64,000 nucleotides of DNA, taken from a virus. The notes beneath the pieces were generated by a model, which saw nothing but the letters and a program-made list of their open reading frames with translations, ran no database searches and was not told the origin of the DNA. The stretch spans positions 64,001-128,000 of the IMG/VR virus record IMGVR_UViG_3300035670_000034; one strand, given 5' to 3'. A program made the translations under genes and the position numbers. Below are positions 1 through 64,000 of this stretch, piece after piece. Position 1 is the first letter of the stretch; every line of letters begins with the position of its first letter.

Positions 1-1399
1 TTCCTGGCGTAACGCCTGGAAGAAGGCTCAGGGTCCCAGACGGTTGGACCGTGGTGAGACGCACCGACTTTGGAAGGCTCTTAGAAACGCTCCAAGAAGC
101 GTCGAACTTCTCCAAGTTCGTATAGGTGTCGTCAAGCCATGAAATCTGCTCCTCCGAACACTGGAGGATTCCCGTAATCGACTGACCCAATCGAGCATTC
201 TTCCTAACGATGTTTGTCGTTTTTTCATATGGGTAAGACATTGTCGTAATGTGCTTCTGCACCTTGTAGAGCAACTGTGAGATATCCATCAACTGCTCTT
301 TATCCTCGACATTTGGAAGGAAGATAGTTGCCAGGTTGCAGGACTCACCGTCAGCAAGGCCGATTTCTGCACATGGGTTGAATCCCTCGATTGAGTTATC
401 TGTTTTTTGTTCGCCAAGTCGGCCGTACTTACGCGCCAACTTGCGATTTACGAGACCGTATGGCTCACCGGAGCCGTCATAGCCCTTCCACAACTCCGGC
501 ATGATTTCTTCGTATGCATCTGCGTAAATGCTGTTATTGCTGTTTGCGCGCCATGCGGGAACAGAGCCAGATGACCAATTCTTGGCGCGAATGAAAAGAA
601 CGTCATCCGGGTCGCCAATTGCAATTTGAGCAGAGCGGCGCGATGAGCCAGAAACAACGATGCGCCCGATGATATTGCAAATATCCAAAACATCAATTGA
701 ACGGAGTTTCTTGCCGACTCGATTTTCCATGACCTTGCAAATATCCGAAACACCATCAATGAGCGCGCCAGGTCCGCTTGCTGTTCCGCCAAATGTCTTA
801 AGCGGCGCTCCATATTCGCGCACCAGAATTGTGGAGTAAGTGAACGACTTTCCAGTGTCAAAATAAGATTTCAAAACAGCATGAAGCAAGCGCTTCCATC
901 CGTGTCGTGAGTCTGGGACGATAATGTCAGCGTCATTGCTGCGTTCGTGAGTGATTGATACACCAGCCTTGACTTTTGGAAGTTCGTGTATTTTGGAGCG
1001 CTCAACGGAGAAGCCAACACCGCCACCCAACATGAGGTACTCGAACAGCATCTCAAAATCTTCGATTGATTCAATGTTGGTGAAGTAACAGTTATTGAGC
1101 GACGTGGCATTGAACTTCTTTACAAGAGGTGTTCCCATTTGCCAAAGTGAGCGACCCGAAAAAGAACAGCGAAGATTAAAGCAGTGGTCAAATAGACGTT
1201 CGGCCTCGGCATCTGTCAATGGCACGCCAGACTCAATGGCGCCATTAATAACTCGCTGAAGAGTTTCGGTCCATGTCTCGTTGTCGCCGTTGTCCTTCTT
1301 GCGACTATATGTACGCAAGAAAACTATTTCCCCAAGACCACCAAAACCCCAAGGGGGTGTTTTTTGAGAATATGAGTCCACAAATGATTGTTCAAGCAT
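1..1399 (-). CDS. nrdJ: Class II (adenosylcobalamin-dependent) ribonucleotide reductase, 3' end beyond window edge
   Basis: Manual translation from ATG at 1399: MLEQSFVDSYSQKTPPWGFGGLGEIVFLRTYSR...NNCYF...GFNPCAEIGL..ESCNLA...LTTVQPSGTLSLLPGVTPG. These are the monomeric RTPR motifs. The frame is open to base 1, so the ORF track missed it. Confidence 0.95.
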   Translation of the reverse strand, partial: MLEQSFVDSYSQKTPPWGFGGLGEIVFLRTYSRKKDNGDNETWTETLQRVINGAIESGVPLTDAEAERLFDHCFNLRCSFSGRSLWQMGTPLVKKFNATSLNNCYFTNIESIEDFEMLFEYLMLGGGVGFSVERSKIHELPKVKAGVSITHERSNDADIIVPDSRHGWKRLLHAVLKSYFDTGKSFTYSTILVREYGAPLKTFGGTASGPGALIDGVSDICKVMENRVGKKLRSIDVLDICNIIGRIVVSGSSRRSAQIAIGDPDDVLFIRAKNWSSGSVPAWRANSNNSIYADAYEEIMPELWKGYDGSGEPYGLVNRKLARKYGRLGEQKTDNSIEGFNPCAEIGLADGESCNLATIFLPNVEDKEQLMDISQLLYKVQKHITTMSYPYEKTTNIVRKNARLGQSITGILQCSEEQISWLDDTYTNLEKFDASWSVSKSLPKSVRLTTVQPSGTLSLLPGVTPG

Positions 1400-1462
1400 G
1401 ATTTTCCCCGTGATATTGTTTTGAGTTGCCCAGAGTACCACAGGGCCAAATACAGAAAGAGT

Positions 1463-1783
1463 CTAAATTAGACCTAAATTTTTTGCTTGCGTGACGGATA
1501 TGACTTTTCCTGCCACCGCCACCAAAACTCTGGTTTTTGTTGTTGGGGTTAATTGTCTTTCGACGTAAACATCTTCTTTGACAACAAATTGTTGAGCATC
1601 TGGGTTGGGTTCTTCGACCCCAAAGCCTATGATGTGGTCTGGTTCTGCTGTGCTTTCCCCAACGCAATCTCCAGTTGGGTGCCCGCAGACTGGGCAAGGC
1701 TGCCTATCGGCAGGGCTTATTTTGATATTGTCACCAATTGAGTATGGTCTCAAAAAATTATTTTTATAAAAAACCATGAACAA
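1463..1783 (-). CDS. Hypothetical protein with CPVCGH Zn-ribbon-like motif
   Basis: 106-aa ORF co-oriented with nrdJ; CxxC...C motif. Confidence 0.6.
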   Translation of the reverse strand: MFMVFYKNNFLRPYSIGDNIKISPADRQPCPVCGHPTGDCVGESTAEPDHIIGFGVEEPNPDAQQFVVKEDVYVERQLTPTTKTRVLVAVAGKVISVTQAKNLGLI

Positions 1784-1795
1784 TTATAACCCTCC

Positions 1796-1868
1796 GGGCC
1801 AGTAACTCAGTGGTTAGAGTAGCACTCTTATAAAGTGCAAGTCGCGGGTTCAATTCCCGTCTGGCCCA
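1796..1868 (+). tRNA. tRNA-Ile with anticodon UAU
   Basis: Acceptor GGGCCAG/CTGGCCC plus discriminator A; D arm CTC..GAG; anticodon stem GCACT/AGTGC with loop CTTATAA (TAT at 1829-1831); T loop TTCAATT; no encoded CCA. Confidence 0.93.
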
Positions 1869-2495
1869 CTAAAATTCTTGTATCAAAAACCCACTTCCTG
1901 TTATGTCGTATGCTATTTCTGGTGTTAGTTGGGTATCTGCAATATCTTTATCTATTTGCCTTCTAAAAGCACTGTGAAGCATGGATGGATATGCATATCT
2001 TTGCACAGTATGTATGGCGTTCTGGGAAAACTCCATTAAGTGCCCCCAGTCGACCCTTCTCCCCAATCCATATTTGTATGGCATGGAAAAAAGATATATA
2101 TCCGGTACACCAACCAATTCGTTTTCCTCACAATGTATAACGGTTAGGCACTCTTTGACTTTGGTCTCGGGTTCCAGAAAAGCCAAGGACAGTTCCCTGT
2201 TTTGCGGTTCGTCCGCAACATACCCCTCGGCAATAAAAGTCAAAGACGTTACACCCAATTGAAATCTTAGAATTTTCATTAACTCATAACACCTGGCAAA
2301 CCTTTTTTGATGGGGCTCTTTCATAAACTTTGATTCAAGTTGGGCACACAAAAATGGCCTATTATCACGCCACGCAAAAAAGTTAAAGGACAGGTCCTCC
2401 CCAACACCTTCGGATTTAACAATTAGATTTTTTGCAAGTTGCGACGCAGTAAGTGTCAATGCAATCTTTGAAAAAGGGTCAAGATATTTGTCCAC
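1869..2495 (-). CDS. Hypothetical protein (208 aa)
   Basis: Long ORF, plausible composition. Confidence 0.75.
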   Translation of the reverse strand: MDKYLDPFSKIALTLTASQLAKNLIVKSEGVGEDLSFNFFAWRDNRPFLCAQLESKFMKEPHQKRFARCYELMKILRFQLGVTSLTFIAEGYVADEPQNRELSLAFLEPETKVKECLTVIHCEENELVGVPDIYLFSMPYKYGLGRRVDWGHLMEFSQNAIHTVQRYAYPSMLHSAFRRQIDKDIADTQLTPEIAYDITGSGFLIQEF

Positions 2496-2556
2496 GCGCT
2501 ACGACATTAGCAATAGTTGCAATGACGATGGGGGATAATGGATTAAGGTTCAATTT

Positions 2557-2799
2557 ATGAGCAAAAAGAAAACATCCAGCAAGAAGCCTTCGACTGCAAA
2601 GAAGAAGCCTTCGACCGCAAAGAAGAAGCCTGCCAATAAGGTCCCACAAAAAATTGAAGTTGATGTGCCGACCGTCGATGAAGTGAAGGACCTTGTTTCC
2701 GACACACTCAACGCCGTGAAGGACAACAACTGGCAAATCACGCCAGCCGTCAAAAAGGGATTTTTGGCAAGAGTTAAGTCTTGGTTTAAGGTAAGTTGA
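2557..2799 (+). CDS. Small basic protein with histone-H1/HupB-tail-like Lys-Ala-Pro repeats
   Basis: MSKKKTSSKKPSTAKKKPSTAKKKPANK; tandem KKPSTAK repeat also visible at DNA level (aagaagccttcgac). Confidence 0.75.
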   Translation: MSKKKTSSKKPSTAKKKPSTAKKKPANKVPQKIEVDVPTVDEVKDLVSDTLNAVKDNNWQITPAVKKGFLARVKSWFKVS

Positions 2800-2954
2800 A
2801 GAAAAAGAGCAAAAACCCTTCAGGTTTGCTCGCCTCAAACCTGGTTGGTGAAAAACTTGCTCGTCGCATGCAGTATGACGACGCTCAAGAACTCATCAAA
2901 TCAGTTACGTTGAGGAACGGCGCGTTCCGAAAAGTCGCCAAGAAGCGTTCTTAA
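2796..2954 (+). CDS. Small basic hypothetical protein (52 aa)
   Basis: TTG start overlapping upstream TGA; below ORF-track cutoff. Confidence 0.45.
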   Translation: MKKKSKNPSGLLASNLVGEKLARRMQYDDAQELIKSVTLRNGAFRKVAKKRS

Positions 2955-3793
2955 TCGACAACTTCTGGGAAGTTCTCCCATGCACCGCCAAAAGGCTTTA
3001 TGACGAGCGTCTTTTCGCGCGTCATCCACTTATTGAATGCGCTGATATAGACGGCAATATTTGTCTTGCTGGCCTGTCGTGACCATTGGCCACGCTGGCG
3101 AGACAGCCAATTGCGCAAGGCTAGGGGTGATTCTCCCGGCTTCAGCCCTGCTCCATCAATGACCAGATTGATAAATGTGTCAACCTTTTCTCGCCCGTGC
3201 TTCTGAGCAGCAAGAATTGCAAACACGCCCCATGCGTGGCGAATGCCACCAACGGCACCATCAGCACGTCGGCTAAGCGAAAGCGCCCAATCCAGCATCT
3301 CGTCGTTTTTGTTGACGTATTCGACAATGTCGTGTCGCTGAACCAAGGACATTGAATTTGAATCCATCGGATTGAGGCCTGCCTCCATGCAAATCATGGT
3401 GCGAGCCATTGGGGTGATGTGTGTTGCGTTGGCTGGCATTCCCGCAGCAGCAAGAGCATCATTCACCGAGCGACCCAGACCCGAGTCAATTGACGTGTAT
3501 GCGGAATCATCAACACCACGCAAGACAAGGCACTGACATGGCTGATTTGACTCAACAATTGCAGTGAGGCGATGCTGACCATTCAGCAATTTGCCACTCT
3601 TGGAGATGGTGATTGCGTCGTTCTGGATTTCCCACAAACCACGCTTCATTGCGTCCGTGTATTGGGCGACACGGTGTTTGCGCAATTTGCGGTTATCGGT
3701 GTTGCCCTCAAGCAACTTTTTGGCAGAAGAGGGAGTGATTACCTCAATTGCAACGGTTATGTCGGATGGGATTGTGTAGTTTTTGTTTGTCAT
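2951..3793 (-). CDS. ParB/DGQHR-like N-terminal domain protein
   Basis: ITPSSAKKLLEGNTDNRKL...GKLLNGQHRLTAIVES motif; upstream TTGGAA-17-TAGGGT promoter. Confidence 0.8.
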   Translation of the reverse strand: MTNKNYTIPSDITVAIEVITPSSAKKLLEGNTDNRKLRKHRVAQYTDAMKRGLWEIQNDAITISKSGKLLNGQHRLTAIVESNQPCQCLVLRGVDDSAYTSIDSGLGRSVNDALAAAGMPANATHITPMARTMICMEAGLNPMDSNSMSLVQRHDIVEYVNKNDEMLDWALSLSRRADGAVGGIRHAWGVFAILAAQKHGREKVDTFINLVIDGAGLKPGESPLALRNWLSRQRGQWSRQASKTNIAVYISAFNKWMTREKTLVIKPFGGAWENFPEVVD

Positions 3794-3846
3794 AGTAAGT
3801 TGTACCCTATCGGTGTTACGGACCTATTCCAACCTGTTGGGAGGAA

Positions 3847-4062
3847 TTATTTCGCGCTCTCTGTGACTCCGGTCATTGACGCCAACTCCTGCTCTATTAG
3901 TGCCTCGAACTCATCACGGTGGTTGTGCTGGAGAACCAGGGAAGCCCGTCTGCGCGCCTCGGCCCTAATTCGGTATTTTTCATGATTGGGCTTGGTTTCT
4001 CCTTTTGCCTTACGTCCACGAGAGATGACTCCGTCTCGCTTTAATTGCTCAAAATTACTCAT
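3847..4062 (-). CDS. Small basic hypothetical protein
   Basis: 71 aa; SD AAGGA; upstream TTGTTT-17-TAGGTT promoter. Confidence 0.75.
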   Translation of the reverse strand: MSNFEQLKRDGVISRGRKAKGETKPNHEKYRIRAEARRRASLVLQHNHRDEFEALIEQELASMTGVTESAK

Positions 4063-4190
4063 TAGTTGTTAATCCTTTATTAGTAGGTGATTTAAACCTA
4101 CAGGTAACGCAGAATAAAAACAACCCCATAATTACCTATTTATGGGATTGGGTTGCAAAAGCCCTTTTATGCCTGTTGAATGTAGGCACT

Positions 4191-4415
4191 ATGGCAAGAC
4201 AACACGGCTCAAAGCAAATAAGAAGATTTCTTTCCGAAATCCAAAAACTTGGTTTCAGGGTAGAAAACATGAACAATAAGTACAAAATCACACCGCCAAG
4301 GCATCTTGGAACACGTGTGTACTTCACGCATGGAACACCAAAGGCAATCAAACCTTTATGCGCTGATTTTAGGAAAATTTACGGAGTTGAACTTGACTGG
4401 CAAGACTTTGTTTAA
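4191..4415 (+). CDS. HicA-like dsRBD-fold protein
   Basis: KQIRRFLSEIQKLGFRVE...YKITPP...YFTHGTP pattern resembles HicA-like family. Confidence 0.5.
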   Translation: MARQHGSKQIRRFLSEIQKLGFRVENMNNKYKITPPRHLGTRVYFTHGTPKAIKPLCADFRKIYGVELDWQDFV

Positions 4416-4708
4416 GTGTTTCTCCTGAGCGGTTTAATTCCCATTTTTTCTGCCGCGCGTTCAAGTCTTTCCGGCAAATCAGAAGATGTTCTGAACTTCG
4501 GAAAAACTTTCGGATACCCAAATCTCGTGTCCATTACAGAAACCCGACCATCGACAGATGTTTTCCAATCTGGAATATTTTTATTCAACCACGCCTCTCC
4601 GTTGCCATTTTTCACGTTTGCCTTGCGAAGTCGCTGATTGAGAACATTTGCATGCTCAGTTAATTTAAGCATCGACTCAATTGACTCTGGCTCGAATGTG
4701 GATGACAT
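4412..4708 (-). CDS. Hypothetical protein
   Basis: 98-aa ORF coupled to upstream gene. Confidence 0.7.
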   Translation of the reverse strand: MSSTFEPESIESMLKLTEHANVLNQRLRKANVKNGNGEAWLNKNIPDWKTSVDGRVSVMDTRFGYPKVFPKFRTSSDLPERLERAAEKMGIKPLRRNT

Positions 4709-5142
4709 TACTTTTTACCGTTGGCCATGATTTCATCAACGATGATTGTGGAATACTTTTTTCTTAGACGCCATATTTTGCTATTCATCTCCATAATGGC
4801 CTCCGTCTGGCGAGCCTTACTGCAAATTTGCGGGTCATACACACCATACTTCTTGAACAACACATCATCAAAATCAGAATTCTCAATGAGGATGTCGGAA
4901 ATCCATTGACCTTTATTATCTATTTGAATCATCAGATTGCAAAGCCCCTCATAACCAAAATCATCAAATACCTTATGAACCACTAATTCACAAAAGTTAT
5001 CGCGGAACATTCTCTCTGCGTGACGACCATCTTTCATGAACTCAGATAAAAAGTCCATTATTTGTTCTTTGTCGTACCTATCGGCATCCGGGTCTTGTGC
5101 ATCGCCTTCGATGTTTTCATTTTCATCTGACATATGAACCAC
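4708..5142 (-). CDS. Acidic hypothetical protein
   Basis: 144-aa ORF. Confidence 0.75.
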   Translation of the reverse strand: MVHMSDENENIEGDAQDPDADRYDKEQIMDFLSEFMKDGRHAERMFRDNFCELVVHKVFDDFGYEGLCNLMIQIDNKGQWISDILIENSDFDDVLFKKYGVYDPQICSKARQTEAIMEMNSKIWRLRKKYSTIIVDEIMANGKK

Positions 5143-5182
5143 CGCCTAAGAGTGACTTAAAACATTATCTCACTAAGCGACG

Positions 5183-6202
5183 TCACGCAAACGACAGTAG
5201 TAGTGCCTCTGTCTGTTTTTTGGTTTTTGTAACCCACGAATAGGTGCTCATGGAAGCATTCGCTTTATTATTAACAGTTGCGTCTCGGTAGTGGTCAAGA
5301 TATTCACCAACTGAGTTGAGCATTGACCAAGCATTATTGCCATATCCGCCAGCGTTATTGGAATTTACGTACAGGCCCTTTACCGTTGACCAGGTTTCCT
5401 CGCGATTTTTCTTTTGACGCTCACTTTCTTCATTTTTCATTGGAAAAATATTGTTGAGGACCTTGTCAATCTTGATTGGATTCATGTCAATTTTCAACAA
5501 TTTCTCCGCCGTGGCGGAGAATGCCTTTGCCCACTCAACGGACATTCCAAGAATTGTCCTAGCCTCTTCCATGGCATTGTCTGCGTTGCGTGTGTGGCGG
5601 GCAGTAAAAACACTCTGAGCAGAACTGAGGCCTGCTATTACCGTGTTCTTGCAAACCGCCCTGATGCTGGTATTGGCAAATGTAATCGGGGTTTTCCCAT
5701 CATGGCCATTGCGAACAAGCAGATAGCGCTGAATCTCGTCCTTAACGCCAATTGGGTCAATAATCAGAGAGCCCAAATCAATGCAGGCAAAAAATTCTCG
5801 CCCTTCATCGAGTACTCCGCATGTATCAACAACAGCGTCGCCACCGGAAGCACCGACAACGTCCAGTGCTCTATCCATAACCTCTCGATTTTGCTGAACA
5901 GTAAAACGTGTTCCAACGGTGGAGAGGCCGTCAAAACTGCCATCTGCGTTAATTCTGATGGTGGCCCTAGAGTCATTGACCCTCACAATCTGCCCATCTG
6001 GATTGCGCAAGATTTCTCCGTTTGCATCCACTGCCGCCACTTCGGCCAGCACGACATCAAAGTCCGCTTCGGCAGCAGCAAGCATTGCCTCTGCTGTTTG
6101 CAAACCCCTCATCGCAACGCCCAACCTGTGCCAGGGGATTTCCCTATCGGCGTAGGCCATTTTTGCTTTTCCTGCTTTGTTTATTTCTATGTTGTGAGCC
6201 AT
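5183..6202 (-). CDS. DUF932 family phage/plasmid protein
   Basis: MAYADREIPWHRLG...AEADFDV...VGTRFTVQQN...YLLVRNGHDG...IRAVCKNT...HTRN; leaderless start 7 nt after TATAGT. Confidence 0.88.
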   Translation of the reverse strand: MAHNIEINKAGKAKMAYADREIPWHRLGVAMRGLQTAEAMLAAAEADFDVVLAEVAAVDANGEILRNPDGQIVRVNDSRATIRINADGSFDGLSTVGTRFTVQQNREVMDRALDVVGASGGDAVVDTCGVLDEGREFFACIDLGSLIIDPIGVKDEIQRYLLVRNGHDGKTPITFANTSIRAVCKNTVIAGLSSAQSVFTARHTRNADNAMEEARTILGMSVEWAKAFSATAEKLLKIDMNPIKIDKVLNNIFPMKNEESERQKKNREETWSTVKGLYVNSNNAGGYGNNAWSMLNSVGEYLDHYRDATVNNKANASMSTYSWVTKTKKQTEALLLSFA

Positions 6203-6278
6203 ACCCTCAACTATATCGGATAAATCTAACCAAAAACAACGGTTGTCAAGTTGGTTTGGGTGCGGGTAGGCTGAAAAT

Positions 6279-6485
6279 ATGAATAATTATGAAAAAGAAA
6301 CTAATGTTTACAAATTTATTGATAAACAAATTGGAGATTTATTATCAATGAGTATTAGAAATACGCATAAACGAATTCCAGTTTTACAAGTAATTAAATT
6401 ACTTTGTGAAATAGAAGATTTGATTCCAGAAGTTGTTATTGATGGCGATGAAATGGTTAAGTATTTTAATAAAAAGAGTCACTAG
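6279..6485 (+). CDS. Hypothetical protein
   Basis: 68-aa AT-rich ORF divergent from DUF932. Confidence 0.6.
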   Translation: MNNYEKETNVYKFIDKQIGDLLSMSIRNTHKRIPVLQVIKLLCEIEDLIPEVVIDGDEMVKYFNKKSH

Positions 6486-6589
6486 GGGAGCAAATCTGCT
6501 AAACTGGTACTAGTCTGTTAGAGAGATAATACGGCGGTTTTTACTAACCAATCGCCAGTTCATATTCCCGACACTCAGGAGAGACACAC

Positions 6590-7204
6590 TTGAATACGTT
6601 TATGGGTTGGGGTTTATCTTTTACCCTATTTTTCCTAGGTATAAACATTCCCGCAAGAGCCGACGCCCCCATGTCGGCCGTTGAGGCCCCAGCAACCCCA
6701 TCGGTACCCGAAGGGCTCGAACACCAATGGTCCCCATGGCCAAGTGAAAAACTTGAGACGTCTAGGGCCGAGGCAAATAAGCCACCAGAGACGGTTTTTA
6801 AATGGGGCGACATTTCCTGGTTGCCGAAACTGGCAACCGAGGCTGGCTGGCCGCCCGAAACCCACAAAAAACTTGGCCAAATCATTCTGAGAGAATCCGG
6901 GGGGTGTCCAAATAGGCGTGGCGGTGATGCCGTTGACCCAAATTGCAATATCACCCACGTAACCACGTGGACTCATCGTTCTGATACTGGATTGTTGCAA
7001 ATCAATGGCGTAAATTACAACACCAAACGCAATAAGTGGGCGCGTGTCTGCCTTGACATGGGCATCTGTTCGCAAGAACCGCTTCTAGACCCCCTCCTAA
7101 ACCTTAAGGCTGGCTATCTTCTCTACACCTACTCAGGCTGGGACCCATGGGACCCCTGTGCGTGGGGTGAAGCGTGGGCGCACCGTTGCAAAAAGAAACC
7201 GTAA
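6590..7204 (+). CDS. Secreted lytic transglycosylase (SLT/lysozyme-like)
   Basis: N-terminal signal/TM; IILRESGG catalytic Glu; DTGLLQIN motif; LLDPLLNLKAG. Confidence 0.85.
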   Translation: MNTFMGWGLSFTLFFLGINIPARADAPMSAVEAPATPSVPEGLEHQWSPWPSEKLETSRAEANKPPETVFKWGDISWLPKLATEAGWPPETHKKLGQIILRESGGCPNRRGGDAVDPNCNITHVTTWTHRSDTGLLQINGVNYNTKRNKWARVCLDMGICSQEPLLDPLLNLKAGYLLYTYSGWDPWDPCAWGEAWAHRCKKKP

Positions 7205-7231
7205 CGGGTTTCTGCGGCTAGTATTTGCCGC

Positions 7232-7540
7232 GTGACAAAGAAAAACATCAGGGGAGAAATCCTAAACGAAACAGAAGCCATCATTAATGGCAAACGCAAC
7301 AGAGACTATGGCGACCCAGTAGAGGACTTTACGACAACTGCCGCACTCTGGCAGACGTATCTTGCCAGAATTTATGCGCGTAGGGGAGAATTAACACTTC
7401 TGCCCCACGATATTGCAGCCATGATGATGCTCCTTAAGATGGCGCGACTTACTTGGACGCCGGAAGAAAAAGACCACTGGATGGACACAATCGGATATGG
7501 GGCACTTGGGTGGGAATGCGCGGTTAGAGAAGATGACTAG
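7232..7540 (+). CDS. DUF6378-like phage protein
   Basis: EAIINGKRNRDYGDPVEDF...AALW..YL...MMLLKMAR...DHWMDTIGYGALG. Confidence 0.8.
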   Translation: MTKKNIRGEILNETEAIINGKRNRDYGDPVEDFTTTAALWQTYLARIYARRGELTLLPHDIAAMMMLLKMARLTWTPEEKDHWMDTIGYGALGWECAVREDD

Positions 7541-7721
7541 CCGAGACACTCACGACATTATTGCCTACGAAACAGAATTGGGTACAAAAGAACCCACCTA
7601 TAGTCCCCCAAGGGAACTGTATGAAGCATATTTGAGGCATATCAATGCAGCAATTATCCATTCCTCCGAGCAGGTTAAGTACTTCGAGGAACTTTTCGAG
7701 GAAACTGACCAAAATGCCTGA
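7533..7721 (+). CDS. Hypothetical protein
   Basis: ATG overlapping upstream stop region. Confidence 0.6.
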   Translation: MTSRDTHDIIAYETELGTKEPTYSPPRELYEAYLRHINAAIIHSSEQVKYFEELFEETDQNA

Positions 7722-8139
7722 CGAAAAAGAAGAAGAACTTCTTACCCCTGACGAAATTAAGTCAGTTTTAGTCGAAATAATCGACAAAATTCAACCGCCG
7801 TGGGGCAAAACGATTGCATGCGATGATGGTTGGCATCAATTGGTCGCAAAATGCCACTTGGAACTCAAGGCCATGGACCCCAACTATGAGATTTTTCAAA
7901 TAAAAGAGAAGTTTGGGACACTTCGTTTCTATTTTTTGACTCGAAAAAACGATTATGTCGAATTGGAAATGTGGAAAATATCCCAAAAATATGAATTGGC
8001 TTCAGCCGAGATATGTGAAATAACTGGAAAACCTGGAAAATTGATGCATAAAAATGGCCGCTACAAAACTCTTGCAGAGGAATACGCCCAGGATGGTTGG
8101 ATGGTAGTCGAAACTGCAACTACCGACCAATTATCATAG
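7714..8139 (+). CDS. Conserved phage hypothetical protein
   Basis: GWHQLV...IFQIKEKFGTLRFY...SAEICEITGKPG pattern common in phage proteins. Confidence 0.75.
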   Translation: MPDEKEEELLTPDEIKSVLVEIIDKIQPPWGKTIACDDGWHQLVAKCHLELKAMDPNYEIFQIKEKFGTLRFYFLTRKNDYVELEMWKISQKYELASAEICEITGKPGKLMHKNGRYKTLAEEYAQDGWMVVETATTDQLS

Positions 8140-8143
8140 TGAA

Positions 8144-8542
8144 GTGACCACGGAACACAGAAAAGCACCGCGTAAAAAAGTTATCTCAATTCATAGAGTC
8201 GGAGCATGGGGCCACATACTCTACGAACATAGACTTGAGTGTGGTCACACAGAGAGGAGGCCCAGGGCGGCTTCTTCTGAAACCCTTGCTTGCGCTTGGT
8301 GCTTTCGCTCACAAGCAAAAGAAATAGAAATAAGAGCGCTTGGCACACCCGCAAAGTCGGTAGATTTTGACGCTGCAGACAATGAAATAGATATTGCACG
8401 AATAAAAGCACAACTTGCGCACGTCCTTAGCGTGGCGCTTGAGCAGGTCGAAATATCCGTGGTTGACAAACTTGGCGAGCAAAAAATATCTGGCGCCGTT
8501 GTGTTCCTGTCGGAGGGGAATGTACGTAAACTAATCGGCTAA
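8144..8542 (+). CDS. Hypothetical protein (CGH...CAWC Zn motif)
   Basis: 132-aa ORF in operon. Confidence 0.75.
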   Translation: MTTEHRKAPRKKVISIHRVGAWGHILYEHRLECGHTERRPRAASSETLACAWCFRSQAKEIEIRALGTPAKSVDFDAADNEIDIARIKAQLAHVLSVALEQVEISVVDKLGEQKISGAVVFLSEGNVRKLIG

Positions 8543-8558
8543 TGGGAAAGGGGACAAA

Positions 8559-9167
8559 ATGAGCAAGCGCAAAGAGTTCACCGAAGAGCAAAAGCAGGAG
8601 ATAATCCGATATCGGAGGGAAGGAAAATCATGCGAACTTATCGCCTTCTTTTTGCATTGCGGAAAAGAACGGGTTCGTAGATTCTGCAAGGAAAACGACA
8701 TTCCAGTCGGCCAACCATCACGACAAAATAGTCATTATCCATCAAAATCCGTAGCAGAAGCGCAGATAATCTACACGCCATATCCGGATTTCTCGCTTGC
8801 CGCATGTCGAGGAGAAAGTATTCAAACGTTTTTTCCATCTGCGCGAATGGCAAATGGGAATAAATCGGAAAAATTAAATTACTCGAGAGTTGTTATTAGG
8901 GCAAAAAAATTTTGTTCAGATTGTCCAGTGCAAGAAAAATGTCTTGATTATGCACTGCTTGCAGAGCCACATGGGATATGGGGTGGGACAACCGAAGAGG
9001 AGCGCGAATACCTTCGTTTAAAACTAAACATTAAATGCGAACGTGATTCTGGCCTTTCTACACGAATGGTTCGTCGCCATCTGGGCACGCATACATTCAA
9101 AATGAACAATTTGACCAAGTATGACTTGAATCCGATTGTTTCTTCGAGGCTTTCAACACGTGTCTAG
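8559..9167 (+). CDS. whiB: WhiB-family Fe-S transcription factor with N-terminal HTH
   Basis: ACRG...FFP...AKKFCSDCPVQEKCLDYAL...GIWGGTTEEER; N-terminal FTEEQKQEIIRYRREGKS..LIA HTH. Confidence 0.92.
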   Translation: MSKRKEFTEEQKQEIIRYRREGKSCELIAFFLHCGKERVRRFCKENDIPVGQPSRQNSHYPSKSVAEAQIIYTPYPDFSLAACRGESIQTFFPSARMANGNKSEKLNYSRVVIRAKKFCSDCPVQEKCLDYALLAEPHGIWGGTTEEEREYLRLKLNIKCERDSGLSTRMVRRHLGTHTFKMNNLTKYDLNPIVSSRLSTRV

Positions 9168-10878
9168 CATTTCGCCACAACTACAGAATGTTCTTGACCG
9201 CCTACAGGGCGTCGTGCGCATTTCTGGAGGGTTTCAGGCGAAGTGCCCATGTCGCAACGATGACGACAATCCATCGTTTTCAGTATCCGAAGGTGAGGGT
9301 GGTAAGGTCGTTGTTTACTGTCATGCAGGGCGATGCAACACCCAGCAGGCGTGCGAGGCGATGGGCATAAAAATGGCAGACCTTTATCCGCAGAAAGCAA
9401 AAAAAGAACTTGACTTTGTTGCCAAGTATCAATACCTTGACGCTGACGGAACTCTACTTTTTGAAAAGTTGCGCTACATAGATAGGTCGTCTGGGAAAAA
9501 GGAATTTCGTCAGCGCAAGCCAGATGGCAATGGTGGCTGGGAGTACAAACTTGGCGAAACTCCTCGGGTGCTTTACAACCTGCCAGCAGTTCTTAAAGCA
9601 AAACAGAATGGCGAACCAGTTTGGCTGGTCGAGGGGGAAAAAGATGCAGACACTCTCATCAAAATGGGTATATGTGCGACGACTATGCCCAATGGGGCTG
9701 GAACATGGTTGCCCATCCACACCGAAGCCCTCTCTGGTGCAGTTGTGGAAATTATCGCCGACAAAGACGAAGCAGGGCTCGAACACGCAAAGTCGGTTTA
9801 TCAGGAGTTAATAGATTCCGGTTGCGACGTTCAGGTGTGGACGTGCACACATGGCAAGGACATGACCGAGCATGTTGGTGCTGGGGGTCAGATTGACGAA
9901 TTGGAAACTGTAAATCTCGATGCGATTGTCATTCCTAAGCCAACCGAAAATAAGTTGCAATCGGACACGCACGAGGGTCGGGCGATGAATGAAATAACCG
10001 ACATGTTTTTGCGCGACGACATGTCGGAAAGTCAAAAATTACAGCGCGCACAACTTATTATTTCTCGCACGACTAGCACAAAAATAGTCGACACCGGAAG
10101 GCTTGTAACTTGGTCAGATTTCGTTGGTGAATCAGACGACGATTCATACGATTGGGTAATTCCTGGTTTATTGGAGCGCAACGAGAGGGTCATTATTGTT
10201 GCCGCAGAGGGTGTTGGCAAGACCATGCTTGCTCGCCAAGTGGCAATATGTGTTGGAATGGGAATACACCCATTTACATATCAACCAATAAAACCTCAAG
10301 TAACACTTTCTGTTGACCTTGAAAACCCGGAAAGAATCATTAGGCGCACATCACGCTCGATATATGGGGCAGCAAAATCAGTGTCTCGTAATCCAAGCCC
10401 GCAAGCACATTTGCTAATAAAGCCCCAGGGTCTTGACCTTTTGCGAGCAGAAGACAGGGCAGTGTTGGAAGAAATGCTGGAAAAGACCAGGCCATCAATT
10501 CTGGTGATGGGTCCCCTGTACAAGGCATTTATAGACCCAGGCGGGAGAACCAGTGAGGCTGTAGCAATTGAAGTTGCCAGATACCTTGACACCATTAGGG
10601 ATGTTTTCCAGTGCGCAATGTGGCTCGAACATCACGCACCGCTTGGAACATCGATGACAACCAGGGAACTTCGCCCATTTGGTTCTGCGGTTTGGTCTAG
10701 GTGGCCAGAATTTGGCGTATCACTTCAGCCCGACTCAACTGGAATGCCATTCCATTACGATGTGCGACACTTCAGGGGTGCTCGCGATGAGCGCCAATGG
10801 CCAACTAGAATTAAGAGAGGCAAACGTTTCCCATTTGAGGTGGTCGAATGGCCATCCTCCATTAAGGCACCAACATGA
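9160..10878 (+). CDS. DNA primase-helicase (Zn-binding + TOPRIM + AAA_25/RepA-type helicase)
   Basis: CPC...CHAGRC; WLVEGEKDADTL; IIADKDEAG; Walker A AAEGVGKT; WLEHH; RPFGS. Confidence 0.9.
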   Translation: MSSISPQLQNVLDRLQGVVRISGGFQAKCPCRNDDDNPSFSVSEGEGGKVVVYCHAGRCNTQQACEAMGIKMADLYPQKAKKELDFVAKYQYLDADGTLLFEKLRYIDRSSGKKEFRQRKPDGNGGWEYKLGETPRVLYNLPAVLKAKQNGEPVWLVEGEKDADTLIKMGICATTMPNGAGTWLPIHTEALSGAVVEIIADKDEAGLEHAKSVYQELIDSGCDVQVWTCTHGKDMTEHVGAGGQIDELETVNLDAIVIPKPTENKLQSDTHEGRAMNEITDMFLRDDMSESQKLQRAQLIISRTTSTKIVDTGRLVTWSDFVGESDDDSYDWVIPGLLERNERVIIVAAEGVGKTMLARQVAICVGMGIHPFTYQPIKPQVTLSVDLENPERIIRRTSRSIYGAAKSVSRNPSPQAHLLIKPQGLDLLRAEDRAVLEEMLEKTRPSILVMGPLYKAFIDPGGRTSEAVAIEVARYLDTIRDVFQCAMWLEHHAPLGTSMTTRELRPFGSAVWSRWPEFGVSLQPDSTGMPFHYDVRHFRGARDERQWPTRIKRGKRFPFEVVEWPSSIKAPT

Positions 10879-11546
10879 GCAATACCCCAATGACAAAAGA
10901 GTTTCTCGCAGAAAGAGACACAAGAATTTTCAAGATGAAACAGGCTGGTGTCTCAATTTCAGAGATAGCCAAGCGATTTAATGTCTCCACAAAAGTTGTT
11001 TCAATGGCCATTTCGCGCCAATTGGAAAAATTAAATAAAGAAAACGTCCTTGTTTACCCAGAAGTCCTTCGAATGGAACTGGAGAGGCTTGACGCAATGC
11101 AGGCAGCCCTATGGCCAATGACTCAGCACAGGAAGATAACACTGGATGACGGAACAGAAGTTGCCGTTGAGCCAGACATGAAAGCCGTAGACAAGGTTTT
11201 GGCGATAATAAACACAAGAACAAGGCTGCTGGGCATGGAGCAGACCAAGGTAAGCATTCATACGGACGCAGTCCCAGATGGTGGCGGCGCTCCAATTAGG
11301 GCCTCTCTTGCCGGTCAGTCTGGAAATATTGGGGAAATAGATTCCTTTGACCCGGAGTCTGAGGCCAAAAAATTGCTCGAACTTATGGCTATTTCCGGTG
11401 TTCTTCCAGAGGAAACTGTCACCAAAATGCTTGGACAAGCGCCTATTATCGATGCCGAGGTGATTGAAAATGACGAATCAGGAGCAGGACAATCAGGAAC
11501 AGGACAACTTGCAAGCGGCAGTGAGCAAGGTGGCGGAAACCCTTAA
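10875..11546 (+). CDS. HTH DNA-binding protein (possibly terminase-small-subunit-like)
   Basis: RIFKMKQAGVSISEIAKRFNVS; ELERLDAMQAALWP; AVDKVLAI..R.RLLG. Confidence 0.65.
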   Translation: MSNTPMTKEFLAERDTRIFKMKQAGVSISEIAKRFNVSTKVVSMAISRQLEKLNKENVLVYPEVLRMELERLDAMQAALWPMTQHRKITLDDGTEVAVEPDMKAVDKVLAIINTRTRLLGMEQTKVSIHTDAVPDGGGAPIRASLAGQSGNIGEIDSFDPESEAKKLLELMAISGVLPEETVTKMLGQAPIIDAEVIENDESGAGQSGTGQLASGSEQGGGNP

Positions 11547-11802
11547 TCCAACGGTTTCAACAATCAGCAAAGACGACAGCGGCCCTGCGGATAAACAGGT
11601 TTTAATTCGAACAACCGAGTCAGAAAAAGAAAAGTGGAAGAACGCAGCGGCAAAAGAAGGGATTCCGCTTTCCCAATTTGTTAGAGACACGCTTAACCAA
11701 AGGGCAACCGAACTTCTTGATTGTTCTCACCCAATTGAGCATCGACGATGGTATCCATGGGCTGAGTTTTGTCTTAAATGCGACACTAGATTGAGGGGAT
11801 GA
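11470..11802 (+). CDS. Ribbon-helix-helix DNA-binding protein with C-terminal Cys motif
   Basis: DKQVLIRTTESEKEKWKNAAAKEGIPLSQFVRDTLN. Confidence 0.7.
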   Translation: MTNQEQDNQEQDNLQAAVSKVAETLNPTVSTISKDDSGPADKQVLIRTTESEKEKWKNAAAKEGIPLSQFVRDTLNQRATELLDCSHPIEHRRWYPWAEFCLKCDTRLRG

Positions 11803-12296
11803 AAATAGTTGAACTTGAACCATTCGAATATGAATGGGCTTCGCATGTTGGTACGCGTCGATACATAGAAAACTGGCCCAAAAAGGATGCTCCGTACTAC
11901 AAAAAAGAACTTATGGAAGACGATAGAACGGCTCAAGTCGCGGCAGCCGTATGCGAGTTGGCTGTTGCAAAAATAACAAATCGCTATTGGTCTGGCCATG
12001 TATGGACTGCCAGTGAACACAACTACTACAAAAACAAGACTCAAGATGTTGGCAGAAATATAGAGGTTCGCCGTGTTCGCACCGGGGATTCTGCCGCTGT
12101 CAGAAAACGTGACATGGGCAAAGGGCTTGTTCTTTTTGTGGCGAAAGCAATAATGCCAGAATTACGACAAGTTGAGGTCTGGGGGTACATCGACTATGAC
12201 TACGCATGGGAAATTGGCGAGCCAGCGCCATATTCTCCGGAAGATACGAGACTCGTGCACCGCAGTCACCTCACTGTGCACTATGGTCATAACTGA
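11799..12296 (+). CDS. Hypothetical protein, possible PD-(D/E)XK nuclease fold
   Basis: CELAVAK...QDVGRNIEVR pattern. Confidence 0.55.
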   Translation: MKIVELEPFEYEWASHVGTRRYIENWPKKDAPYYKKELMEDDRTAQVAAAVCELAVAKITNRYWSGHVWTASEHNYYKNKTQDVGRNIEVRRVRTGDSAAVRKRDMGKGLVLFVAKAIMPELRQVEVWGYIDYDYAWEIGEPAPYSPEDTRLVHRSHLTVHYGHN

Positions 12297-12330
12297 TGTT
12301 GGATAAATCTAACCAGAAAGAGAGAACTTT

Positions 12331-12576
12331 ATGAATTTTATAGATAGCCATGAAGTATCGCTTGACGTTCTTGGTGACGGTAAAGATATTTGGACTTGCA
12401 AGTGGTCCGGTAGTGATAAGGTTCAGGTCTTCAGAGGTGACTTCATCAATAATCGCATCCTGTTCAATCACATGCTTACGCTTGATTGCGCTGCGACGAT
12501 GACGGTGGCAGAGTTCTGCGAGTGGGCTGAACAGTTGCTTTTGGGTCTAGTCAAACAGGAGTACAAAGAGATATGA
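12331..12576 (+). CDS. Hypothetical protein
   Basis: 81-aa ORF in operon. Confidence 0.65.
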   Translation: MNFIDSHEVSLDVLGDGKDIWTCKWSGSDKVQVFRGDFINNRILFNHMLTLDCAATMTVAEFCEWAEQLLLGLVKQEYKEI

Positions 12577-13016
12577 GATATGTCGAAAAAAGGGCGCCGC
12601 AGCACAATCATTTGCTAATCAATGCAAAAACTCCGTTTCCGCTTACGAACAAGCGGAGAATGAAAAAGTGGCTAAAAGGGCTCGTTCACGATATTGGGAT
12701 GTACAGAATCGCTGGACCCTTTGTTCACTACGTTGACAAGCCTGGCAATAAGGGTTTGACGGCTGTTGTAATGATTGAGACAAGCCACATCGCCCTGCAC
12801 ATCTGGGATGAGCCGGTACCAGCACATATACAATTCGATATATACACCTGCAGTGGGCTTGATGTTGAATTGACTCTTTTGAAAATTGTTAGTGATTTCC
12901 AAATCACACAAATTGACTGGGTCTTCTATGACCGGGAAAAAGGCTTTAAGGAAGTCTCCAAGGGAAATTCAGTTGGCGACATTATGAAGGGCCGCAACAA
13001 GCCTCCAGTAATTTAG
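12573..13016 (+). CDS. speD: S-adenosylmethionine decarboxylase-family proenzyme (pyruvoyl)
   Basis: HLLINA...GLTAVVMIETSHIALHIWDE...QFDIYTCS. Confidence 0.88.
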   Translation: MRYVEKRAPQHNHLLINAKTPFPLTNKRRMKKWLKGLVHDIGMYRIAGPFVHYVDKPGNKGLTAVVMIETSHIALHIWDEPVPAHIQFDIYTCSGLDVELTLLKIVSDFQITQIDWVFYDREKGFKEVSKGNSVGDIMKGRNKPPVI

Positions 13017-14983
13017 TCGCTAACTTTATTCAAAAGCGACAAAACCAACTGCGTTCCAAGGTCAGATTCTTCGTCAAGAGAAGCGCCGTCAACTGCAGTG
13101 TTCACAACGCTTCGCTTGGAGGCAATGAGTGAGTAAATCTCCTCATCTATCGTTCCAGCACAAAGCGCATAGGTGGCGGTAACTGAACCCTTTTGGCCCA
13201 TTCGGTGAAGTCGCGAGTATGTTTGGTCAAGGTCGGCTGGTGTCCACGGCAATTCAACAAAGATGATGTCTTGGGCTGCCGTAAGGGTGTGTCCAGTCTT
13301 TGCAGCCTGAATTGAAATGGTTATCACTTGCGCTTTGGGGTCGCCCTGAAACTTTCGTTTGACGTCTTCGACTTCCTCAACACTCATTCCGCCTTGTATT
13401 TTCAAACCACCAAAACGATTAGCAAGTTCATCAACGATGTCTCTGTGATGAGCGGCAATAACGACTTTGGCGCCACCTTCAGTTCGTTGCTGAACCCACT
13501 CAATGACGCTCTCCATCTTTGCTTTGGCGGCCAAGCGCCGCAAAACCGACAGCCTGACCAAGTTCTGTGCGTGCTCTGCTTTTATCCTGGCTATTACTGC
13601 TGCAGACTTGGGATTTGTGCCTAGTTCTTTTGCTATTTCTTTTGCTCGCTCTACGAGATACAAAACAATGTCTTTTTCTGCCTTTGCATACTCCGCCATC
13701 GCTGCGGTTGTTCCAACCAGGGTCATTTCCTGATGAAACACTGGAGGCAATTCAGTCAAAACCTGGTCTTTTGTGCGGCGTATGTAGCAAACGGAACGAA
13801 GTTTGTCGTTTAATTCCTCCAAATTGGACGAACCCTCAAGATGCCACTGCCCCCATTTGTCTTGAAACGCAGCGCAATAACGGCGGTAAAAACCCCATAC
13901 CCCACCAAAATCCTTAATCTTGCCAAGTATGTCGAGTTGCGCCACATACTCTGCTGGTCGGTTGGTGACTGGTGTTCCAGTTAGGCAAAGAACAGGAGTT
14001 CCAGATGGAGAAGAGCCGACAATCTTTCTGGCTGACTTGGTGCGCTTGGCGGTCAAGGTCTTGCAGTAATGGCTCTCATCCAAAACATACGCATGATGTC
14101 CGATGAGGTGTGACTCCCAATATGAAATATTCGAATACCCAATCACCAAAACGTCGTAGTCGCCCTTTTGCGGAAATTCTTTTTGCCCTTTTCCGGCAAG
14201 CACCGTAGCCACTCGCCTAGCGGGTAGCCATTTGCCGTATTCGGCCTTCCAGTTAAGGACCAAGTTGGGTGGACACATTACTACCGCCGGGTAACAACCA
14301 GCACCATCTGCATACAACGCCTCTAACGTGGCTATTGCTTGTAGGGTTTTACCAAGACCCATCTCGTCTGCAATGAAACAGCGCTTGGCGCGCTTGGCGT
14401 ATGCAACTCCTGCCTTTTGGTACGGGAGCATGTTGTTTTCAAGGTTGGTATCGCCAATCTTTATTTCTGCTTCTGTGGCCCTGGATGCCTCATTGAGTTC
14501 CAGTAGTTGCGCATTGATTTGAGCAGCCATCATCGTGACATCGGCAGATACCGACTTGTTAAAGCGCTGCGCCCACTGGATGCTTTCGTTTATTGCGGTT
14601 AGCGGCGCACGCCACGCTCCGGTAGATTTATCCCAAGTGACAGAAGGTATCTGTTTAACCGACCTCACCATAACGGGGTCATACGGAAAGGATATGTAGA
14701 TGTCACCGTCTTTCTCATAGACCCCAACATCTTGGGCACTTCGCCTGGTCGGAAGTGTAAATACAAGCACCTCATTGTCTATGTCAAAGCCATGCTTGGT
14801 CGCAAATGAGCGCGCCTGGGACACCTGGGCAACTGGACAGCGCCACAAGCGAGCAACTTTGTCCCACTTGCAATCCGGTATCCGCTTTACCTCGGCTACC
14901 TGTTCTTGGTTGTATGGGAAATCCAAAGCAAGGGTGTCATTGTCCAAAAATAGCCGTGCCATCGGACTCAATTTTATCTCCAA
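13013..14983 (-). CDS. SNF2-family helicase with two HARP-like N-terminal repeats
   Basis: IADEMGLGKT; VLDESH; LTGTP..N; QAAKTGHTLTAA; QTYSRLHRMGQ; two F.Y....V..VK.IP...WDK...WR.P repeats. Confidence 0.92.
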   Translation of the reverse strand: MEIKLSPMARLFLDNDTLALDFPYNQEQVAEVKRIPDCKWDKVARLWRCPVAQVSQARSFATKHGFDIDNEVLVFTLPTRRSAQDVGVYEKDGDIYISFPYDPVMVRSVKQIPSVTWDKSTGAWRAPLTAINESIQWAQRFNKSVSADVTMMAAQINAQLLELNEASRATEAEIKIGDTNLENNMLPYQKAGVAYAKRAKRCFIADEMGLGKTLQAIATLEALYADGAGCYPAVVMCPPNLVLNWKAEYGKWLPARRVATVLAGKGQKEFPQKGDYDVLVIGYSNISYWESHLIGHHAYVLDESHYCKTLTAKRTKSARKIVGSSPSGTPVLCLTGTPVTNRPAEYVAQLDILGKIKDFGGVWGFYRRYCAAFQDKWGQWHLEGSSNLEELNDKLRSVCYIRRTKDQVLTELPPVFHQEMTLVGTTAAMAEYAKAEKDIVLYLVERAKEIAKELGTNPKSAAVIARIKAEHAQNLVRLSVLRRLAAKAKMESVIEWVQQRTEGGAKVVIAAHHRDIVDELANRFGGLKIQGGMSVEEVEDVKRKFQGDPKAQVITISIQAAKTGHTLTAAQDIIFVELPWTPADLDQTYSRLHRMGQKGSVTATYALCAGTIDEEIYSLIASKRSVVNTAVDGASLDEESDLGTQLVLSLLNKVSD

Positions 14984-15001
14984 TCCATGTAGTGTGTCGG
15001 G

Positions 15002-15457
15002 GTGGGAAAAAACTCGGCGTACGACATTCCTTCTTTACGTTCTACTTTTCTCAAAGACCTGGAATACGGAGAGCAGGGAGAAGCACTCGTATCATCGTTC
15101 CTAGAATGCATTTCTGAAGGCGATTTTGAGGTAAAAAGCGACAGATACAGGAATGGGCGAATGGCAGTAGAAACTGACCAAAACCCGAGGGCAGCCCTAG
15201 ATGAACAAGGCAATCCTATCTGGGTAAAAAGCGGGATAAATCTAACCAAAGCGAAGTGGTGGGTATATATTTTTTCCCCTGATGGTGCTTTTATCGTCGT
15301 TTCAGTTGACAGGCTCAAAAAATACTTGCGAGCCAATAAACGCATATTCAATGAATCAACAAAAATCAATTTTGGTAAGCCAGACAATCCAGCAAAAGGA
15401 TTCCTTTTGTATCCACAGCATGTTCAGGACCTGATGACCAATCCTGCGTTTGGATAA
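15002..15457 (+). CDS. Putative PD-(D/E)XK nuclease-like protein
   Basis: FLKDLEYGEQGE...DFEVKSDRYRNGRMAVET. Confidence 0.6.
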   Translation: MGKNSAYDIPSLRSTFLKDLEYGEQGEALVSSFLECISEGDFEVKSDRYRNGRMAVETDQNPRAALDEQGNPIWVKSGINLTKAKWWVYIFSPDGAFIVVSVDRLKKYLRANKRIFNESTKINFGKPDNPAKGFLLYPQHVQDLMTNPAFG

Positions 15458-15669
15458 ATCTAACCAGAGTTTGGGAGTTCACAAATTGTGGTGTAGGTGC
15501 CCCCGCGCACACCGAGAGCGTCGAAAAAGTCCCGCACACTTTTGGTCTATGGGGTTGGCAAACGCCTGTTCGCTTACGGCAACGACGAACACTCGTTCGC
15601 ACCCTCCAAATAGCGTCCCGATGAGCGCAAGAGCAACGCTGAACAACACCACGCCCAACCATAGCACAG

Positions 15670-16830
15670 GTCAAATACACGTCCCGTTTGCCGAAGTGGT
15701 GCGCCACAAACCTGAGTGTGTCGCAGAAATAGTCGCACTCAACGCCATACACGCCCCGTTTGCCATATCAGTCGTGTATCGCAGTCGCAACACGCCGTTT
15801 CACTACGCCCCGTTAGGCGCATAGCATTGTGTGTTGTTACGCATACGCATACGAAGTTGCCCATCACCTAGCCCCGTAGCGCATAGCGTTTCGCATAGCG
15901 CAGCGCAGTCGCATACGCATACGCCCCGTATTCATTAGTCTTTTCGTGTGTGTCGCATACGCATTTCGTATCGCTTGTCGCATCTAGCCCCGTGAGCCAT
16001 AGCCATAGCAACACGCAGGCACACATACACGTCCCGTATGCGCCGTGCGCTGGTGTGTGTGAGCATACGCATAGCCAACCCATAGCCACTATGCCCCGTA
16101 TGTCGCATACGCATTCAGATACACACGCCCCGTTGAGTTTTTCGCAGGCTTCACGGGTGACCTACGGGCATACCCTACCTATGACAACACCACACACCAC
16201 CACGCATCTAGTCCCGTAGGTAGTGATAGGTATTTGTAATCAGTAGTCACGCACCATAGCAAGCCCATACCCCTACCCCTATGTGTGTCGCATCTAGCCC
16301 CGTAAGCACTACACCATAGGGATACCCCCACACCACGCCTACCGTGTGTGGCTTCATCTAGCCCCGTGACGCATACAACCTTTCGTAAAGGACTTGATAC
16401 TTAGCCGCCCCGTGTTTTCGCAAGGCTCACGGGTGGCTTACGGGTGCTTACACCTACCTACACCACTGCCTACACCACACACGCATCTAGCCCCGTAGGC
16501 ACTTGACTACACGCCACCTGCCCATAACCACATTTGGTCGTTGCTGAACATAGGCCCCGTAGTCGCCTATCGCAGTCAAGCGATACGACATCTCGCTTAT
16601 GAGAGTGCTTCACTATGCCCCGTATGGCGTGTGAGAGACTGAACACGGCGCAAGAGCCGTGTGTCTACTTGCGCCCCGCACAACATAGTCGCAGAACAGC
16701 ACTTGTAGACAAACGATAATCAGCCCCGTACAAAACACGGATTTTGAGGGTTTTTTCAGCGTTTTTAGTGCTGTACTCAGCGCACTCAGCCCCGTGCCAT
16801 AATAAAAGAACCCGATTACACCAAAAAGGA
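15670..16830. repeat. Non-coding repeat tract: CATCTAGCCCCGT repeats, about 20 (G/T)CCCCGT-type cores and a duplicated ~90-bp unit
   Basis: (G/T)CATCTAG(C/T)CCCGT at 15980, 16204, 16290, 16354, 16483; degenerate duplication 16127-16220 vs 16407-16499; only low-complexity ORFs. Confidence 0.8.
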
Positions 16831-16835
16831 CTTGT

Positions 16836-19800
16836 GTGACGCAACTTGGCCCCGAAAACAAAGACATTTACGAAGTTGATGTAAAAGACGGCAACCGTCT
16901 AGGTCGTCGCTTGTCTCGGGGCTTGAGGTCACTATCCAGAAGTGTCGGAAACACGGCAAGGTCGGGACTCGTTGTGGAACCATTTGACCCAAACGCATAC
17001 GACGGTGATGGTGACGGCATAATCCAAGACGGAACACAGTGGGAACGCCCCGCAGTGCTAAGAAGTCAGTCAATACCAAACGCAGACTTGCCCAAAACAC
17101 CTGATGCCGGGACTGAAACAGAAACAGAAAAGACACAAAAAGAGACAAGAAAACTCGTTGACGCAGCAGAGCGAGCCGGGACTCGGATTTCGCCAGAACG
17201 CTCACGGGTGACTACGGGTGGACTACGCAGTACGACAGTAACGCCGTTGCTTGACCCAGAGTGGCGAAGAACAGCAACGCCCCGAGAACTCGCTGAAATA
17301 ATCGTGCCAGACACGCTTGATGAAGCAGACGCACTAGCAGAACAGTTGGCAGTGCCCCGAAGTGCTTATGAAACCGAAGCAGACTACCAAAACGCACTAA
17401 AACTACTCAGAAGAACTCGGGACGCAGAAAGAGCCGCATCCAAGCGTCGTATGGAAGCACTTATCGCGATTTACGAAAAAAGACACCCCAAAACAACCAA
17501 AACAGGCTCGTTTGAGCGGGACCTAAGAGATGACCCTATTGAGTGGGACAAAAACCTCAAAAAAATCTTTGGCGACCAAAATGAGTGGGGCGAACAACTC
17601 GGGGCAACAAACAAACGGAGCGTTGAGCGGGCTCAAATAGAGTTTTTGGTCGCTTACAGAACAGAACTGGAACGGGACCCAGTAACAAACAAAACACTAT
17701 TGGACATAATAAATGAAATAGAAAACGCCTATCGAAACGGAGTGAGGCTCACGCACGGGGCTTTTTGGAGAGACAGTACTCACATACCAATCAGTCCCGT
17801 TGAGTATGTGCTTGCTCGTTTGTTTATGGAACACTCAAACCACCCACAAGACCCGTTGTTCATAACCGGCATTCGGGACGTAGTAACGCCGTCGGGCGAC
17901 ACCGACGCAGTTATCAGATGGGCGACTGAGTTCCTTGATGGATACCAAAGGTTCTACGAAGCACGAAAGGGGTCCCGTGCTCTTTCCAAGCAACAAATAA
18001 AGAACAGAATAGAAGTAGCAATGAACTCTGGGTCAAGAGGAGGCTTTTTCGGGACCCTTTTTGGTAGGGCTATTCCAAACGAACAATACATACAAACACA
18101 CCAAATGGTGGAAAGCAACGACCCTCGGGACCTTGCGCTACTACGGGCACTGTTACAAAGAACGCTAGAACAAAACCCTGAGTTTTTGGAAGCAGTAAGG
18201 AAGTTTGGACACCCGCCTCTCTATGTCCCGCACCGCGCTTACCATTTCATTGCCCCGCCAAGAGAGTTCCAAGAAAAGTTTTTGCTTGTTCCAGAAAGCG
18301 AACTAACGCCATCTGAACTGCGGGACAAACTTATTTCAGGAAAAGAATACGAAAAAGGTTTGCTTGAAGCAATCCGCGCCCAAGAACTCGGAAAAGGAGA
18401 TGTCACGTTCGGGGCAGGTGGACTACTTGGTGTACGGGCGGGACTTGGTGGACAGTATTCATTTCCTGATGGGCAAATAACACTTACCCCAATGCAACTG
18501 AGAAACACAATACTCAACCGCCCCGAGGCTGATGAAAACATAATCAACATGACCGGGACACAAGGCGCATACACGCTTGTTGGAGAACCAGCAATTCTCA
18601 TACACGAATTTGGCCATCACGTTGATTGGACTTTGCGCAACACCTTGTACGGGGCCTTGTGGGAGAGACGCAAGAGGGCTATTCGTGACTTTGCCAACGA
18701 CCCAAATAGAAATACAAGCCCCGACGTGTTCAAAGATTTTGTTCGTCAGCAGATAGTAGATTTTCGTGACGAACTAAAAGGCTTCACGGGCTTGGTAGAC
18801 CCCGATAACCCAAGCAAGTTGTCCGGGGCATCAGATAGACAAAACATTCATAGAAGTCGCTTGAAGTACTTAGGAGTGAACGTCCCCAGACAAGGCCCCG
18901 ACGAAGTTCCTGTTGGTAGTCGTCTGTTTGACCCATCAACGCTAACCGACGAAGAACTAGATGACCAAATAAGGGAAATAGCGGGGCAACTAGATGAAAT
19001 TCACGGAATGGTCGACATGCTGACTGGTCGCCAGCAAATACGACGAATGAAAGAAAACGGCACGTGGCAACGTGGCATCCACCCATCAGAAGGAGACGTA
19101 GGCGATTACGCCATAAACAGCCCCGAACCTTATGTAACTACGCCATACGGAAATAGCAGTGCGATTGAGCGTTTTGCTGAAATAACAGCGTTTGTTTTGT
19201 CCCGCAACGGACAAAAACAGCCTGTTGCGGTGAATAACGCCGCCGTGCGTCTATGGGCTCGGATACTTGGCATAGATGTAGAACCACAAGATGTTGTTTC
19301 TCAGTCCCGTCGCAAAAGACTTCCTTCGGGTGGCTACTCAGACGAAATGGAAGACATAACAAACCGCATACTCTCAGACATAAAGATTGTTGCGCCAGAT
19401 GTTCAGAGGCAGCCAGACGGTCACCGCCCCGGTTTGCAATCATCAACGTCATCATCAGATTTTCGTTTTGACCCAGATGAACGAAGCATGTTGCAGTCCC
19501 GTAGCAACATAGGCTTGGACACAGACCAACGCCTGTACGCACAAGATGAGCCGATAGGCGTTATGGATTTCATGAATAGGCCCCGTGTCTACTCAATAGG
19601 CGACCATCATTTCTACGATAACGAAGTTCGCTATGGCTCGCAGATGAGTTTTGCGATGAGAAAGCGACTTGGAGAACAAGCGGGACGCAGATACATCAAC
19701 AGAAACAGACCCCATCACGGAGATATGGTGCGGGCGATTTCAGCAACGCAGTTTGGACTGTTTATTGACGACCTTCCAACTTACGACACAACTACATCGG

Positions 19801-22800
19801 GGCAAATGAACGTTCTTCGTGGACTTGTTACGGGCAGAATAGCCAAACTACGCCCCGAAGAACGCTCACAAATAGAAGAAGCACTTAGAGACGCAACGAG
19901 AATACACTCGGCTATTTACGGCGCAACTCCGAACAAACGGGACACATACAGAGCGATAAAGACTGATAGAAAAACATTTTTGGAAAGCGTTGCCGTTGGC
20001 GACGAAATACCTATGCCGATTACGGCCTTCAGCCCCGATAAGCCCGACAACAACGAGAATGTGATTATCCGACTAGAAAAAGGCGCAAAAACCATAGATG
20101 TCGGCAACAGGCAAGTTCTTACTCAGGGCAATTTTGAGGTCGTTTCGGTTGATGACGACGGGACCCGTGTCATTGCCACGTTGCGCCATAAGGAAACATT
20201 TGACCCACGCCACGACGCACTTAGACCCGTGGACAAGTTTTCGGATAAGCCGAACGCAATGCGCAAGATGGGCAGTCCAATGCCCCGATACACCAGAGAC
20301 GAACAACAAAAGATGGAAGTTGATTTGGAGCGCAGACAGGACAAAGACAAAGTGTTTGGCTTGCGCTCAACAACGGGTATGGTCCCGGAGGATTTGAGCG
20401 AAAAAGAGATTGACGATTTCCTTGATGAAGAAGTGAACCTGTTTGAGGAAAAGCGGGTCCCGAAAGAAGTAGTTGATAAAGCGAAAAAGAATTTGCGTGA
20501 TTACTTGCAGAGAAGTGCTATTCGTCGTTTTGTCAAGACAAAGCAAGCCCTTATCCAAAAGTACGGGGCCGATAAGCCGTGGGAAAGAGACGCAGACGCA
20601 ATACGCAAATGGAGAGCAATCGACAGGGAAACCGCCGCACGGGTAAGCACAGTCCTGAGACGCAGCCTAAGAAACGCAATTGACAATAGAACTCGGGACA
20701 TGATGGATGCCGACACGGGCGAATTGTTTGACGACGCAAAGGTTGGCTTGTCCAGAGTACTGGACAGGTTCAACTATTACATAAACGACTACGAAGGTAT
20801 TGACTTGTCAGCGGGGCAGATTAGGCATCTTCTCGAAACTGGTCAGTTCGTTTACTGGAGACGGGACGACGAACTGTTCCCAACTGAGAAAATGGTAATC
20901 AATTTGCCAATCAACTCACCAGAAATGGCAGAACTCAAACAGGTTTTGGAGACGACACTTCCAGCATTGGAGGCGATGTCTCGGGCTTACTTGCTCGATG
21001 GTTCGGTCGACGTCCCGAATGCCAACAGAAGCATTTGGGAAGACCCAAAGATTGGCGGAAAGATAATCCTCAACAACGAGGAGTTGAACATAGTCCCGAA
21101 CGGTAAGGGCGTTTATGCAATATTCCAGCCAGATGGTTCTGAAAGCATAAGCCTTGTTGCGAACGCATCTTTTGGAGTTGGCAGCCAACGACCCAATGGA
21201 ACAACTGGTTTTACTCGCAAAATAGGGCTAGACCGGGACGGGAATATTGTCATTGGTCATGACCGTTTCTGGATGGGCAGCAAGGACAGAGAACGCAAAG
21301 GTTCTGGTGTGGCGACGCTATTCAACCAGCATTCGTTTTTGTGGTGGAAGCAGCATGAGGGCACTGAGGTTGTGGTCCCGAATGCCGTGAGTGACGGCGT
21401 GATTGTGTGGCCACGTCAAGGTTTCCGTCGGATTGGTCAAGCACGACGGGACGCATTGGAAGAACAAGAAGGATTTTTCCATATGGTCAGGGCTTTGGTG
21501 CTGAAATCAAAACGACAAGAACTGTTTGACGCAAACCGTCCCGAACGCGGGGGAACGGCAGAATACGAAGCGGCGCAGTTGGTGAAATACGTTGATGATG
21601 TTGATAGTAAATACGGACTTGATAATCCAGAGTTTGCAAAACGCCTAGTGAACTGGCTTGCGCTTGCTCGCACAGCAAATGATAATCAAAGCCCCGAAAC
21701 AGACCTCATCAACATATTGGCAAACATTATTGAGCCAAGAGAATTGAACGACAGCCAACGCCTGAGTTGGGCTGAACTGTTTGGACAAGTAGCGAAAAGC
21801 AATAGTTTCAGCATGTTTTTGAATCGGGACGAAAGCGACAATGACTACCTACCATCATTCGTCATCCCAGACCCGACTGACGACCTAGACCCGATGGAAG
21901 TACAACGCCAAATAGAGCGTGGCAGATTGTTGCGCCAAGAGTTGGAGAACTCACAGGCCCCGAGCGAAGTATCAAGAGATATTTACTTCCCAGAAGATGA
22001 CAAGGAAATTTCTAGCAACCGACTGCTTGGGGAAAGACAAGCGGGACGCCTATTTGCAGCCGTGAACATAGACGAAGCGACCAGTTCGGATACACGAACT
22101 TTTTCCTCAGCACGGGCATTCATGTATGCGAGAGAGGGTTCTGGCTTCAACGTCCCGCCAAGACTTCTCACACGGGTGGAAACAGAGGAACGAATTAGCA
22201 GGGGTGAAATACCCCTCTATGGTTGGATTGACCTCAATCGTGTCGGCATTTACACGAGCGACAGAAACAACATGCAAGAACTTTACGAGCAACGAGTTCG
22301 CAACAATATGGTCGGACTGGCGGGGCCGAGTGAAGTCATGCGTTTCACCGATAAGCCATTTGACCACATTGACGATTTCCACGACACGAACAATCCAGTT
22401 ACAGACCCAGCAGCAGTTCGCAGTGGAATGCTTGGCTACCTAGCCCCGTGGGCTCGTGTTTACAAAGGTAAGCGAAATGCTTTGCCAGAAATGTTTTGGG
22501 GCAACAGCACGGAGATTTCAATCGCAAGAGACATGCGGGACAGGGGCGATTTTGATGGTTTGATGGCTTTGCTTGTCAATAAGTTTGGCGAGGAGGTAGA
22601 TAACTCGGTGATGGGCACGGACGTTGCGTTAGTAGAAACCCTAGATGGATTTTTGCCAAATGGAAACTCCGAAACAGCACAGACGGGACGCCGAGTGTTG
22701 GGGGCATTGTTCCAAATTGAAAATAATCGAAGAATGGCCGAAGCAGGTATCTCAACGGCAATTAGGCAAGATAAGATACAAGGACTTAGAGATGGCTTGC

Positions 22801-25800
22801 TTGCCATCATGGCAACAGAGTTTGACCAATCATTGCTGGTTTTGATGGGATATGACGCAATACAGCACAAAGACGGGGAGTTCACAATCCTCAACAACAT
22901 GGCTGTCGAACTAATGGATGAGCCAGTTTCGTTCGCCCAAGCAGCGAGGATGATTGACGACCCGAGATTCAGAGCCATACCGTCCGATAGGTCCCGTTAC
23001 TCAACGTTCATTGAAACAAGACTTGTGGATAACCCTGACTGGTTTAGTGGCGACGACCCACGCCTGCTTGCCGACGAACCCATTTCTCTTACAAAAGCGG
23101 GTTTGAACAGTTCGACATACATAAGGTCTGTGCGTCAAGACCACAACATCAACCTAGAACGGGGACTACGCAGTAGAACACGGGGCTCGATTGCAAGCGC
23201 AAGAGAAAGACAGCGCCGAGAATCAGCAAGAGAAGGTAAGTCAGATGGGTGGGTAAATCCTGACGACGCATCATTCAAACAAGAAGTTGTAGAACTCGAG
23301 GGTCGCTTCAACGCGTTGGTTGCCCAACTTGAGGAGTGGGACGATAGGAACCTTGAACTCGACCGCCCCGATTGGGCCGGCCGCGAAGAAATCAAGAAGC
23401 AAATGGATGAAATCTCGGACCAGTTTGCGTCACTCATCAACACATCTAACATCGTCATTGAGAAATCCATGGAACACCAGGCGCTCATTGACGCCCTTGA
23501 CGCCATAATCAACGAGCGGGACGCCGACTACCTAGACGGGCGACCAAAGGTGAAAGATATTTCGCCAGAAATGCTTGACAAGATAAGGGCGTTGCGGGAT
23601 AAACTGGTACAAGAGAAGCAAGATAATCCAGGCTTGCTTGACTTCACACGGGCACGTGTCAGACACAAGACAATCAAGAACGCAATGGAAAACTTCGACC
23701 TTCAGTACGAGGTTCGTTGGTTCAATAATGAACCTGACACAGTTGAACTTGAAGACGTAGTCAAAGCGGATGTTTCCGACAAGGCCGAGGCTTTCGTAGA
23801 ACACATTTATCGTGGTCTGTTCGACGAAAGATACGACGCTTGGAGGGAGTACATGAAGCCGACGATGGCATTCGGCGTACCCCTTTACGACTCGACTTGG
23901 GAGTTGGGCCACAAGAGAGTTGGCGAACTGTTTGACGGGGTGAGCCCTGATGAACGGGACGCTTGGAGGGCGGCGCACAAGGACTTCCTCGATAGTGAAT
24001 ACAACGCAGAATACGAAGAGGACATCATCGACTCAACACCAGTCGGTGGTTCGACCAGACCACGTGACGTCCCCGCCCCGATTTGGCGTAAAGTCAGGGC
24101 TGCCATGTCACGGGCACGCTCAACTCCATACAACGGCGAGAAAGAGGCTGCCACAAACGCAGCGATACGACTCCTCAATCCACACCGACCAGATTTGGCT
24201 AACGAAGACTTTGTTTCGGGCATTAGGTCGCACACTATTGTCAGCACACCTCGGTCGGTAGTGAACTTCTCTTCCAAGCAAATGCGGGGCGCCAGCCCAA
24301 CCTCTCCAACAACCGCAATTGAGAACCACGCATTCTCACGCATCATTGATGAGGTGAGGAGCCAAGGCATAGAAATAGAAGAAGCAGACCTATTGCCCAC
24401 TGGTAAGTACGGAAGCAAGTTGCGCCAGATTATGGACGACAACCAATCCACACAGTCGGTTAATTGGTTGATTAGACAAACAGAAGACGACCCAGTTCTT
24501 TCTGCCGTCGTAAATGCGGCGATAAAGCAGGCTCGACTCACAATGGGCATAACCCCAATCGAGGGTCACAGAATCAAAAAGGTGAACGGCCCCGTTGATG
24601 AGGAGATTGCTGATGTTCTCGTAGACGACATCGACTTGGCTTTGTTGCGTAATCAGGGTGCGCCAACCTATGACCAAATTATCCAAATAGCAGCAGCAAA
24701 ATACATAGAACACGATAGACTGAACAAAGCATTCGGTTCTTACCAAGACCCAGAAGGCAAACTCATCGGCGCTGGCTTTACCCGCATCGACAAAAACAGC
24801 ACTGCCTACCTGACGACGATGACCAGCGCCCCAGACGTTGATGGGAAAGACTACGTCTATAGGGACATTCGGGGCAACGAGGTTGCCCGCTTAAAGCGTT
24901 ATGACAGCGTGAAGTCAGATAACGTTGCAAGTCGCAAACCAAAAACCTTGAGTAATTTCGCCACGCAACACTCACTCATCAAGACCAATGACGCCATTTT
25001 CGGGGTAATGGCGGAGGCGGTTGAGTTTACGGGTGACTACGAAAATGCAAGTTTGAAGAAACTAAGGGCGACTATAGAAGAACTACAAAGCATTTACAGG
25101 AACTTTGAGTTTGCCCCGACTCCAGCGGGCCAACACCTGAAAAAACTATTTGAAGCGAACCTTGAAAGCGAAGTAAAAACTTTAGAACTTCTGGAAAGAA
25201 TTGGGCAGCGATATGTACACCTGTTGCGTGAGCGGGGCATTTCGGACAAAGAAATAAGAGAGATGCTCTCAACCGTCAGGAAACAAACACTCAAGACAGC
25301 CGTTGACCCCGTGGGGAGGGAGGACCTATTCCTGAATGGCAGCCCGATTCCAATCGGCAGTTCCAATGACGGAACAGTCGCAGAGCAGGCACTTTATGGC
25401 TTTTTGAACAGCAAACTCGGTAGTGCCATGCTGCCCCGTTTCGCCGACTCAGACGCACCTGCTGGTTTTCACGAGATTGGTCACTTTTCTTTTGGCCAAG
25501 CCTTCTCACGTCACGGTGAGTTCGTCGCCAATGCTTGGCCATTCTTTGTGCATGGCGACGCATTCTGGAGGTCGTTTGTCGCCTTACAGCGCAATCAGGC
25601 ACCCACCTTTGACAAGTGGACAATATCTGAGCATCTTGGGAAAGCCCTGAGCCCCGAACAGAAAGCAGCCTTCAAGGATGCCTCAAGGCTCATAGGCAAA
25701 ACACTTAGCCGAGACTTCGTCGCTGCATTTGAGAGAGAAAGATACATATCTCTTGGCGATTCAGAACGACAAATAATAGCCTCGGATGTCATTGCGGCAG

Positions 25801-26903
25801 TTCGGGGCAATGACACGCTTGGCGATAAAGAAAAAGAAGAGTTAATCACACAAATTCAAAAAGAGATAGACGGGGATATGTTCTTTATTGGTGTGCCCAG
25901 AACAGGACGACACAGCGAAGAAGAAAAGAAATTCCTTCGGGAATTGGGATTACCTGAAGACGCAGTCCCGGACAACGGCATAACTGTGGGCACTTGGAAA
26001 CTTTATGATTCGCTAATTCCGCTTAATCCAAGCGTGTTTGGGTGGCAGCGTCGTGATGGACTCAGGAGTACCACCAACGAGGAGAGACAAAAATTAAAAG
26101 ATGATGTTGTTGAGCATGTTCTTGCTGGAAATACACTCAAGGCAACGGCAAAGAAGTTTAATATCAGCATAGAATCAGTCTCAAGATACCTGAGACAGGC
26201 TGGCGTCCCGAATCTTGGACAACGCCCGATTGGGATTGCGACGACAGACGATTCCTATCGTGAAACTGGCAAAATGGTTCGCGCCGATGCCCCTGATGTC
26301 CTGAAGGCAAAGTTTGATGCCTTGACACAGATGATTGCCGGCGGGACCGACCTGCGTGAGAGTTTGGAATCCATAAACTTTTCTGGCGTTGATATTGATT
26401 CCGTGATTGACTTTATGGATAACTTGCCAGAACTCCCAGAACGTTGGTCTGGTACTAGAGGACCATTTACCGATAACGCTCTTTACCGAGCGATTTCTCT
26501 GATGGCTGCGCTTGGATTCTCAACAAACCTTACATCTGAAACATTGGGGTCAAGCCCCGTAACCGTCACCAAGTACAGGAAGCATTCAGGCTTTGTCCCA
26601 CCAAAGATTCGGGGCGGGAATCCAACCCATAGAGGGCTCAGCAGCACAACTGCCACCTCTCGACAGCGCCGTGAGTTTGCGACATTGCTCAGGTCTGTAC
26701 ACTCGCTGATGGGCGGGCGCCCCGTGTTCTTTGGCAACGAAACTGATGAAGAAATGGCTATTGCTGAGCGTTTGTTCCGTCAGAAAAGAACGGCTGCTAA
26801 GCGTCGTTTGTCGCCTATCATTGATGCTCTGAGGGGTATGGCTCAGAGATACCCAGAACTGAGCAAGGATTTCGCTGACGAACTGAAGGAGATTTCCAGA
26901 TGA
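16836..26903 (+). CDS. Giant polyvalent protein (3355 aa): two zincin metallopeptidase motifs, ART-like, GNAT, DUF2786-like and HTH modules
   Basis: IHEFGHH (aa ~590) + IERFAE; YR..AFS..QVL ART-like; RERKGSGVATL GNAT; KVRAAMSRARSTPYNGEKEAA; FHEIGH (aa ~2879); two C-terminal HTHs; N-terminal DGDGDG. Confidence 0.85.
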   Translation: MTQLGPENKDIYEVDVKDGNRLGRRLSRGLRSLSRSVGNTARSGLVVEPFDPNAYDGDGDGIIQDGTQWERPAVLRSQSIPNADLPKTPDAGTETETEKTQKETRKLVDAAERAGTRISPERSRVTTGGLRSTTVTPLLDPEWRRTATPRELAEIIVPDTLDEADALAEQLAVPRSAYETEADYQNALKLLRRTRDAERAASKRRMEALIAIYEKRHPKTTKTGSFERDLRDDPIEWDKNLKKIFGDQNEWGEQLGATNKRSVERAQIEFLVAYRTELERDPVTNKTLLDIINEIENAYRNGVRLTHGAFWRDSTHIPISPVEYVLARLFMEHSNHPQDPLFITGIRDVVTPSGDTDAVIRWATEFLDGYQRFYEARKGSRALSKQQIKNRIEVAMNSGSRGGFFGTLFGRAIPNEQYIQTHQMVESNDPRDLALLRALLQRTLEQNPEFLEAVRKFGHPPLYVPHRAYHFIAPPREFQEKFLLVPESELTPSELRDKLISGKEYEKGLLEAIRAQELGKGDVTFGAGGLLGVRAGLGGQYSFPDGQITLTPMQLRNTILNRPEADENIINMTGTQGAYTLVGEPAILIHEFGHHVDWTLRNTLYGALWERRKRAIRDFANDPNRNTSPDVFKDFVRQQIVDFRDELKGFTGLVDPDNPSKLSGASDRQNIHRSRLKYLGVNVPRQGPDEVPVGSRLFDPSTLTDEELDDQIREIAGQLDEIHGMVDMLTGRQQIRRMKENGTWQRGIHPSEGDVGDYAINSPEPYVTTPYGNSSAIERFAEITAFVLSRNGQKQPVAVNNAAVRLWARILGIDVEPQDVVSQSRRKRLPSGGYSDEMEDITNRILSDIKIVAPDVQRQPDGHRPGLQSSTSSSDFRFDPDERSMLQSRSNIGLDTDQRLYAQDEPIGVMDFMNRPRVYSIGDHHFYDNEVRYGSQMSFAMRKRLGEQAGRRYINRNRPHHGDMVRAISATQFGLFIDDLPTYDTTTSGQMNVLRGLVTGRIAKLRPEERSQIEEALRDATRIHSAIYGATPNKRDTYRAIKTDRKTFLESVAVGDEIPMPITAFSPDKPDNNENVIIRLEKGAKTIDVGNRQVLTQGNFEVVSVDDDGTRVIATLRHKETFDPRHDALRPVDKFSDKPNAMRKMGSPMPRYTRDEQQKMEVDLERRQDKDKVFGLRSTTGMVPEDLSEKEIDDFLDEEVNLFEEKRVPKEVVDKAKKNLRDYLQRSAIRRFVKTKQALIQKYGADKPWERDADAIRKWRAIDRETAARVSTVLRRSLRNAIDNRTRDMMDADTGELFDDAKVGLSRVLDRFNYYINDYEGIDLSAGQIRHLLETGQFVYWRRDDELFPTEKMVINLPINSPEMAELKQVLETTLPALEAMSRAYLLDGSVDVPNANRSIWEDPKIGGKIILNNEELNIVPNGKGVYAIFQPDGSESISLVANASFGVGSQRPNGTTGFTRKIGLDRDGNIVIGHDRFWMGSKDRERKGSGVATLFNQHSFLWWKQHEGTEVVVPNAVSDGVIVWPRQGFRRIGQARRDALEEQEGFFHMVRALVLKSKRQELFDANRPERGGTAEYEAAQLVKYVDDVDSKYGLDNPEFAKRLVNWLALARTANDNQSPETDLINILANIIEPRELNDSQRLSWAELFGQVAKSNSFSMFLNRDESDNDYLPSFVIPDPTDDLDPMEVQRQIERGRLLRQELENSQAPSEVSRDIYFPEDDKEISSNRLLGERQAGRLFAAVNIDEATSSDTRTFSSARAFMYAREGSGFNVPPRLLTRVETEERISRGEIPLYGWIDLNRVGIYTSDRNNMQELYEQRVRNNMVGLAGPSEVMRFTDKPFDHIDDFHDTNNPVTDPAAVRSGMLGYLAPWARVYKGKRNALPEMFWGNSTEISIARDMRDRGDFDGLMALLVNKFGEEVDNSVMGTDVALVETLDGFLPNGNSETAQTGRRVLGALFQIENNRRMAEAGISTAIRQDKIQGLRDGLLAIMATEFDQSLLVLMGYDAIQHKDGEFTILNNMAVELMDEPVSFAQAARMIDDPRFRAIPSDRSRYSTFIETRLVDNPDWFSGDDPRLLADEPISLTKAGLNSSTYIRSVRQDHNINLERGLRSRTRGSIASARERQRRESAREGKSDGWVNPDDASFKQEVVELEGRFNALVAQLEEWDDRNLELDRPDWAGREEIKKQMDEISDQFASLINTSNIVIEKSMEHQALIDALDAIINERDADYLDGRPKVKDISPEMLDKIRALRDKLVQEKQDNPGLLDFTRARVRHKTIKNAMENFDLQYEVRWFNNEPDTVELEDVVKADVSDKAEAFVEHIYRGLFDERYDAWREYMKPTMAFGVPLYDSTWELGHKRVGELFDGVSPDERDAWRAAHKDFLDSEYNAEYEEDIIDSTPVGGSTRPRDVPAPIWRKVRAAMSRARSTPYNGEKEAATNAAIRLLNPHRPDLANEDFVSGIRSHTIVSTPRSVVNFSSKQMRGASPTSPTTAIENHAFSRIIDEVRSQGIEIEEADLLPTGKYGSKLRQIMDDNQSTQSVNWLIRQTEDDPVLSAVVNAAIKQARLTMGITPIEGHRIKKVNGPVDEEIADVLVDDIDLALLRNQGAPTYDQIIQIAAAKYIEHDRLNKAFGSYQDPEGKLIGAGFTRIDKNSTAYLTTMTSAPDVDGKDYVYRDIRGNEVARLKRYDSVKSDNVASRKPKTLSNFATQHSLIKTNDAIFGVMAEAVEFTGDYENASLKKLRATIEELQSIYRNFEFAPTPAGQHLKKLFEANLESEVKTLELLERIGQRYVHLLRERGISDKEIREMLSTVRKQTLKTAVDPVGREDLFLNGSPIPIGSSNDGTVAEQALYGFLNSKLGSAMLPRFADSDAPAGFHEIGHFSFGQAFSRHGEFVANAWPFFVHGDAFWRSFVALQRNQAPTFDKWTISEHLGKALSPEQKAAFKDASRLIGKTLSRDFVAAFERERYISLGDSERQIIASDVIAAVRGNDTLGDKEKEELITQIQKEIDGDMFFIGVPRTGRHSEEEKKFLRELGLPEDAVPDNGITVGTWKLYDSLIPLNPSVFGWQRRDGLRSTTNEERQKLKDDVVEHVLAGNTLKATAKKFNISIESVSRYLRQAGVPNLGQRPIGIATTDDSYRETGKMVRADAPDVLKAKFDALTQMIAGGTDLRESLESINFSGVDIDSVIDFMDNLPELPERWSGTRGPFTDNALYRAISLMAALGFSTNLTSETLGSSPVTVTKYRKHSGFVPPKIRGGNPTHRGLSSTTATSRQRREFATLLRSVHSLMGGRPVFFGNETDEEMAIAERLFRQKRTAAKRRLSPIIDALRGMAQRYPELSKDFADELKEISR

Positions 26904-27082
26904 ATACTGAAAAACGCCCTGAGATTATCACTCAGTTTCTCAATAGTTTTAGCGACCAAGAGAAGAATGACTTGATGGACTTGGAGGATGAAGCACGGGA
27001 AGTTTCCGCACTTCGTTCCAAACTCCTCAAGAAAAACCTTACAGGCAATAATGAGGTAGAACAAGATGTATCGGGAGAATAG
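26900..27082 (+). CDS. Small hypothetical protein coupled to the giant gene
   Basis: ATGA overlap with the giant gene stop. Confidence 0.55.
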   Translation: MNTEKRPEIITQFLNSFSDQEKNDLMDLEDEAREVSALRSKLLKKNLTGNNEVEQDVSGE

Positions 27083-27563
27083 AAACAGCCAAAGAACCCC
27101 CCAATGGGTGAGAATGTCGGTTAAAGACTTCGTTGCGAACGCCCCGATGGAGTACAAGGGCGGTGGCTACACCAAGCCGATGTTGAGGGAAAGCATAAAG
27201 AACCGCATTATGCGTGGCGGTAAGGGAGGAAGACCAGGTCAGTGGTCGGCACGTAAGGCGCAGTTGCTTGCTCAGGAATACAGAAAGGCTGGGGGCGGTT
27301 ACCGCACGGGCAGACCATCACGGGCGCAACGTTCGTTGAAGAAATGGACTAAGCAGAGATGGAGAACTTCTGATGGGAAGCCGGCTGAGCGGGGCGGTCG
27401 GATGCGAAGGTACTTGCCAGATGCGGTGTGGAAGCGACTGACACCAGAACAACGAAAGGCGACCAATCGCAAGAAACTTGCTGGCGACAAGAAGGGCAAG
27501 CAGTTTGTAAAGAACACAGAAACTGTCGGCAAGATTTCTGCTAGATACAGGGCCAAGAAATGA
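27066..27563 (+). CDS. Basic DUF5872-like phage protein
   Basis: YTKPMLRESIK...GGKGGRPGQWSARKAQLLAQEYRKAGGGY. Confidence 0.75.
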   Translation: MYRENRNSQRTPQWVRMSVKDFVANAPMEYKGGGYTKPMLRESIKNRIMRGGKGGRPGQWSARKAQLLAQEYRKAGGGYRTGRPSRAQRSLKKWTKQRWRTSDGKPAERGGRMRRYLPDAVWKRLTPEQRKATNRKKLAGDKKGKQFVKNTETVGKISARYRAKK

Positions 27564-27841
27564 GTGACGAACAGGAACGATACGTCCCGCCGCACGAGCG
27601 AGAACACCTGTATCTCATGGAACTCGGAAAGTTTCCACCACTCACGTCACGTAAGGTCAGAAACCGCTATCGTGATTTGGTCAAGACTTGGCGACACGAC
27701 ACCGCAAGATACAGATACAAAGAGATGATTAGGGAAGCAGAGGAGTACTTTACTCTCTCGCAAGGCGACCCAGACAATGCTCACTTGTTCTATTTTCAGC
27801 GCAATAAGGACGCTAAACCAGACGACTACCTATTTTTCTGA
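27560..27841 (+). CDS. Hypothetical protein
   Basis: ATGA overlap with upstream gene. Confidence 0.65.
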   Translation: MSDEQERYVPPHEREHLYLMELGKFPPLTSRKVRNRYRDLVKTWRHDTARYRYKEMIREAEEYFTLSQGDPDNAHLFYFQRNKDAKPDDYLFF

Positions 27842-28137
27842 CTTGTCTGACGAATTCGCAGTTTGCCTTCGTCGTCGCCACTTTTTACCCAGTCCTCATG
27901 ATTGGCATAAAAAGTCCAACCATCAAAAACCATCTCCTCAAGGAGGTGCATGGTTGACTTGTTGGGTGCCCCGTCAAGCCATGAAAACCATTGAACCTCA
28001 TAATGGTCGCCGTGTTGGGCAGTGATTTTGCCCTGTTTATCTATGGGTCGATAATTCGGGAATCCCTCATACTCGCCCTTTTGCCTGTGGGTGTGAACGA
28101 AGCGACCAACTAAAGAATCTGCTGATTGACTATCCAT
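27826..28137 (-). CDS. Hypothetical protein
   Basis: 103-aa ORF. Confidence 0.7.
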   Translation of the reverse strand: MDSQSADSLVGRFVHTHRQKGEYEGFPNYRPIDKQGKITAQHGDHYEVQWFSWLDGAPNKSTMHLLEEMVFDGWTFYANHEDWVKSGDDEGKLRIRQTSQKNR

Positions 28138-28150
28138 AATCCCCTTTGTG

Positions 28151-28203
28151 CTGAGATGCTTCGTGTCAGACTCTCAGGACTGACTTAACGAAGCACTGCT
28201 CAG
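28151..28203. terminator. Long imperfect hairpin downstream of ssb
   Basis: CTGAG/CTCAG, TGCTTCGT/ACGAAGCA, GTCAG/CTGAC nested stems. Confidence 0.5.
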
Positions 28204-28210
28204 TCGGACC

Positions 28211-28666
28211 TTAGAAGGGTTCGCTCTCGTCACCCACGGATGCTGCCACCTTGGCGGTTGCGGGTCGCGTGCGCGGGGCCGCCTGCGTGCGGGCGGGCTG
28301 TGAGTTCTCCTGCTTCACACGGCGCTGAACTGATTCCAGCGAACGGGTGGCGATACCGATTTCATCGGCAATGAGGTCCACGACGGACTTCTTGTTGCCT
28401 TCCTTGTCCTCGTATGAACGCTGTTCCAAGCGACCAGTGACGACGACTCCGATGCCCTTTTCAAGAACACGGGCTGAGTTCTCTGCCAGATAACGCCATG
28501 CGGTCACGTTGAAGTAGGAAGTCTTTTCCTGCTTCTCTCCGTTTGCGTCGGTGTATCCGTAGTTCACTGCTACGCCAAATGCGAGGCGAGGCGCCCCGCT
28601 CTGTGTGTATTCAAGTTTCGGGTCGTTGGTGACGTTCCCCGAAATGGTGAGTGTTGCTGTTGCCAT
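28211..28666 (-). CDS. ssb: Single-stranded DNA-binding protein
   Basis: TISGNVTNDPKLEYTQSG...YFNVTAWRYLAEN....L.KG..VVVTGRLEQRSYEDKEG...EPF C-terminus (actinobacterial type). Confidence 0.95.
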   Translation of the reverse strand: MATATLTISGNVTNDPKLEYTQSGAPRLAFGVAVNYGYTDANGEKQEKTSYFNVTAWRYLAENSARVLEKGIGVVVTGRLEQRSYEDKEGNKKSVVDLIADEIGIATRSLESVQRRVKQENSQPARTQAAPRTRPATAKVAASVGDESEPF

Positions 28667-28728
28667 TACCTTGTTTCTCGCTTCCTTGTTGTTTCGTTTA
28701 GCGGGAGTGAATACCCCCGACACCTAAT

Positions 28729-28977
28729 CTACTTGCTCTCGTCTAGAAAATCAGCGAGCAAGTCGTCGATGGGGACAAGTTTCATCGTCGCCGTGATAAC
28801 GCCGTTCTCGTCAATGCTCGTTGTATCAAGCGTGACGGCTTCCAGCATCGTTGAGGCGAAGTCCAAGCAGGCGTCCCGGTCTTCCTCGCCGACCAACTTG
28901 CCGATGAACTCAGCGAAGTGGTCAAGAACGTTGAGCCTGATTTCCTCTGGGGATAGGTCGCTCATTGTAGACCCCAC
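28729..28977 (-). CDS. Acidic hypothetical protein
   Basis: 82-aa ORF. Confidence 0.7.
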   Translation of the reverse strand: MGSTMSDLSPEEIRLNVLDHFAEFIGKLVGEEDRDACLDFASTMLEAVTLDTTSIDENGVITATMKLVPIDDLLADFLDESK

Positions 28978-29162
28978 GCCCTAAGCCACGCATTTGCGAC
29001 TGACTCGGCTTGTTCGTTGCTTTGGCATGGAATGTGGAGAATGTGGCTGTCGGAACTGTCGCCCGTTGGGCTACTAATCCAGACTTCCACAAGGTTTCCG
29101 TTGGTTGTGATTGTCGTTGGAATGCCTTTGAGCGCACCCCTAGACGAAATGATTGTGGTCAT
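28962..29162 (-). CDS. Hypothetical early protein
   Basis: Start 6 nt after motif-A -10. Confidence 0.8.
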   Translation of the reverse strand: MTTIISSRGALKGIPTTITTNGNLVEVWISSPTGDSSDSHILHIPCQSNEQAESVANAWLRAWGLQ

Positions 29163-29198
29163 GCCAACACCTTACAGGCAAAAATGGTGTAAGGCAAG

Positions 29199-30125
29199 TT
29201 ATGCGCCCGCCATTGCCGACAGCCCCGCCCGCGACCGGCGAAGAAGGTGTGGCGCTGCGAAAGCCGTGATAGTCGCCAAGTGAAGTGGCACTATGTCCTC
29301 GTAACTGCCATAACCGCCAGCCATGACGATAACCGTACGGGCCCCGAGATTGAGGATGCGCTCTGCGACCATTGCTTCACGGCGCTCAACGACATCTGGC
29401 TCAATGAATGGGAATACATCCACACCAGCGTTGTAGAACACAATTGCGGGACCGATGGACGCAAGCCTGTTAAGCGCATCGCCAACACCGAGTAGGTATC
29501 TGTCTGGGTCGTCACACAGAATGGCCTGGCTGTTGTAGTTGCTTTCGTAGCCGTCAAAGTCAGAGGTGGAAAGGTCTACCTGTTTGATTTCTGTACCACC
29601 GATGTAGTCGTTGGTCCCGCCGCCGAAGTGGGCGTCAAGGTCAAGAATGGCGACTTGCTGCCCTGTAAGTTTCGCAGCGTACATAGCACCAATCGCTAGC
29701 GAGTTCACCGTACAGTAGCCACGACCCACATTCCGACGGGCGTGGTGAAGCCCACTAGAAAGTGAGCATGAATGGTCATAGCCAGCAAGAACATCATCCA
29801 CAGCGCACAATACGCCTGCGGTTGAGTTCAGGACTGAGTGATACACGCCGTTATCCCAACTGAATGAGTTGCTCTCCGCCAACGCGCGGGGCCGTCCAGT
29901 CATCACTGCTTGTAAGTACTCAGCATCAACGCCGTCAGCAATAGATGACTGCGCCTTTGCCAGCGCACTAGGAATACTTGCTGGGTCTTTGACCCTCACC
30001 CACTCGGACAAGCCAACTTCTGGCATTTGTAGCGAGCGAGCAATGTATCGGGATTTCTGGAATGTCTCAAACTGAGTGTCCGTCCCGCAATAATCTTCGT
30101 TCCAATAAACATTCATGTTAGTCAT
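29199..30125 (-). CDS. Histone deacetylase-superfamily (Zn-dependent) deacetylase
   Basis: GLHHA...GYCTVNSLAI...AILDLDAHFGGG...FYNAGVD...GGYG; upstream TTGGCT-17-TATCAT. Confidence 0.92.
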   Translation of the reverse strand: MTNMNVYWNEDYCGTDTQFETFQKSRYIARSLQMPEVGLSEWVRVKDPASIPSALAKAQSSIADGVDAEYLQAVMTGRPRALAESNSFSWDNGVYHSVLNSTAGVLCAVDDVLAGYDHSCSLSSGLHHARRNVGRGYCTVNSLAIGAMYAAKLTGQQVAILDLDAHFGGGTNDYIGGTEIKQVDLSTSDFDGYESNYNSQAILCDDPDRYLLGVGDALNRLASIGPAIVFYNAGVDVFPFIEPDVVERREAMVAERILNLGARTVIVMAGGYGSYEDIVPLHLATITAFAAPHLLRRSRAGLSAMAGA

Positions 30126-30164
30126 AGTGATAACAATGATACGGCGCAAGAGGGGTAAAGCCAA

Positions 30165-30207
30165 CCCCCACCAACGCCTCGGGGGGACATTTGGGCGTTG
30201 ATGGGGG
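30165..30207 (-). terminator. GC-rich hairpin
   Basis: CCCCA-CCAACGCC...GGCGTTG-A-TGGGG between the 32-aa ORF and the HDAC promoter. Confidence 0.45.
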
Positions 30208-30220
30208 TGACTTTGTTGCC

Positions 30221-30319
30221 TTACTGCTTTCTAAAGCGAGTAAGAAGCACCGTGACTAGCACGGTTGCCACAATAAGCGAATACGAGACATACTCGCTAA
30301 TGCGAATGGTCAAGTCCAC
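30221..30319 (-). CDS. 32-aa membrane peptide
   Basis: Motif-A promoter, leader with SD AAAGGGGG, GTG start, hydrophobic core. Confidence 0.6.
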   Translation of the reverse strand: MDLTIRISEYVSYSLIVATVLVTVLLTRFRKQ

Positions 30320-30441
30320 TTTGTTCCCCCTTTCTTAGTAGGTACGCTATCACCTTACAGGCAATAATGAGATACCGCAACTAGTTCCTTACGACCAGCC
30401 ACAAGAAGTAAAAGAATATAAAGGCACCGAAGCCCACAATC

Positions 30442-30627
30442 TCATGCGTCAGCATTGCCGAGGGCCCCGTCTATGCGGGGTATCCACTGTCCGCCAACAC
30501 GATAGAAGCCCATCAGTTCGGCGTAATCAGTATCATCATGAAACACGACTTCACGGCAATAGTCGCATATCTCAGACTGAGAATATATGCGCTCAACGGG
30601 GCAGGTACAGGTATTTTTGTCTGTCAT
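30442..30627 (-). CDS. Small Cys-containing hypothetical protein
   Basis: CTCP...CDYC. Confidence 0.65.
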   Translation of the reverse strand: MTDKNTCTCPVERIYSQSEICDYCREVVFHDDTDYAELMGFYRVGGQWIPRIDGALGNADA

Positions 30628-30637
30628 ATCGCCCCGC

Positions 30638-30970
30638 TCAGCAACTTTCCCAGACTTCGCCGTTGCGCAGTTCTAGGCGACAGTCGTTACTTGTTGGTAA
30701 CCAGATTTGCCAACCAGCCTGAATGGTGGTCCCGTAGGTGTTCACCAGATTATCTGTGACTGCCTGAATGTTGCCGTCGCACTTGGCTTGGGCAATAGCC
30801 CAGAGTGTGTCACCATACTGAACCGTGTGTGGCTCAGGGTCGCAAGTGAACCTATCGGCGTTGGCTGATGCCAACCCGATTACGCCCACAAGCCCGACGC
30901 AGGCAGCAACCCACGCCAAGGCGTGACGAACCTGCCTAGTCCGATAGTTGTGAATGTTGAGTTGTTTCAT
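30638..30970 (-). CDS. Membrane-anchored LysM-domain protein
   Basis: TM segment then HTVQYGDTLWAIA...N...IQAGWQIWLP; motif-A leaderless start. Confidence 0.88.
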   Translation of the reverse strand: MKQLNIHNYRTRQVRHALAWVAACVGLVGVIGLASANADRFTCDPEPHTVQYGDTLWAIAQAKCDGNIQAVTDNLVNTYGTTIQAGWQIWLPTSNDCRLELRNGEVWESC

Positions 30971-31039
30971 ACTCCCACCTTACAGGCAATAATGAGATAC
31001 GCCGACCTCACCATTTGGTGGGTCGGCGCACCTCAGCCA

Positions 31040-31210
31040 CTAGCAAGCGAGGTCGGGGTCACCCTCGCAAGGCAAGCCCTTGGCAACGCTGTTACTGTCG
31101 CAGGCACACATGACGCAAGTAGGACCGTCATTTTCTGGCAAGATATGCCAGAGGTGACTGTCGTGTATGTCGTTGTGTAGCCCAACCATGTGGTTAGTGT
31201 CGTTGTTCAT
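31040..31210 (-). CDS. 56-aa Cys/His-rich microprotein
   Basis: Motif-A leaderless ATG; CVMCAC; below ORF-track cutoff. Confidence 0.7.
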   Translation of the reverse strand: MNNDTNHMVGLHNDIHDSHLWHILPENDGPTCVMCACDSNSVAKGLPCEGDPDLAC

Positions 31211-31371
31211 GCGACCACCTTACAGGCAATAATGCCATAAACCTACCTACACGGGCGACCGCCCCGATGCCTCGCCCAACGAACCCAAGCAAACATAACT
31301 AACGCGGGGCCCCCAGGGGAAAGCGCTTTTTCTATACCTTACGGTGGCGGAAAGGCTTTGTGAACGCCCCG

Positions 31372-31557
31372 CTATTCGGTCAACTCGTCGTTGAGTTCCG
31401 CCGTCACGAGTGCCATGTGGCAGAAAAAGTACAGGAGTAGTGTACCGAACATCCACATGCCCAGCAGTGGTGGTGATGGCATGATTATCGCCCCCACCAA
31501 CATCAGCAACAGGTGTGCTGTTACCAGCATCGCTAATAGTTTTGAGTATCTATCCAT
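31372..31557 (-). CDS. Small two-TM membrane protein
   Basis: Motif-A start; hydrophobic. Confidence 0.8.
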   Translation of the reverse strand: MDRYSKLLAMLVTAHLLLMLVGAIIMPSPPLLGMWMFGTLLLYFFCHMALVTAELNDELTE

Positions 31558-31589
31558 GCTCTTACCTTACAGGCAATAATAGTATTGCG

Positions 31590-31868
31590 CTACAGCCAGA
31601 ACCATGCGGTTTCTCGTGCGGTGCCGAAGGCCCCGTCGGTTTGCTCGCCAAGCCATTTATGCGCTTTGTCTTTGCACGAACTCCCCCTGAATACTTCCAC
31701 GGTTTGCGTGTTCGTCTGCAAGTTTGTAAGGGTTAGGCGACGAACCATGTCGGGGTACAGGGTTCCGTTCTGACGCAAGTCGCCACGCTCAATCTTTACA
31801 CTCCAATGTTCGGCTCGGGGCTCCGCCGCAAGTGCCAAGTTCACTATCTCGACTTTGTTGATGCTCAC
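31590..31868 (-). CDS. Hypothetical protein
   Basis: GTGA overlap with upstream ORF. Confidence 0.65.
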   Translation of the reverse strand: MSINKVEIVNLALAAEPRAEHWSVKIERGDLRQNGTLYPDMVRRLTLTNLQTNTQTVEVFRGSSCKDKAHKWLGEQTDGAFGTARETAWFWL

Positions 31869-32041
31869 TTGTCCAGCACCCACTCGATTACTTCGGCTTG
31901 TTCGTCAGTGACATCGTCGGTGAGTGGGGCAGAGAAGTAGTCCTCCAACTGGCCAGTAGCCCACTCGTAGAACTGCTCCATTACCTGCTCAGCCTCTTCA
32001 GGGTTGAGCCCTTCCAGATTTACCTTTGGCATTTTGTTCAT
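31865..32041 (-). CDS. 58-aa acidic microprotein
   Basis: Motif-A leaderless ATG; below ORF-track cutoff. Confidence 0.75.
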   Translation of the reverse strand: MNKMPKVNLEGLNPEEAEQVMEQFYEWATGQLEDYFSAPLTDDVTDEQAEVIEWVLDK

Positions 32042-32050
32042 ACCTCAACC

Positions 32051-32293
32051 TTACAGGCAATAATCGTCTTGTGCAACCAAGTCACTTATAGTGACGATGC
32101 GACCACGCCACAGCGACTTCCACGGCGACCGCCCCGCTGACCGGAGGCCCTGGGCGTGTTCCCAACGACATTGTTCTTCCCAATAGCAGTCGTATTCCTC
32201 TTCAGACATTGCCTCCAAGTCGGCGTCAGTTGGGTCGTAGTAGCGGGGCCAGCGCTGCCACTTGTAAACGGGTTCAAGCAACTTCATCGTCAA
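32051..32293 (-). CDS. Hypothetical protein
   Basis: 80-aa ORF. Confidence 0.55.
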   Translation of the reverse strand: MTMKLLEPVYKWQRWPRYYDPTDADLEAMSEEEYDCYWEEQCRWEHAQGLRSAGRSPWKSLWRGRIVTISDLVAQDDYCL

Positions 32294-32395
32294 TAAGCCT
32301 TTTGACTAGATAGCCAATCGCTGCACAAGACACCACGAGTATTGCGATGAACAGGTCCCATTCGCCCCAATGGGACCTCCAGTGCCCCGCCAGCA

Positions 32396-32935
32396 TTACT
32401 GGGAGACGAACTTCTGGAAGTCAGAGATGACGTCTGCTATTGCGCCCTGAACATCATCCCCACTTTCGGTAATCTCCTCGCCAAACAACGGCAGTCCGTT
32501 GTCGCCATACTTGTAAGAGATTACGGTGTTGGTGCGCCGCCCCGAGATGTCAAACACCATTACCGAGAGAACTTCACCAACTGAAGGGTCTACTTCTTGC
32601 GTAAACGCCCTCTGTAAGTCGCCACGCCGAATCTCCTCATTTGGATTTTTGTTTTCCTTGATGTATGCCTCAACAATAATTCCCACCATTCGGGGCACCC
32701 CATGTTCCATAAACGCTTGCTGAAGTTCATGGTGTAGTACGTCTGGGGCTGGGACTTCTTCACTTGGTGGAGTCATGGCGATAATGGTTATTGCGTCGTC
32801 AGTCTGCCAGATTAGGAATGGCGGTGCGTCCGCTGGCCCCGAGGAATCAGAACACATAATCAACTTGGCTCCCTTGGCGAAGGTTACGGCTGATTCGGCA
32901 AAACGCTTGAATTTCCGAGAGTTGCCTTTAGCCAT
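32396..32935 (-). CDS. Hypothetical protein
   Basis: Start MAKGNS overlapping upstream stop. Confidence 0.75.
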   Translation of the reverse strand: MAKGNSRKFKRFAESAVTFAKGAKLIMCSDSSGPADAPPFLIWQTDDAITIIAMTPPSEEVPAPDVLHHELQQAFMEHGVPRMVGIIVEAYIKENKNPNEEIRRGDLQRAFTQEVDPSVGEVLSVMVFDISGRRTNTVISYKYGDNGLPLFGEEITESGDDVQGAIADVISDFQKFVSQ

Positions 32936-33143
32936 TCTGCTGCGCCTTTGAGTAGCGATAGTTCTCATACAAGTCGTGAGCGTGGGCAAAGATGATTTCT
33001 TCGTACTTGTCGCTCTCATACACTTCTTCAGTATGGGGCAAGCGGGCGCTATCAACTAGTTCGTGAAGCGCCTTTTCGTACCAATACTCCACGACTTCGT
33101 CAGGTTGGTCGCACAGGGCGAACGTAATGGGGTTGTCATTCAT
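32928..33143 (-). CDS. Acidic hypothetical protein
   Basis: Motif-A start. Confidence 0.8.
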   Translation of the reverse strand: MNDNPITFALCDQPDEVVEYWYEKALHELVDSARLPHTEEVYESDKYEEIIFAHAHDLYENYRYSKAQQNG

Positions 33144-33221
33144 AATCTGACCTTACAGGCAATAACTCATTATTCCAACTGTCCGGTTTATGCGGGGCCC
33201 GTCGTCGGGCCGTGTTGGCGC

Positions 33222-33500
33222 TCACACCGCCCTCAGTCGCTCGACGTACTCGCACTGGTCGTTTATGGGCGCATCAGTAAAGTCCTGAGCAGTCAGTTCT
33301 CGGTCTATGCGGCCAGTCAGGCAAGACAGGCACAGCATTCCCTCGCCAGCCCCGTGCTTGTCCCACAGTTCGTCGTGAACCATGTAATACTCGCCGTACT
33401 CGGCGGTGTGGATACCGCAGTCGTGGCAGTCAAACGCCCCACTCCAATAGAAGTCATCATGCTCATCTAGGTAGGCATCTAGGTCAGCGTCGGTCATCAT
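33222..33500 (-). CDS. Zn-binding hypothetical protein
   Basis: CHDCG...YMVHDELW...LCLSCL..R; TGATG overlap. Confidence 0.75.
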   Translation of the reverse strand: MMTDADLDAYLDEHDDFYWSGAFDCHDCGIHTAEYGEYYMVHDELWDKHGAGEGMLCLSCLTGRIDRELTAQDFTDAPINDQCEYVERLRAV

Positions 33501-33637
33501 CACCCCTCTCCCTCGTGGAAAGGATACCAACCCCAACCGCCGTCGTTGCAGCAGTCGCATTCGTTGTCTGCGATTTCCCGATAGCAGGAGTCGCAGTATC
33601 CAGGGTTGTATGGGTTGTTGCTCGGTGTGTTCTCCAT
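33500..33637 (-). CDS. 45-aa Cys4 microprotein (paralogue 1)
   Basis: MENTPSNNPYNPGYCDSCYREIADNECDCCNDGGWGWYPFHEGEG; motif-A start. Confidence 0.8.
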   Translation of the reverse strand: MENTPSNNPYNPGYCDSCYREIADNECDCCNDGGWGWYPFHEGEG

Positions 33638-33690
33638 GCCTACACCTTACAGGCAATAATGGTATAGTCCTACCGCACAACCGCACAAGG

Positions 33691-33721
33691 TTATCCACAG
33701 GCTGTACACAGGTTATCCACA
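33691..33721 (+). promoter_or_regulatory. DnaA-box cluster
   Basis: TTATCCACA at 33691 and 33713 with degenerate CTGTACACA between. Confidence 0.65.
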
Positions 33722-33869
33722 GGCGCACCCCAGCCGCCGCCATGCGGCAGCCCCGTGGTCACGCCACGTGCGGAAACCAATAAATACAAAAAGCGGGACA
33801 ACCCCCAAAAAATGTGTTTCTCTATGTCTTACGGTGGCGGAAAGGCCTTGGGGCTAGGCCCCGTTTCGT

Positions 33870-34115
33870 CTATGAGACATAGAACCTGACGGCCTCTTTG
33901 GTGGTCAGCAGGTCTCGGTCGTAGCGGTGGTCATACCAAGCCCCGGAGAAGCGATAGAGAACGCTCGTCAGGGCCTTGTAGAGGATTTCTTCTTTCTCCT
34001 CTGGCCACTGCGTATCGTCTGCCTCGGCCCCGGCCGCCTCAAGGGTGGCCATAGCCTCGGTCAGTAGGAACTTCAGTTGTTCTACTCGTTCGGTCAGTTT
34101 CTGTGTCTCTTCCAT
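33870..34115 (-). CDS. Hypothetical protein
   Basis: Motif-A start (TAAGAT variant). Confidence 0.8.
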   Translation of the reverse strand: MEETQKLTERVEQLKFLLTEAMATLEAAGAEADDTQWPEEKEEILYKALTSVLYRFSGAWYDHRYDRDLLTTKEAVRFYVS

Positions 34116-34188
34116 ACTGTCATCTTACAGGCAATAATGATGTACCACAACTGTAGCCTTATCCCATTATTGCCTGTAAGGTCTTGGT

Positions 34189-34326
34189 ATGACACCGACC
34201 AACAATCCATACAACAGCGAGTATTGCGATGCCTGCGACACCTACCTCAAGGGTGACGAGTGCGCCTGCCACAATGACGGTGGCTGGGGCTGGTATCCAT
34301 TCCACAACGAAGAAACCGAGGACTAA
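34189..34326 (+). CDS. 45-aa Cys4 microprotein (paralogue 2)
   Basis: MTPTNNPYNSEYCDACDTYLKGDECACHNDGGWGWYPFHNEETED; plus-strand motif-A start. Confidence 0.8.
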   Translation: MTPTNNPYNSEYCDACDTYLKGDECACHNDGGWGWYPFHNEETED

Positions 34327-34471
34327 GTTCCGGACAGGGGCTTGGTGAGCAGTAGTGAAAGCCCGAGGCATTGGGTGAAAGCCGACTGTCGCCTAGATGC
34401 TCATCAGGCTGGGGGGTTGGGGCCGCATCATTGGATGCGACAACCTCAACCCCCACCTGCGGGACGTATCG

Positions 34472-34672
34472 CTAGAACAGTTTCTCTTGCTGTTCTCTAG
34501 TTTCTTTGGTGAAACAGAAGTCGTGGCGATAACGGTAATGCTCTTGCTCTACTGAGAACATGGTCTTGCCTTGTCTTATCCAGCAAGTGGCGAGCCGCAC
34601 GGTCGTCCCGCCCTTTGGGTCAATCTCGTACCCACACAGTTCACAAGTGTAAAGGGGTGGCACACCTACCAC
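34472..34672 (-). CDS. Small Zn-finger-like protein
   Basis: CELCG...C...HDFC. Confidence 0.65.
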   Translation of the reverse strand: MVGVPPLYTCELCGYEIDPKGGTTVRLATCWIRQGKTMFSVEQEHYRYRHDFCFTKETREQQEKLF

Positions 34673-34893
34673 AGCAACTCAACTTTCTCCATTGTCTCAT
34701 CTGCGACTTCATCTTGATAAAACGGGTCAAACTCGCTTCCTCGTATTGAGTCGGCAACATCGGGGCGTCGCTCAGCGAGCATGTTGAAGAATACTTGACC
34801 TGCTCGCATCGCCTTGTTGGGCGAAGTGCTTCTCAGGTGATGCTCAAAGTTGATGGCGAAGTCCAACAGGAACTGATTGAAGGAATCACTCAT
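34666..34893 (-). CDS. Hypothetical protein
   Basis: RAGQVFFNML...FDPFY. Confidence 0.7.
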   Translation of the reverse strand: MSDSFNQFLLDFAINFEHHLRSTSPNKAMRAGQVFFNMLAERRPDVADSIRGSEFDPFYQDEVADETMEKVELLW

Positions 34894-35206
34894 TGAGGGC
34901 GTCTAAACGATGAAGAATGTGGGGTGTGCGCTCCCCCACCCAAGCACCTTGACAGTTGAACTCAATGTATTCAACCGCCTCGTCGTAGGACAGACCGTCC
35001 CGCGTCATCAACACGCTCACCATCTTGTCAAAGTCATAAACTGCCGTTTCTGGCTCGTTTATTCGTGTGGTGTAGCCGAGAAACGCGTCATCAAACCCAT
35101 CCATCAGAAGAAGGTTCATGTCAGCGTCTTTCAGCGCCCTGTCAATCGCGGGACGGGTCGGCACTATTTCAGAACTTCTGCTGGCTTTACCGACAGCGTT
35201 TCGCAC
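34886..35206 (-). CDS. Conserved phage hypothetical protein
   Basis: DGFDDAFLG...AVYDFDKMV...EAVEYIEFN..GAWVGERTP. Confidence 0.75.
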   Translation of the reverse strand: MRNAVGKASRSSEIVPTRPAIDRALKDADMNLLLMDGFDDAFLGYTTRINEPETAVYDFDKMVSVLMTRDGLSYDEAVEYIEFNCQGAWVGERTPHILHRLDALNE

Positions 35207-35385
35207 AGACGAAACAGCGTGTTGAGGTTTGGCGAGAAGTGGTTGTTCTCAATGCGGTTCACAGTCTTGCGGTCAATGCCAGACTTGTCGGCAAGTGCGT
35301 TCTGCGACATGCCCCGCTCGATACGAAGGTCTTTGAGTTTCTCGGCAACTCGTCGTTCCTTCTTTATGATTTCTGATTTCTTCAT
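35164..35385 (-). CDS. XRE-family HTH transcriptional regulator
   Basis: LKDLRIERGMSQNALADKSGIDRKTVNRIENNHFSPNLNTLFRLCETL; own TTGCAA-17-TACTAT promoter. Confidence 0.92.
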   Translation of the reverse strand: MKKSEIIKKERRVAEKLKDLRIERGMSQNALADKSGIDRKTVNRIENNHFSPNLNTLFRLCETLSVKPAEVLK

Positions 35386-35534
35386 TTCTTCTCCTATGGG
35401 TGTGTGTATTGCTAGGTCAGTCATAGTACAGTCTCATTTCTTGCTTTGCAAGTCGTGTTATTGCTCCTTCATTATGAAGTAGTTTGCGACAACTACGAAC
35501 ACGCCATAAGTGACTAGGAATACCGCAACATAGT

Positions 35535-35672
35535 TCATACGCCGTTCCACTTCCACTTGCGACAAGCCTGCTTGTCAGCCTGCTTGCGCTTGTCGGTGTG
35601 GGTCTGCGCTCTGGTGCGTGAGCCGTCAGCGAAGGCTTGACGGTCTGTCTCGTTCCACTTGCGTCGTTTCAT
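35535..35672 (-). CDS. 45-aa basic microprotein
   Basis: Motif-A promoter, hairpin leader, SD GGGGGAA. Confidence 0.65.
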   Translation of the reverse strand: MKRRKWNETDRQAFADGSRTRAQTHTDKRKQADKQACRKWKWNGV

Positions 35673-35847
35673 AGAGTTCCCCCTGCCACCCCCCTATCAG
35701 GCAAGGGGGGTTGGCAGGATTAGTAGTTACGCCTGATACCTAAACCTTACAGGCAATAATGCGATAAGGCGACTTGGGCTGGGGTTGCCCCCGTGCTTGG
35801 GGCGACAGCCCCGAGGGGGCCGGCGACGGGGTTCGTGATAGGCTATT

Positions 35848-36123
35848 ATGACGATTATGAGTAATAACACCAATGACATGGATGATTTCCGGGACTGGCG
35901 CTTTGATGCGCCCAATCGCGAGCACATGCTTGAACGCAGAGTCAAGGAACTTGAAGACACTGTGTCTCGCTTGGAGAAGGAACTAAGCCGTATGAAGTCA
36001 AAAGACTTTGACGCCATTGCTTACAGAAATGAAAAGACAATTAGCGGGGCAGGCAACAAGACGATTGGTGCTTTGGCTGGCACCATTAGCATTCTTCCAG
36101 AATCACCGCACAAGGCTGACTAA
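35848..36123 (+). CDS. Coiled-coil hypothetical protein
   Basis: TATTAT 7 nt before ATG at 35857; LERRVKELEDTVSRLEKEL. Confidence 0.6.
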   Translation: MTIMSNNTNDMDDFRDWRFDAPNREHMLERRVKELEDTVSRLEKELSRMKSKDFDAIAYRNEKTISGAGNKTIGALAGTISILPESPHKAD

Positions 36124-36311
36124 TGGCCGAAGAGAAGCCACAGCAGCCCCGCGAGACTGTCGTGCGGGTTACTTCGGATGACAAGAAGAAGCAAGTGCCT
36201 CGCTTTGTCGAGCCCCGCCCACGCGGGTCGTCTTGCTGCCCAGGCCGATAAAAGCATAGAACGGGGCCGCGCTGTGGCGGTCTGGGGGTTTCCCCCCAGA
36301 CCCACGCTGCC

Positions 36312-36449
36312 CTATTGGGCGAGCGTGTCGGCTACCAGCCGCGCTACGTGAGCGCGTAGGCGTGCCGTCGCGTGCCAGCCGCGCTCTGCGACCGCCGCGT
36401 CAAGCGCGGCGAGCAGGGCGAGCGCGAGCGCTATGCGCTGCGACTTCAT
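36312..36449 (-). CDS. 45-aa Ala-rich microprotein
   Basis: SD AAGGGGGG, downstream of motif-A promoter. Confidence 0.5.
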   Translation of the reverse strand: MKSQRIALALALLAALDAAVAERGWHATARLRAHVARLVADTLAQ

Positions 36450-36757
36450 GTCCCCCCTTGTCCCCCCCACCCCCCACCGCGTCGGGCGCTGCGGCGGGGG
36501 CGGGGGCTTGGTTGGTGATGCCCGACACCAACATCTTACAGGCAATAATGGTGTACCACAACTAGCCCCATTCGTGCGCGGGCGCACAAGCGCGGGCGCA
36601 CACACGCGCACGCGGGGCCGCAGGCGCGTACGCGCATACGTGCGCGCGAACGCGGGACAAAGGGCAAAAAGTGTGTTTCTCTATGCCTCACGGTGGTGGA
36701 AAGCACCACGCGCCAGCCCCGTGCGAGCCGGCCTTGCCGTATGTGAGATTGCTAACT

Positions 36758-36949
36758 TTATGTAGGTATCTCGTCTGCGTATTCCAGCGCAATGTCCAAC
36801 TCATCACGATTGGTGACGGCCCCGTTCACGACGGCCCAAGCGAGTTGCTGTGCTTCTTGTTCGCTTCTCGCATACACAGTTGTCGTCAGACTGAAACAGA
36901 CATGGAATGGCGCTCGAGCGGGGCCCCCCGCCGTGGGGTCACCGCTCAT
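36758..36949 (-). CDS. Hypothetical protein
   Basis: ATGA overlap. Confidence 0.6.
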   Translation of the reverse strand: MSGDPTAGGPARAPFHVCFSLTTTVYARSEQEAQQLAWAVVNGAVTNRDELDIALEYADEIPT

Positions 36950-37197
36950 TTCGGCTGCCACCCTTGCGGAGTGCGGATGTGATGTAGTCGGCCTGCCCTG
37001 ATGATGTCGTTGGTGATGCTGAGTAGTGCGCCCACCCACTCAACTTCGGTAAGGCCTTGCTCTGCAATGTAGTCATCCTGACGGCCTGCAGCGAAGTCTC
37101 CCCACAGGGCAGCGATGGCATCCTTGCCGACTGCGCCTATGCCGAGATAGTCGTCGGCCAGAACTGAGATGAGTGAGTTGTCGTGTGTCGTGGTCAT
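36946..37197 (-). CDS. Hypothetical protein
   Basis: Motif-A start. Confidence 0.8.
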   Translation of the reverse strand: MTTTHDNSLISVLADDYLGIGAVGKDAIAALWGDFAAGRQDDYIAEQGLTEVEWVGALLSITNDIIRAGRLHHIRTPQGWQPK

Positions 37198-37233
37198 ACC
37201 CTTACCTTACAGGCAATAATGGATTAGTGCTAC

Positions 37234-37398
37234 TCAGGGCCGCTGGGGTGCGGCCGCCCCGCTGCGCGGGTGCTTAGCGCACCACCAGCACACTATGTTG
37301 TCGTGGTGGTCACTCCATGTTGGCAAGTAGTTGTCGTGCGCCACGGTCATTGCGTCGCCACAGTCAGGGCAGGGCTTACCCTCGTCGGAGTGCGTCAC
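37234..37398 (-). CDS. Zn-ribbon microprotein
   Basis: CPDCGD...CWWC; GTGA overlap. Confidence 0.65.
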   Translation of the reverse strand: MTHSDEGKPCPDCGDAMTVAHDNYLPTWSDHHDNIVCWWCAKHPRSGAAAPQRP

Positions 37399-37715
37399 TT
37401 GGCTAACTCTCGCCAAAGACGGAACTCAAAGAGTCCTGCGATGGGGTTCGGGTATCCGACTATCTCATTGACCCAGCGTTCAGCGTCGGAGTGCTGAGTC
37501 TCACAGTTGCGGAATGACTTGCCATAAGTGCCAATAAGGGTGCGGTCACGCTTACCTCGCTGGATGTTGATGTGTATCTCGTCAGTCTCAGGGCTATGGA
37601 GAACTGCGAGTATCCATGTTGCCGAGTAACCGCCCCATAGGTCAGTTGTCTCAAACTCCACCGAGTAGGTGGCGATGTCTAGGGGTTCAAGTTGGTGTTC
37701 GGTGATTACTTCCAT
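37395..37715 (-). CDS. Hypothetical protein
   Basis: Motif-A spacing places the start at the second ATG (37715). Confidence 0.8.
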   Translation of the reverse strand: MEVITEHQLEPLDIATYSVEFETTDLWGGYSATWILAVLHSPETDEIHINIQRGKRDRTLIGTYGKSFRNCETQHSDAERWVNEIVGYPNPIAGLFEFRLWRELAK

Positions 37716-37741
37716 GCTCATACCTTACAGGCAATAATGCC

Positions 37742-37903
37742 CTAAGCCAACTCTCCGCAGTGTCGGCATACAAACTGACTGTCGTTCTCCACACAGCCGT
37801 ACCAGCCGTCATAGCGTGAGTCAGTCTGGGCATGGTCATCGCAACAGTAGGTGGCGATGTCTACGGTGTCTCCGTTGGTGTCGGTGATAATGACTATGTT
37901 CAT
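37742..37903 (-). CDS. 53-aa Cys-rich microprotein
   Basis: Motif-A start; YCCDDH...YDGWYGC...CRHCGELA. Confidence 0.75.
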   Translation of the reverse strand: MNIVIITDTNGDTVDIATYCCDDHAQTDSRYDGWYGCVENDSQFVCRHCGELA

Positions 37904-38087
37904 GCCCCTACCTTACAGGCAATAATGGGATAGGGCAACTGCCGTGTCGCACCGCCCGCCGCAGGTGGCGGCGGCCCCGCCCTCGGCTCGAACGTACAAA
38001 CAACAAACCCTGAAAACCGGGACTAGGCCAAAAAGTTGTTGTCTCTATCCTCTACGGTGGCGGAAAGGGCCAACGCGGGACCCCTCG

Positions 38088-38285
38088 TTAGATTTCCACA
38101 CACTCTTTCACGATTATTTCTAGGTTGTCTCTGCCCCATCTACCATCAGCGTCGTCGCCGTGCGCAAAGGTGTCACCCAAAGCGTCGCTCGCCAAGTCAA
38201 GGGCTATCATGCCACTCTCGTCGGGGGTCCCGTCCATTTCGTCTAGAAGTATGGTTACTTCCATGACCACTTTATGAAGTGCCAC
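38088..38285 (-). CDS. Acidic hypothetical protein
   Basis: 65-aa ORF. Confidence 0.65.
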   Translation of the reverse strand: MALHKVVMEVTILLDEMDGTPDESGMIALDLASDALGDTFAHGDDADGRWGRDNLEIIVKECVEI

Positions 38286-38294
38286 AACTCAACC

Positions 38295-38489
38295 TCAGAT
38301 ACGCCGTGCCACACTTGACGGTGGGCAGTCTATGTATGGGTAATGAATAGGCTCGGTGTCCTCGCATAGGCAGAACCCGAAGATACCCACTTGCGTTTCG
38401 TGCGTGAGCGTGGCTAAGTCACCCCAACTCATCTGCTCGCCCCGCTCGTGGGCTTCACGCCAATAGGCAATAAACTCTTGTGGGGTCAT
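38295..38489 (-). CDS. Hypothetical protein
   Basis: ATGA overlap; FCLCED. Confidence 0.7.
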   Translation of the reverse strand: MTPQEFIAYWREAHERGEQMSWGDLATLTHETQVGIFGFCLCEDTEPIHYPYIDCPPSSVARRI

Positions 38490-38623
38490 TTCTTCTCCTC
38501 AGCGTCGTCGCTCAGCATTTCGCTCAGCATTTCTTGGTTCTTTTCGTGGAGTTCTTGGGCTGGTCGCATTATTTCTCCAACCAACTCAAGCACAAGTTCG
38601 TGTATGGTCTTGCTTTCGCTCAT
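38486..38623 (-). CDS. 45-aa acidic microprotein
   Basis: Motif-A start. Confidence 0.7.
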   Translation of the reverse strand: MSESKTIHELVLELVGEIMRPAQELHEKNQEMLSEMLSDDAEEKK

Positions 38624-38625
38624 AC

Positions 38626-39009
38626 CTACACCTTACAGGCAATAATAGTATTAGACACTTTACCAGCATCTATCCATGTTTCGCCGTTAGAAGCCCACAA
38701 TCCGAACTGTCGCATGACTGCGAGACGCCCCGCATCTCCGAGTTCGTCGTTTAGCACGGCAAGGTCAGCGTTCACCTCATCAAGTTCTTCCTGAGTGCCT
38801 TCATCTTCCAATCGCCAACGGTTGAGTATCGCAAGTATGAACGCCTCGTATGCGCTCAACTTGTAGTAGCCCTCGCCGTCTGGCGCAATAGACAGAACCA
38901 AACTCATAAACTCATCAAGCGTGGCATAGGTTGGCAATACCCCTGATACCGGGGCCCCACCGTCACCCCCTTGCGGAGTGGCGGTTGGGGTTGTAGTGGG
39001 GGCGGTCAT
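38626..39009 (-). CDS. Hypothetical protein
   Basis: ATGA overlap. Confidence 0.7.
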   Translation of the reverse strand: MTAPTTTPTATPQGGDGGAPVSGVLPTYATLDEFMSLVLSIAPDGEGYYKLSAYEAFILAILNRWRLEDEGTQEELDEVNADLAVLNDELGDAGRLAVMRQFGLWASNGETWIDAGKVSNTIIACKV

Positions 39010-39368
39010 ACCGCCACCCCCACCGTGACCCTCGTATGTGGTTTCAGCGTGACAACTTGGTTCACAGCGTCGTTGGTAATGTCACCTGACGCAACCGCCT
39101 TGTCAAACTTCTTGGTATCCACTTTCAGGGCAGTCACCTTGTCAAAGGCGTTAGGTGCGACCATGCGGAGAGTGTCAAGGTCAAAGACCCTATTGTTCAC
39201 TTCCTCAATGGCGACCATGTGACCGTCGCTAGTGGCGTGTCGGGTAATGCCTGCTAGGGCAAAGTCTGCTTCCAGCGTCGCACGGTGCTTCGCTAGTGCT
39301 TCCTCAGCCTCTTTCAGGTTGTCGTAGGCTCGCTTGTAAGCGTCAGCCGTTTCGGTGAGTGTTGTCAT
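39006..39368 (-). CDS. Hypothetical protein (N-terminal coiled coil)
   Basis: Motif-A start. Confidence 0.8.
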   Translation of the reverse strand: MTTLTETADAYKRAYDNLKEAEEALAKHRATLEADFALAGITRHATSDGHMVAIEEVNNRVFDLDTLRMVAPNAFDKVTALKVDTKKFDKAVASGDITNDAVNQVVTLKPHTRVTVGVAV

Positions 39369-39446
39369 GCTATGACCTTACAGGCAATAATGGGATTACG
39401 CAACCTACGCTGAGTGGTCGCCTGACCACAGAACTAGCGCACAAAG

Positions 39447-39466
39447 TTATCCACAGGCTATCCACA
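39447..39466 (+). promoter_or_regulatory. DnaA-box pair
   Basis: TTATCCACA at 39447, CTATCCACA at 39458 (11-bp phasing). Confidence 0.6.
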
Positions 39467-39551
39467 CCCGCCGTAGTCGGCTGCCCCGCTTCGCTGGGGC
39501 TGGGGTGTTGCGCCTGCTGCCGAAACCCGGGGCCGGTGGGTGCGCTTATCT

Positions 39552-39734
39552 CTATCCTCTACGGTGGTGGAAAGCGTACTTGATGCGGTAGTAAGCCGAC
39601 ATAACTTTATCCCAAAGCGTCATTCTGTGGTCGTCTCCGCCCCGCATGATGGCATCAAGCAACCGCTTCATTTCGTCGTTGGTCATTTCTTCTATTGGTT
39701 TGATGTGTGGTTTATTCATAGTCCTATTACGCAC
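39552..39734 (-). CDS. Hypothetical protein ending inside motif C
   Basis: C-terminus FHHRRG* is encoded by the motif-C copy. Confidence 0.55.
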   Translation of the reverse strand: MRNRTMNKPHIKPIEEMTNDEMKRLLDAIMRGGDDHRMTLWDKVMSAYYRIKYAFHHRRG

Positions 39735-40011
39735 GACCTACCCCGAACTGTGACACTTCGGCGTAGATAAGTTCGTATGACTTTATCCGAAAGTCCTCGT
39801 TGTCGTGCTTCTTGCTCAGGTGTTCTAGTTCGGCTACGCCCTCGGCGTAGTAGAAGATTTCTGTGTCGGTCACCCCGAACTCGTCTGAGATTACGTCGCC
39901 GTTATCGTCGGCAAGTTCCTTGCCCAGCGAGATGTAGCGTGCGTGCGCCCCGTTGGTCGGGTCGTCGTTCCAGATAATCTCGCACTCAGCCCCAATGGCT
40001 ACCTCAGTCAT
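39727..40011 (-). CDS. Acidic hypothetical protein
   Basis: ATGA overlap. Confidence 0.7.
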   Translation of the reverse strand: MTEVAIGAECEIIWNDDPTNGAHARYISLGKELADDNGDVISDEFGVTDTEIFYYAEGVAELEHLSKKHDNEDFRIKSYELIYAEVSQFGVGRA

Positions 40012-40517
40012 GCTGCGCCCCTCTTTCGCCAAGTGGTCGGGTCAAGTGGGCATACTGCTGGCTCGCTAAACACCTTCTCGTAAAGGTCACGCCCTGCCTG
40101 CCAATCGGTTGCCCAATCGCCGTCTGAGCCAATGTCCACAATGTCGCCGTAGATGACTTTCGCACGAATGAGTATGGCGGTCACTACTGCGTCGTAGGGC
40201 TTCTGGGCGGTCTTACAGAAGTCAAATATTTCGTTCTCCTGAACCGTGCCACGCTTGTAGGCTCGCTGGTGGTCAGGTTGCTCAGGTGCGCCTTCCCACG
40301 CAAATCCCTCGTAGGCTAAGCCGTCTTTCTCAGAGCCGTTGAGTGCGAAGTAGGACTCGGTGAACTCAGGTTCGCCGTCGCCCCACGCCCCACAGATTTC
40401 CAAGCCTTGCGCCTGAGCCTCGGCAATAATCGCCTTAGCGTCAAGGGCAAGCCTGCCATACTGCTCGGCAGTACCGACATTTCGCTTGTCTCGGGTGAAG
40501 TAATGTGTGTATCCCAT
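40008..40517 (-). CDS. Conserved phage hypothetical protein (MGYTHY family)
   Basis: MGYTHYF...FDFCKTAQKPYDAVVTAILI...SDGDW; motif-A start. Confidence 0.8.
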   Translation of the reverse strand: MGYTHYFTRDKRNVGTAEQYGRLALDAKAIIAEAQAQGLEICGAWGDGEPEFTESYFALNGSEKDGLAYEGFAWEGAPEQPDHQRAYKRGTVQENEIFDFCKTAQKPYDAVVTAILIRAKVIYGDIVDIGSDGDWATDWQAGRDLYEKVFSEPAVCPLDPTTWRKRGAA

Positions 40518-40557
40518 ACTTAGAACTTACAGGCAATAATGATGTAAGCCAACTCGA

Positions 40558-40917
40558 TTACAGCGTGGCTTCGTGAGCGTCGTCTAGGCACTCAGCGCAA
40601 GTCCCGTCGCCGTTCATTACAGATGCGTCACGATGTATCGGGCATACTTCGTTGCCCTGTGCGTCTGCGTATTTCAACTGAATACTGACTACCTCATCGT
40701 CGGGGCAGGTGAACCGAATGTCCACGCTGAACCAACCCATAACAGTCCTCAGTAGGTTGTCATAATCTGATTGCGTCGCCTCTGTGTGAAAGGCTTGCCA
40801 CTCGCTATCGGGCAGCCCCGCTCGTTCCATGATGCGCTTGATGCGCCCCAGAATGGCGAAAGCATTTCCATCTTCGCCCACCATAGGGATAACTATGTTT
40901 GGATACTTAGTTTTCAC
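40558..40917 (-). CDS. Conserved phage hypothetical protein
   Basis: GEDGNAFAILG...SDYDNLL; GTG 6 nt after motif-A -10. Confidence 0.8.
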   Translation of the reverse strand: MKTKYPNIVIPMVGEDGNAFAILGRIKRIMERAGLPDSEWQAFHTEATQSDYDNLLRTVMGWFSVDIRFTCPDDEVVSIQLKYADAQGNEVCPIHRDASVMNGDGTCAECLDDAHEATL

Positions 40918-40954
40918 GCTTTGACCTTACAGGCAATAATGGTGTAACGCAACC

Positions 40955-41482
40955 TCAGCAGATTTGGAAACCACCACAGCCCTCTAAGAACTCGCAGAAC
41001 TCAGCGACATTTTCCGTTGAGAACGGATACTCAGCCTCAAAGCCAAGCCTAGAACCTTCGCCGTTACAGCCATTACACGAGCCGTGTGTGCGACCTGTAA
41101 GTATCTGTATTTCAGTAGGCAGTTCCTTAGTTGGCATTTCGTGTGCCACCCCCACCTCGTCGGTGCGGATACCTGTTCCGTCACACCAATCGCATTTCTC
41201 TCTGGGCAGGCTCGCCAAGTATTCGTTGTATTTGCGCTGATACTCAGCAGTAATGCCGTTATCCAAGTCGTAACGAAGTGCTTTGGCAAGTTCCAACGCC
41301 TTTTCAGCGTCTAGACCTGCGCCGTCGTTGCTATGCCAATACTCAGGGTCGCAACCGCTTGTGGCGATTTCGCCGTGTTGCGACAAGATGTAGTCGGCTA
41401 ACGGTCTCCACCACCAGACATTATTGCGGAAGTAGTGACCTTTTTCAGTTGTCGGCTCTATGCCGTAGACATCCATTCCCAT
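40955..41482 (-). CDS. Hypothetical protein with DnaJ-type Zn-finger repeats
   Basis: CDWCDGTG and CNGCNGEG; motif-A start. Confidence 0.8.
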   Translation of the reverse strand: MGMDVYGIEPTTEKGHYFRNNVWWWRPLADYILSQHGEIATSGCDPEYWHSNDGAGLDAEKALELAKALRYDLDNGITAEYQRKYNEYLASLPREKCDWCDGTGIRTDEVGVAHEMPTKELPTEIQILTGRTHGSCNGCNGEGSRLGFEAEYPFSTENVAEFCEFLEGCGGFQIC

Positions 41483-41511
41483 AGCAGTACCTTACAGGCA
41501 ATAATGCCTTA

Positions 41512-41751
41512 TCACAACTCCACGCCTTCGGCTATCGCCAAGAAGCCGGGGCCATTCATTTCGGGGTCTCTCGTAGGAAGAACTACCGTGCCGTCAGTCA
41601 TCACGATTTGTATGACAGGCTCATTTATGTCATCCCAGCCCAAAGCCTCAAGTTCTAGGGGTTGAACAAGTCGCACCGAGCGCACCTTTTTGCCAACGAT
41701 GGCCCCGTAATACTCAAGTGCGCTTATCTCTGTTTCGGTAATCATTCGCAC
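41512..41751 (-). CDS. Hypothetical protein
   Basis: RDPEMNGPG motif; overlaps upstream gene. Confidence 0.7.
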   Translation of the reverse strand: MRMITETEISALEYYGAIVGKKVRSVRLVQPLELEALGWDDINEPVIQIVMTDGTVVLPTRDPEMNGPGFLAIAEGVEL

Positions 41752-42032
41752 TCCTCTTCGTATGGCTCGCCCTCAGCCTCAATCCAACAGTCAAGGTGGT
41801 GACCCTCTGCGATTGCGTGGGCTGGTGCTTGCGTCTTGCCTCGCCATGACACGCCCTCAGGCAGGTCAATCTGGCGGTCATAATCGCCCTCGTTACACGC
41901 CTGAATAGCCTCAATACACGGCTCAATCATGCTCGTAGGCACAGGTGGGTAGTGATTATTCGTTAGGTGGATTGCGAGTGCTTGGCGCATACTCAGCGAG
42001 TGCGCCAACTCGTCTGCCATAAGCCTGCCCAT
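41742..42032 (-). CDS. Hypothetical protein
   Basis: HLTNNHYPPVP...HHLD. Confidence 0.7.
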   Translation of the reverse strand: MGRLMADELAHSLSMRQALAIHLTNNHYPPVPTSMIEPCIEAIQACNEGDYDRQIDLPEGVSWRGKTQAPAHAIAEGHHLDCWIEAEGEPYEEECE

Positions 42033-42033
42033 T

Positions 42034-42267
42034 TCAGTTCACCTTCAGGAAGTTGAAGTTGGGCTTGACGATTGAGTTCACGGCTTTGCCGTATCCCTCT
42101 TCTTTGCCTGCCTTGCGGATAAGCCCCCACACAGCGTCGCTAACACCTGCGTAGATGTAGCGACCACCGTTGAGATACTGAACCGTGAGTGTGCGCTCAC
42201 GCTTCTCGTATCGGATTTCGGCAATCGCCGTTGAGTGCTTGGGTTTGATTGTGTTTCGCTTGAACAT
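42034..42267 (-). CDS. KTSC-domain protein
   Basis: STAIAEIRY...TLTVQY.NGG.Y.Y.GV...GKAVNS.VK; motif-A start. Confidence 0.85.
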   Translation of the reverse strand: MFKRNTIKPKHSTAIAEIRYEKRERTLTVQYLNGGRYIYAGVSDAVWGLIRKAGKEEGYGKAVNSIVKPNFNFLKVN

Positions 42268-42293
42268 ACTTAGACCTTACAGGCAATAATGAG

Positions 42294-42512
42294 TTATGCC
42301 AACTCGTTGTCTTTGCCAAACTGCAACATGGGCAGTTCCTCAATGACAGGCGAGTTCACACCGTAGAACACGGTAACCTCATCTACCTTATTGCCCTCAG
42401 CGTCATAGACATAGAGTGCGACAACAGAGAAGTCCACACTGCCGTCTTTGCGGAAGTAGGTCTTGACCTGCTTGGTGATTTTAGTTGCGTTGTGAATGTC
42501 AATGTTTGCCAT
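42294..42512 (-). CDS. Hypothetical protein
   Basis: Motif-A start. Confidence 0.8.
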   Translation of the reverse strand: MANIDIHNATKITKQVKTYFRKDGSVDFSVVALYVYDAEGNKVDEVTVFYGVNSPVIEELPMLQFGKDNELA

Positions 42513-42555
42513 GCCACCACCTTACAGGCAATAATGGGATAACGCTACTTTGACA

Positions 42556-42578
42556 GTTATCCACAGCCTGTGGATAAC
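42556..42578. promoter_or_regulatory. Inverted DnaA-box pair (perfect palindrome)
   Basis: GTTATCCACAG-C-CTGTGGATAAC, 9 bp upstream of a motif-A -35. Confidence 0.7.
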
Positions 42579-42689
42579 TCCTGCGTGCCGCCGGCCCCGC
42601 AGTCGCATCACAGCCGCACCGCCAAGAAACCGGCTCGAGCCGGGACTCGTCGTGTGTTTCTCTATCCCCTACGGTGGTGGAAACGGTTG

Positions 42690-42713
42690 TCGGGTGGGGT
42701 TTCCCCCACCCGA
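42690..42713 (-). terminator. 10-bp hairpin with GAAA loop
   Basis: TCGGGTGGGG/CCCCACCCGA just after the 42724 stop and before motif C. Confidence 0.7.
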
Positions 42714-42723
42714 ACTTCACCGA

Positions 42724-43146
42724 TTACAGGTACTCGGATACCGAACGGAGAGTGTTTGCTGAAACATACTCATCATCTGAGAGTTCCAACATACGCAGGG
42801 CGTTGGTAATCGCTTCCTTGTCTTGTCGCCAGCGATAGTCCTCGTAGGTCTTGGGCTGTTCTGGCTGTTCTGGCACAAGTGACTTCGGAATAGAGACAGT
42901 CACTTGGAACTCTTTGGTGGTCTTGCGCCGACCACCGTAATAACGGTTTTCGTCTGCGCTTTCCAGAGTTGCCTTGCCAGACTTGACGAGTTTGAGAATG
43001 GTGGCGGTGTACGCTTCCATTTCCTTGTCGTACTGAGCCTGCTTCTTGTCGTTGTTCTTGTAGTCGGCTTCCAACTCTTTCAGTTTTGCTTCCAGAGTGG
43101 TAATCAACTTGGCTTTCTTGATTTTCAGGTTGAGCGACCTAGCCAT
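42724..43146 (-). CDS. Basic coiled-coil hypothetical protein
   Basis: 140 aa; start overlaps stop of a 9-codon uORF. Confidence 0.85.
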   Translation of the reverse strand: MARSLNLKIKKAKLITTLEAKLKELEADYKNNDKKQAQYDKEMEAYTATILKLVKSGKATLESADENRYYGGRRKTTKEFQVTVSIPKSLVPEQPEQPKTYEDYRWRQDKEAITNALRMLELSDDEYVSANTLRSVSEYL

Positions 43147-43175
43147 TATCGCTTACCTCTTGTGGTGGTGTTCAT
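43146..43175 (-). other. Leaderless 9-codon upstream ORF MNTTTRGKR
   Basis: ATG 6 nt after motif-A -10; TAA overlaps next ATG. Confidence 0.6.
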
Positions 43176-43254
43176 ACCTGAACCTTACAGGCAATAATGC
43201 TTTATCGCAACTTTCGTCGTGGGACACAAGTGACGGCCCCGGTGGGTGCGCTTC

Positions 43255-43288
43255 GCCCACTCCACGCACTTCTCGTCGTGGAGTGGGC
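43255..43288 (-). terminator. 12-bp perfect hairpin
   Basis: GCCCACTCCACG/CGTGGAGTGGGC 20 nt after the 43309 stop. Confidence 0.7.
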
Positions 43289-43308
43289 TAGGCGTTGGGG
43301 GGACTTGT

Positions 43309-43761
43309 TTAGTTGTCCCAGATTGCGAGTGCGCTATCTCGTAGCGCACCTTGCCCATCGTTCTGAACCATCAGTTCGGTGTTGGTCGGGTCGCCGTAGA
43401 AACGGAGTGCCGAACCGAAGTCGCCGTTCTTGCCAACTAGGCACAGCATAGCGACACGCCGACGCTCAGGGTGTTGCGAAGGCGCAACCGTCTCGTCGTC
43501 GTTCTCGTCGGTGGGCGCAGCCCAACCTGCCGTGTAGAACGCAAGTTCGTCGTTGTTGGAGAGCATATCCCCTGCCGTTGCCAGCAGTTGATAAATGTCG
43601 CTATCCACCAACTTCTCGTCGTGACGAATAACAGGATTACCGTTCTCGTCATAGGAGACAGGCGCAATCCACGCCTTGACCTTGGGACTTGGGGGTGTAT
43701 CGGGCGACAAGGCGACTGCCCCCAGCAGGTTCATCTTGTCGGTGAGTGTGAGTGTGTTCAT
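43309..43761 (-). CDS. Hypothetical protein
   Basis: GWAAP...PSQHPERRRV; motif-A start. Confidence 0.8.
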   Translation of the reverse strand: MNTLTLTDKMNLLGAVALSPDTPPSPKVKAWIAPVSYDENGNPVIRHDEKLVDSDIYQLLATAGDMLSNNDELAFYTAGWAAPTDENDDETVAPSQHPERRRVAMLCLVGKNGDFGSALRFYGDPTNTELMVQNDGQGALRDSALAIWDN

Positions 43762-44078
43762 ACCACGACCTTACAGGCAATAATGGTTTACGACAACCCT
43801 TGTGTGTGCGAAGCAGGATTGCCCACCCCCCTTGAGCCGTTGGCCCCGAAACTTTGAACTTTCTGGTTTGGGCTGCCATTTTTGCCTTCAACGCAACAAC
43901 CTGCTGTTTGTCACTGCCGCACGCGCGCGGCGGGGCCAATCGGTATATGGCTATGTCTTACGGTGGTGGATAGCACAGGGGGACGACTGTTTATTTCAGC
44001 AGCCTATTCAGCATCGGCAACGACATCTATTGCTAGAAGTAGCGGCGTCCCGCCCCAGCCATGTCATCTGCCCCTGTG

Positions 44079-44384
44079 CTACATCTCCACTTCGTAGAAG
44101 TGTGTAGGGTCTGGTGCTTTCTTGGTAATCAAGTACCCAATGCGATTGACGTAATGGTAGCCATCTACGATTACCGTGCCGTCCTCGCCATCTATGTAAG
44201 TCCAAACATAGTGGGTTGGTTCGCTTGCGTTAGAGGTGGTGACGACGAATAGAACTTCCTCGCCGTAGGTCTCAAACAACAAACCACCCAAGCCTGCGTC
44301 ATCCGACAGGTGGTTCTCAATGGGCTGAAACTCTTTTTCCCAAGCCTCAAAGTCCATCTTCTTGATAGTTAGTTTTACGCTCAT
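44079..44384 (-). CDS. Conserved phage hypothetical protein
   Basis: FETYGEEV...VWT..DG...G.HYVNRIGYLIT; motif-A start. Confidence 0.8.
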   Translation of the reverse strand: MSVKLTIKKMDFEAWEKEFQPIENHLSDDAGLGGLLFETYGEEVLFVVTTSNASEPTHYVWTYIDGEDGTVIVDGYHYVNRIGYLITKKAPDPTHFYEVEM

Positions 44385-44410
44385 GGATAAATCTTACAGG
44401 CAATAATGAG

Positions 44411-44620
44411 TTATGCCGACCCAAGCCTTGCCATCAGGGTTGCATGCATATCGGAATCACGATTTACATCTTCTTGTGTGGTGATGTCTTCCCACTGCTC
44501 GGTCTCGTCATCCCAGATGGCCCCGTCTGGGAAACGTGCATCAAGAGAGTTGTGGTCAATATGGAAGACAGGCTGTCCGTTTTCCATCCAGCACTCAACG
44601 ATGAAGTAGTGCTTTTTCAT
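44411..44620 (-). CDS. Hypothetical protein
   Basis: ATGA overlap. Confidence 0.75.
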   Translation of the reverse strand: MKKHYFIVECWMENGQPVFHIDHNSLDARFPDGAIWDDETEQWEDITTQEDVNRDSDMHATLMARLGSA

Positions 44621-44811
44621 TTCTTGCCACCCATGTAATGCTCAATGATGCGACGAAGCCCTGCTCCGTGTTCATACCACTCGCCGTGTGGGTCTGCGCC
44701 CTGTTCATACTCGGCTTTGAGTTCTGCTGGCAACTCGTCGGTGTTGATGATTATTGCTTCATCAACAGCGAAGTAGGTGTCAGTTCCTGGGTGTACGACG
44801 ATTAAGTTCAT
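44617..44811 (-). CDS. Hypothetical protein
   Basis: Motif-A start. Confidence 0.8.
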   Translation of the reverse strand: MNLIVVHPGTDTYFAVDEAIIINTDELPAELKAEYEQGADPHGEWYEHGAGLRRIIEHYMGGKK

Positions 44812-44837
44812 GTTTGTACCTTACAGGCAATAATGCT

Positions 44838-45017
44838 CTATGCCAACTCTGCTTCTATGCGGAAGTTGGAAATGTCCATCGGAAGTAGGTCGTCGCTAAT
44901 AACGGCGTCCATCGCCTTGCTCTCGGCGTCGGCCCCGTCCTCGGCGAACACCGTGACGGTTGTGATGTGGTAGTCGGCAACGAAATGCACGTTCCAACGA
45001 GTTAGGGTGTCAGTCAT
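44838..45017 (-). CDS. Acidic hypothetical protein
   Basis: TVTVFAEDGADAESKA. Confidence 0.7.
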   Translation of the reverse strand: MTDTLTRWNVHFVADYHITTVTVFAEDGADAESKAMDAVISDDLLPMDISNFRIEAELA

Positions 45018-45019
45018 AC

Positions 45020-45499
45020 TCACCATGAAGCCTGATAGGCGAAGTACCACTCGCTGGGCATTGACACGGCTTTTTCAAGTATCTTGACCGTATCTTCAAG
45101 GTCGGAGAAGTAATACTCATCGTATTCGGTACTCCCGAAGAAGAACCCAGACTGTGTTGGCAGTAGTTCCTCGGCTCTACCCTGCTCGGCAAGAACTTCT
45201 TTGACCGTAGCCAACAGTTCTTCAAGTTTCTCACGAGACACATAGACTTCTCGGCAGTCATCTTCGCCATTGGCGCAGTTGTCCACGAACCATTGGTGTA
45301 CGGCATTGACCTTGCGCCAATAACCGATTTTCATGTCAATGATGATGGTTCCGCCAAAAGTAGTGTCAAGGTACTGTGTGTCCTCGCCAATGGCTTCCTT
45401 CAACTTCTGGAAGTCGGCATTTTTCTTCTGCCATGTCGGCTCCTCAAAGTCGTTGCTGAACGTATATTTCTTTGCGTATAAGTATTGGTCTAATCCCAT
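45020..45499 (-). CDS. Conserved phage hypothetical protein (MGLD..YWRK.N family)
   Basis: MGLDQYL...GYWRKVNAVHQWFV...LPTQSGFFFGSTEYDEYY...YQASW; motif-A start. Confidence 0.85.
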   Translation of the reverse strand: MGLDQYLYAKKYTFSNDFEEPTWQKKNADFQKLKEAIGEDTQYLDTTFGGTIIIDMKIGYWRKVNAVHQWFVDNCANGEDDCREVYVSREKLEELLATVKEVLAEQGRAEELLPTQSGFFFGSTEYDEYYFSDLEDTVKILEKAVSMPSEWYFAYQASW

Positions 45500-45665
45500 A
45501 CCTGCACCTTACAGGCAATAATGAAGTAAGACAACTTATTGCTCGCTCTCGTATGGCGGCACTTGCCAAGTTTCGGGGTTGTCCAGACAGGCCCCGCAGA
45601 TGTCTTCGTCGTCGGTGTACTCTTCTGGCAACTTGTAGCCGCACCCTGCGGCGCAGTAGCGGGAC

Positions 45666-45950
45666 TCACTCATCGTCCCCACGCTCCTCAATGACGGCTC
45701 GGATTTCTTTAAGGCTGTCCCTGAAGTTCCTGCGCCATTCGTTCCACATGGCTTCGTCTTGCATCATGTGATTGGCGAGTTCTTCAAAGTCGCTCGGTGA
45801 GCGGTCTTTCCACCACTCAAGGTCGTCGGCATTGGGGGCGAGACGTGGATGTGTAGACGCAAGTCCAAGCATCTCACTGACTTCCTCCTTTAGGTCGGCC
45901 GGCATCATGCTGATGACGAACGCCGTCTCATAATGTGTTCTGTCGCTCAT
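45666..45950 (-). CDS. Hypothetical protein
   Basis: ATG 2 nt after a motif-C copy. Confidence 0.75.
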   Translation of the reverse strand: MSDRTHYETAFVISMMPADLKEEVSEMLGLASTHPRLAPNADDLEWWKDRSPSDFEELANHMMQDEAMWNEWRRNFRDSLKEIRAVIEERGDDE

Positions 45951-45977
45951 GGCTATGTCCTACGGTGGTGGAAAGGG

Positions 45978-46352
45978 CTACTTGCCAGCAACCAGATACT
46001 CGGTTGCCATTGTCCACAGATGCTCTGCTGAGTCATAGAAAGATTGCTCAACATCTTCAAGCCTCATTGACGGAATGATTCTGACAACAGGCAAAGACTC
46101 AATGCCCTGCTCGTGGAATATGTTCCAACCGCCATCAGTAGCCCACACTTCAAGCCGTGCGTAAGACTGCTCGTCGTAGTAGTTGCGCCGAATGACGACA
46201 CGGATTTTGGTACGGAAGTGCTTGTGAATCCCACTAGGACCGAAAGCACGAATCTCGGTGTAATACCAAGACTGTTGGTGATTGCGGAATGTCACATCGT
46301 TGCCATCTTCGGTGACGGTGTGATACCCCATGTGATTTGTGGTTGTAATCAT
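45978..46352 (-). CDS. Hypothetical protein
   Basis: Motif-A start. Confidence 0.8.
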   Translation of the reverse strand: MITTTNHMGYHTVTEDGNDVTFRNHQQSWYYTEIRAFGPSGIHKHFRTKIRVVIRRNYYDEQSYARLEVWATDGGWNIFHEQGIESLPVVRIIPSMRLEDVEQSFYDSAEHLWTMATEYLVAGK

Positions 46353-46379
46353 ACTTGGACCTTACAGGCAATAATCACT

Positions 46380-46577
46380 TTAGACAACCTCTTCGTATGT
46401 ATCAAAGCAGTCGTATGCCTCAAAGTATTCGGTTCGGTTGGCGAGCAGTCCCGAGATGCGAGCCAGCAGGGCTGCGATTATCTTGTCGGACTCCTTGTTC
46501 CAAGCATCTTGGCTGTCTGCGTGTTCGCAGTTTGGCACGGCGAATGCGATGCTGTAGGCGTGATTGTATTTAGTCAT
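46380..46577 (-). CDS. Hypothetical protein
   Basis: ATGA overlap. Confidence 0.7.
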   Translation of the reverse strand: MTKYNHAYSIAFAVPNCEHADSQDAWNKESDKIIAALLARISGLLANRTEYFEAYDCFDTYEEVV

Positions 46578-46867
46578 GTCAGGACCTCAACTTCAAGTGC
46601 TTTGTGGGATTGATTGCCATTCATGAACTCTTCGTTATAGCGGTCCCAGAACTCGGGGGCATCTTCATCTATGGGGTATGTGAAGTCACCGCCATAGTCC
46701 TTCACCCACTCGCCATTCTTGTGGACGTGCTGATACTTATCTTCAAGTGTCATCTTGTCCCATCCGTCTGGCAGGGTCTTTAGCGACCAATACTCGGCTC
46801 GGTCGCTTCTCCACAGGTTGTTTTCGCTCACCTCTTCGGTGATGAAGCGCAGCACTATTTCGCTCAC
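46574..46867 (-). CDS. Acidic hypothetical protein
   Basis: GTGA overlap. Confidence 0.75.
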   Translation of the reverse strand: MSEIVLRFITEEVSENNLWRSDRAEYWSLKTLPDGWDKMTLEDKYQHVHKNGEWVKDYGGDFTYPIDEDAPEFWDRYNEEFMNGNQSHKALEVEVLT

Positions 46868-47142
46868 TTCACAGCCTCGTTTGCCAGAAACTCACTTGTT
46901 AGACCCTCGATGGCTTCCTTGACGCCATCGGCGGTGAAGTGCCTGTAATCCTTAGCATCTTCTTCGCTCACCTCAACGGCGTCCCATGGTCTGTCCCAAT
47001 CAAGTAGTTCAATCTCAACGATTGGGGCGGTTGAGTACGCACCCTCGTCGCTGAAACTAATGGTCGGGTCGTCGTCGTCCTCGCACTCGTAAAGGTACTG
47101 AACGTTGATTTCAACTGTCTGATGAATGATGTATTTCTTCAT
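46864..47142 (-). CDS. Acidic hypothetical protein
   Basis: Motif-A start. Confidence 0.8.
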   Translation of the reverse strand: MKKYIIHQTVEINVQYLYECEDDDDPTISFSDEGAYSTAPIVEIELLDWDRPWDAVEVSEEDAKDYRHFTADGVKEAIEGLTSEFLANEAVK

Positions 47143-47168
47143 GCGTAGACCTTACAGGCAATAATGGT

Positions 47169-47336
47169 TTATGACAACGGCTGAACGTCGTGCCTCGTAC
47201 ACCAACCGTCATAGCAGTCGTCGCATAGAAGCACATTTTCCTCATACACGCGTTTGCCATCTTCGGTGGCCCCGGTGGGGGCTAGATTCCAGTGTTCGCC
47301 TAGGTCAACTTCGCACCAGTGGCAGGTTCGGTTCAT
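47169..47336 (-). CDS. 55-aa Cys4 microprotein
   Basis: CHWC...LCDDCYDGWC; ATGA overlap. Confidence 0.7.
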   Translation of the reverse strand: MNRTCHWCEVDLGEHWNLAPTGATEDGKRVYEENVLLCDDCYDGWCTRHDVQPLS

Positions 47337-47737
47337 GACTTACCCTCCCATTTCAACCGCTCATCGCTTCCCTCTTCTGTCCAGAATGGGAACCCGACGA
47401 ACTCGTTAAAGATGCAGAAGTCGTCGTACTCGGTGCTTGGCTCTTCGCCCCACGATGTACCGCCAGTAATACGCAACTCACGATTGCCATCAAGTGTGAT
47501 GCCCGATACGTCACGATTGCCATCACAGCCGTACACAAGGTCTATTGCGTCAGAGATGCGTTCCTTGACACGGCGTTGTAGGTCATCAGACCATTCCTCG
47601 TCGGTAAAGCCGAAGAAACCGCAGTCCTCCATGCGACCCAAGTCAGTTTCGGTGATTACCAAGCGCTCAAGACGCTTACGGCAGTCTTCTATTGACTCCC
47701 GAATCTCAACGGTCGCAAGTATTAGGTCAGCACCCAT
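47333..47737 (-). CDS. Hypothetical protein (MGAD...ITGGTSWGE family)
   Basis: Start just after the upstream stop. Confidence 0.75.
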   Translation of the reverse strand: MGADLILATVEIRESIEDCRKRLERLVITETDLGRMEDCGFFGFTDEEWSDDLQRRVKERISDAIDLVYGCDGNRDVSGITLDGNRELRITGGTSWGEEPSTEYDDFCIFNEFVGFPFWTEEGSDERLKWEGKS

Positions 47738-47738
47738 T

Positions 47739-48020
47739 TCAGATGACTTCCCCATCAACAGTGGTCGTGAGACCGTGAGTGTGTTCGGAATGCATCTGCT
47801 GGTACTCGGGATAGGTGTTCCCAATAATTTCGTGCGGGTTGGACTCTTCGTAGCACTCCAGATTCAAAGAACCATCGTCGTTGAACGATAGGACAACGTT
47901 GTAGATGGTGTCTTTAGTGCCGTTGGAGCGGACGATGTTCACTTCTGCGACGCAGGGAGCATCATCCCAGTCAATAAGCGGAATGTCTGCAATTGGGATG
48001 TTTAGTTCGTGTTTCTTCAT
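47739..48020 (-). CDS. Hypothetical protein
   Basis: Motif-A start (TAAGTT). Confidence 0.8.
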   Translation of the reverse strand: MKKHELNIPIADIPLIDWDDAPCVAEVNIVRSNGTKDTIYNVVLSFNDDGSLNLECYEESNPHEIIGNTYPEYQQMHSEHTHGLTTTVDGEVI

Positions 48021-48047
48021 ACCTGCAACTTACAGGCAATAATTAGT

Positions 48048-48251
48048 TTAAACAACCTCTTGGGTTTCGGCCGTCATCAGGTATAGGCGAATGTCCAGAA
48101 GAAGGTCGGTCATTTCAGACGAAGACACAAGGTCCCTACCCGAAATGTCGGCAATTGCCTTATCCACGAGTTTCAAGGCTTCGCCGATTTCCGGGACCCC
48201 GACACTTGTGCTATCCACTGCGGTGGTGGAAGACTCAACCATGGTATCCAT
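48048..48251 (-). CDS. Hypothetical protein
   Basis: TAAGTT-N6-ATG; motif C inside codons 6-12. Confidence 0.65.
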   Translation of the reverse strand: MDTMVESSTTAVDSTSVGVPEIGEALKLVDKAIADISGRDLVSSSEMTDLLLDIRLYLMTAETQEVV

Positions 48252-48586
48252 TATACAAACTTACACAGTATGGCGTGAGTATCTTCGCCATTCCACTCGA
48301 CATCAAAGCCCTCGTTGCGTAGTGCGGACACGATAATGTGCGCCCCGCCGTTGTCGTGATAAATGTATTGGTAATCATTGCGAGCATTGCCACTATCTCT
48401 GGCAAAGGCAAGGTAATTACCCTGGCCACCATACGTCCATGCAACAGGTGTGCCTGGTTTGTAGTTGGGTTCCATGTCGGCTGCTGCACATGTACGGCAA
48501 CAATCCATGCGATTTAGTTGGGTATAGACCCCAAGTTTTGCCACTGCTCTCCATGCAGCATTCCAGCGTTGTCGCTGAGTTCTCAC
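48251..48586 (-). CDS. DUF6891-like protein
   Basis: MDCCRTCA...GGQG...IVSALRNEGFDVEWNG. Confidence 0.7.
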   Translation of the reverse strand: MRTQRQRWNAAWRAVAKLGVYTQLNRMDCCRTCAAADMEPNYKPGTPVAWTYGGQGNYLAFARDSGNARNDYQYIYHDNGGAHIIVSALRNEGFDVEWNGEDTHAILCKFV

Positions 48587-48861
48587 AGCAGTTCCTCCAA
48601 GGCACTATCCCAATCAGTGTCGTTTTCGCCAAGGGTATTGACGAAGTAGTACATCTTGCTGAACCTCATTGACTGCTTGTGAAAGAAGTTGTAAAGTTCT
48701 TGCGAACCCTCGCCGTACTTATCGCAAAGTTGGGCGAACTCCTCCAGAATGGCGTCCCTCTCCTCTTCGGGAAGGTTGTTGAAAGACTCAACCACTTCGC
48801 TCCAGACCTTCGCCTGATAAGCCTCGTGGAGGAGGTTGATGAATTCGGTGTCGTTTTCCAT
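48583..48861 (-). CDS. Acidic hypothetical protein
   Basis: ATG 7 nt after motif-A -10. Confidence 0.8.
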   Translation of the reverse strand: MENDTEFINLLHEAYQAKVWSEVVESFNNLPEEERDAILEEFAQLCDKYGEGSQELYNFFHKQSMRFSKMYYFVNTLGENDTDWDSALEELL

Positions 48862-49075
48862 GTGTTGCACCTTACAGGCAATAATTACTTATTCCAACCC
48901 CCATGTGCGCATCCGCGCGCCATGGAAGACTCATCCTACAGGCATTAATGGGTTAACGCTCGCGAGCCCCGGATATACCAGACGTGCTGACCGTCACAGA
49001 CATTGCAGGTTGTCAAACTACGTGGCTATCCACTACGGTGGTGGAAGACAGTTATAACCAATAAGGAGAAACCAC

Positions 49076-49471
49076 ATGAAACCACGGCTAGTTAGTACGC
49101 CATCAACAGAAGGGGCGCTGCACACAATTGCATATGCCCGTAATAAAGATGGCCGAATTGACCTTGATGCATACAAGGGCCTAACTGGGACTATTGAATC
49201 AAACAACCTAAAGATTGATGTAAAAATCAACAACGCTCGAGTTCGTTACGGGCATCTCGATTTGAATGTCAGTCCGATGTCCGGGGCTGGCGAGGTATGG
49301 GTTGAGCGAAAGAATATTGAAATCAACAACGACCCTGCGGCCAAGGCCCCCGTGGCAAAGATGAAAACTCGCAAAATTGACGAATCAAAACCGGAAAACG
49401 CGTTTCCGAAGAACGACATCAAGGAAATGATTCGGATGATGATTCAGGAAGAGCGCCAAAAGGCCGTCTAA
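49076..49471 (+). CDS. Hypothetical protein
   Basis: Strong SD TAAGGAG. Confidence 0.8.
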   Translation: MKPRLVSTPSTEGALHTIAYARNKDGRIDLDAYKGLTGTIESNNLKIDVKINNARVRYGHLDLNVSPMSGAGEVWVERKNIEINNDPAAKAPVAKMKTRKIDESKPENAFPKNDIKEMIRMMIQEERQKAV

Positions 49472-49689
49472 TAACGGCCCGGCCGCAAGTCTTCCCGAAG
49501 GTATACCACATCTCCGTCATCTTTGGATTCGATGGCGGAAGATGTGGGAACCTCATCTGTGTCTGCCTTCACAGGGGCCTCTTCTGATAATTCTTCAGAA
49601 CTTTCTTCTTCCGCCGCCGGCTGCGGCTCAAAATGAATTCGCTCAAGTTTTTGGTTGGACCCGAGGGCCCCGTGATTGTTCCCGGCCAT
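49468..49689 (-). CDS. Acidic low-complexity hypothetical protein
   Basis: 73-aa ORF. Confidence 0.45.
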   Translation of the reverse strand: MAGNNHGALGSNQKLERIHFEPQPAAEEESSEELSEEAPVKADTDEVPTSSAIESKDDGDVVYLREDLRPGRY

Positions 49690-49726
49690 GTTGTCTTACC
49701 TCATTATTGCCTGTAACGTGTTTGCC

Positions 49727-50161
49727 ATGCTAAATCTAACAGATGACTACATAGACAGTTTACCTGCGGACACACGACGCATCCCTGATGTTGAGCGTGG
49801 CCTATACGTATTACAGACGTGGCAGAAGAATGGGGCCAGTGGCTCACCTGCTTCATGGCTCAAAAATTACATGATTCGCTCAGAGGGTTTGATGTGGATA
49901 AATCAAAACATCATCCCAAAACTAGGCGTCGCCATCGTGGCCGAGGAAAAGACGGAAAAACGCAAGGACAAGTACGCCAAGTTGGAGAAACTTGCGCTGG
50001 ATAACCTGTATCACGAATTCACGACCCAGCAACTCGCTGATGAGTCGGGGCTCGGCGCACAAACCATTAGCAAGTGGGCAAAGACCACTGGTTACTTCCG
50101 AGTAATAGGGCGTGGCAAGTGGGAAGCCCGCAATCCAAAAGATGACCGCAAAAACGCCTAG
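49727..50161 (+). CDS. Hypothetical protein with probable winged-HTH C-terminus
   Basis: FTTQQLADESGLGAQTISKW; motif-A start. Confidence 0.75.
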   Translation: MLNLTDDYIDSLPADTRRIPDVERGLYVLQTWQKNGASGSPASWLKNYMIRSEGLMWINQNIIPKLGVAIVAEEKTEKRKDKYAKLEKLALDNLYHEFTTQQLADESGLGAQTISKWAKTTGYFRVIGRGKWEARNPKDDRKNA

Positions 50162-50198
50162 GGTTGTCTTAACTCATTATTGCCTGTAAGGTACAAGT

Positions 50199-50921
50199 AT
50201 GACAACTACAAACACCACCACCAAACTCCCCGAGTGCTGGCAAGCACTTGAGGATGTACTTACCAACAACATTGACCGAGTCATCTTGTTTGGTCCCCCA
50301 GGGACAGGCAAGACGTACGCAGGCATGAATTTCGGCAACGTGGGTAACGGCTCGTTCCGCATCACCTGCACCGAGGACATGACCAACCTGAACGTAGACG
50401 GCGCTTTCATGCCGACTAGTGACGGCAAGGCTTTCAAGTGGTATGAGGGTTCTGCTCTTAAGGCATGGCAGGCAGGCGGTCGTCTCGTCGTGGACGAGAT
50501 TGACAAGGCTGGCTCCGACGTGTTCGCCACGCTACTGAACTTCCTTGACTCTCCTGAGTCTGCATCGTGGGAGCATCCTGAGAACGGACAGATTATCCGT
50601 CCCTCCAATGGATTCTCCGCAGTGATGACCACCAACGTTGAGGACATGGACGAATTGCCCGAAGCGTTGGCCGACCGATTCCCTGTTCGGATTCGCATCA
50701 ACCAGCCACATCCCAATGCACTGCGTCGTCTCTCACGAGACCTGCGTGAGGTTGCGGTTAACTACGCCGACGCTGGACGAGACCGAATTTCACTGCGAAC
50801 GTTCATGGCCTTTGACAATCTCCGAAACTCAATGGGCGACGAACGTGCCAGCAAGATTGTCTTTGGGCATCGTGCTGACGGAATCATGGATGCTCTCAGG
50901 GTTAATGCGGTGGCATCGTGA
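50199..50921 (+). CDS. MoxR/CbbQ-NirQ/CobS-like AAA+ ATPase
   Basis: GPPGTGKT; VVDEIDKA; MTTN; LPEALADRF; motif-A start. Confidence 0.9.
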   Translation: MTTTNTTTKLPECWQALEDVLTNNIDRVILFGPPGTGKTYAGMNFGNVGNGSFRITCTEDMTNLNVDGAFMPTSDGKAFKWYEGSALKAWQAGGRLVVDEIDKAGSDVFATLLNFLDSPESASWEHPENGQIIRPSNGFSAVMTTNVEDMDELPEALADRFPVRIRINQPHPNALRRLSRDLREVAVNYADAGRDRISLRTFMAFDNLRNSMGDERASKIVFGHRADGIMDALRVNAVAS

Positions 50922-52471
50922 CCACAAAAACCACGATTGAACCACACGCACTAACACGGCGTGATAGACCGACACTGCGCTGGAGCGTTGAAGAAGTCAT
51001 CGCCAAGCGTGGATACGCCAAGACCGACATCATCGGGCGCAAGATATATGCGCCTGCTGGATTGTCGGAACTTGAGCGTGTCGTACGTGCGCACGAGTTG
51101 ATGCATGCCAGAATCACACCTGCCGAAGAAATTGGTGATTGGATTAAACGTGGCGTTGCGTCAAAAGATTCAATCTATGCAGTTGAAGAAGTGCGTGTTA
51201 ACTACGCAATTCAAAAGGCTGGCTTTGATTTAAACGAACTGACCGACGGCAACGAAGATGCTGACGGCGAACTTGCAGTAATCCAAAACAATTGGGAGGG
51301 TGCCGTTCGTTTTGCGGTCGCTACCGCTGGCACTGCTGGCGGTAAACGATTTCTCGTCGGCGTGCGTCGCCAATCAAAACATTGGGCGAATGCTCTTCAA
51401 CGAATCCAAAAACATATTTGGAAACAAATTGAGGGTGCCGACACTGGTCGTATCGGCCGTAAGCGTGTAGTGAGGGAACCTTTGTTCTCAACCGAGGTAC
51501 ATAAGTACATCGGGCTTGCACCTGCTGGCTTTGCGTGGACCGAGCGTTGGGCTGAGTACCTTGACCGACTTGGTGCGATGCAACCGCCTGAAAAGAATCC
51601 GACCACGGCCAAGAAAACAAAGAAATCAAGCACCGAGGCCGAGGGTAAAGAAGATGAATCCGACAAGTCCGAGTCCGAGTCTGGCGACAAAACTGATTCT
51701 GAAGAATCAACAGAAATTGCCAATAAAGGTTCTGAGGATGACTTTGAAGAACGTATGCGTCGGATGAATCCGCTCTCATACAGCCGTGGTAGCGAAGAGT
51801 GGAGCAAACTCCTATGGGGCAAGACAAAATTGTCTCGTGTCTCAAAGGGTGCTCTTGGCAAGAAGCGCTATGCGATGCAATACGGTCGCAATCCACGACG
51901 CATCGGGCGACTCTACACTGACCCACAACGTCGTGTGTTTGACCACGAGCGTCGTGCCAAGGGTGGAATTGTCCTGATTGACGGTTCTGGCTCTATGGCA
52001 CTTGACCGTGATGACGTTCTCAAGATTCTGCAAGTGGCACCAGGTGCGACTGTCGCAATCTATTCCGACATGGATGAGGGTGAGGGCCGTTTGCCAAACA
52101 TCCACATTCTCGCAAAAGACGGAAAATGTGTTGAGGAAAAAGACATGCCAGATTTTGGCGCTGGCAACGGCGTTGACTTCCCTGCTCTTGATTGGGCGAT
52201 TAAGGAACGCAAGAAGAAGGAACCTGTCGTTTGGGTAACTGATGGCGGTGTGTGCGTTGCCAACAGCGGATTTAATCATTCGCTAGCGGTGCAGTGCATC
52301 AATCACGCCAAGCGCCATAAAGTAATCTGCGTTGACCACGTTGATTCGGCAATCAAACAATTGCAGGCTCTGAACAACGGACAGACTGTCCGAGTCAAGT
52401 ACCCTCAGTACTTCACTCAAGTCATCAACCACTTGGGCGGTATGGACGAAGAACAGGTAGTCAAGAAGTAA
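50918..52471 (+). CDS. vWA-domain partner protein with N-terminal HExxH
   Basis: AHELMH...VEEVRVN; acidic linker; MIDAS LIDGSGSM; WVTDG. Confidence 0.85.
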   Translation: MTTKTTIEPHALTRRDRPTLRWSVEEVIAKRGYAKTDIIGRKIYAPAGLSELERVVRAHELMHARITPAEEIGDWIKRGVASKDSIYAVEEVRVNYAIQKAGFDLNELTDGNEDADGELAVIQNNWEGAVRFAVATAGTAGGKRFLVGVRRQSKHWANALQRIQKHIWKQIEGADTGRIGRKRVVREPLFSTEVHKYIGLAPAGFAWTERWAEYLDRLGAMQPPEKNPTTAKKTKKSSTEAEGKEDESDKSESESGDKTDSEESTEIANKGSEDDFEERMRRMNPLSYSRGSEEWSKLLWGKTKLSRVSKGALGKKRYAMQYGRNPRRIGRLYTDPQRRVFDHERRAKGGIVLIDGSGSMALDRDDVLKILQVAPGATVAIYSDMDEGEGRLPNIHILAKDGKCVEEKDMPDFGAGNGVDFPALDWAIKERKKKEPVVWVTDGGVCVANSGFNHSLAVQCINHAKRHKVICVDHVDSAIKQLQALNNGQTVRVKYPQYFTQVINHLGGMDEEQVVKK

Positions 52472-52640
52472 TGAAGAAGTCAGCCAGCGCACGTTTAGGT
52501 TGGTGTTCACGTGCGCTGGCACCAAAAGACGGTGTCACCGGCAGTGACCCAAGCCAGCAAATATGCTGGCCATGCGTCCTAGCGCACTTCCCGCTGTCGG
52601 TGGCACTGTCTTGCAATTACTAAACGAAAGGAAGACAATC

Positions 52641-52850
52641 ATGAATGGCAAGACTCTTGCAGGAGAGAGACGCGGCCAGGCGGCTCAGCGCAGAAACGTC
52701 AATTTCGCGTTGACGATGTCGCAGTTCGAAGAACTTCAAGACATGGCCATGATGGCGGACATGCAGATATCCGAATACATCAGATACGCGATTTTCGGGG
52801 CCGCCGCTGCCAGGCGGCCGCGCAACCAGAGGAGCGCGCCGCAGCAATGA
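52641..52850 (+). CDS. Ribbon-helix-helix protein
   Basis: RNVNFALTMSQFEELQDMA...ISEYIRYA; SD AAAGGA. Confidence 0.7.
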   Translation: MNGKTLAGERRGQAAQRRNVNFALTMSQFEELQDMAMMADMQISEYIRYAIFGAAAARRPRNQRSAPQQ

Positions 52851-52934
52851 GAAGTTCTAAAAAGTTTTTTTTCTTCTGGTTCACCCAGTTGATGTCGCGC
52901 GTCATTTCACCATACGGTGGTGGAAAGCAACGTC

Positions 52935-53180
52935 CTAACTCCGGCGCATGAACGCGCGGTCCCACACCCGTAGGAAGTTGAATCCCAAAATCAAACTCGT
53001 ACAATTAACCCAAGAAAGTTTCCATGAGATTGCATCGATTGACCAGAAGAGCCGCACCGCCAGGTAGAGGGCCAAAGAATAAACCAGGCTTGAGAACACG
53101 AAGTTCAAGAAACCAGACAAGATTTGCTGTTTTGCCTGTTCCTGGAATTTCCGGAACTCCTCCATCTCCGGATGGCTCAC
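52935..53180 (-). CDS. Small membrane protein
   Basis: Two hydrophobic segments. Confidence 0.7.
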   Translation of the reverse strand: MSHPEMEEFRKFQEQAKQQILSGFLNFVFSSLVYSLALYLAVRLFWSIDAISWKLSWVNCTSLILGFNFLRVWDRAFMRRS

Positions 53181-53557
53181 TGGGAAACCTGAGAATTTTT
53201 GCGAACAATCTGGTGAACGCGTTGGCGAGAAAGTTCAAACTCATCAGCAATAAAGCGAAGAGATTTTCCGCCGCGATGCAAGTCCAATATCTTGGAGTTT
53301 CTGTCGGAGTTCGTAGCCGGCCCTGGGCGCAGCGGGCCCCATTGCCAGTCGCGAATTTGCTCGAGTCGCTGAATCTTTTCCTGGCTCAATTGCCCCTTGC
53401 GGCGACGCTGTCGAAGATACCCAACCCAAGAACCCAGCGGAACGGGGTTGCCATCGACCTCCTCGATGTGATTGGCCGGGACTCGACAGTGGTCTTCCCG
53501 CGCGACGAAGTTATTAAGGGCTGTAATTGTTGTGTTAAAACGGGTAACGTTGTCCAT
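53177..53557 (-). CDS. Helicase-associated (HA) domain + HTH protein
   Basis: F..REDHCRVPANH...LGSWV..LRQ...G.LS.EKI.RLE...WQW; LRFIADEFELSRQRVHQI. Confidence 0.85.
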   Translation of the reverse strand: MDNVTRFNTTITALNNFVAREDHCRVPANHIEEVDGNPVPLGSWVGYLRQRRRKGQLSQEKIQRLEQIRDWQWGPLRPGPATNSDRNSKILDLHRGGKSLRFIADEFELSRQRVHQIVRKNSQVSQ

Positions 53558-53679
53558 GTCGAAGACAATAGCAAATGCATTTAAGCCTCAAGTTGATATT
53601 TTGAAACTTTAATTAGAAATAGTTTTTGACAAACCTTTACGGTGGTGGAAAGCAACTCGTTGAGTGGTACTATCTAGGG

Positions 53680-54063
53680 ATGGAAGACCACGACGAACAA
53701 GATTTGGCTAGATTTGTCGAAAGAGTCAGAGAAGATATGGAGTTTGGGGAAACAGATGGCGGCCCCAATCGAATCATTGCTTCATGCCAAGACGTCGAGT
53801 CGGACATATACCTGCTGATAATGGCCGTGCCGCGCGAGTCCCTGTCCGATGGCGTGGGCCCCGAGTTATTCCAGACACCAGATGAACATAAGTTTCTGGC
53901 CTGCCTAAACGAGGAAGTTCTTTGGGCAAAAGCAGATGAAATAAGTGAAGAAAATATTTTCTACACAAGCCAGGAAAAAAATGACCTGATGGCTGAATTT
54001 ATTGCGGACTTTTTGCCGCCGCTATTCGAGCGCGCTCGAGAAATGATTCCGCTAGATATTTAA
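53680..54063 (+). CDS. Acidic hypothetical protein
   Basis: TACTAT-N6-ATG. Confidence 0.7.
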   Translation: MEDHDEQDLARFVERVREDMEFGETDGGPNRIIASCQDVESDIYLLIMAVPRESLSDGVGPELFQTPDEHKFLACLNEEVLWAKADEISEENIFYTSQEKNDLMAEFIADFLPPLFERAREMIPLDI

Positions 54064-54575
54064 GCGCCTTGGTGGTGGAAAGGTTGGGGACTGCCGCCAG
54101 AAGAACCCAACCACCGAAGAAACACACTTCGTGGCGGCAGCCCCGCTACGCGACCAAGGGGGAAAGGGGGGGAACACCCTGGCCACGCAATTATCGAAAG
54201 TACCACAGAGATTTGTTGTCCCAGTGTAACTTTTAAAAATTTTGTCGAAGTTGCATGTTTTGCCGCCGGGTGCTGCTAGCGTGAGCCCCGTTCCGCGTTT
54301 CGCGTTTCCTCCCTGGGGCAAGGGGCGCGGAACAACAAAATACTTCTGCGCAGGAAGACCAACCATCAAAAACAACACCCAAAACTGGGTGCCGGCGGAG
54401 CCTTGCCAAAAATCAAAAGTTTTAAGCAAAGGTTCCCCCGGACCCCCTCCAAAGTTCAACACTCTAAGAAGTGTTCAATTATGAAGGGCCGTAAAAACAA
54501 CAAAAGAAACTTCGGTTCATTTACGTCCTCTATCTCATACGGTGGTGGAAGACCGAGGTTGCTATAAATACAGAA

Positions 54576-54950
54576 ATGGTGTATCTTGAGGTGATGATGA
54601 CGACTAAGCGTTTCAGACTCACCAAGGCTGAGAAACAAGAAAAAGCCATCTCTGACCGGAAGAAAGAAGAACTCGTTTCTCCCGAAGATATTTTGGCCGT
54701 TTTTAACCACTGGGTCGAAACCCACAAGAAAGACGCGCGCCGCAAACCTGTCCTTGATGCAAAGCGCCGCAGATTGCTAGCCGTTGCCATCTACGACTAC
54801 AGCGTCGATGACTGCATGGCGGCCATAGACGGCTGTGCCAACTCCCACTTCCACATGGGACAGAACAAGCAGGGAAAGGTCTACAACTCCCTGGAACTGA
54901 TATTCCGCTCTGCAGAGTACATCGAGCGATTTATTGGCTACAACGAATGA
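54576..54950 (+). CDS. Putative replication-initiator C-terminal-like protein
   Basis: ILAVFNHW...KRRRLL...YSVDDCMAAIDG...FHMG.N....SLELIFR resembles phage replication protein C-termini. Confidence 0.6.
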   Translation: MVYLEVMMTTKRFRLTKAEKQEKAISDRKKEELVSPEDILAVFNHWVETHKKDARRKPVLDAKRRRLLAVAIYDYSVDDCMAAIDGCANSHFHMGQNKQGKVYNSLELIFRSAEYIERFIGYNE

Positions 54951-55026
54951 GGACCGGGGCTATCGTGGTTGCCATGCTTGCTTTCTACGCAGCACTGGCG
55001 GTGGCGGATAGGAGAAAGGGCCGGCG

Positions 55027-55488
55027 ATGACAGAAGAAGAAATCGGCAAATTTATTAAAACCTTGTACTACACGTACGACCGGGTACTTGTCCCCAAGGA
55101 AGTCAAAGAGTTCAGCACGGCATGGAAGCCATACGTGGGCGAGTTTGACTATGAACTCGCCCAACAATTATTGCCCAACATTTGTATGGGTAAAGAATTT
55201 CCCCCACGGCCATGGGAGGTTAGAGTTTTCCTCGTAAATTACACCAAACAAATTACCCCTGCTCCATCACCCCAAGAAGCGTGGGGACAGTACCAAGAGA
55301 TAATGGCAGCAGTCACGAACGGGACTTCCGCAAACGTACGGATACATGATGCGTTGGTTGCGACCCTAAAGGCCATGGGGGGTATAGGGCTCAACAACCA
55401 GTTCGACGCCAAGCGATTTGAAGAACTTTACAAGGATAAGGTTAACCAATGGATGAAGAACACGTACTGGATGGGCGATAAGCAATGA
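55027..55488 (+). CDS. Putative helicase loader/inhibitor (G39P-like)
   Basis: MTEEEI..FI..L...Y...AW...VGEFDYE...L...GKEFPP; adjacent to initiator-like gene. Confidence 0.6.
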   Translation: MTEEEIGKFIKTLYYTYDRVLVPKEVKEFSTAWKPYVGEFDYELAQQLLPNICMGKEFPPRPWEVRVFLVNYTKQITPAPSPQEAWGQYQEIMAAVTNGTSANVRIHDALVATLKAMGGIGLNNQFDAKRFEELYKDKVNQWMKNTYWMGDKQ

Positions 55489-55606
55489 CAAAACGACAAA
55501 AAAATGAAAAGACTGACACGGGCGCAGCACTTCTCTCACTTTTTGCCCTTTTGGCAATAACCACGGGATTTGCGATTCTGTTCGTATTGACCTTCTAGTG
55601 ATGTCC

Positions 55607-55768
55607 ATGAAGCGCAATGTCGGCAGACCCCCAAAGACCCCAACAGGGGAAAAGGTCGCCTTGACCCTCAAACTTCCTTCTGGGGTGAAGGCCAAGTTGA
55701 TAGCCGATGCCGATGCGGTTGGTTTAACCTTGACCGACTACCTGATTGCCCTTATCCAGCGAGGCTGA
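55607..55768 (+). CDS. 53-aa RHH protein with GRP (AT-hook-like) N-terminus
   Basis: MKRNVGRPPK...LTLKLPSGVKAKLIADADAVGLTLTDYL. Confidence 0.7.
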   Translation: MKRNVGRPPKTPTGEKVALTLKLPSGVKAKLIADADAVGLTLTDYLIALIQRG

Positions 55769-55769
55769 C

Positions 55770-56111
55770 ATGGCCGAGCCTCAAAGAGCCAAATACGAAG
55801 ACCGCCTATACAACGTCGGCATACGAATATCAGGCAAACAAAAGAACCTCATTATTGACCATGCCAAATCAAAGGGTATTTCTGTATCCCAATTAATTGA
55901 GTACGCCGTTTGGGAGTTCATCAGAAACGACAAGGGAATCCCTTCCCCCGGCCCTTCTCAGTTCGCCAAGATAAACGAAGCCGATGAGATACGTGCCTAC
56001 CTGACGGGTGTGAACCTATTGCAACCCTGCGGACAGTTGACCTGCAAACAAGAAACTGTGATGTTTCAAGGCATGGAGTTCTGCGAAACCTGCAATCTGA
56101 GGATTGGTTAA
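55770..56111 (+). CDS. RHH protein with C-terminal Zn motif
   Basis: VGIRISGKQKNLII.HAKSKGISVSQLIE; CGQLTC...FCETC. Confidence 0.7.
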   Translation: MAEPQRAKYEDRLYNVGIRISGKQKNLIIDHAKSKGISVSQLIEYAVWEFIRNDKGIPSPGPSQFAKINEADEIRAYLTGVNLLQPCGQLTCKQETVMFQGMEFCETCNLRIG

Positions 56112-56425
56112 TCGCCCCACATTTGAGCCAAAGTCGGCCTTGTGGGTCTTAATCCTCTTTTTCTTTGTTCTGCTGCCAGTTGTCTTGAAGTCAGTCCTGC
56201 CCATACCCCATGCATGTCTGCGGGTGGAAATTGCAAGGCATAATCCAAGCAATACCTTTGCACCAAGCAAGCACGGCATATGGCTCTTGCCTGTGCTATG
56301 TAGGTAATATCCTTATGTTCTTTGGGAAACATTAGTTTGGTCTTTCCCTTACAGTTAGCCATGTCCATCCACTTGTCGCCGTGTATATACGGTGCTGGAG
56401 TTACTTCTACCTTTTTCTTTGCCAT
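56108..56425 (-). CDS. whiB: WhiB-family transcription factor (second copy)
   Basis: WMDMANCKG...MFP...ARAICRACLVQRYCLDYAL...GVWAGLT. Confidence 0.92.
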   Translation of the reverse strand: MAKKKVEVTPAPYIHGDKWMDMANCKGKTKLMFPKEHKDITYIAQARAICRACLVQRYCLDYALQFPPADMHGVWAGLTSRQLAAEQRKRGLRPTRPTLAQMWGD

Positions 56426-56440
56426 ATAAATTTATCCAAA

Positions 56441-57073
56441 TTAATATTTGGACTTGCTCTCTTTCCTGGTGTCTTGTATGTGCACATGGTACGGGCTCCC
56501 CGTATAAGGGTCAAACCGTGCTGCTGCTGCAAGGGCCTTTAGCGCCTGCTGTCTAGCCTTTTGAATATTCGGGCGCCCGCGAGCCGCCAAAGCATGCAAA
56601 GCCCCCATTGCGTATTGGGCTCCAGTTCCTATCGCATAGGTGCCATTGACATCCGAATACCACGAGTAATCCCCATCCACTGTGTACAGGGTTCCGTTTA
56701 CTGCCACTATTACAGAACTGCCCATTTCAGCCATATGGGTCTTTAAGTCATTATCGGGCATTGCGTACCCCTGCTGTTCAAAGCACTCTCGTAGTGCAGG
56801 GATAAATTTGACCGTAAAGAAGTGGTCGAGTTTCTTCCCTTTTAAATTAGGCGGCGCTGTTGGTGGCTGGAATGCATGATGCAGGATGTTGATGGCCCGC
56901 ACGTCCCCAGCCGCCCCTATCAAGTACCTGCCATTTGACTGGACCTTCCCAGTGCCCTCACGCATGGTAACCACCTGCGTCACGTAGCCGTGTTCGTCTA
57001 CATCTGAAACCTGGGAGTCAGTGCAAATGAGAGCAAAGGTATCTCCCTGTATCCCAACAATTGTTGTCATCAC
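56441..57073 (-). CDS. HslV/proteasome-beta-like Ntn threonine protease
   Basis: N-terminal TTIVGI...TDSQVS...GKV...IGAAG...AIGTGAQYAMGAL...DPYTG. Confidence 0.85.
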   Translation of the reverse strand: MMTTIVGIQGDTFALICTDSQVSDVDEHGYVTQVVTMREGTGKVQSNGRYLIGAAGDVRAINILHHAFQPPTAPPNLKGKKLDHFFTVKFIPALRECFEQQGYAMPDNDLKTHMAEMGSSVIVAVNGTLYTVDGDYSWYSDVNGTYAIGTGAQYAMGALHALAARGRPNIQKARQQALKALAAAARFDPYTGSPYHVHIQDTRKESKSKY

Positions 57074-57261
57074 TCCTGCCCGTTCAGTCTTTTTTCGTAA
57101 AACTCAATACCGGCAGGGGTCGCCTTGTATAACCACTCGCCGTTTTCATCTATGCCAACTATTTCTATGTATTTCTTGTCAACAAGTTCTTCCAAGGCTT
57201 CCTTGATGTGCTCCATGATTTGCTCATCATCCCCCCAGAACTCATCCCCAAGGGTGGACAT
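57070..57261 (-). CDS. Small winged-helix-like protein
   Basis: ALEELVDKKYIEIVGIDENGEWLYKAT. Confidence 0.65.
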   Translation of the reverse strand: MSTLGDEFWGDDEQIMEHIKEALEELVDKKYIEIVGIDENGEWLYKATPAGIEFYEKRLNGQE

Positions 57262-58460
57262 CAGTCTTTATCTGCGGCGTACTCTTTGCCGCGCAGAATT
57301 CCCCTACCCTCAAATATCCACATTGGTTCATAGTTGAACCATTCCCTACCAACACCAAATGGTTGATACTGAACGATTGCCAAACCCTGTTGCCAGTTTT
57401 CGCTTCCCTTGACAATGGGTCTACCAAAGTGGTCGCTACCAGAGTTCGTAGAGGGAACCACTCCATCAGTGCGGCACAAACAGCCAGGACTAGATGCCAT
57501 AACAGTACGCGGCCCGTTCGGGCTACGCCGTGTTCTATACAGGGTTTCAATTCTGTGTATGTGACCGTATATCAGAGACTGATGAGCATCGTTAAGGTAC
57601 TTTGCTGCAGTTGAGCCGTTGGAGTTAACTTTGTGGCCGTGAACGACCATCAAATTGCTATTGATGAAATAAGCATTTTCTGGATATCCAACCAGATACT
57701 GAACGTCAAAGTCTTCCATTCGACAAAGGAATGGAACAGAGTTAACGGGGAACTTGTCCCTATCGGAGTACTTGTCCTTGCCCCTGGTGACTCCTGAGGT
57801 TGGAGATGCGAAGTTATCAAGATACTTATGAAGGCGGGCTTCATGGTTACCCTCAAGCCACACAATTTCGGCAAATGGGGCGGCGCGGCGCAATTCCCGG
57901 CACAATTCAGCAGCCCTATCAATGGCTGGCTGAACCATGTTCCTGAATGGCATACGGTTCAGATACTTGCCAAAGTCGGCAAAATCAAGATTGTCGCCGT
58001 TCATGATTATCTTTGAGGGCTTGATATCACGAATAACGGCCACGGCAACGGCCAAAGCCTTTTCGTCGTGAATTGGCTCTAGTTCTACCTTGTTGGGGTC
58101 AACTGATTTGTCGTAGTAACCGATTTGTATATCAGGCAGTATTACTGCCGTTTCCCACCCACCGGGGTCGACCTTTTTTGCCTTTGACTTTTGTCGTTTA
58201 ATTTGTTCTTGTATCTGGGCTCGTTCCAGCAAGGAACCAGGGCCACCCTCAAACGTTGGGCTCAAGACGACCTGGTATGTCGTGGTCTGTTTCTCCGTCC
58301 CCTTTTCCTCATCATGCACCGACCTACCGGTAACGGCAACCTTTTTGATTGAGCCGATATCGTTTAGATTGAGTCCACTGGTATCCAGCATCTCCTTGAT
58401 TGCTTTCACAGTATTTTCTTTATGACTCTCTTTAACGAGGTCTTTTAGTTTTTTGTTCAT
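57261..58460 (-). CDS. Calcineurin-like metallophosphoesterase
   Basis: LPDIQ; NGDNLD; EGNHE; VHGH; GHIHR. Confidence 0.88.
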   Translation of the reverse strand: MNKKLKDLVKESHKENTVKAIKEMLDTSGLNLNDIGSIKKVAVTGRSVHDEEKGTEKQTTTYQVVLSPTFEGGPGSLLERAQIQEQIKRQKSKAKKVDPGGWETAVILPDIQIGYYDKSVDPNKVELEPIHDEKALAVAVAVIRDIKPSKIIMNGDNLDFADFGKYLNRMPFRNMVQPAIDRAAELCRELRRAAPFAEIVWLEGNHEARLHKYLDNFASPTSGVTRGKDKYSDRDKFPVNSVPFLCRMEDFDVQYLVGYPENAYFINSNLMVVHGHKVNSNGSTAAKYLNDAHQSLIYGHIHRIETLYRTRRSPNGPRTVMASSPGCLCRTDGVVPSTNSGSDHFGRPIVKGSENWQQGLAIVQYQPFGVGREWFNYEPMWIFEGRGILRGKEYAADKD

Positions 58461-58732
58461 TTATTGCCAGCCTTAAAAGAAGGGCAGGCTCTGCTGCCGT
58501 TAATGCACTCCCTACGAGCCTCGCCTAATTGAAACCGTGAAAGTTTCAACCCCTCCGAGGTAATGGCGTCGGTTATTGCTTTTATTGAAACTGAAGAATG
58601 CATTACATCCGTAAATGCCTGCTTTGTTTCATCGTCCATATCTTGGTAGGCATTACAAACAGCACATCTATTGCGCAATTCGTTCTCTTTGAGACGTTTG
58701 AAAATTTCGCTGAGTTTGTCGTTGTTGTTCAT
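58457..58732 (-). CDS. Hypothetical protein with CxxC
   Basis: ATGA overlap with downstream gene. Confidence 0.7.
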   Translation of the reverse strand: MNNNDKLSEIFKRLKENELRNRCAVCNAYQDMDDETKQAFTDVMHSSVSIKAITDAITSEGLKLSRFQLGEARRECINGSRACPSFKAGNK

Positions 58733-58800
58733 GTGGCCCCCATGTGATTGATGGTGCACACATAATAGACCATCTGTGCTACGCTGTGCTGCAATTCTCT

Positions 58801-59232
58801 ATGCCAGACGAAAAAACAGAGAAACTAAAATTGGCCCTTCGTGACTCGCTTGGCAGCGCCGCGAGCGAGGAAGTTATACAAGGAATTCTTCAAACACTTG
58901 ACAAACAGAAGGTGTTTCGTTACCACAACGAGAACGTGGTTAATTTGTTGTCCACCCCAGGAAGAGTTCTTTGCGCAATCATGGAGGACAATAGCATGAC
59001 CCTTCGGGCGCTTGCCGTTTACCTCGACATGAGCGAAACGATGATTGACAAGACGGTAAAACTGCTTGTTGAATCAGGGCTTATTACAAAGACAAAAGTG
59101 AATCGACAAAATTTTTACAAAGTCCACACTGAGGCGGTCATAAAACACCCTGATATACAGCACATACTTGGGGCCACGAGCATCAATAAAGAATTGCCAA
59201 AACGGCAGGTTGTTGATAACGACCTGTTTTGA
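58801..59232 (+). CDS. MarR/ArsR-like winged-HTH protein
   Basis: MTLRALAVYLDMSETMIDKTVKLLVESGLITK. Confidence 0.75.
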   Translation: MPDEKTEKLKLALRDSLGSAASEEVIQGILQTLDKQKVFRYHNENVVNLLSTPGRVLCAIMEDNSMTLRALAVYLDMSETMIDKTVKLLVESGLITKTKVNRQNFYKVHTEAVIKHPDIQHILGATSINKELPKRQVVDNDLF

Positions 59233-59236
59233 TAGG

Positions 59237-59602
59237 ATGTTACCGATGGGTAATCAAATAATTAGACAGAGAGTTCAGCATGGTTCGCTGGGTTACCAGA
59301 TTTTGAACTATGCCAGATTTAGGTCCAGACAAATGGATGGGACTTTTTCAATTCAGGAGTACCAAGAATTTAGGTACAACAGAGTAAAACCGTCCTACGT
59401 GAGCAGGGCCATTAACAGCCTTGTGAAGAATAAGCATTTACAGAAATTGCCAAACAACAGGTACAAATTTACAGATACCGGAGTCTTGGACGAATTGGGT
59501 ATTTTGTACAAAGACACACTATGGGTGAAGGTAAAAAGCAGCAAAAAGCGCTACAGCAAAGAGCGACAGGAAATAGAAGACATTCAGTCAGATGATTTCT
59601 GA
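59237..59602 (+). CDS. Winged-HTH protein
   Basis: PSYVSRAINSLVKNKHLQK. Confidence 0.6.
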   Translation: MLPMGNQIIRQRVQHGSLGYQILNYARFRSRQMDGTFSIQEYQEFRYNRVKPSYVSRAINSLVKNKHLQKLPNNRYKFTDTGVLDELGILYKDTLWVKVKSSKKRYSKERQEIEDIQSDDF

Positions 59603-59922
59603 TTTAATTTGGACTCAAGCCAAGCGGCAAATACTTCGTCTGTTTTTGGCATGAACCACAACTGACATTCCTCAACTATTCTCGTATCGCCTATTACGGT
59701 CCAGCAGAGGTCTATCTGCTCTGATGCCGGACACGTGCCAGCATTGCAATCAAGGCCATACCTGCCAACAAAATGTTTAACCAAACACCCATACACAGGG
59801 TCTTTGCATTCGTCATCCCCCTTGTCAGGACAATGTATTTCCATTATCTCAAGTTCAGATTTCCAAATACGTAACCTAATAAAATGGCCATCATCATGCC
59901 ACGTCATCGTTTGGTCAATCAT
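59584..59922 (-). CDS. Cys-rich hypothetical protein
   Basis: HCP...C...GCLV...CNAGTC. Confidence 0.7.
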   Translation of the reverse strand: MIDQTMTWHDDGHFIRLRIWKSELEIMEIHCPDKGDDECKDPVYGCLVKHFVGRYGLDCNAGTCPASEQIDLCWTVIGDTRIVEECQLWFMPKTDEVFAAWLESKLNQKSSD

Positions 59923-59931
59923 GTGACCAGA

Positions 59932-60117
59932 CTAGTCCTTTTGGGTTTTACCTACAGGACCGTGTAAATCGTGGGTTCTCAATGGGTGCCCAATTGGCAA
60001 ACGAGTTCTTTTCTTGCCAGCCTTTGTTCCAGAAACTGTTTCCATCTGTTTTGTCAGATAGTTAAACCTTGTTCTTTGCTGAGCGCCGCGACTTACTCTT
60101 TTATTCTTTTTACCCAT
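59932..60117 (-). CDS. Small basic protein
   Basis: 61 aa, K/R-rich. Confidence 0.55.
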   Translation of the reverse strand: MGKKNKRVSRGAQQRTRFNYLTKQMETVSGTKAGKKRTRLPIGHPLRTHDLHGPVGKTQKD

Positions 60118-60134
60118 AGACAGACCTTATAAAT

Positions 60135-60395
60135 TTATTTCTTTTTGGCCGTCTTCTTTTTGCGATGGGCATCAGCATCGCCCATGTGTGCATCAAGTTT
60201 AGCATCAATAACAGCAAGGTCTTCGTCAAGGTATTCAATTTCCAAAGCAACTTCCTCGAGTTTTTCCATCACCATTCCATGGTCTCGGACGTTCTCTTCG
60301 CGGCTCTTTTTGACTTGATACACAACAGTCACAAAGCCAATCAATGCAACGACAATGATGCCGAATGTCTCGATGAGTGAGTTGGCAATATCCAT
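60135..60395 (-). CDS. Single-TM coiled-coil protein (holin-like accessory)
   Basis: N-terminal TM, immediately downstream of endolysin. Confidence 0.65.
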   Translation of the reverse strand: MDIANSLIETFGIIVVALIGFVTVVYQVKKSREENVRDHGMVMEKLEEVALEIEYLDEDLAVIDAKLDAHMGDADAHRKKKTAKKK

Positions 60396-61271
60396 TTACA
60401 TCCCCAAAAGTTCTTGTGCCTTCTTGCCGACTCTAGGGCCAGCAGGAAGTTTGTTGGCTGCCTTGAACTTCTTGACCGCTTCAGATGTCTTTGGGCCGAA
60501 GTCTCCGTCGCAATTTGCCTGGTAAAACCCCTTTTCCTTTAGTTTTTCTTGCAGGAGTCTTACTCTTTCTCCTTTTGCGCCTGGGGCTAGTTCCTCGTCC
60601 GCTTTTTCTGTTGCTGGTGCCGCTGGCTTTGGGGCTTGCGCCTTTGGCGCTTCGGCTTTTGGGGCTTCTGCTTTTGGCGTTTCTTTTCCAGGGACTGGTG
60701 GAGTAATTCCATTCTTTGCCATGTACTCAACTACCGCTGCTGGCGGATTGTCGCCTTCCGTGTAGCGCAGGTGCCATGGCTCCTCAGGGACAACTTCCCA
60801 ACTGAATCCAAACTTGCGAACGTTGTTGACAAGCCATTGAAGTCTCTTTGGCTCTGCTGCAGTGTGCACGTCAACAGCCAAACCGCTGTTGTGCTGAGAG
60901 GTGCCAGGTGCAGCAAGGCTCGCCAACTTCGGCGACTTCTTGTACCACTTCACGCCTTGAAACGTTCTCGTTGAAGCGCCAGGAATTGGTTCCTTCTGAT
61001 AGCGCGTAAGAAACGCACTCAACTGGCTTGCAAACGTTCTGTAGGTATCACCAGCAGAAACTGGCTTAAGAAGGATTCCGTCTTTTTCCGCGGCTTCACA
61101 CATTGCTGCCCACGCTGCTGCTGCCAACCAGTGCAACTGTCCACAGGGCTTGCCGCCCTCGCCGCGCGCTGGCCTTAGAAGATGACCAGGAAGTTTTCCT
61201 GGCTCAGTACCCTTGAGGTCTGCTGGCTGCTTTACTGGAACAACAATATCCCAAATAACTTTACTCGGCAT
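60396..61271 (-). CDS. Endolysin: M15B (VanY-like) D,D-peptidase + peptidoglycan-binding domain
   Basis: YRT...SQHNSGLAVD...EEPWHLRY; AEAPK linker; GERVRLLQEKL...DGDFGPKTSEAVKKFK. Confidence 0.9.
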   Translation of the reverse strand: MPSKVIWDIVVPVKQPADLKGTEPGKLPGHLLRPARGEGGKPCGQLHWLAAAAWAAMCEAAEKDGILLKPVSAGDTYRTFASQLSAFLTRYQKEPIPGASTRTFQGVKWYKKSPKLASLAAPGTSQHNSGLAVDVHTAAEPKRLQWLVNNVRKFGFSWEVVPEEPWHLRYTEGDNPPAAVVEYMAKNGITPPVPGKETPKAEAPKAEAPKAQAPKPAAPATEKADEELAPGAKGERVRLLQEKLKEKGFYQANCDGDFGPKTSEAVKKFKAANKLPAGPRVGKKAQELLGM

Positions 61272-61273
61272 GG

Positions 61274-61534
61274 CTAAACTTCCTCTTTGGCTACTTTCTT
61301 TACTGATTTGTCTACTTGATTAAAAACTTGATTAATTTCTTCAACGCTGAGTTTGCCATCGTCGAGGAACGCTCTTGAGAGTCCTTCGATTACTGTGGCT
61401 ACGCCAGCAATTCCAGCCATGAAAACGGCTTTCCAAAGCGGAACTCCAGCAATTGTTCCAGCGCCAATGACACCAAGACCACTTGCAGCAAACGTTGCGA
61501 GAATTCTTAAAAGGATGTTCTTAAGTTGTTCCAT
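61274..61534 (-). CDS. Holin-like two-TM protein
   Basis: MEQLKNILLRILATFAASGLGVIGAG...; TAATG overlap; upstream of endolysin. Confidence 0.7.
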   Translation of the reverse strand: MEQLKNILLRILATFAASGLGVIGAGTIAGVPLWKAVFMAGIAGVATVIEGLSRAFLDDGKLSVEEINQVFNQVDKSVKKVAKEEV

Positions 61535-64000
61535 TAATCTTCCTTCTTCCACATCACCAAGTAGTAGTGGGCCGCAAAAGCAAGCAATGAAGCAATGATT
61601 GCCACACTTCTTGTAAAGCCAGACAAGGTCACCCAGAGGATGATTGACGACGAGATGGTAAACCCAATCCCGGCCGTTTCGTAGCCAAACTTTTTGAGAA
61701 ACTGTTTCATGCTGAACTTTCTTATTCCATTTACATATATCCACATGGAAATGGTGTCTAGCCATTCCCTGAGGTCGGTGGCTTCTATTTCACCAGCCTC
61801 TTCTTCTTCCTCTTCTTCCCGTCTAGCAGCATCATTGGGGTTTGAATTGGTAGAAGAACTGCCACCAATATTACCACTAGATGAAGCCATCATGGCTGTG
61901 GCAGCGGTTGCCTGAAGGGCAGCAACGGCTATTACTGACCTTCTGGTACCGACATCAATGGTAGAACCCAAAGCGACGTAGGTATCAAAGGCCCCAGCAA
62001 ACACGTTGATTGCTTCTTCAAATGCACCCCTAATCTCCTGTGATGCTTCTTGAACTGCGGCAACAATTGCCAATCCTTCTTCTGTGCTCAATTCACCTTC
62101 ATCAACAGCCGAAAAAATTTCCTCGGCCTGAGAAACGTCAATAGATGCAAGAACTGCTGGCTCTGACGCCAGCGACACGGCAACCGTCTCACTAACGCCA
62201 GACTCGATTACTAAAGCAACAACAGCAGCAATTTCCTCCTTGTCTTCTTCGGTTAATTCCTCAACGGATTTGTTTTCAACAATGTCATCAATTACAGACT
62301 CAACTATTTCGGCTGCTTCTTCTTCCGATGCCTCGGCAATTGCGTCTGCAAGTTCTTCTGTCTCAATGGGCTCTTCTTGCGTTGTTTCATCTGATGGTTC
62401 TTGTATTTCGTCTTCGCTCTCTTGTGAAATTTCACCATTGTCTTGCTCAGTTTCTCCGCTTCCCTGCGGTTCGGTTGGTTCATCTGAATCTGGTGTATCA
62501 GGCGTTGTAGTTTCAGTATCCTCCTTCGGGCTTGGAATACTTGTATTTGTAGTTTCTGTATCTGGTTCATCTTCCTCTATCTCTTCTGGTTCGGTGGTTG
62601 GGGTTGTTTCTTCTGGTGTTTCTTCTTCTGGTTCTGTTTCTTCTGGGATGGTGGTCTCAGGAACTATTGTGCCGATGGTCGTCGTCGTTGCATACACGGT
62701 CGTGGTGGTGGGCGCTACATACTCAGTGGTGGTTGTCGTCTGGGGCGGGGTGGCAATAGTCGTAGTTGTGGTAGTGGTCGTGGTAGTGGTCGTAGTGGTA
62801 GTTGTTGGCGCAACAGTCGTAGTGGTCGTTGTTGGCGCAACAGTCGTTGTTGGGGCCGCAGTAGTTGTAGGAGTTGGGTCAATTACCGTTACATCAACAG
62901 TTGCGTATGGGCCATACACACAAGAACCCTGCCCTTCTCCAACACAGGCCGCACTTCCAGCACGGATTTTGAAACGCACCAGACCGTATCCGGTGGTTCC
63001 TGGAAATTGGAATGAACCGACTGTGTACGAAGTGTTTGTGGCATACGTCCAAACTCCCCAACCACCAGATTCAACGCCCTCATTTAAGTCAAACCACGTA
63101 ATCGTGTATATGTGCGGTTCTAGATTGCTGGATGTTGGGGCATCCCAATCCAGAAATACGTTTCCATTTTCATTGGCAGTTCCAATCAAATTTTGAACTT
63201 CATTATAAAAAGGCTGAATTGTTGTCGTGGTTGGCGGAACCGTGGTTGTAGTTGGTGGAACCGTAGTTGTCGGAACAGTCGTTGGAGGGGGGGCAGAAAT
63301 GGAAATTTCCATTGAGTCGCTATAAATTGGATTTGCATTTTGGGTCGGTTCATACTCGACTACATATCCACCAATTCCACCAGCCCAACCCTCTGCTGGA
63401 AGGTCATTCCAACAATTCCCGCCATTCCATTTTGTTACTGCGGCATCTTCATTTCCAGAGTTATTTGGTTCTCCGCCACACCATTTGGTATATTTCCCTT
63501 CAGCGGCAACCCCATTTGATAAGCCATTCCAAATCACCGTCCCCTGTTCTGGGTGCCCATCCTTGGGGTCCAAAACCCACACCCCCTCTGTTTCCCTGTC
63601 TGACAGGGCTATCCAAATGTTGTATGCATTTTGAATTTTAGTTAGTACAAAATTGTGTTCTTCATCAGACGTTATTGTTGCCAAGTAACCCGTAAGGCCA
63701 TTTAATGTTCTGGTTCCAGCATTTGTTCGTGCTTGGATGTATGAAACAGAAGAGGGTACGTATTCATATAAGTGTCCAGTTCCCTCAAAATAAAAAGAAC
63801 CAGATATTTTTTCTTGAACAGAAACTGTCAGAGTAGTTGTTCCAGCAGTGTTGCCAGAATCAAAAGTCAAAGAATCAAGTGCCGCATTTACATTTGCCTG
63901 CGTTCCAGTAAATGACAGCGATGAAACACCAAGCCACGAGTTGTATCCAAACTCTCTTGTTAATCCATTTGTTGTGATTACCGAAAACTTTGCTGCAGTC
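61534..64000 (-). CDS. Large modular surface/adhesin-like protein (cadherin-like, C-type lectin, FN3, Thr-rich mucin-like, acidic, C-terminal TMs); 5' end beyond window
   Basis: Frame open to 64000; GYLATITSDEEH...WIALSD...WCGGEPNN...WNDLP...YVVEY; FN3 VFLDWDAP...Y.F.IRA; T14 run; C-terminal hydrophobic helices. Confidence 0.85.
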   Translation of the reverse strand, partial: TAAKFSVITTNGLTREFGYNSWLGVSSLSFTGTQANVNAALDSLTFDSGNTAGTTTLTVSVQEKISGSFYFEGTGHLYEYVPSSVSYIQARTNAGTRTLNGLTGYLATITSDEEHNFVLTKIQNAYNIWIALSDRETEGVWVLDPKDGHPEQGTVIWNGLSNGVAAEGKYTKWCGGEPNNSGNEDAAVTKWNGGNCWNDLPAEGWAGGIGGYVVEYEPTQNANPIYSDSMEISISAPPPTTVPTTTVPPTTTTVPPTTTTIQPFYNEVQNLIGTANENGNVFLDWDAPTSSNLEPHIYTITWFDLNEGVESGGWGVWTYATNTSYTVGSFQFPGTTGYGLVRFKIRAGSAACVGEGQGSCVYGPYATVDVTVIDPTPTTTAAPTTTVAPTTTTTTVAPTTTTTTTTTTTTTTTTIATPPQTTTTTEYVAPTTTTVYATTTTIGTIVPETTIPEETEPEEETPEETTPTTEPEEIEEDEPDTETTNTSIPSPKEDTETTTPDTPDSDEPTEPQGSGETEQDNGEISQESEDEIQEPSDETTQEEPIETEELADAIAEASEEEAAEIVESVIDDIVENKSVEELTEEDKEEIAAVVALVIESGVSETVAVSLASEPAVLASIDVSQAEEIFSAVDEGELSTEEGLAIVAAVQEASQEIRGAFEEAINVFAGAFDTYVALGSTIDVGTRRSVIAVAALQATAATAMMASSSGNIGGSSSTNSNPNDAARREEEEEEEAGEIEATDLREWLDTISMWIYVNGIRKFSMKQFLKKFGYETAGIGFTISSSIILWVTLSGFTRSVAIIASLLAFAAHYYLVMWKKED

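Follow-up and report, generated by a model that had tools for sequence, protein, structure and literature searches.

An uncultured 136-kb phage of actinobacteria encodes a 3,355-residue protein that is a chain of enzyme-like modules, and a six-residue peptide recurs along this chain. The locus raises the question of whether the peptide is a code at which the chain is cut, and which protease would read it. The gene lies in the analysed window of 64,000 nt (positions 64,001 to 128,000 of record IMGVR_UViG_3300035670_000034), whose coordinates are used unless stated otherwise.

The recurring peptide

With the regular expression G[LI][RQNS]S.[TS], nine exact matches were obtained in the protein (aa 29, 129, 866, 1175, 2089, 2110, 2462, 3075 and 3267). 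All nine copies claimed in a preliminary description were thereby located at their nucleotide positions in a single plus-strand open reading frame (Table 1). In 2000 composition-preserving shuffles of the protein, 0.057 copies were expected by chance and the maximum was 2; GLRSTT, which is present three times, was expected 0 times. Codon choice varied among the copies (Ser TCA/TCG/AGT/AGC; Leu TTG/CTA/CTC; Arg AGG/CGC). As the motif Ser is encoded by both TCN and AGY codons, selection acts at the protein level, which bears out the earlier claim of protein-level conservation. A DNA-level repeat or recombination site was ruled out, since the copies differ in codons, including both Ser codon families. 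A chance or low-complexity origin was ruled out by the shuffles and by conservation at homologous places. A literature search on the motif peptides returned nothing relevant.

Table 1. Features of the 3,355-residue protein and of two candidate proteases (window coordinates unless marked as genome)
Feature	Residues (aa)	Position (nt)	Strand	Remarks
Polyvalent protein ORF (P0001)	3355 aa	16836..26903	+	GTG start; AAGGA ribosome-binding site 6 nt before GTG
Anchor module	21-77	16896..17066	+	Basic stretch, then D-G-D-G-D-G-x-I-x-D-G-T loop
Motif copy GLRSLS, doubtful site	29	16920..16937	+	Within conserved basic stretch of anchor module
Site GLRSTT	129	17220..17237	+	End of 132-aa leader; pLDDT<50 coil (model residues 1-36)
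Module 1, zincin-like by motif only		17238..19430	+	HExxH at aa 590-594 (nt 18603-18617)
Site GLQSST	866	19431..19448	+	Opens pLDDT<50 segment (model residues 763-837); class B [VL]RS[GA]G
Extra hydrophobic-x-Ser element LQSRS	886-890	19491..19505	+	Absent from the list in the preliminary description
Module 2, ADP-ribosyltransferase fold	934-1120	19635..20195	+	Foldseek and VIA
Site GLRSTT	1175	20358..20375	+	pLDDT<50 coil (model residues 1072-1090); class B LRSSG or LRSTG
Module 3, large, possible GNAT core around aa 1475-1530	1181-2088	20376..23099	+	Weak Atlas lead
Motif copy GLNSST, doubtful site	2089	23100..23117	+	Edge of short conserved helix, pLDDT 49 rising to 77
Site GLRSRT	2110	23163..23180	+	pLDDT<50 coil (model residues 71-79); class B SLRSSG or SLRSGG
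Module 4, helical	2116-2461	23181..24218	+	DUF2786-like element at about aa 2413-2450
Site GIRSHT	2462	24219..24236	+	Coil, pLDDT<50 from model residue 425; class B [ST]LRS[SR]G
Module 5, second HExxH		24237..26057	+	HExxH at aa 2879-2883 (nt 25470-25484); invariant RHGE downstream
Site GLRSTT	3075	26058..26075	+	pLDDT<50 coil (model residues 1034-1044); class B [ST]LRSSG
Module 6, helix-turn-helix (HTH) cassette	3081-3266	26076..26633	+	Pfam HTH_28/HTH_23; only variable slot
Site GLSSTT	3267	26634..26651	+	Found only in homologues that have the HTH cassette
C-terminal tail	85 aa	26652..26900	+	Conserved, present in all homologues
S78 fusion	1225 aa	genome 29412-33089		Peptidase_S78 at aa 21-165; S78 domain at genome 29412-29925
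HslV-like peptidase		56441..57073	-	phrog_1040, E 8.8e-27

Modules between the motif copies

Sequence searches annotated little of the chain: Pfam returned only a weak HTH match, PHROGs gave nothing useful, and a profile of 14 sequences found no PDB sequence at E ≤ 1. Alignments of 14 sequences were also used to determine residue invariance and to build the AlphaFold models. The predicted structure of aa 934-1120 confirmed an ADP-ribosyltransferase fold. In Foldseek against the PDB it matched Tre1 (6dre; E 4.2e-5, prob 1.0) as well as C3, iota and SpvB, and in VIA it matched 6drh_B with Z 11.9, rmsd 3.7 and 141 residues aligned (model residues 835-1021 correspond to aa 934-1120). The 20 chains listed by VIA with Z ≥ 8 were nearly all ADP-ribosyltransferase entries, together with anthrax lethal factor, which matched through its VIP2-like domain. 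This module was the most conserved of the protein (50-85% identity among homologues); R966, S969, Q972, Q1097 and G1098 were invariant and E1101 nearly invariant in the alignment of 14 homologues.

Both HExxH modules retained their motif residues in all 14 homologues (H590, E591 and H594 in module 1; H2879, E2880, H2883, H2893 and E2895 in module 5), and module 1 was predicted to be folded, with pLDDT of about 80-90. Neither could be identified as a zincin by a Pfam, PDB-sequence or fold match. The Protein Atlas search gave no usable match for module 5, and for aa 2040-3200, which covers this module and module 4, Foldseek returned nothing below E 0.02 and the wide VIA search only helical-bundle matches with Z < 8. 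The AlphaFold model of module 4 was helical and its VIA matches amounted to helical-bundle noise; the DUF2786-like element is presumed from a Pfam DUF2786 match in one homologue (P0014, aa 2576-2609, E 4.9e-6). For module 3 the Atlas search pointed only weakly to ART-PolyVal/Acetyltransf_1 clusters (score 0.80), and Pfam gave no match there in any of the 14 homologues.

The HTH_28 match of module 6 was weak (E 0.0055). This cassette was missing from six homologues, with the deletion ending at motifs, and P0010 and P0014 carried a Pfam ADPrib_exo_Tox cassette in its place; loss and replacement exactly at the motifs suggest that the slot behaves as a cassette. In the C-terminal tail F3346 was invariant, and F3281, G3300 and P3340 were nearly so. 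Among the module labels of the preliminary description, the ADP-ribosyltransferase fold holds, the zincin label stands by motif only with HExxH invariant, the DUF2786 label comes from one homologue, and the HTH_28 and GNAT labels are weak. With an ADP-ribosyltransferase fold, two HExxH modules, an HTH, a DUF2786-like element and separately folded units, the chain falls within the range of 2-15 effector-type domains by which polyvalent proteins are recognised.

Placement and conservation of the sites

AlphaFold domain parsing, proposed earlier with the expectation that the motifs fall in linkers, located the invariant Ser in pLDDT<50 coil, with folded units on either side, at six of the seven sites that were tested. 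Such coil makes up 19% of the residues (binomial P = 3e-4 for six of seven), and low pLDDT may not equal disorder because the alignments used for AlphaFold were shallow (14 sequences).

Sixteen homologues with 29-100% identity and a common N-terminus were found. In the suggested check of the motif in homologues, most sites were either kept or switched in concert at homologous places. In P0013-P0015, [ST]-L-R-S-[SAG]-G occupied the counterparts of 866, 1175, 2110, 2462 and 3075, so that five sites had switched together (class-B forms in Table 1). Site 129 was retained in class-A homologues, and the class-B proteins of loci L098 and L099 showed LRSSG at aa 109-124. Site 866 was conserved in 14 of the 16 homologues, and the stretch that follows it was predicted to be disordered yet was highly conserved. 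At site 1175, L1176 and S1178 were invariant (14 sequences). At site 2462, S2465 was invariant and R2464 nearly invariant in 14 homologues, and hydrophobic-x-Ser was present in 16/16. The border at site 3075 was rich in indels. The motifs behave like sites that are read by one common factor.

Two of the nine copies look spurious. The copy at aa 29 ends in Ser, and homologues do not retain the motif at this place; at aa 2089 no class-B signature was found at the homologous place in class-B homologues, and distant homologues have a site near residue 2052. Conversely, 20 residues past site 866, the hydrophobic residue and the Ser of the element at 886-890 were conserved in 13 of the 16 homologues. 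The earlier assertion that the motifs mark module borders is hence supported by the predicted coil at the borders for six of seven tested sites, whereas copies 29 and 2089 are doubtful and the conserved element at 886 had been overlooked.

The motif and the anchor in the phage genome

A proteome-wide search with the regular expression, also suggested in the preliminary description, assigned 26 of the 30 strict copies in the whole 136-kb phage to five giant proteins that comprise 25% of the proteome residues. Each of the five was significant alone (per-protein shuffle P ≤ 0.0005). The genes of four of them lie in the interval bounded by the portal and major capsid genes, and one of these four proteins is a fusion with an S78 prohead protease. 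The protease assignment was based on Pfam Peptidase_S78 (E 5.4e-10, 40.1 bits against a cut-off of 21) and phrog_80, head maturation protease (7.5e-28), and the domain shows a His motif (WGHNW) and a Ser motif (WSIGY). Four copies of the recurring peptide follow this domain in the fusion, at aa 483, 1059, 1070 and 1094.

The N-terminal DxDGDG anchor, of roughly 55 residues, was nearly invariant in the homologues of the 3,355-residue protein. A profile built only from the anchors of other proteins, with the family of this protein excluded, matched just four proteins of the phage: the S78 fusion (1e-34), a 2206-aa protein (1e-31), an 877-aa protein (7.5e-27) and the 3,355-residue protein itself (4.8e-5, aa 21-77). 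Identity in the anchor alignment (A4) was 31-38%. We propose that the anchor is a capsid-targeting or docking part; the preliminary description had considered the motif as a packaging or docking tag, a role better assigned to this module.

Several observations counted against a reading in which the S78 protease cuts a head-packaged cargo. The gene of the 3,355-residue protein lies 23 kb past the capsid gene in the company of primase/helicase, WhiB and helicase genes, away from the packaging-gene neighbourhood that is a further mark of polyvalent proteins, and no promoter common to it and the head genes was seen on inspection by eye. Its tie to the head runs via motif and anchor, not gene neighbourhood; that a gene 23 kb away from the head module is part of the motif and anchor system is new. 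The portal and major capsid proteins contained no full motif, and a tape-measure-like, non-head protein contained two strict copies (P 0.0075), which would require a protease active outside the procapsid. In favour of the reading, core-like hydrophobic-x-Ser/Thr elements were conserved whatever the code class: RRL-x-[ST]-MG in an acidic scaffold-like protein, and F-L-x-S-A-E-F-K at the probable boundary of the capsid protein's delta domain. The N-terminal 'ALRSK' of the major capsid protein was rejected as a site, its Ser being replaced by Gly in a related phage.

Code variants in related phages

De novo searches of related head modules recovered variants of the motif, among them LRSSG (8 copies against 0.12 expected) and LSSG (11 against 0.13), as well as G[FL]xSxG, GGMSS and G[FLM]xSxT. 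In a complete related phage with an [LF]SSG code, an S78-fused chain of 3563 aa carried 14 variant-code copies, and the variant motif was also present near the N-terminus of the tape measure. Within the S78 catalytic domain (aa 1-171) no column divided S-x-T from S-x-G phages across all clades, which likewise counted against the S78 protease as reader; the nearest clades of differing code were only E18Q, L70I, A88M and T112A apart.

Five head-module records were without a homologue of the 3,355-residue protein, and five records with a homologue were without the protease. A class-B homologue and a class-B head module were not found on one contig; the metagenome scan gave only short contigs, and the remainder of record G008 held no other motif-bearing protein. 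Searches of 50,697 phage records (megablast and tblastn) and of plasmids (megablast) yielded no cultured relative; the contigs of this group come from freshwater samples.

Proposed processing and its alternatives

We consider it probable, by a modest measure, that the 3,355-residue protein is head-packaged polyvalent cargo whose linkers are cleaved at hydrophobic-x-Ser, the S78 protease being the probable enzyme. The cargo would be synthesised as a single chain and taken into the procapsid by the DxDGDG anchor, which is also present behind the S78 domain and in two other head-module giants. There, the S78 prohead protease would most probably be the enzyme that cuts exposed linkers at G-[LI]-x-S-x-T, with hydrophobic-x-Ser as the core. 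The cut may directly follow the invariant Ser at each of seven robust sites (129, 866, 1175, 2110, 2462, 3075 and 3267). The predicted products are a 132-aa anchor leader, a 737-aa HExxH fragment, a 309-aa ADP-ribosyltransferase, a 935-aa fragment with a possible acetyltransferase, a 352-aa helical fragment, a 613-aa second HExxH fragment, a 192-aa HTH fragment and an 85-aa tail, which would be ejected alongside the DNA as early effectors. The previous estimate of about eight products holds only when copies 29 and 2089 are not counted as sites and the element at 886 is disregarded. By analogy, the hydrophobic-x-small/specific pattern fits the P3-P2-P1 rule known for assemblin-type proteases. 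The motif, its distribution over the genome, its placement in predicted coil, its concerted change, the shared anchor and the ADP-ribosyltransferase fold are observations; that the protein is packaged and cleaved, at which bond and by which protease, is our inference. Among the three candidate proteases named earlier, a head protease outside the window fits best; the protein's own HExxH peptidases and the HslV-like protease are rated lower.

An unlikely, though the strongest, competing reader is a zincin-type metallopeptidase of the cargo, either the protein's own two HExxH modules or those of other giants, cutting before packaging, within the head or after injection, as proposed by Iyer et al. 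in 2017 (PMC5512222). That literature precedent for zincin processing of polyvalent proteins is a proposal rather than data (PMC5512222). Both HExxH motifs and their downstream ligand-like residues are invariant in the 14 homologues, HExxH modules (including an ArdC-like HExxHWTGH) are present in the cargo polyproteins of the majority of the related phages that were examined and have diverged far more rapidly than the S78 domain, which is expected of a co-evolving reader, and a soluble zincin could also account for the tape-measure copies. However, the complete [LF]SSG phage has no homologue of either zincin region, and the protein's own zincins are therefore not the general reader. The zincins also differ in type between phages whereas the core of the code stays constant, and both modules are zincin-like by motif only. 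The earlier notion of a 'self-encoded' code is not supported: the complete related phage without these zincin regions has its own variant code, and in the phage described here four other giants bear the same peptide, the S78 prohead protease polypeptide among them.

It is more doubtful still that the peptide stays uncut and the giant acts as one chain, its copies serving either as short linear motifs for a binding partner (the scaffold, the portal, the inside of the capsid or a chaperone) or as sites of Ser/Thr modification (such as phosphorylation or glycosylation). The concerted, phage-specific change points to a common reader and not specifically to a protease, the conserved motif residues are Ser and Thr, the flanks of 866 and 2462 are conserved beyond the needs of a plain linker, and the phage N4 virion RNA polymerase is packaged uncut (PMC5512222). 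For docking, however, the separate DxDGDG anchor is a much better candidate. The motif also lies C-terminal to the protease domain on the protease's own chain, like auto-release sites, module loss and swap fall exactly at motifs, and the sites lie in coil between unrelated folds.

Another reader, the HslV-like peptidase or a host protease acting after injection, is very improbable. Two related records retain the HslV-like gene (62% and 50% identity), and a host enzyme could explain differing codes despite nearly identical S78 domains. However, nothing connects the HslV-like gene with the head module or the motif-bearing proteins, HslV-type proteases are not known to recognise short sequence-specific sites, and a host reader accounts for neither the protease-cargo fusion nor the common anchor.

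Going further, we tentatively suggest that large uncultured actinobacterial phages use a polyprotein strategy, otherwise typical of RNA viruses, in which a small Ca-loop-like anchor brings a chain of up to eight unrelated effectors into the procapsid, a linker code guides a phage protease in separating them, and the code is rewritten in concert. A hydrophobic-x-Ser-x-Thr/Gly code may operate genome-wide and be rewritten at dozens of sites between close relatives, possibly driven by host defences that sense the phage protease via decoy loops (compare PMC12991175), and genes remote from the head module, the present one included, may be recruited by gaining anchor and code.

If the motif is a cutting signal, its sites divide a 'dark' protein of 3355 residues, and some 10,700 residues of cargo in this phage overall, into domains. 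The pieces acting separately in the host would then be an ADP-ribosyltransferase, two metallopeptidase-like modules, DNA-binding modules and a possible acetyltransferase. Head-protease codes would be extended from the Glu rule of T4 and phiKZ to an HK97-type protease with a Ser rule, the polyvalent-processing proposal of 2017 would become testable with named bonds, and the phages would offer a natural case of near-identical proteases that differ in specificity or in the code of their substrates. Anchor and code would be usable, in principle, for loading chosen proteins into capsids.

Comparison with known systems

In herpesviruses, the assemblin precursor (UL26-type) has a release and a maturation site with the consensus (V/L/I)-x-A then S. 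Like it, the phage fusion begins with a protease, of the same superfamily, and continues C-terminally into a part that would reside in the capsid interior; in the UL26-type precursor this part is freed by self-cleavage. The sites would share a hydrophobic P3, any P2, a small P1 and a Ser adjoining the cut, an analogy of shape only, and the UL26-type system has only two sites and one cargo, the scaffold, unlike the phage described here.

The virion RNA polymerase of phage N4, of about 3,500 residues, is close in length to the present protein. It is an uncut RNA polymerase, whereas the 3,355-residue protein had no match to a single-subunit RNA polymerase domain in Pfam, PHROGs and PDB sequence searches. 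The N4 enzyme has a zincin-like domain and is packaged in the capsid and injected (PMC5512222).

Head proteases of large phages are the closest counterparts of the proposed processing. T4 gp21 cleaves internal proteins and Alt at I/L-x-E (PMC12991175), phiKZ gp175 and SPN3US gp245 use A/S/G-x-E, and for gp245 cleavage at A-x-E removes N-terminal propeptides of 20-254 residues (PMC10052503). As in these systems, the protease here belongs to the assemblin-like superfamily, one short motif recurs across numerous head-associated proteins as well as the polypeptide of the protease itself, and the motif consists of a hydrophobic or small residue, any residue and then a fixed residue. The leader is comparable to their N-terminal propeptides of roughly 20-250 residues, which serve targeting (PMC10052503, PMC12991175, PMC5512222), and, as with T4 Alt, an ADP-ribosyltransferase is among the proposed cargo. 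In contrast to T4, the protease is of the Pfam S78 (HK97) type and the fixed residue is Ser, not Glu. Furthermore, the substrates have up to eight modules with internal sites instead of being single proteins that shed one propeptide, the code varies between close relatives, and the gene of the proposed 3,355-residue substrate lies outside the head module.

Polyvalent proteins, described by Iyer, Burroughs, Anand, de Souza and Aravind in 2017, were predicted to enter the particle and to reach the host together with the DNA, and it was proposed that a peptidase processes them (PMC5512222). The present protein resembles them as a giant phage chain of ADP-ribosyltransferase, zincin-like HExxH, DNA-binding HTH and uncharacterised domains. 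In that proposal processing was mainly by zincin domains and no cleavage sequence was defined, whereas here an explicit and statistically strong linker code, a shared anchor and concerted switching were found. The ADP-ribosyltransferase module shows structural likeness to R-S-E (C3/Tre1-like) toxins, not sequence likeness to Pfam ART-PolyVal.

A very long reading frame with nine copies of a short peptide

A single very long open reading frame with a GTG start and an AAGGA ribosome-binding site encoded a protein of 3355 aa. The preliminary description had listed nine copies of the peptide Gly-Leu-x-Ser-x-Thr, here called the code, at residues 29, 129, 866, 1175, 2089, 2110, 2462, 3075 and 3267, and its regular expression matched at exactly these residues and the corresponding nucleotides. 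Shuffling the protein 2000 times gave an expected 0.057 matches to the motif and never more than 2; GLRSTT occurred three times, with none expected. The codons varied among the copies and serine was taken from both the TCN and AGY families, so the conservation is, as had been described, at the protein level, and an origin as a DNA repeat was ruled out.

The source record was estimated to be 91% complete. Genes near the reading frame encoded a primase/helicase, a WhiB-like regulator, a helicase, an HslV-like peptidase and a metallophosphoesterase, and the WhiB-like gene points to an actinobacterial host. Among cultured phage and plasmid records none resembled the giant gene at the DNA or protein level. 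A non-coding stretch lay directly upstream of it, and GCCCCG(T/C) words were repeated there up to the ribosome-binding site.

Coordinates of the features, with motif copies and the position of the anchor module (genome, whole source record; G002, related 160-kb phage)
Feature	Location	Strand	Length	Motif copies	Anchor
Source record			136,198 bp		
Window	genome 64001-128000				
tRNA-Ile, anticodon TAT	window 1796-1869				
Non-coding stretch	window 15452-16835		1.3 kb		
GCCCCG(T/C) words (region viewed)	window 16600-16850	+			
Giant protein	window 16836-26903	+	3355 aa	9	aa 21-77
Residues 872-936 of giant protein	window 19449-19643				
Tape-measure-like protein	genome 9239-14182	-		2 strict	
Tape-measure-like protein, G002	12730-16947	-			
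Head block 1, large terminase					
Head block 2, portal					
Head block 3, S78 fusion (residues 1-171, Peptidase_S78 prohead protease)			1225 aa	4 loose, 3 strict	aa ~405-475
Head block 4, acidic scaffold-like protein	genome 33227-34582		451 aa		
Head block 5			3039 aa	7 loose, 6 strict	
Head block 6			2206 aa	6	present
Head block 7			877 aa	3	present
Head block 8, major capsid protein	genome 56593-58023				

The code and an anchor module link the protein to the head genes

All open reading frames of the whole genome were scanned for the strict motif G-[LI]-x-S-x-T. Five giant proteins holding a quarter of the proteome contained 26 of the 30 copies: the 3355-aa protein plus four encoded between 29.4 and 56.6 kb of the genome, each significant by itself when shuffled. 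The consensus of all copies was G-L-[A/R/S]-S-[S/T/R]-T, and the flanks often contained Arg, Ser, Gly, Pro and Asp. None was found in the terminase, the portal, the capsid protein or the other long proteins of the genome. The tape-measure-like protein carried two strict copies (P 0.0075); GLASSS stood near its N-terminus at aa 55, and two more copies were at aa 667 and 711. Its counterpart in G002 had that phage's own variant, KFSSGR, near the N-terminus at aa 36.

Exactly four proteins of this phage shared a module of ~55 residues, the anchor, in which a basic stretch is followed by a D-x-D-G-D-G-x-I-x-D-G-T loop that we take to resemble the DxDxDG calcium-binding loop. A profile built from 22 anchors, with the family of the 3355-aa protein excluded, still matched this protein (E 4.8e-5 within the proteome) and retrieved no fifth protein from the phage's proteome. 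When 1.84 billion representative proteins were searched with an HMM, 127 clusters matched, and the full-length matches were at fixed positions in four protein kinds: protease fusions (~1000-1260 aa), two kinds 1800-2200 aa and ~900 aa long, and a kind of 3300-3900 aa that has the module at its N-terminus. Among homologues of the 3355-aa protein the anchor was almost invariant. It directly follows the protease domain and comes before the first motif in each protein, a placement suggesting that it may carry these chains into the procapsid.

Conservation and coordinated change of the sites

The 3355-aa protein was compared with 16 homologues from metagenomes (29-100% identity, 2778-3935 aa). Down to 36% identity the motif was retained at the equivalents of residues 129, 866, 1175, 2110, 2462 and 3075. 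The more distant homologues P0013-P0015 had [ST]-L-R-S-[SAG]-G (the S-x-G class) at equivalent places, residues 867, 1176, 2111, 2463 and 3074, and one additional site of this class near residue 2052. L1176, S1178 and S2465 were invariant in all 14 aligned sequences, and a further conserved hydrophobic-x-Ser element was present at aa 886-890. Two of the nine listed sites failed this comparison: site 29, which lies within the anchor and is not kept as a motif, and site 2089, which did not switch class in the distant homologues. This per-site test is new here and, at the sequence level, separates credible from doubtful copies. The two most distant homologues (P0016 and P0017, ~2780 aa) kept the module order, and at their homologous borders neither code class, S-x-T or S-x-G, was seen; these two may have a third code or no code at all.

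The S78 domain was found at 75-99% identity in 554 IMG/VR contigs. De novo pattern counts on the proteins downstream of it in related phages revealed phage-specific variants: L-R-S-S-G (8 copies, 0.12 expected), L-S-S-G (11 copies, 0.13 expected), G-[FL]-x-S-x-G, G-G-M-S-S and G-[FLM]-x-S-x-T. G002, the complete 160-kb relative, had 14 copies of [LF]SSG in a 3563-aa chain fused to S78 and two in a head protein of 2204 aa. The orthologous site in the protease fusion shifted too, from G-L-A-S-S-S in this phage to T-L-R-S-S-G in locus L019, and hydrophobic-x-Ser was the constant core. As many sites across several proteins change together, this would mean that a single common factor reads the code. 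In six loci (L045, L050, L053, L075, L079 and L086) Met/Pro/Gly-rich repeats (PGMP, MPxMP), possibly flexible spacers, were strongly enriched immediately behind the protease domain.

Candidate proteases

The S78 prohead protease is favoured as the reader by its sequence context: it is universal in the group and fused to motif-bearing cargo, a motif follows its own domain, and the anchor is in the same protein. Core-like elements independent of code class would also count for it. In the scaffold-like protein and its homologues in L014-L055, R-R-[LM]-x-[ST]-M-G-[YM]-K was kept in all code classes and is a candidate class-independent protease site. In the major capsid protein, F-L-[AD]-S-A-E-F-K was common to this phage and G002, ~108 residues from the start and after the helical N-terminal part, where a delta domain would end; with its hydrophobic-x-Ser core it may mark the point where the delta domain is cut off. 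T4 gp21 cuts at I/L-x-E (PMC12991175) and SPN3US gp245 at A-x-E, releasing N-terminal propeptides of 20-254 residues (PMC10052503); the hydrophobic-x-fixed-residue shape of the present code is that of these two sites, which also speaks for the S78 protease. Against it, no column of the S78 catalytic domain tracked the S-x-T and S-x-G classes, and the nearest S78 clades differed by four conservative changes only. The apparent marking of the tape-measure-like proteins of both phages, statistically weak, also seems to count against the S78 protease, as it would be hard to explain by a protease confined to the procapsid.

The main rival to the S78 protease is a cargo zincin. HExxH modules of several types occurred in most cargo chains, and processing of polyvalent proteins by a zincin was proposed by Iyer et al. 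in a paper that defined no cleavage sequence (PMC5512222). The 3355-aa protein's own two zincin-like HExxH modules, put forward earlier as possible cutters, cannot be the general reader, since G002 has its own code and no homologue of either. The HslV-like peptidase, also suggested, is conserved, but nothing links it to the head.

There is precedent for head proteases cutting packaged proteins at a short motif, for ADP-ribosyltransferases that are packaged (T4 Alt) and for polyvalent proteins; a literature search for the present peptides found no mention of them. What appears to be new is that the 3355-aa protein, whose gene is remote from the head block, would join the same system through code and anchor. 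We infer every step of its packaging and cutting.

Modules between the sites

Two AlphaFold models were obtained with 14-sequence alignments, one spanning aa 100-1250 (mean pLDDT 69), the other aa 2040-3200 (mean pLDDT 74). Both had well-folded units with low-confidence coil between them. Consistent with the proposed linker position, six of seven tested sites (129, 866, 1175, 2110, 2462 and 3075) were in segments with pLDDT<50, which comprise 19% of residues (P ~3e-4); coil segments without a motif were also present. Site 2089 fell where a short helix begins. The unit from 866/886 to 1175, previously called ART-like, was modelled with an ADP-ribosyltransferase fold, matching Tre1, C3 and iota-type toxins in Foldseek (E 4e-5) and, in VIA, giving Z 11.9 (rmsd 3.7 over 141 aligned residues), with 20 chains reaching Z of at least 8. 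The predicted coil location of the sites and this predicted fold are likewise new. Fold searches with the remaining modelled units gave no convincing match. Both HExxH motifs were invariant in homologues and the modules are zincin-like by motif; a weak Atlas lead pointed to a possible GNAT domain. Residues 872-936, after site 866, ranked with the best-conserved stretches of the family, yet were predicted as low-confidence coil; their folding may require a partner, or they may be part of the ART module.

Module order was conserved in homologues except in the slot after site 3075. This slot held two HTH domains here and another insert in P0015, and was empty in six homologues. In P0010, P0011 and P0014 the HTH domains were replaced by a Pfam ADP-ribosyltransferase exoenzyme cassette (PF03496, E 5e-8, in the C-terminal 200 aa of all three), a second ADP-ribosyltransferase in these proteins. 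The borders of these changes coincided with motifs. Elsewhere in the window, a tRNA-Ile gene was found.
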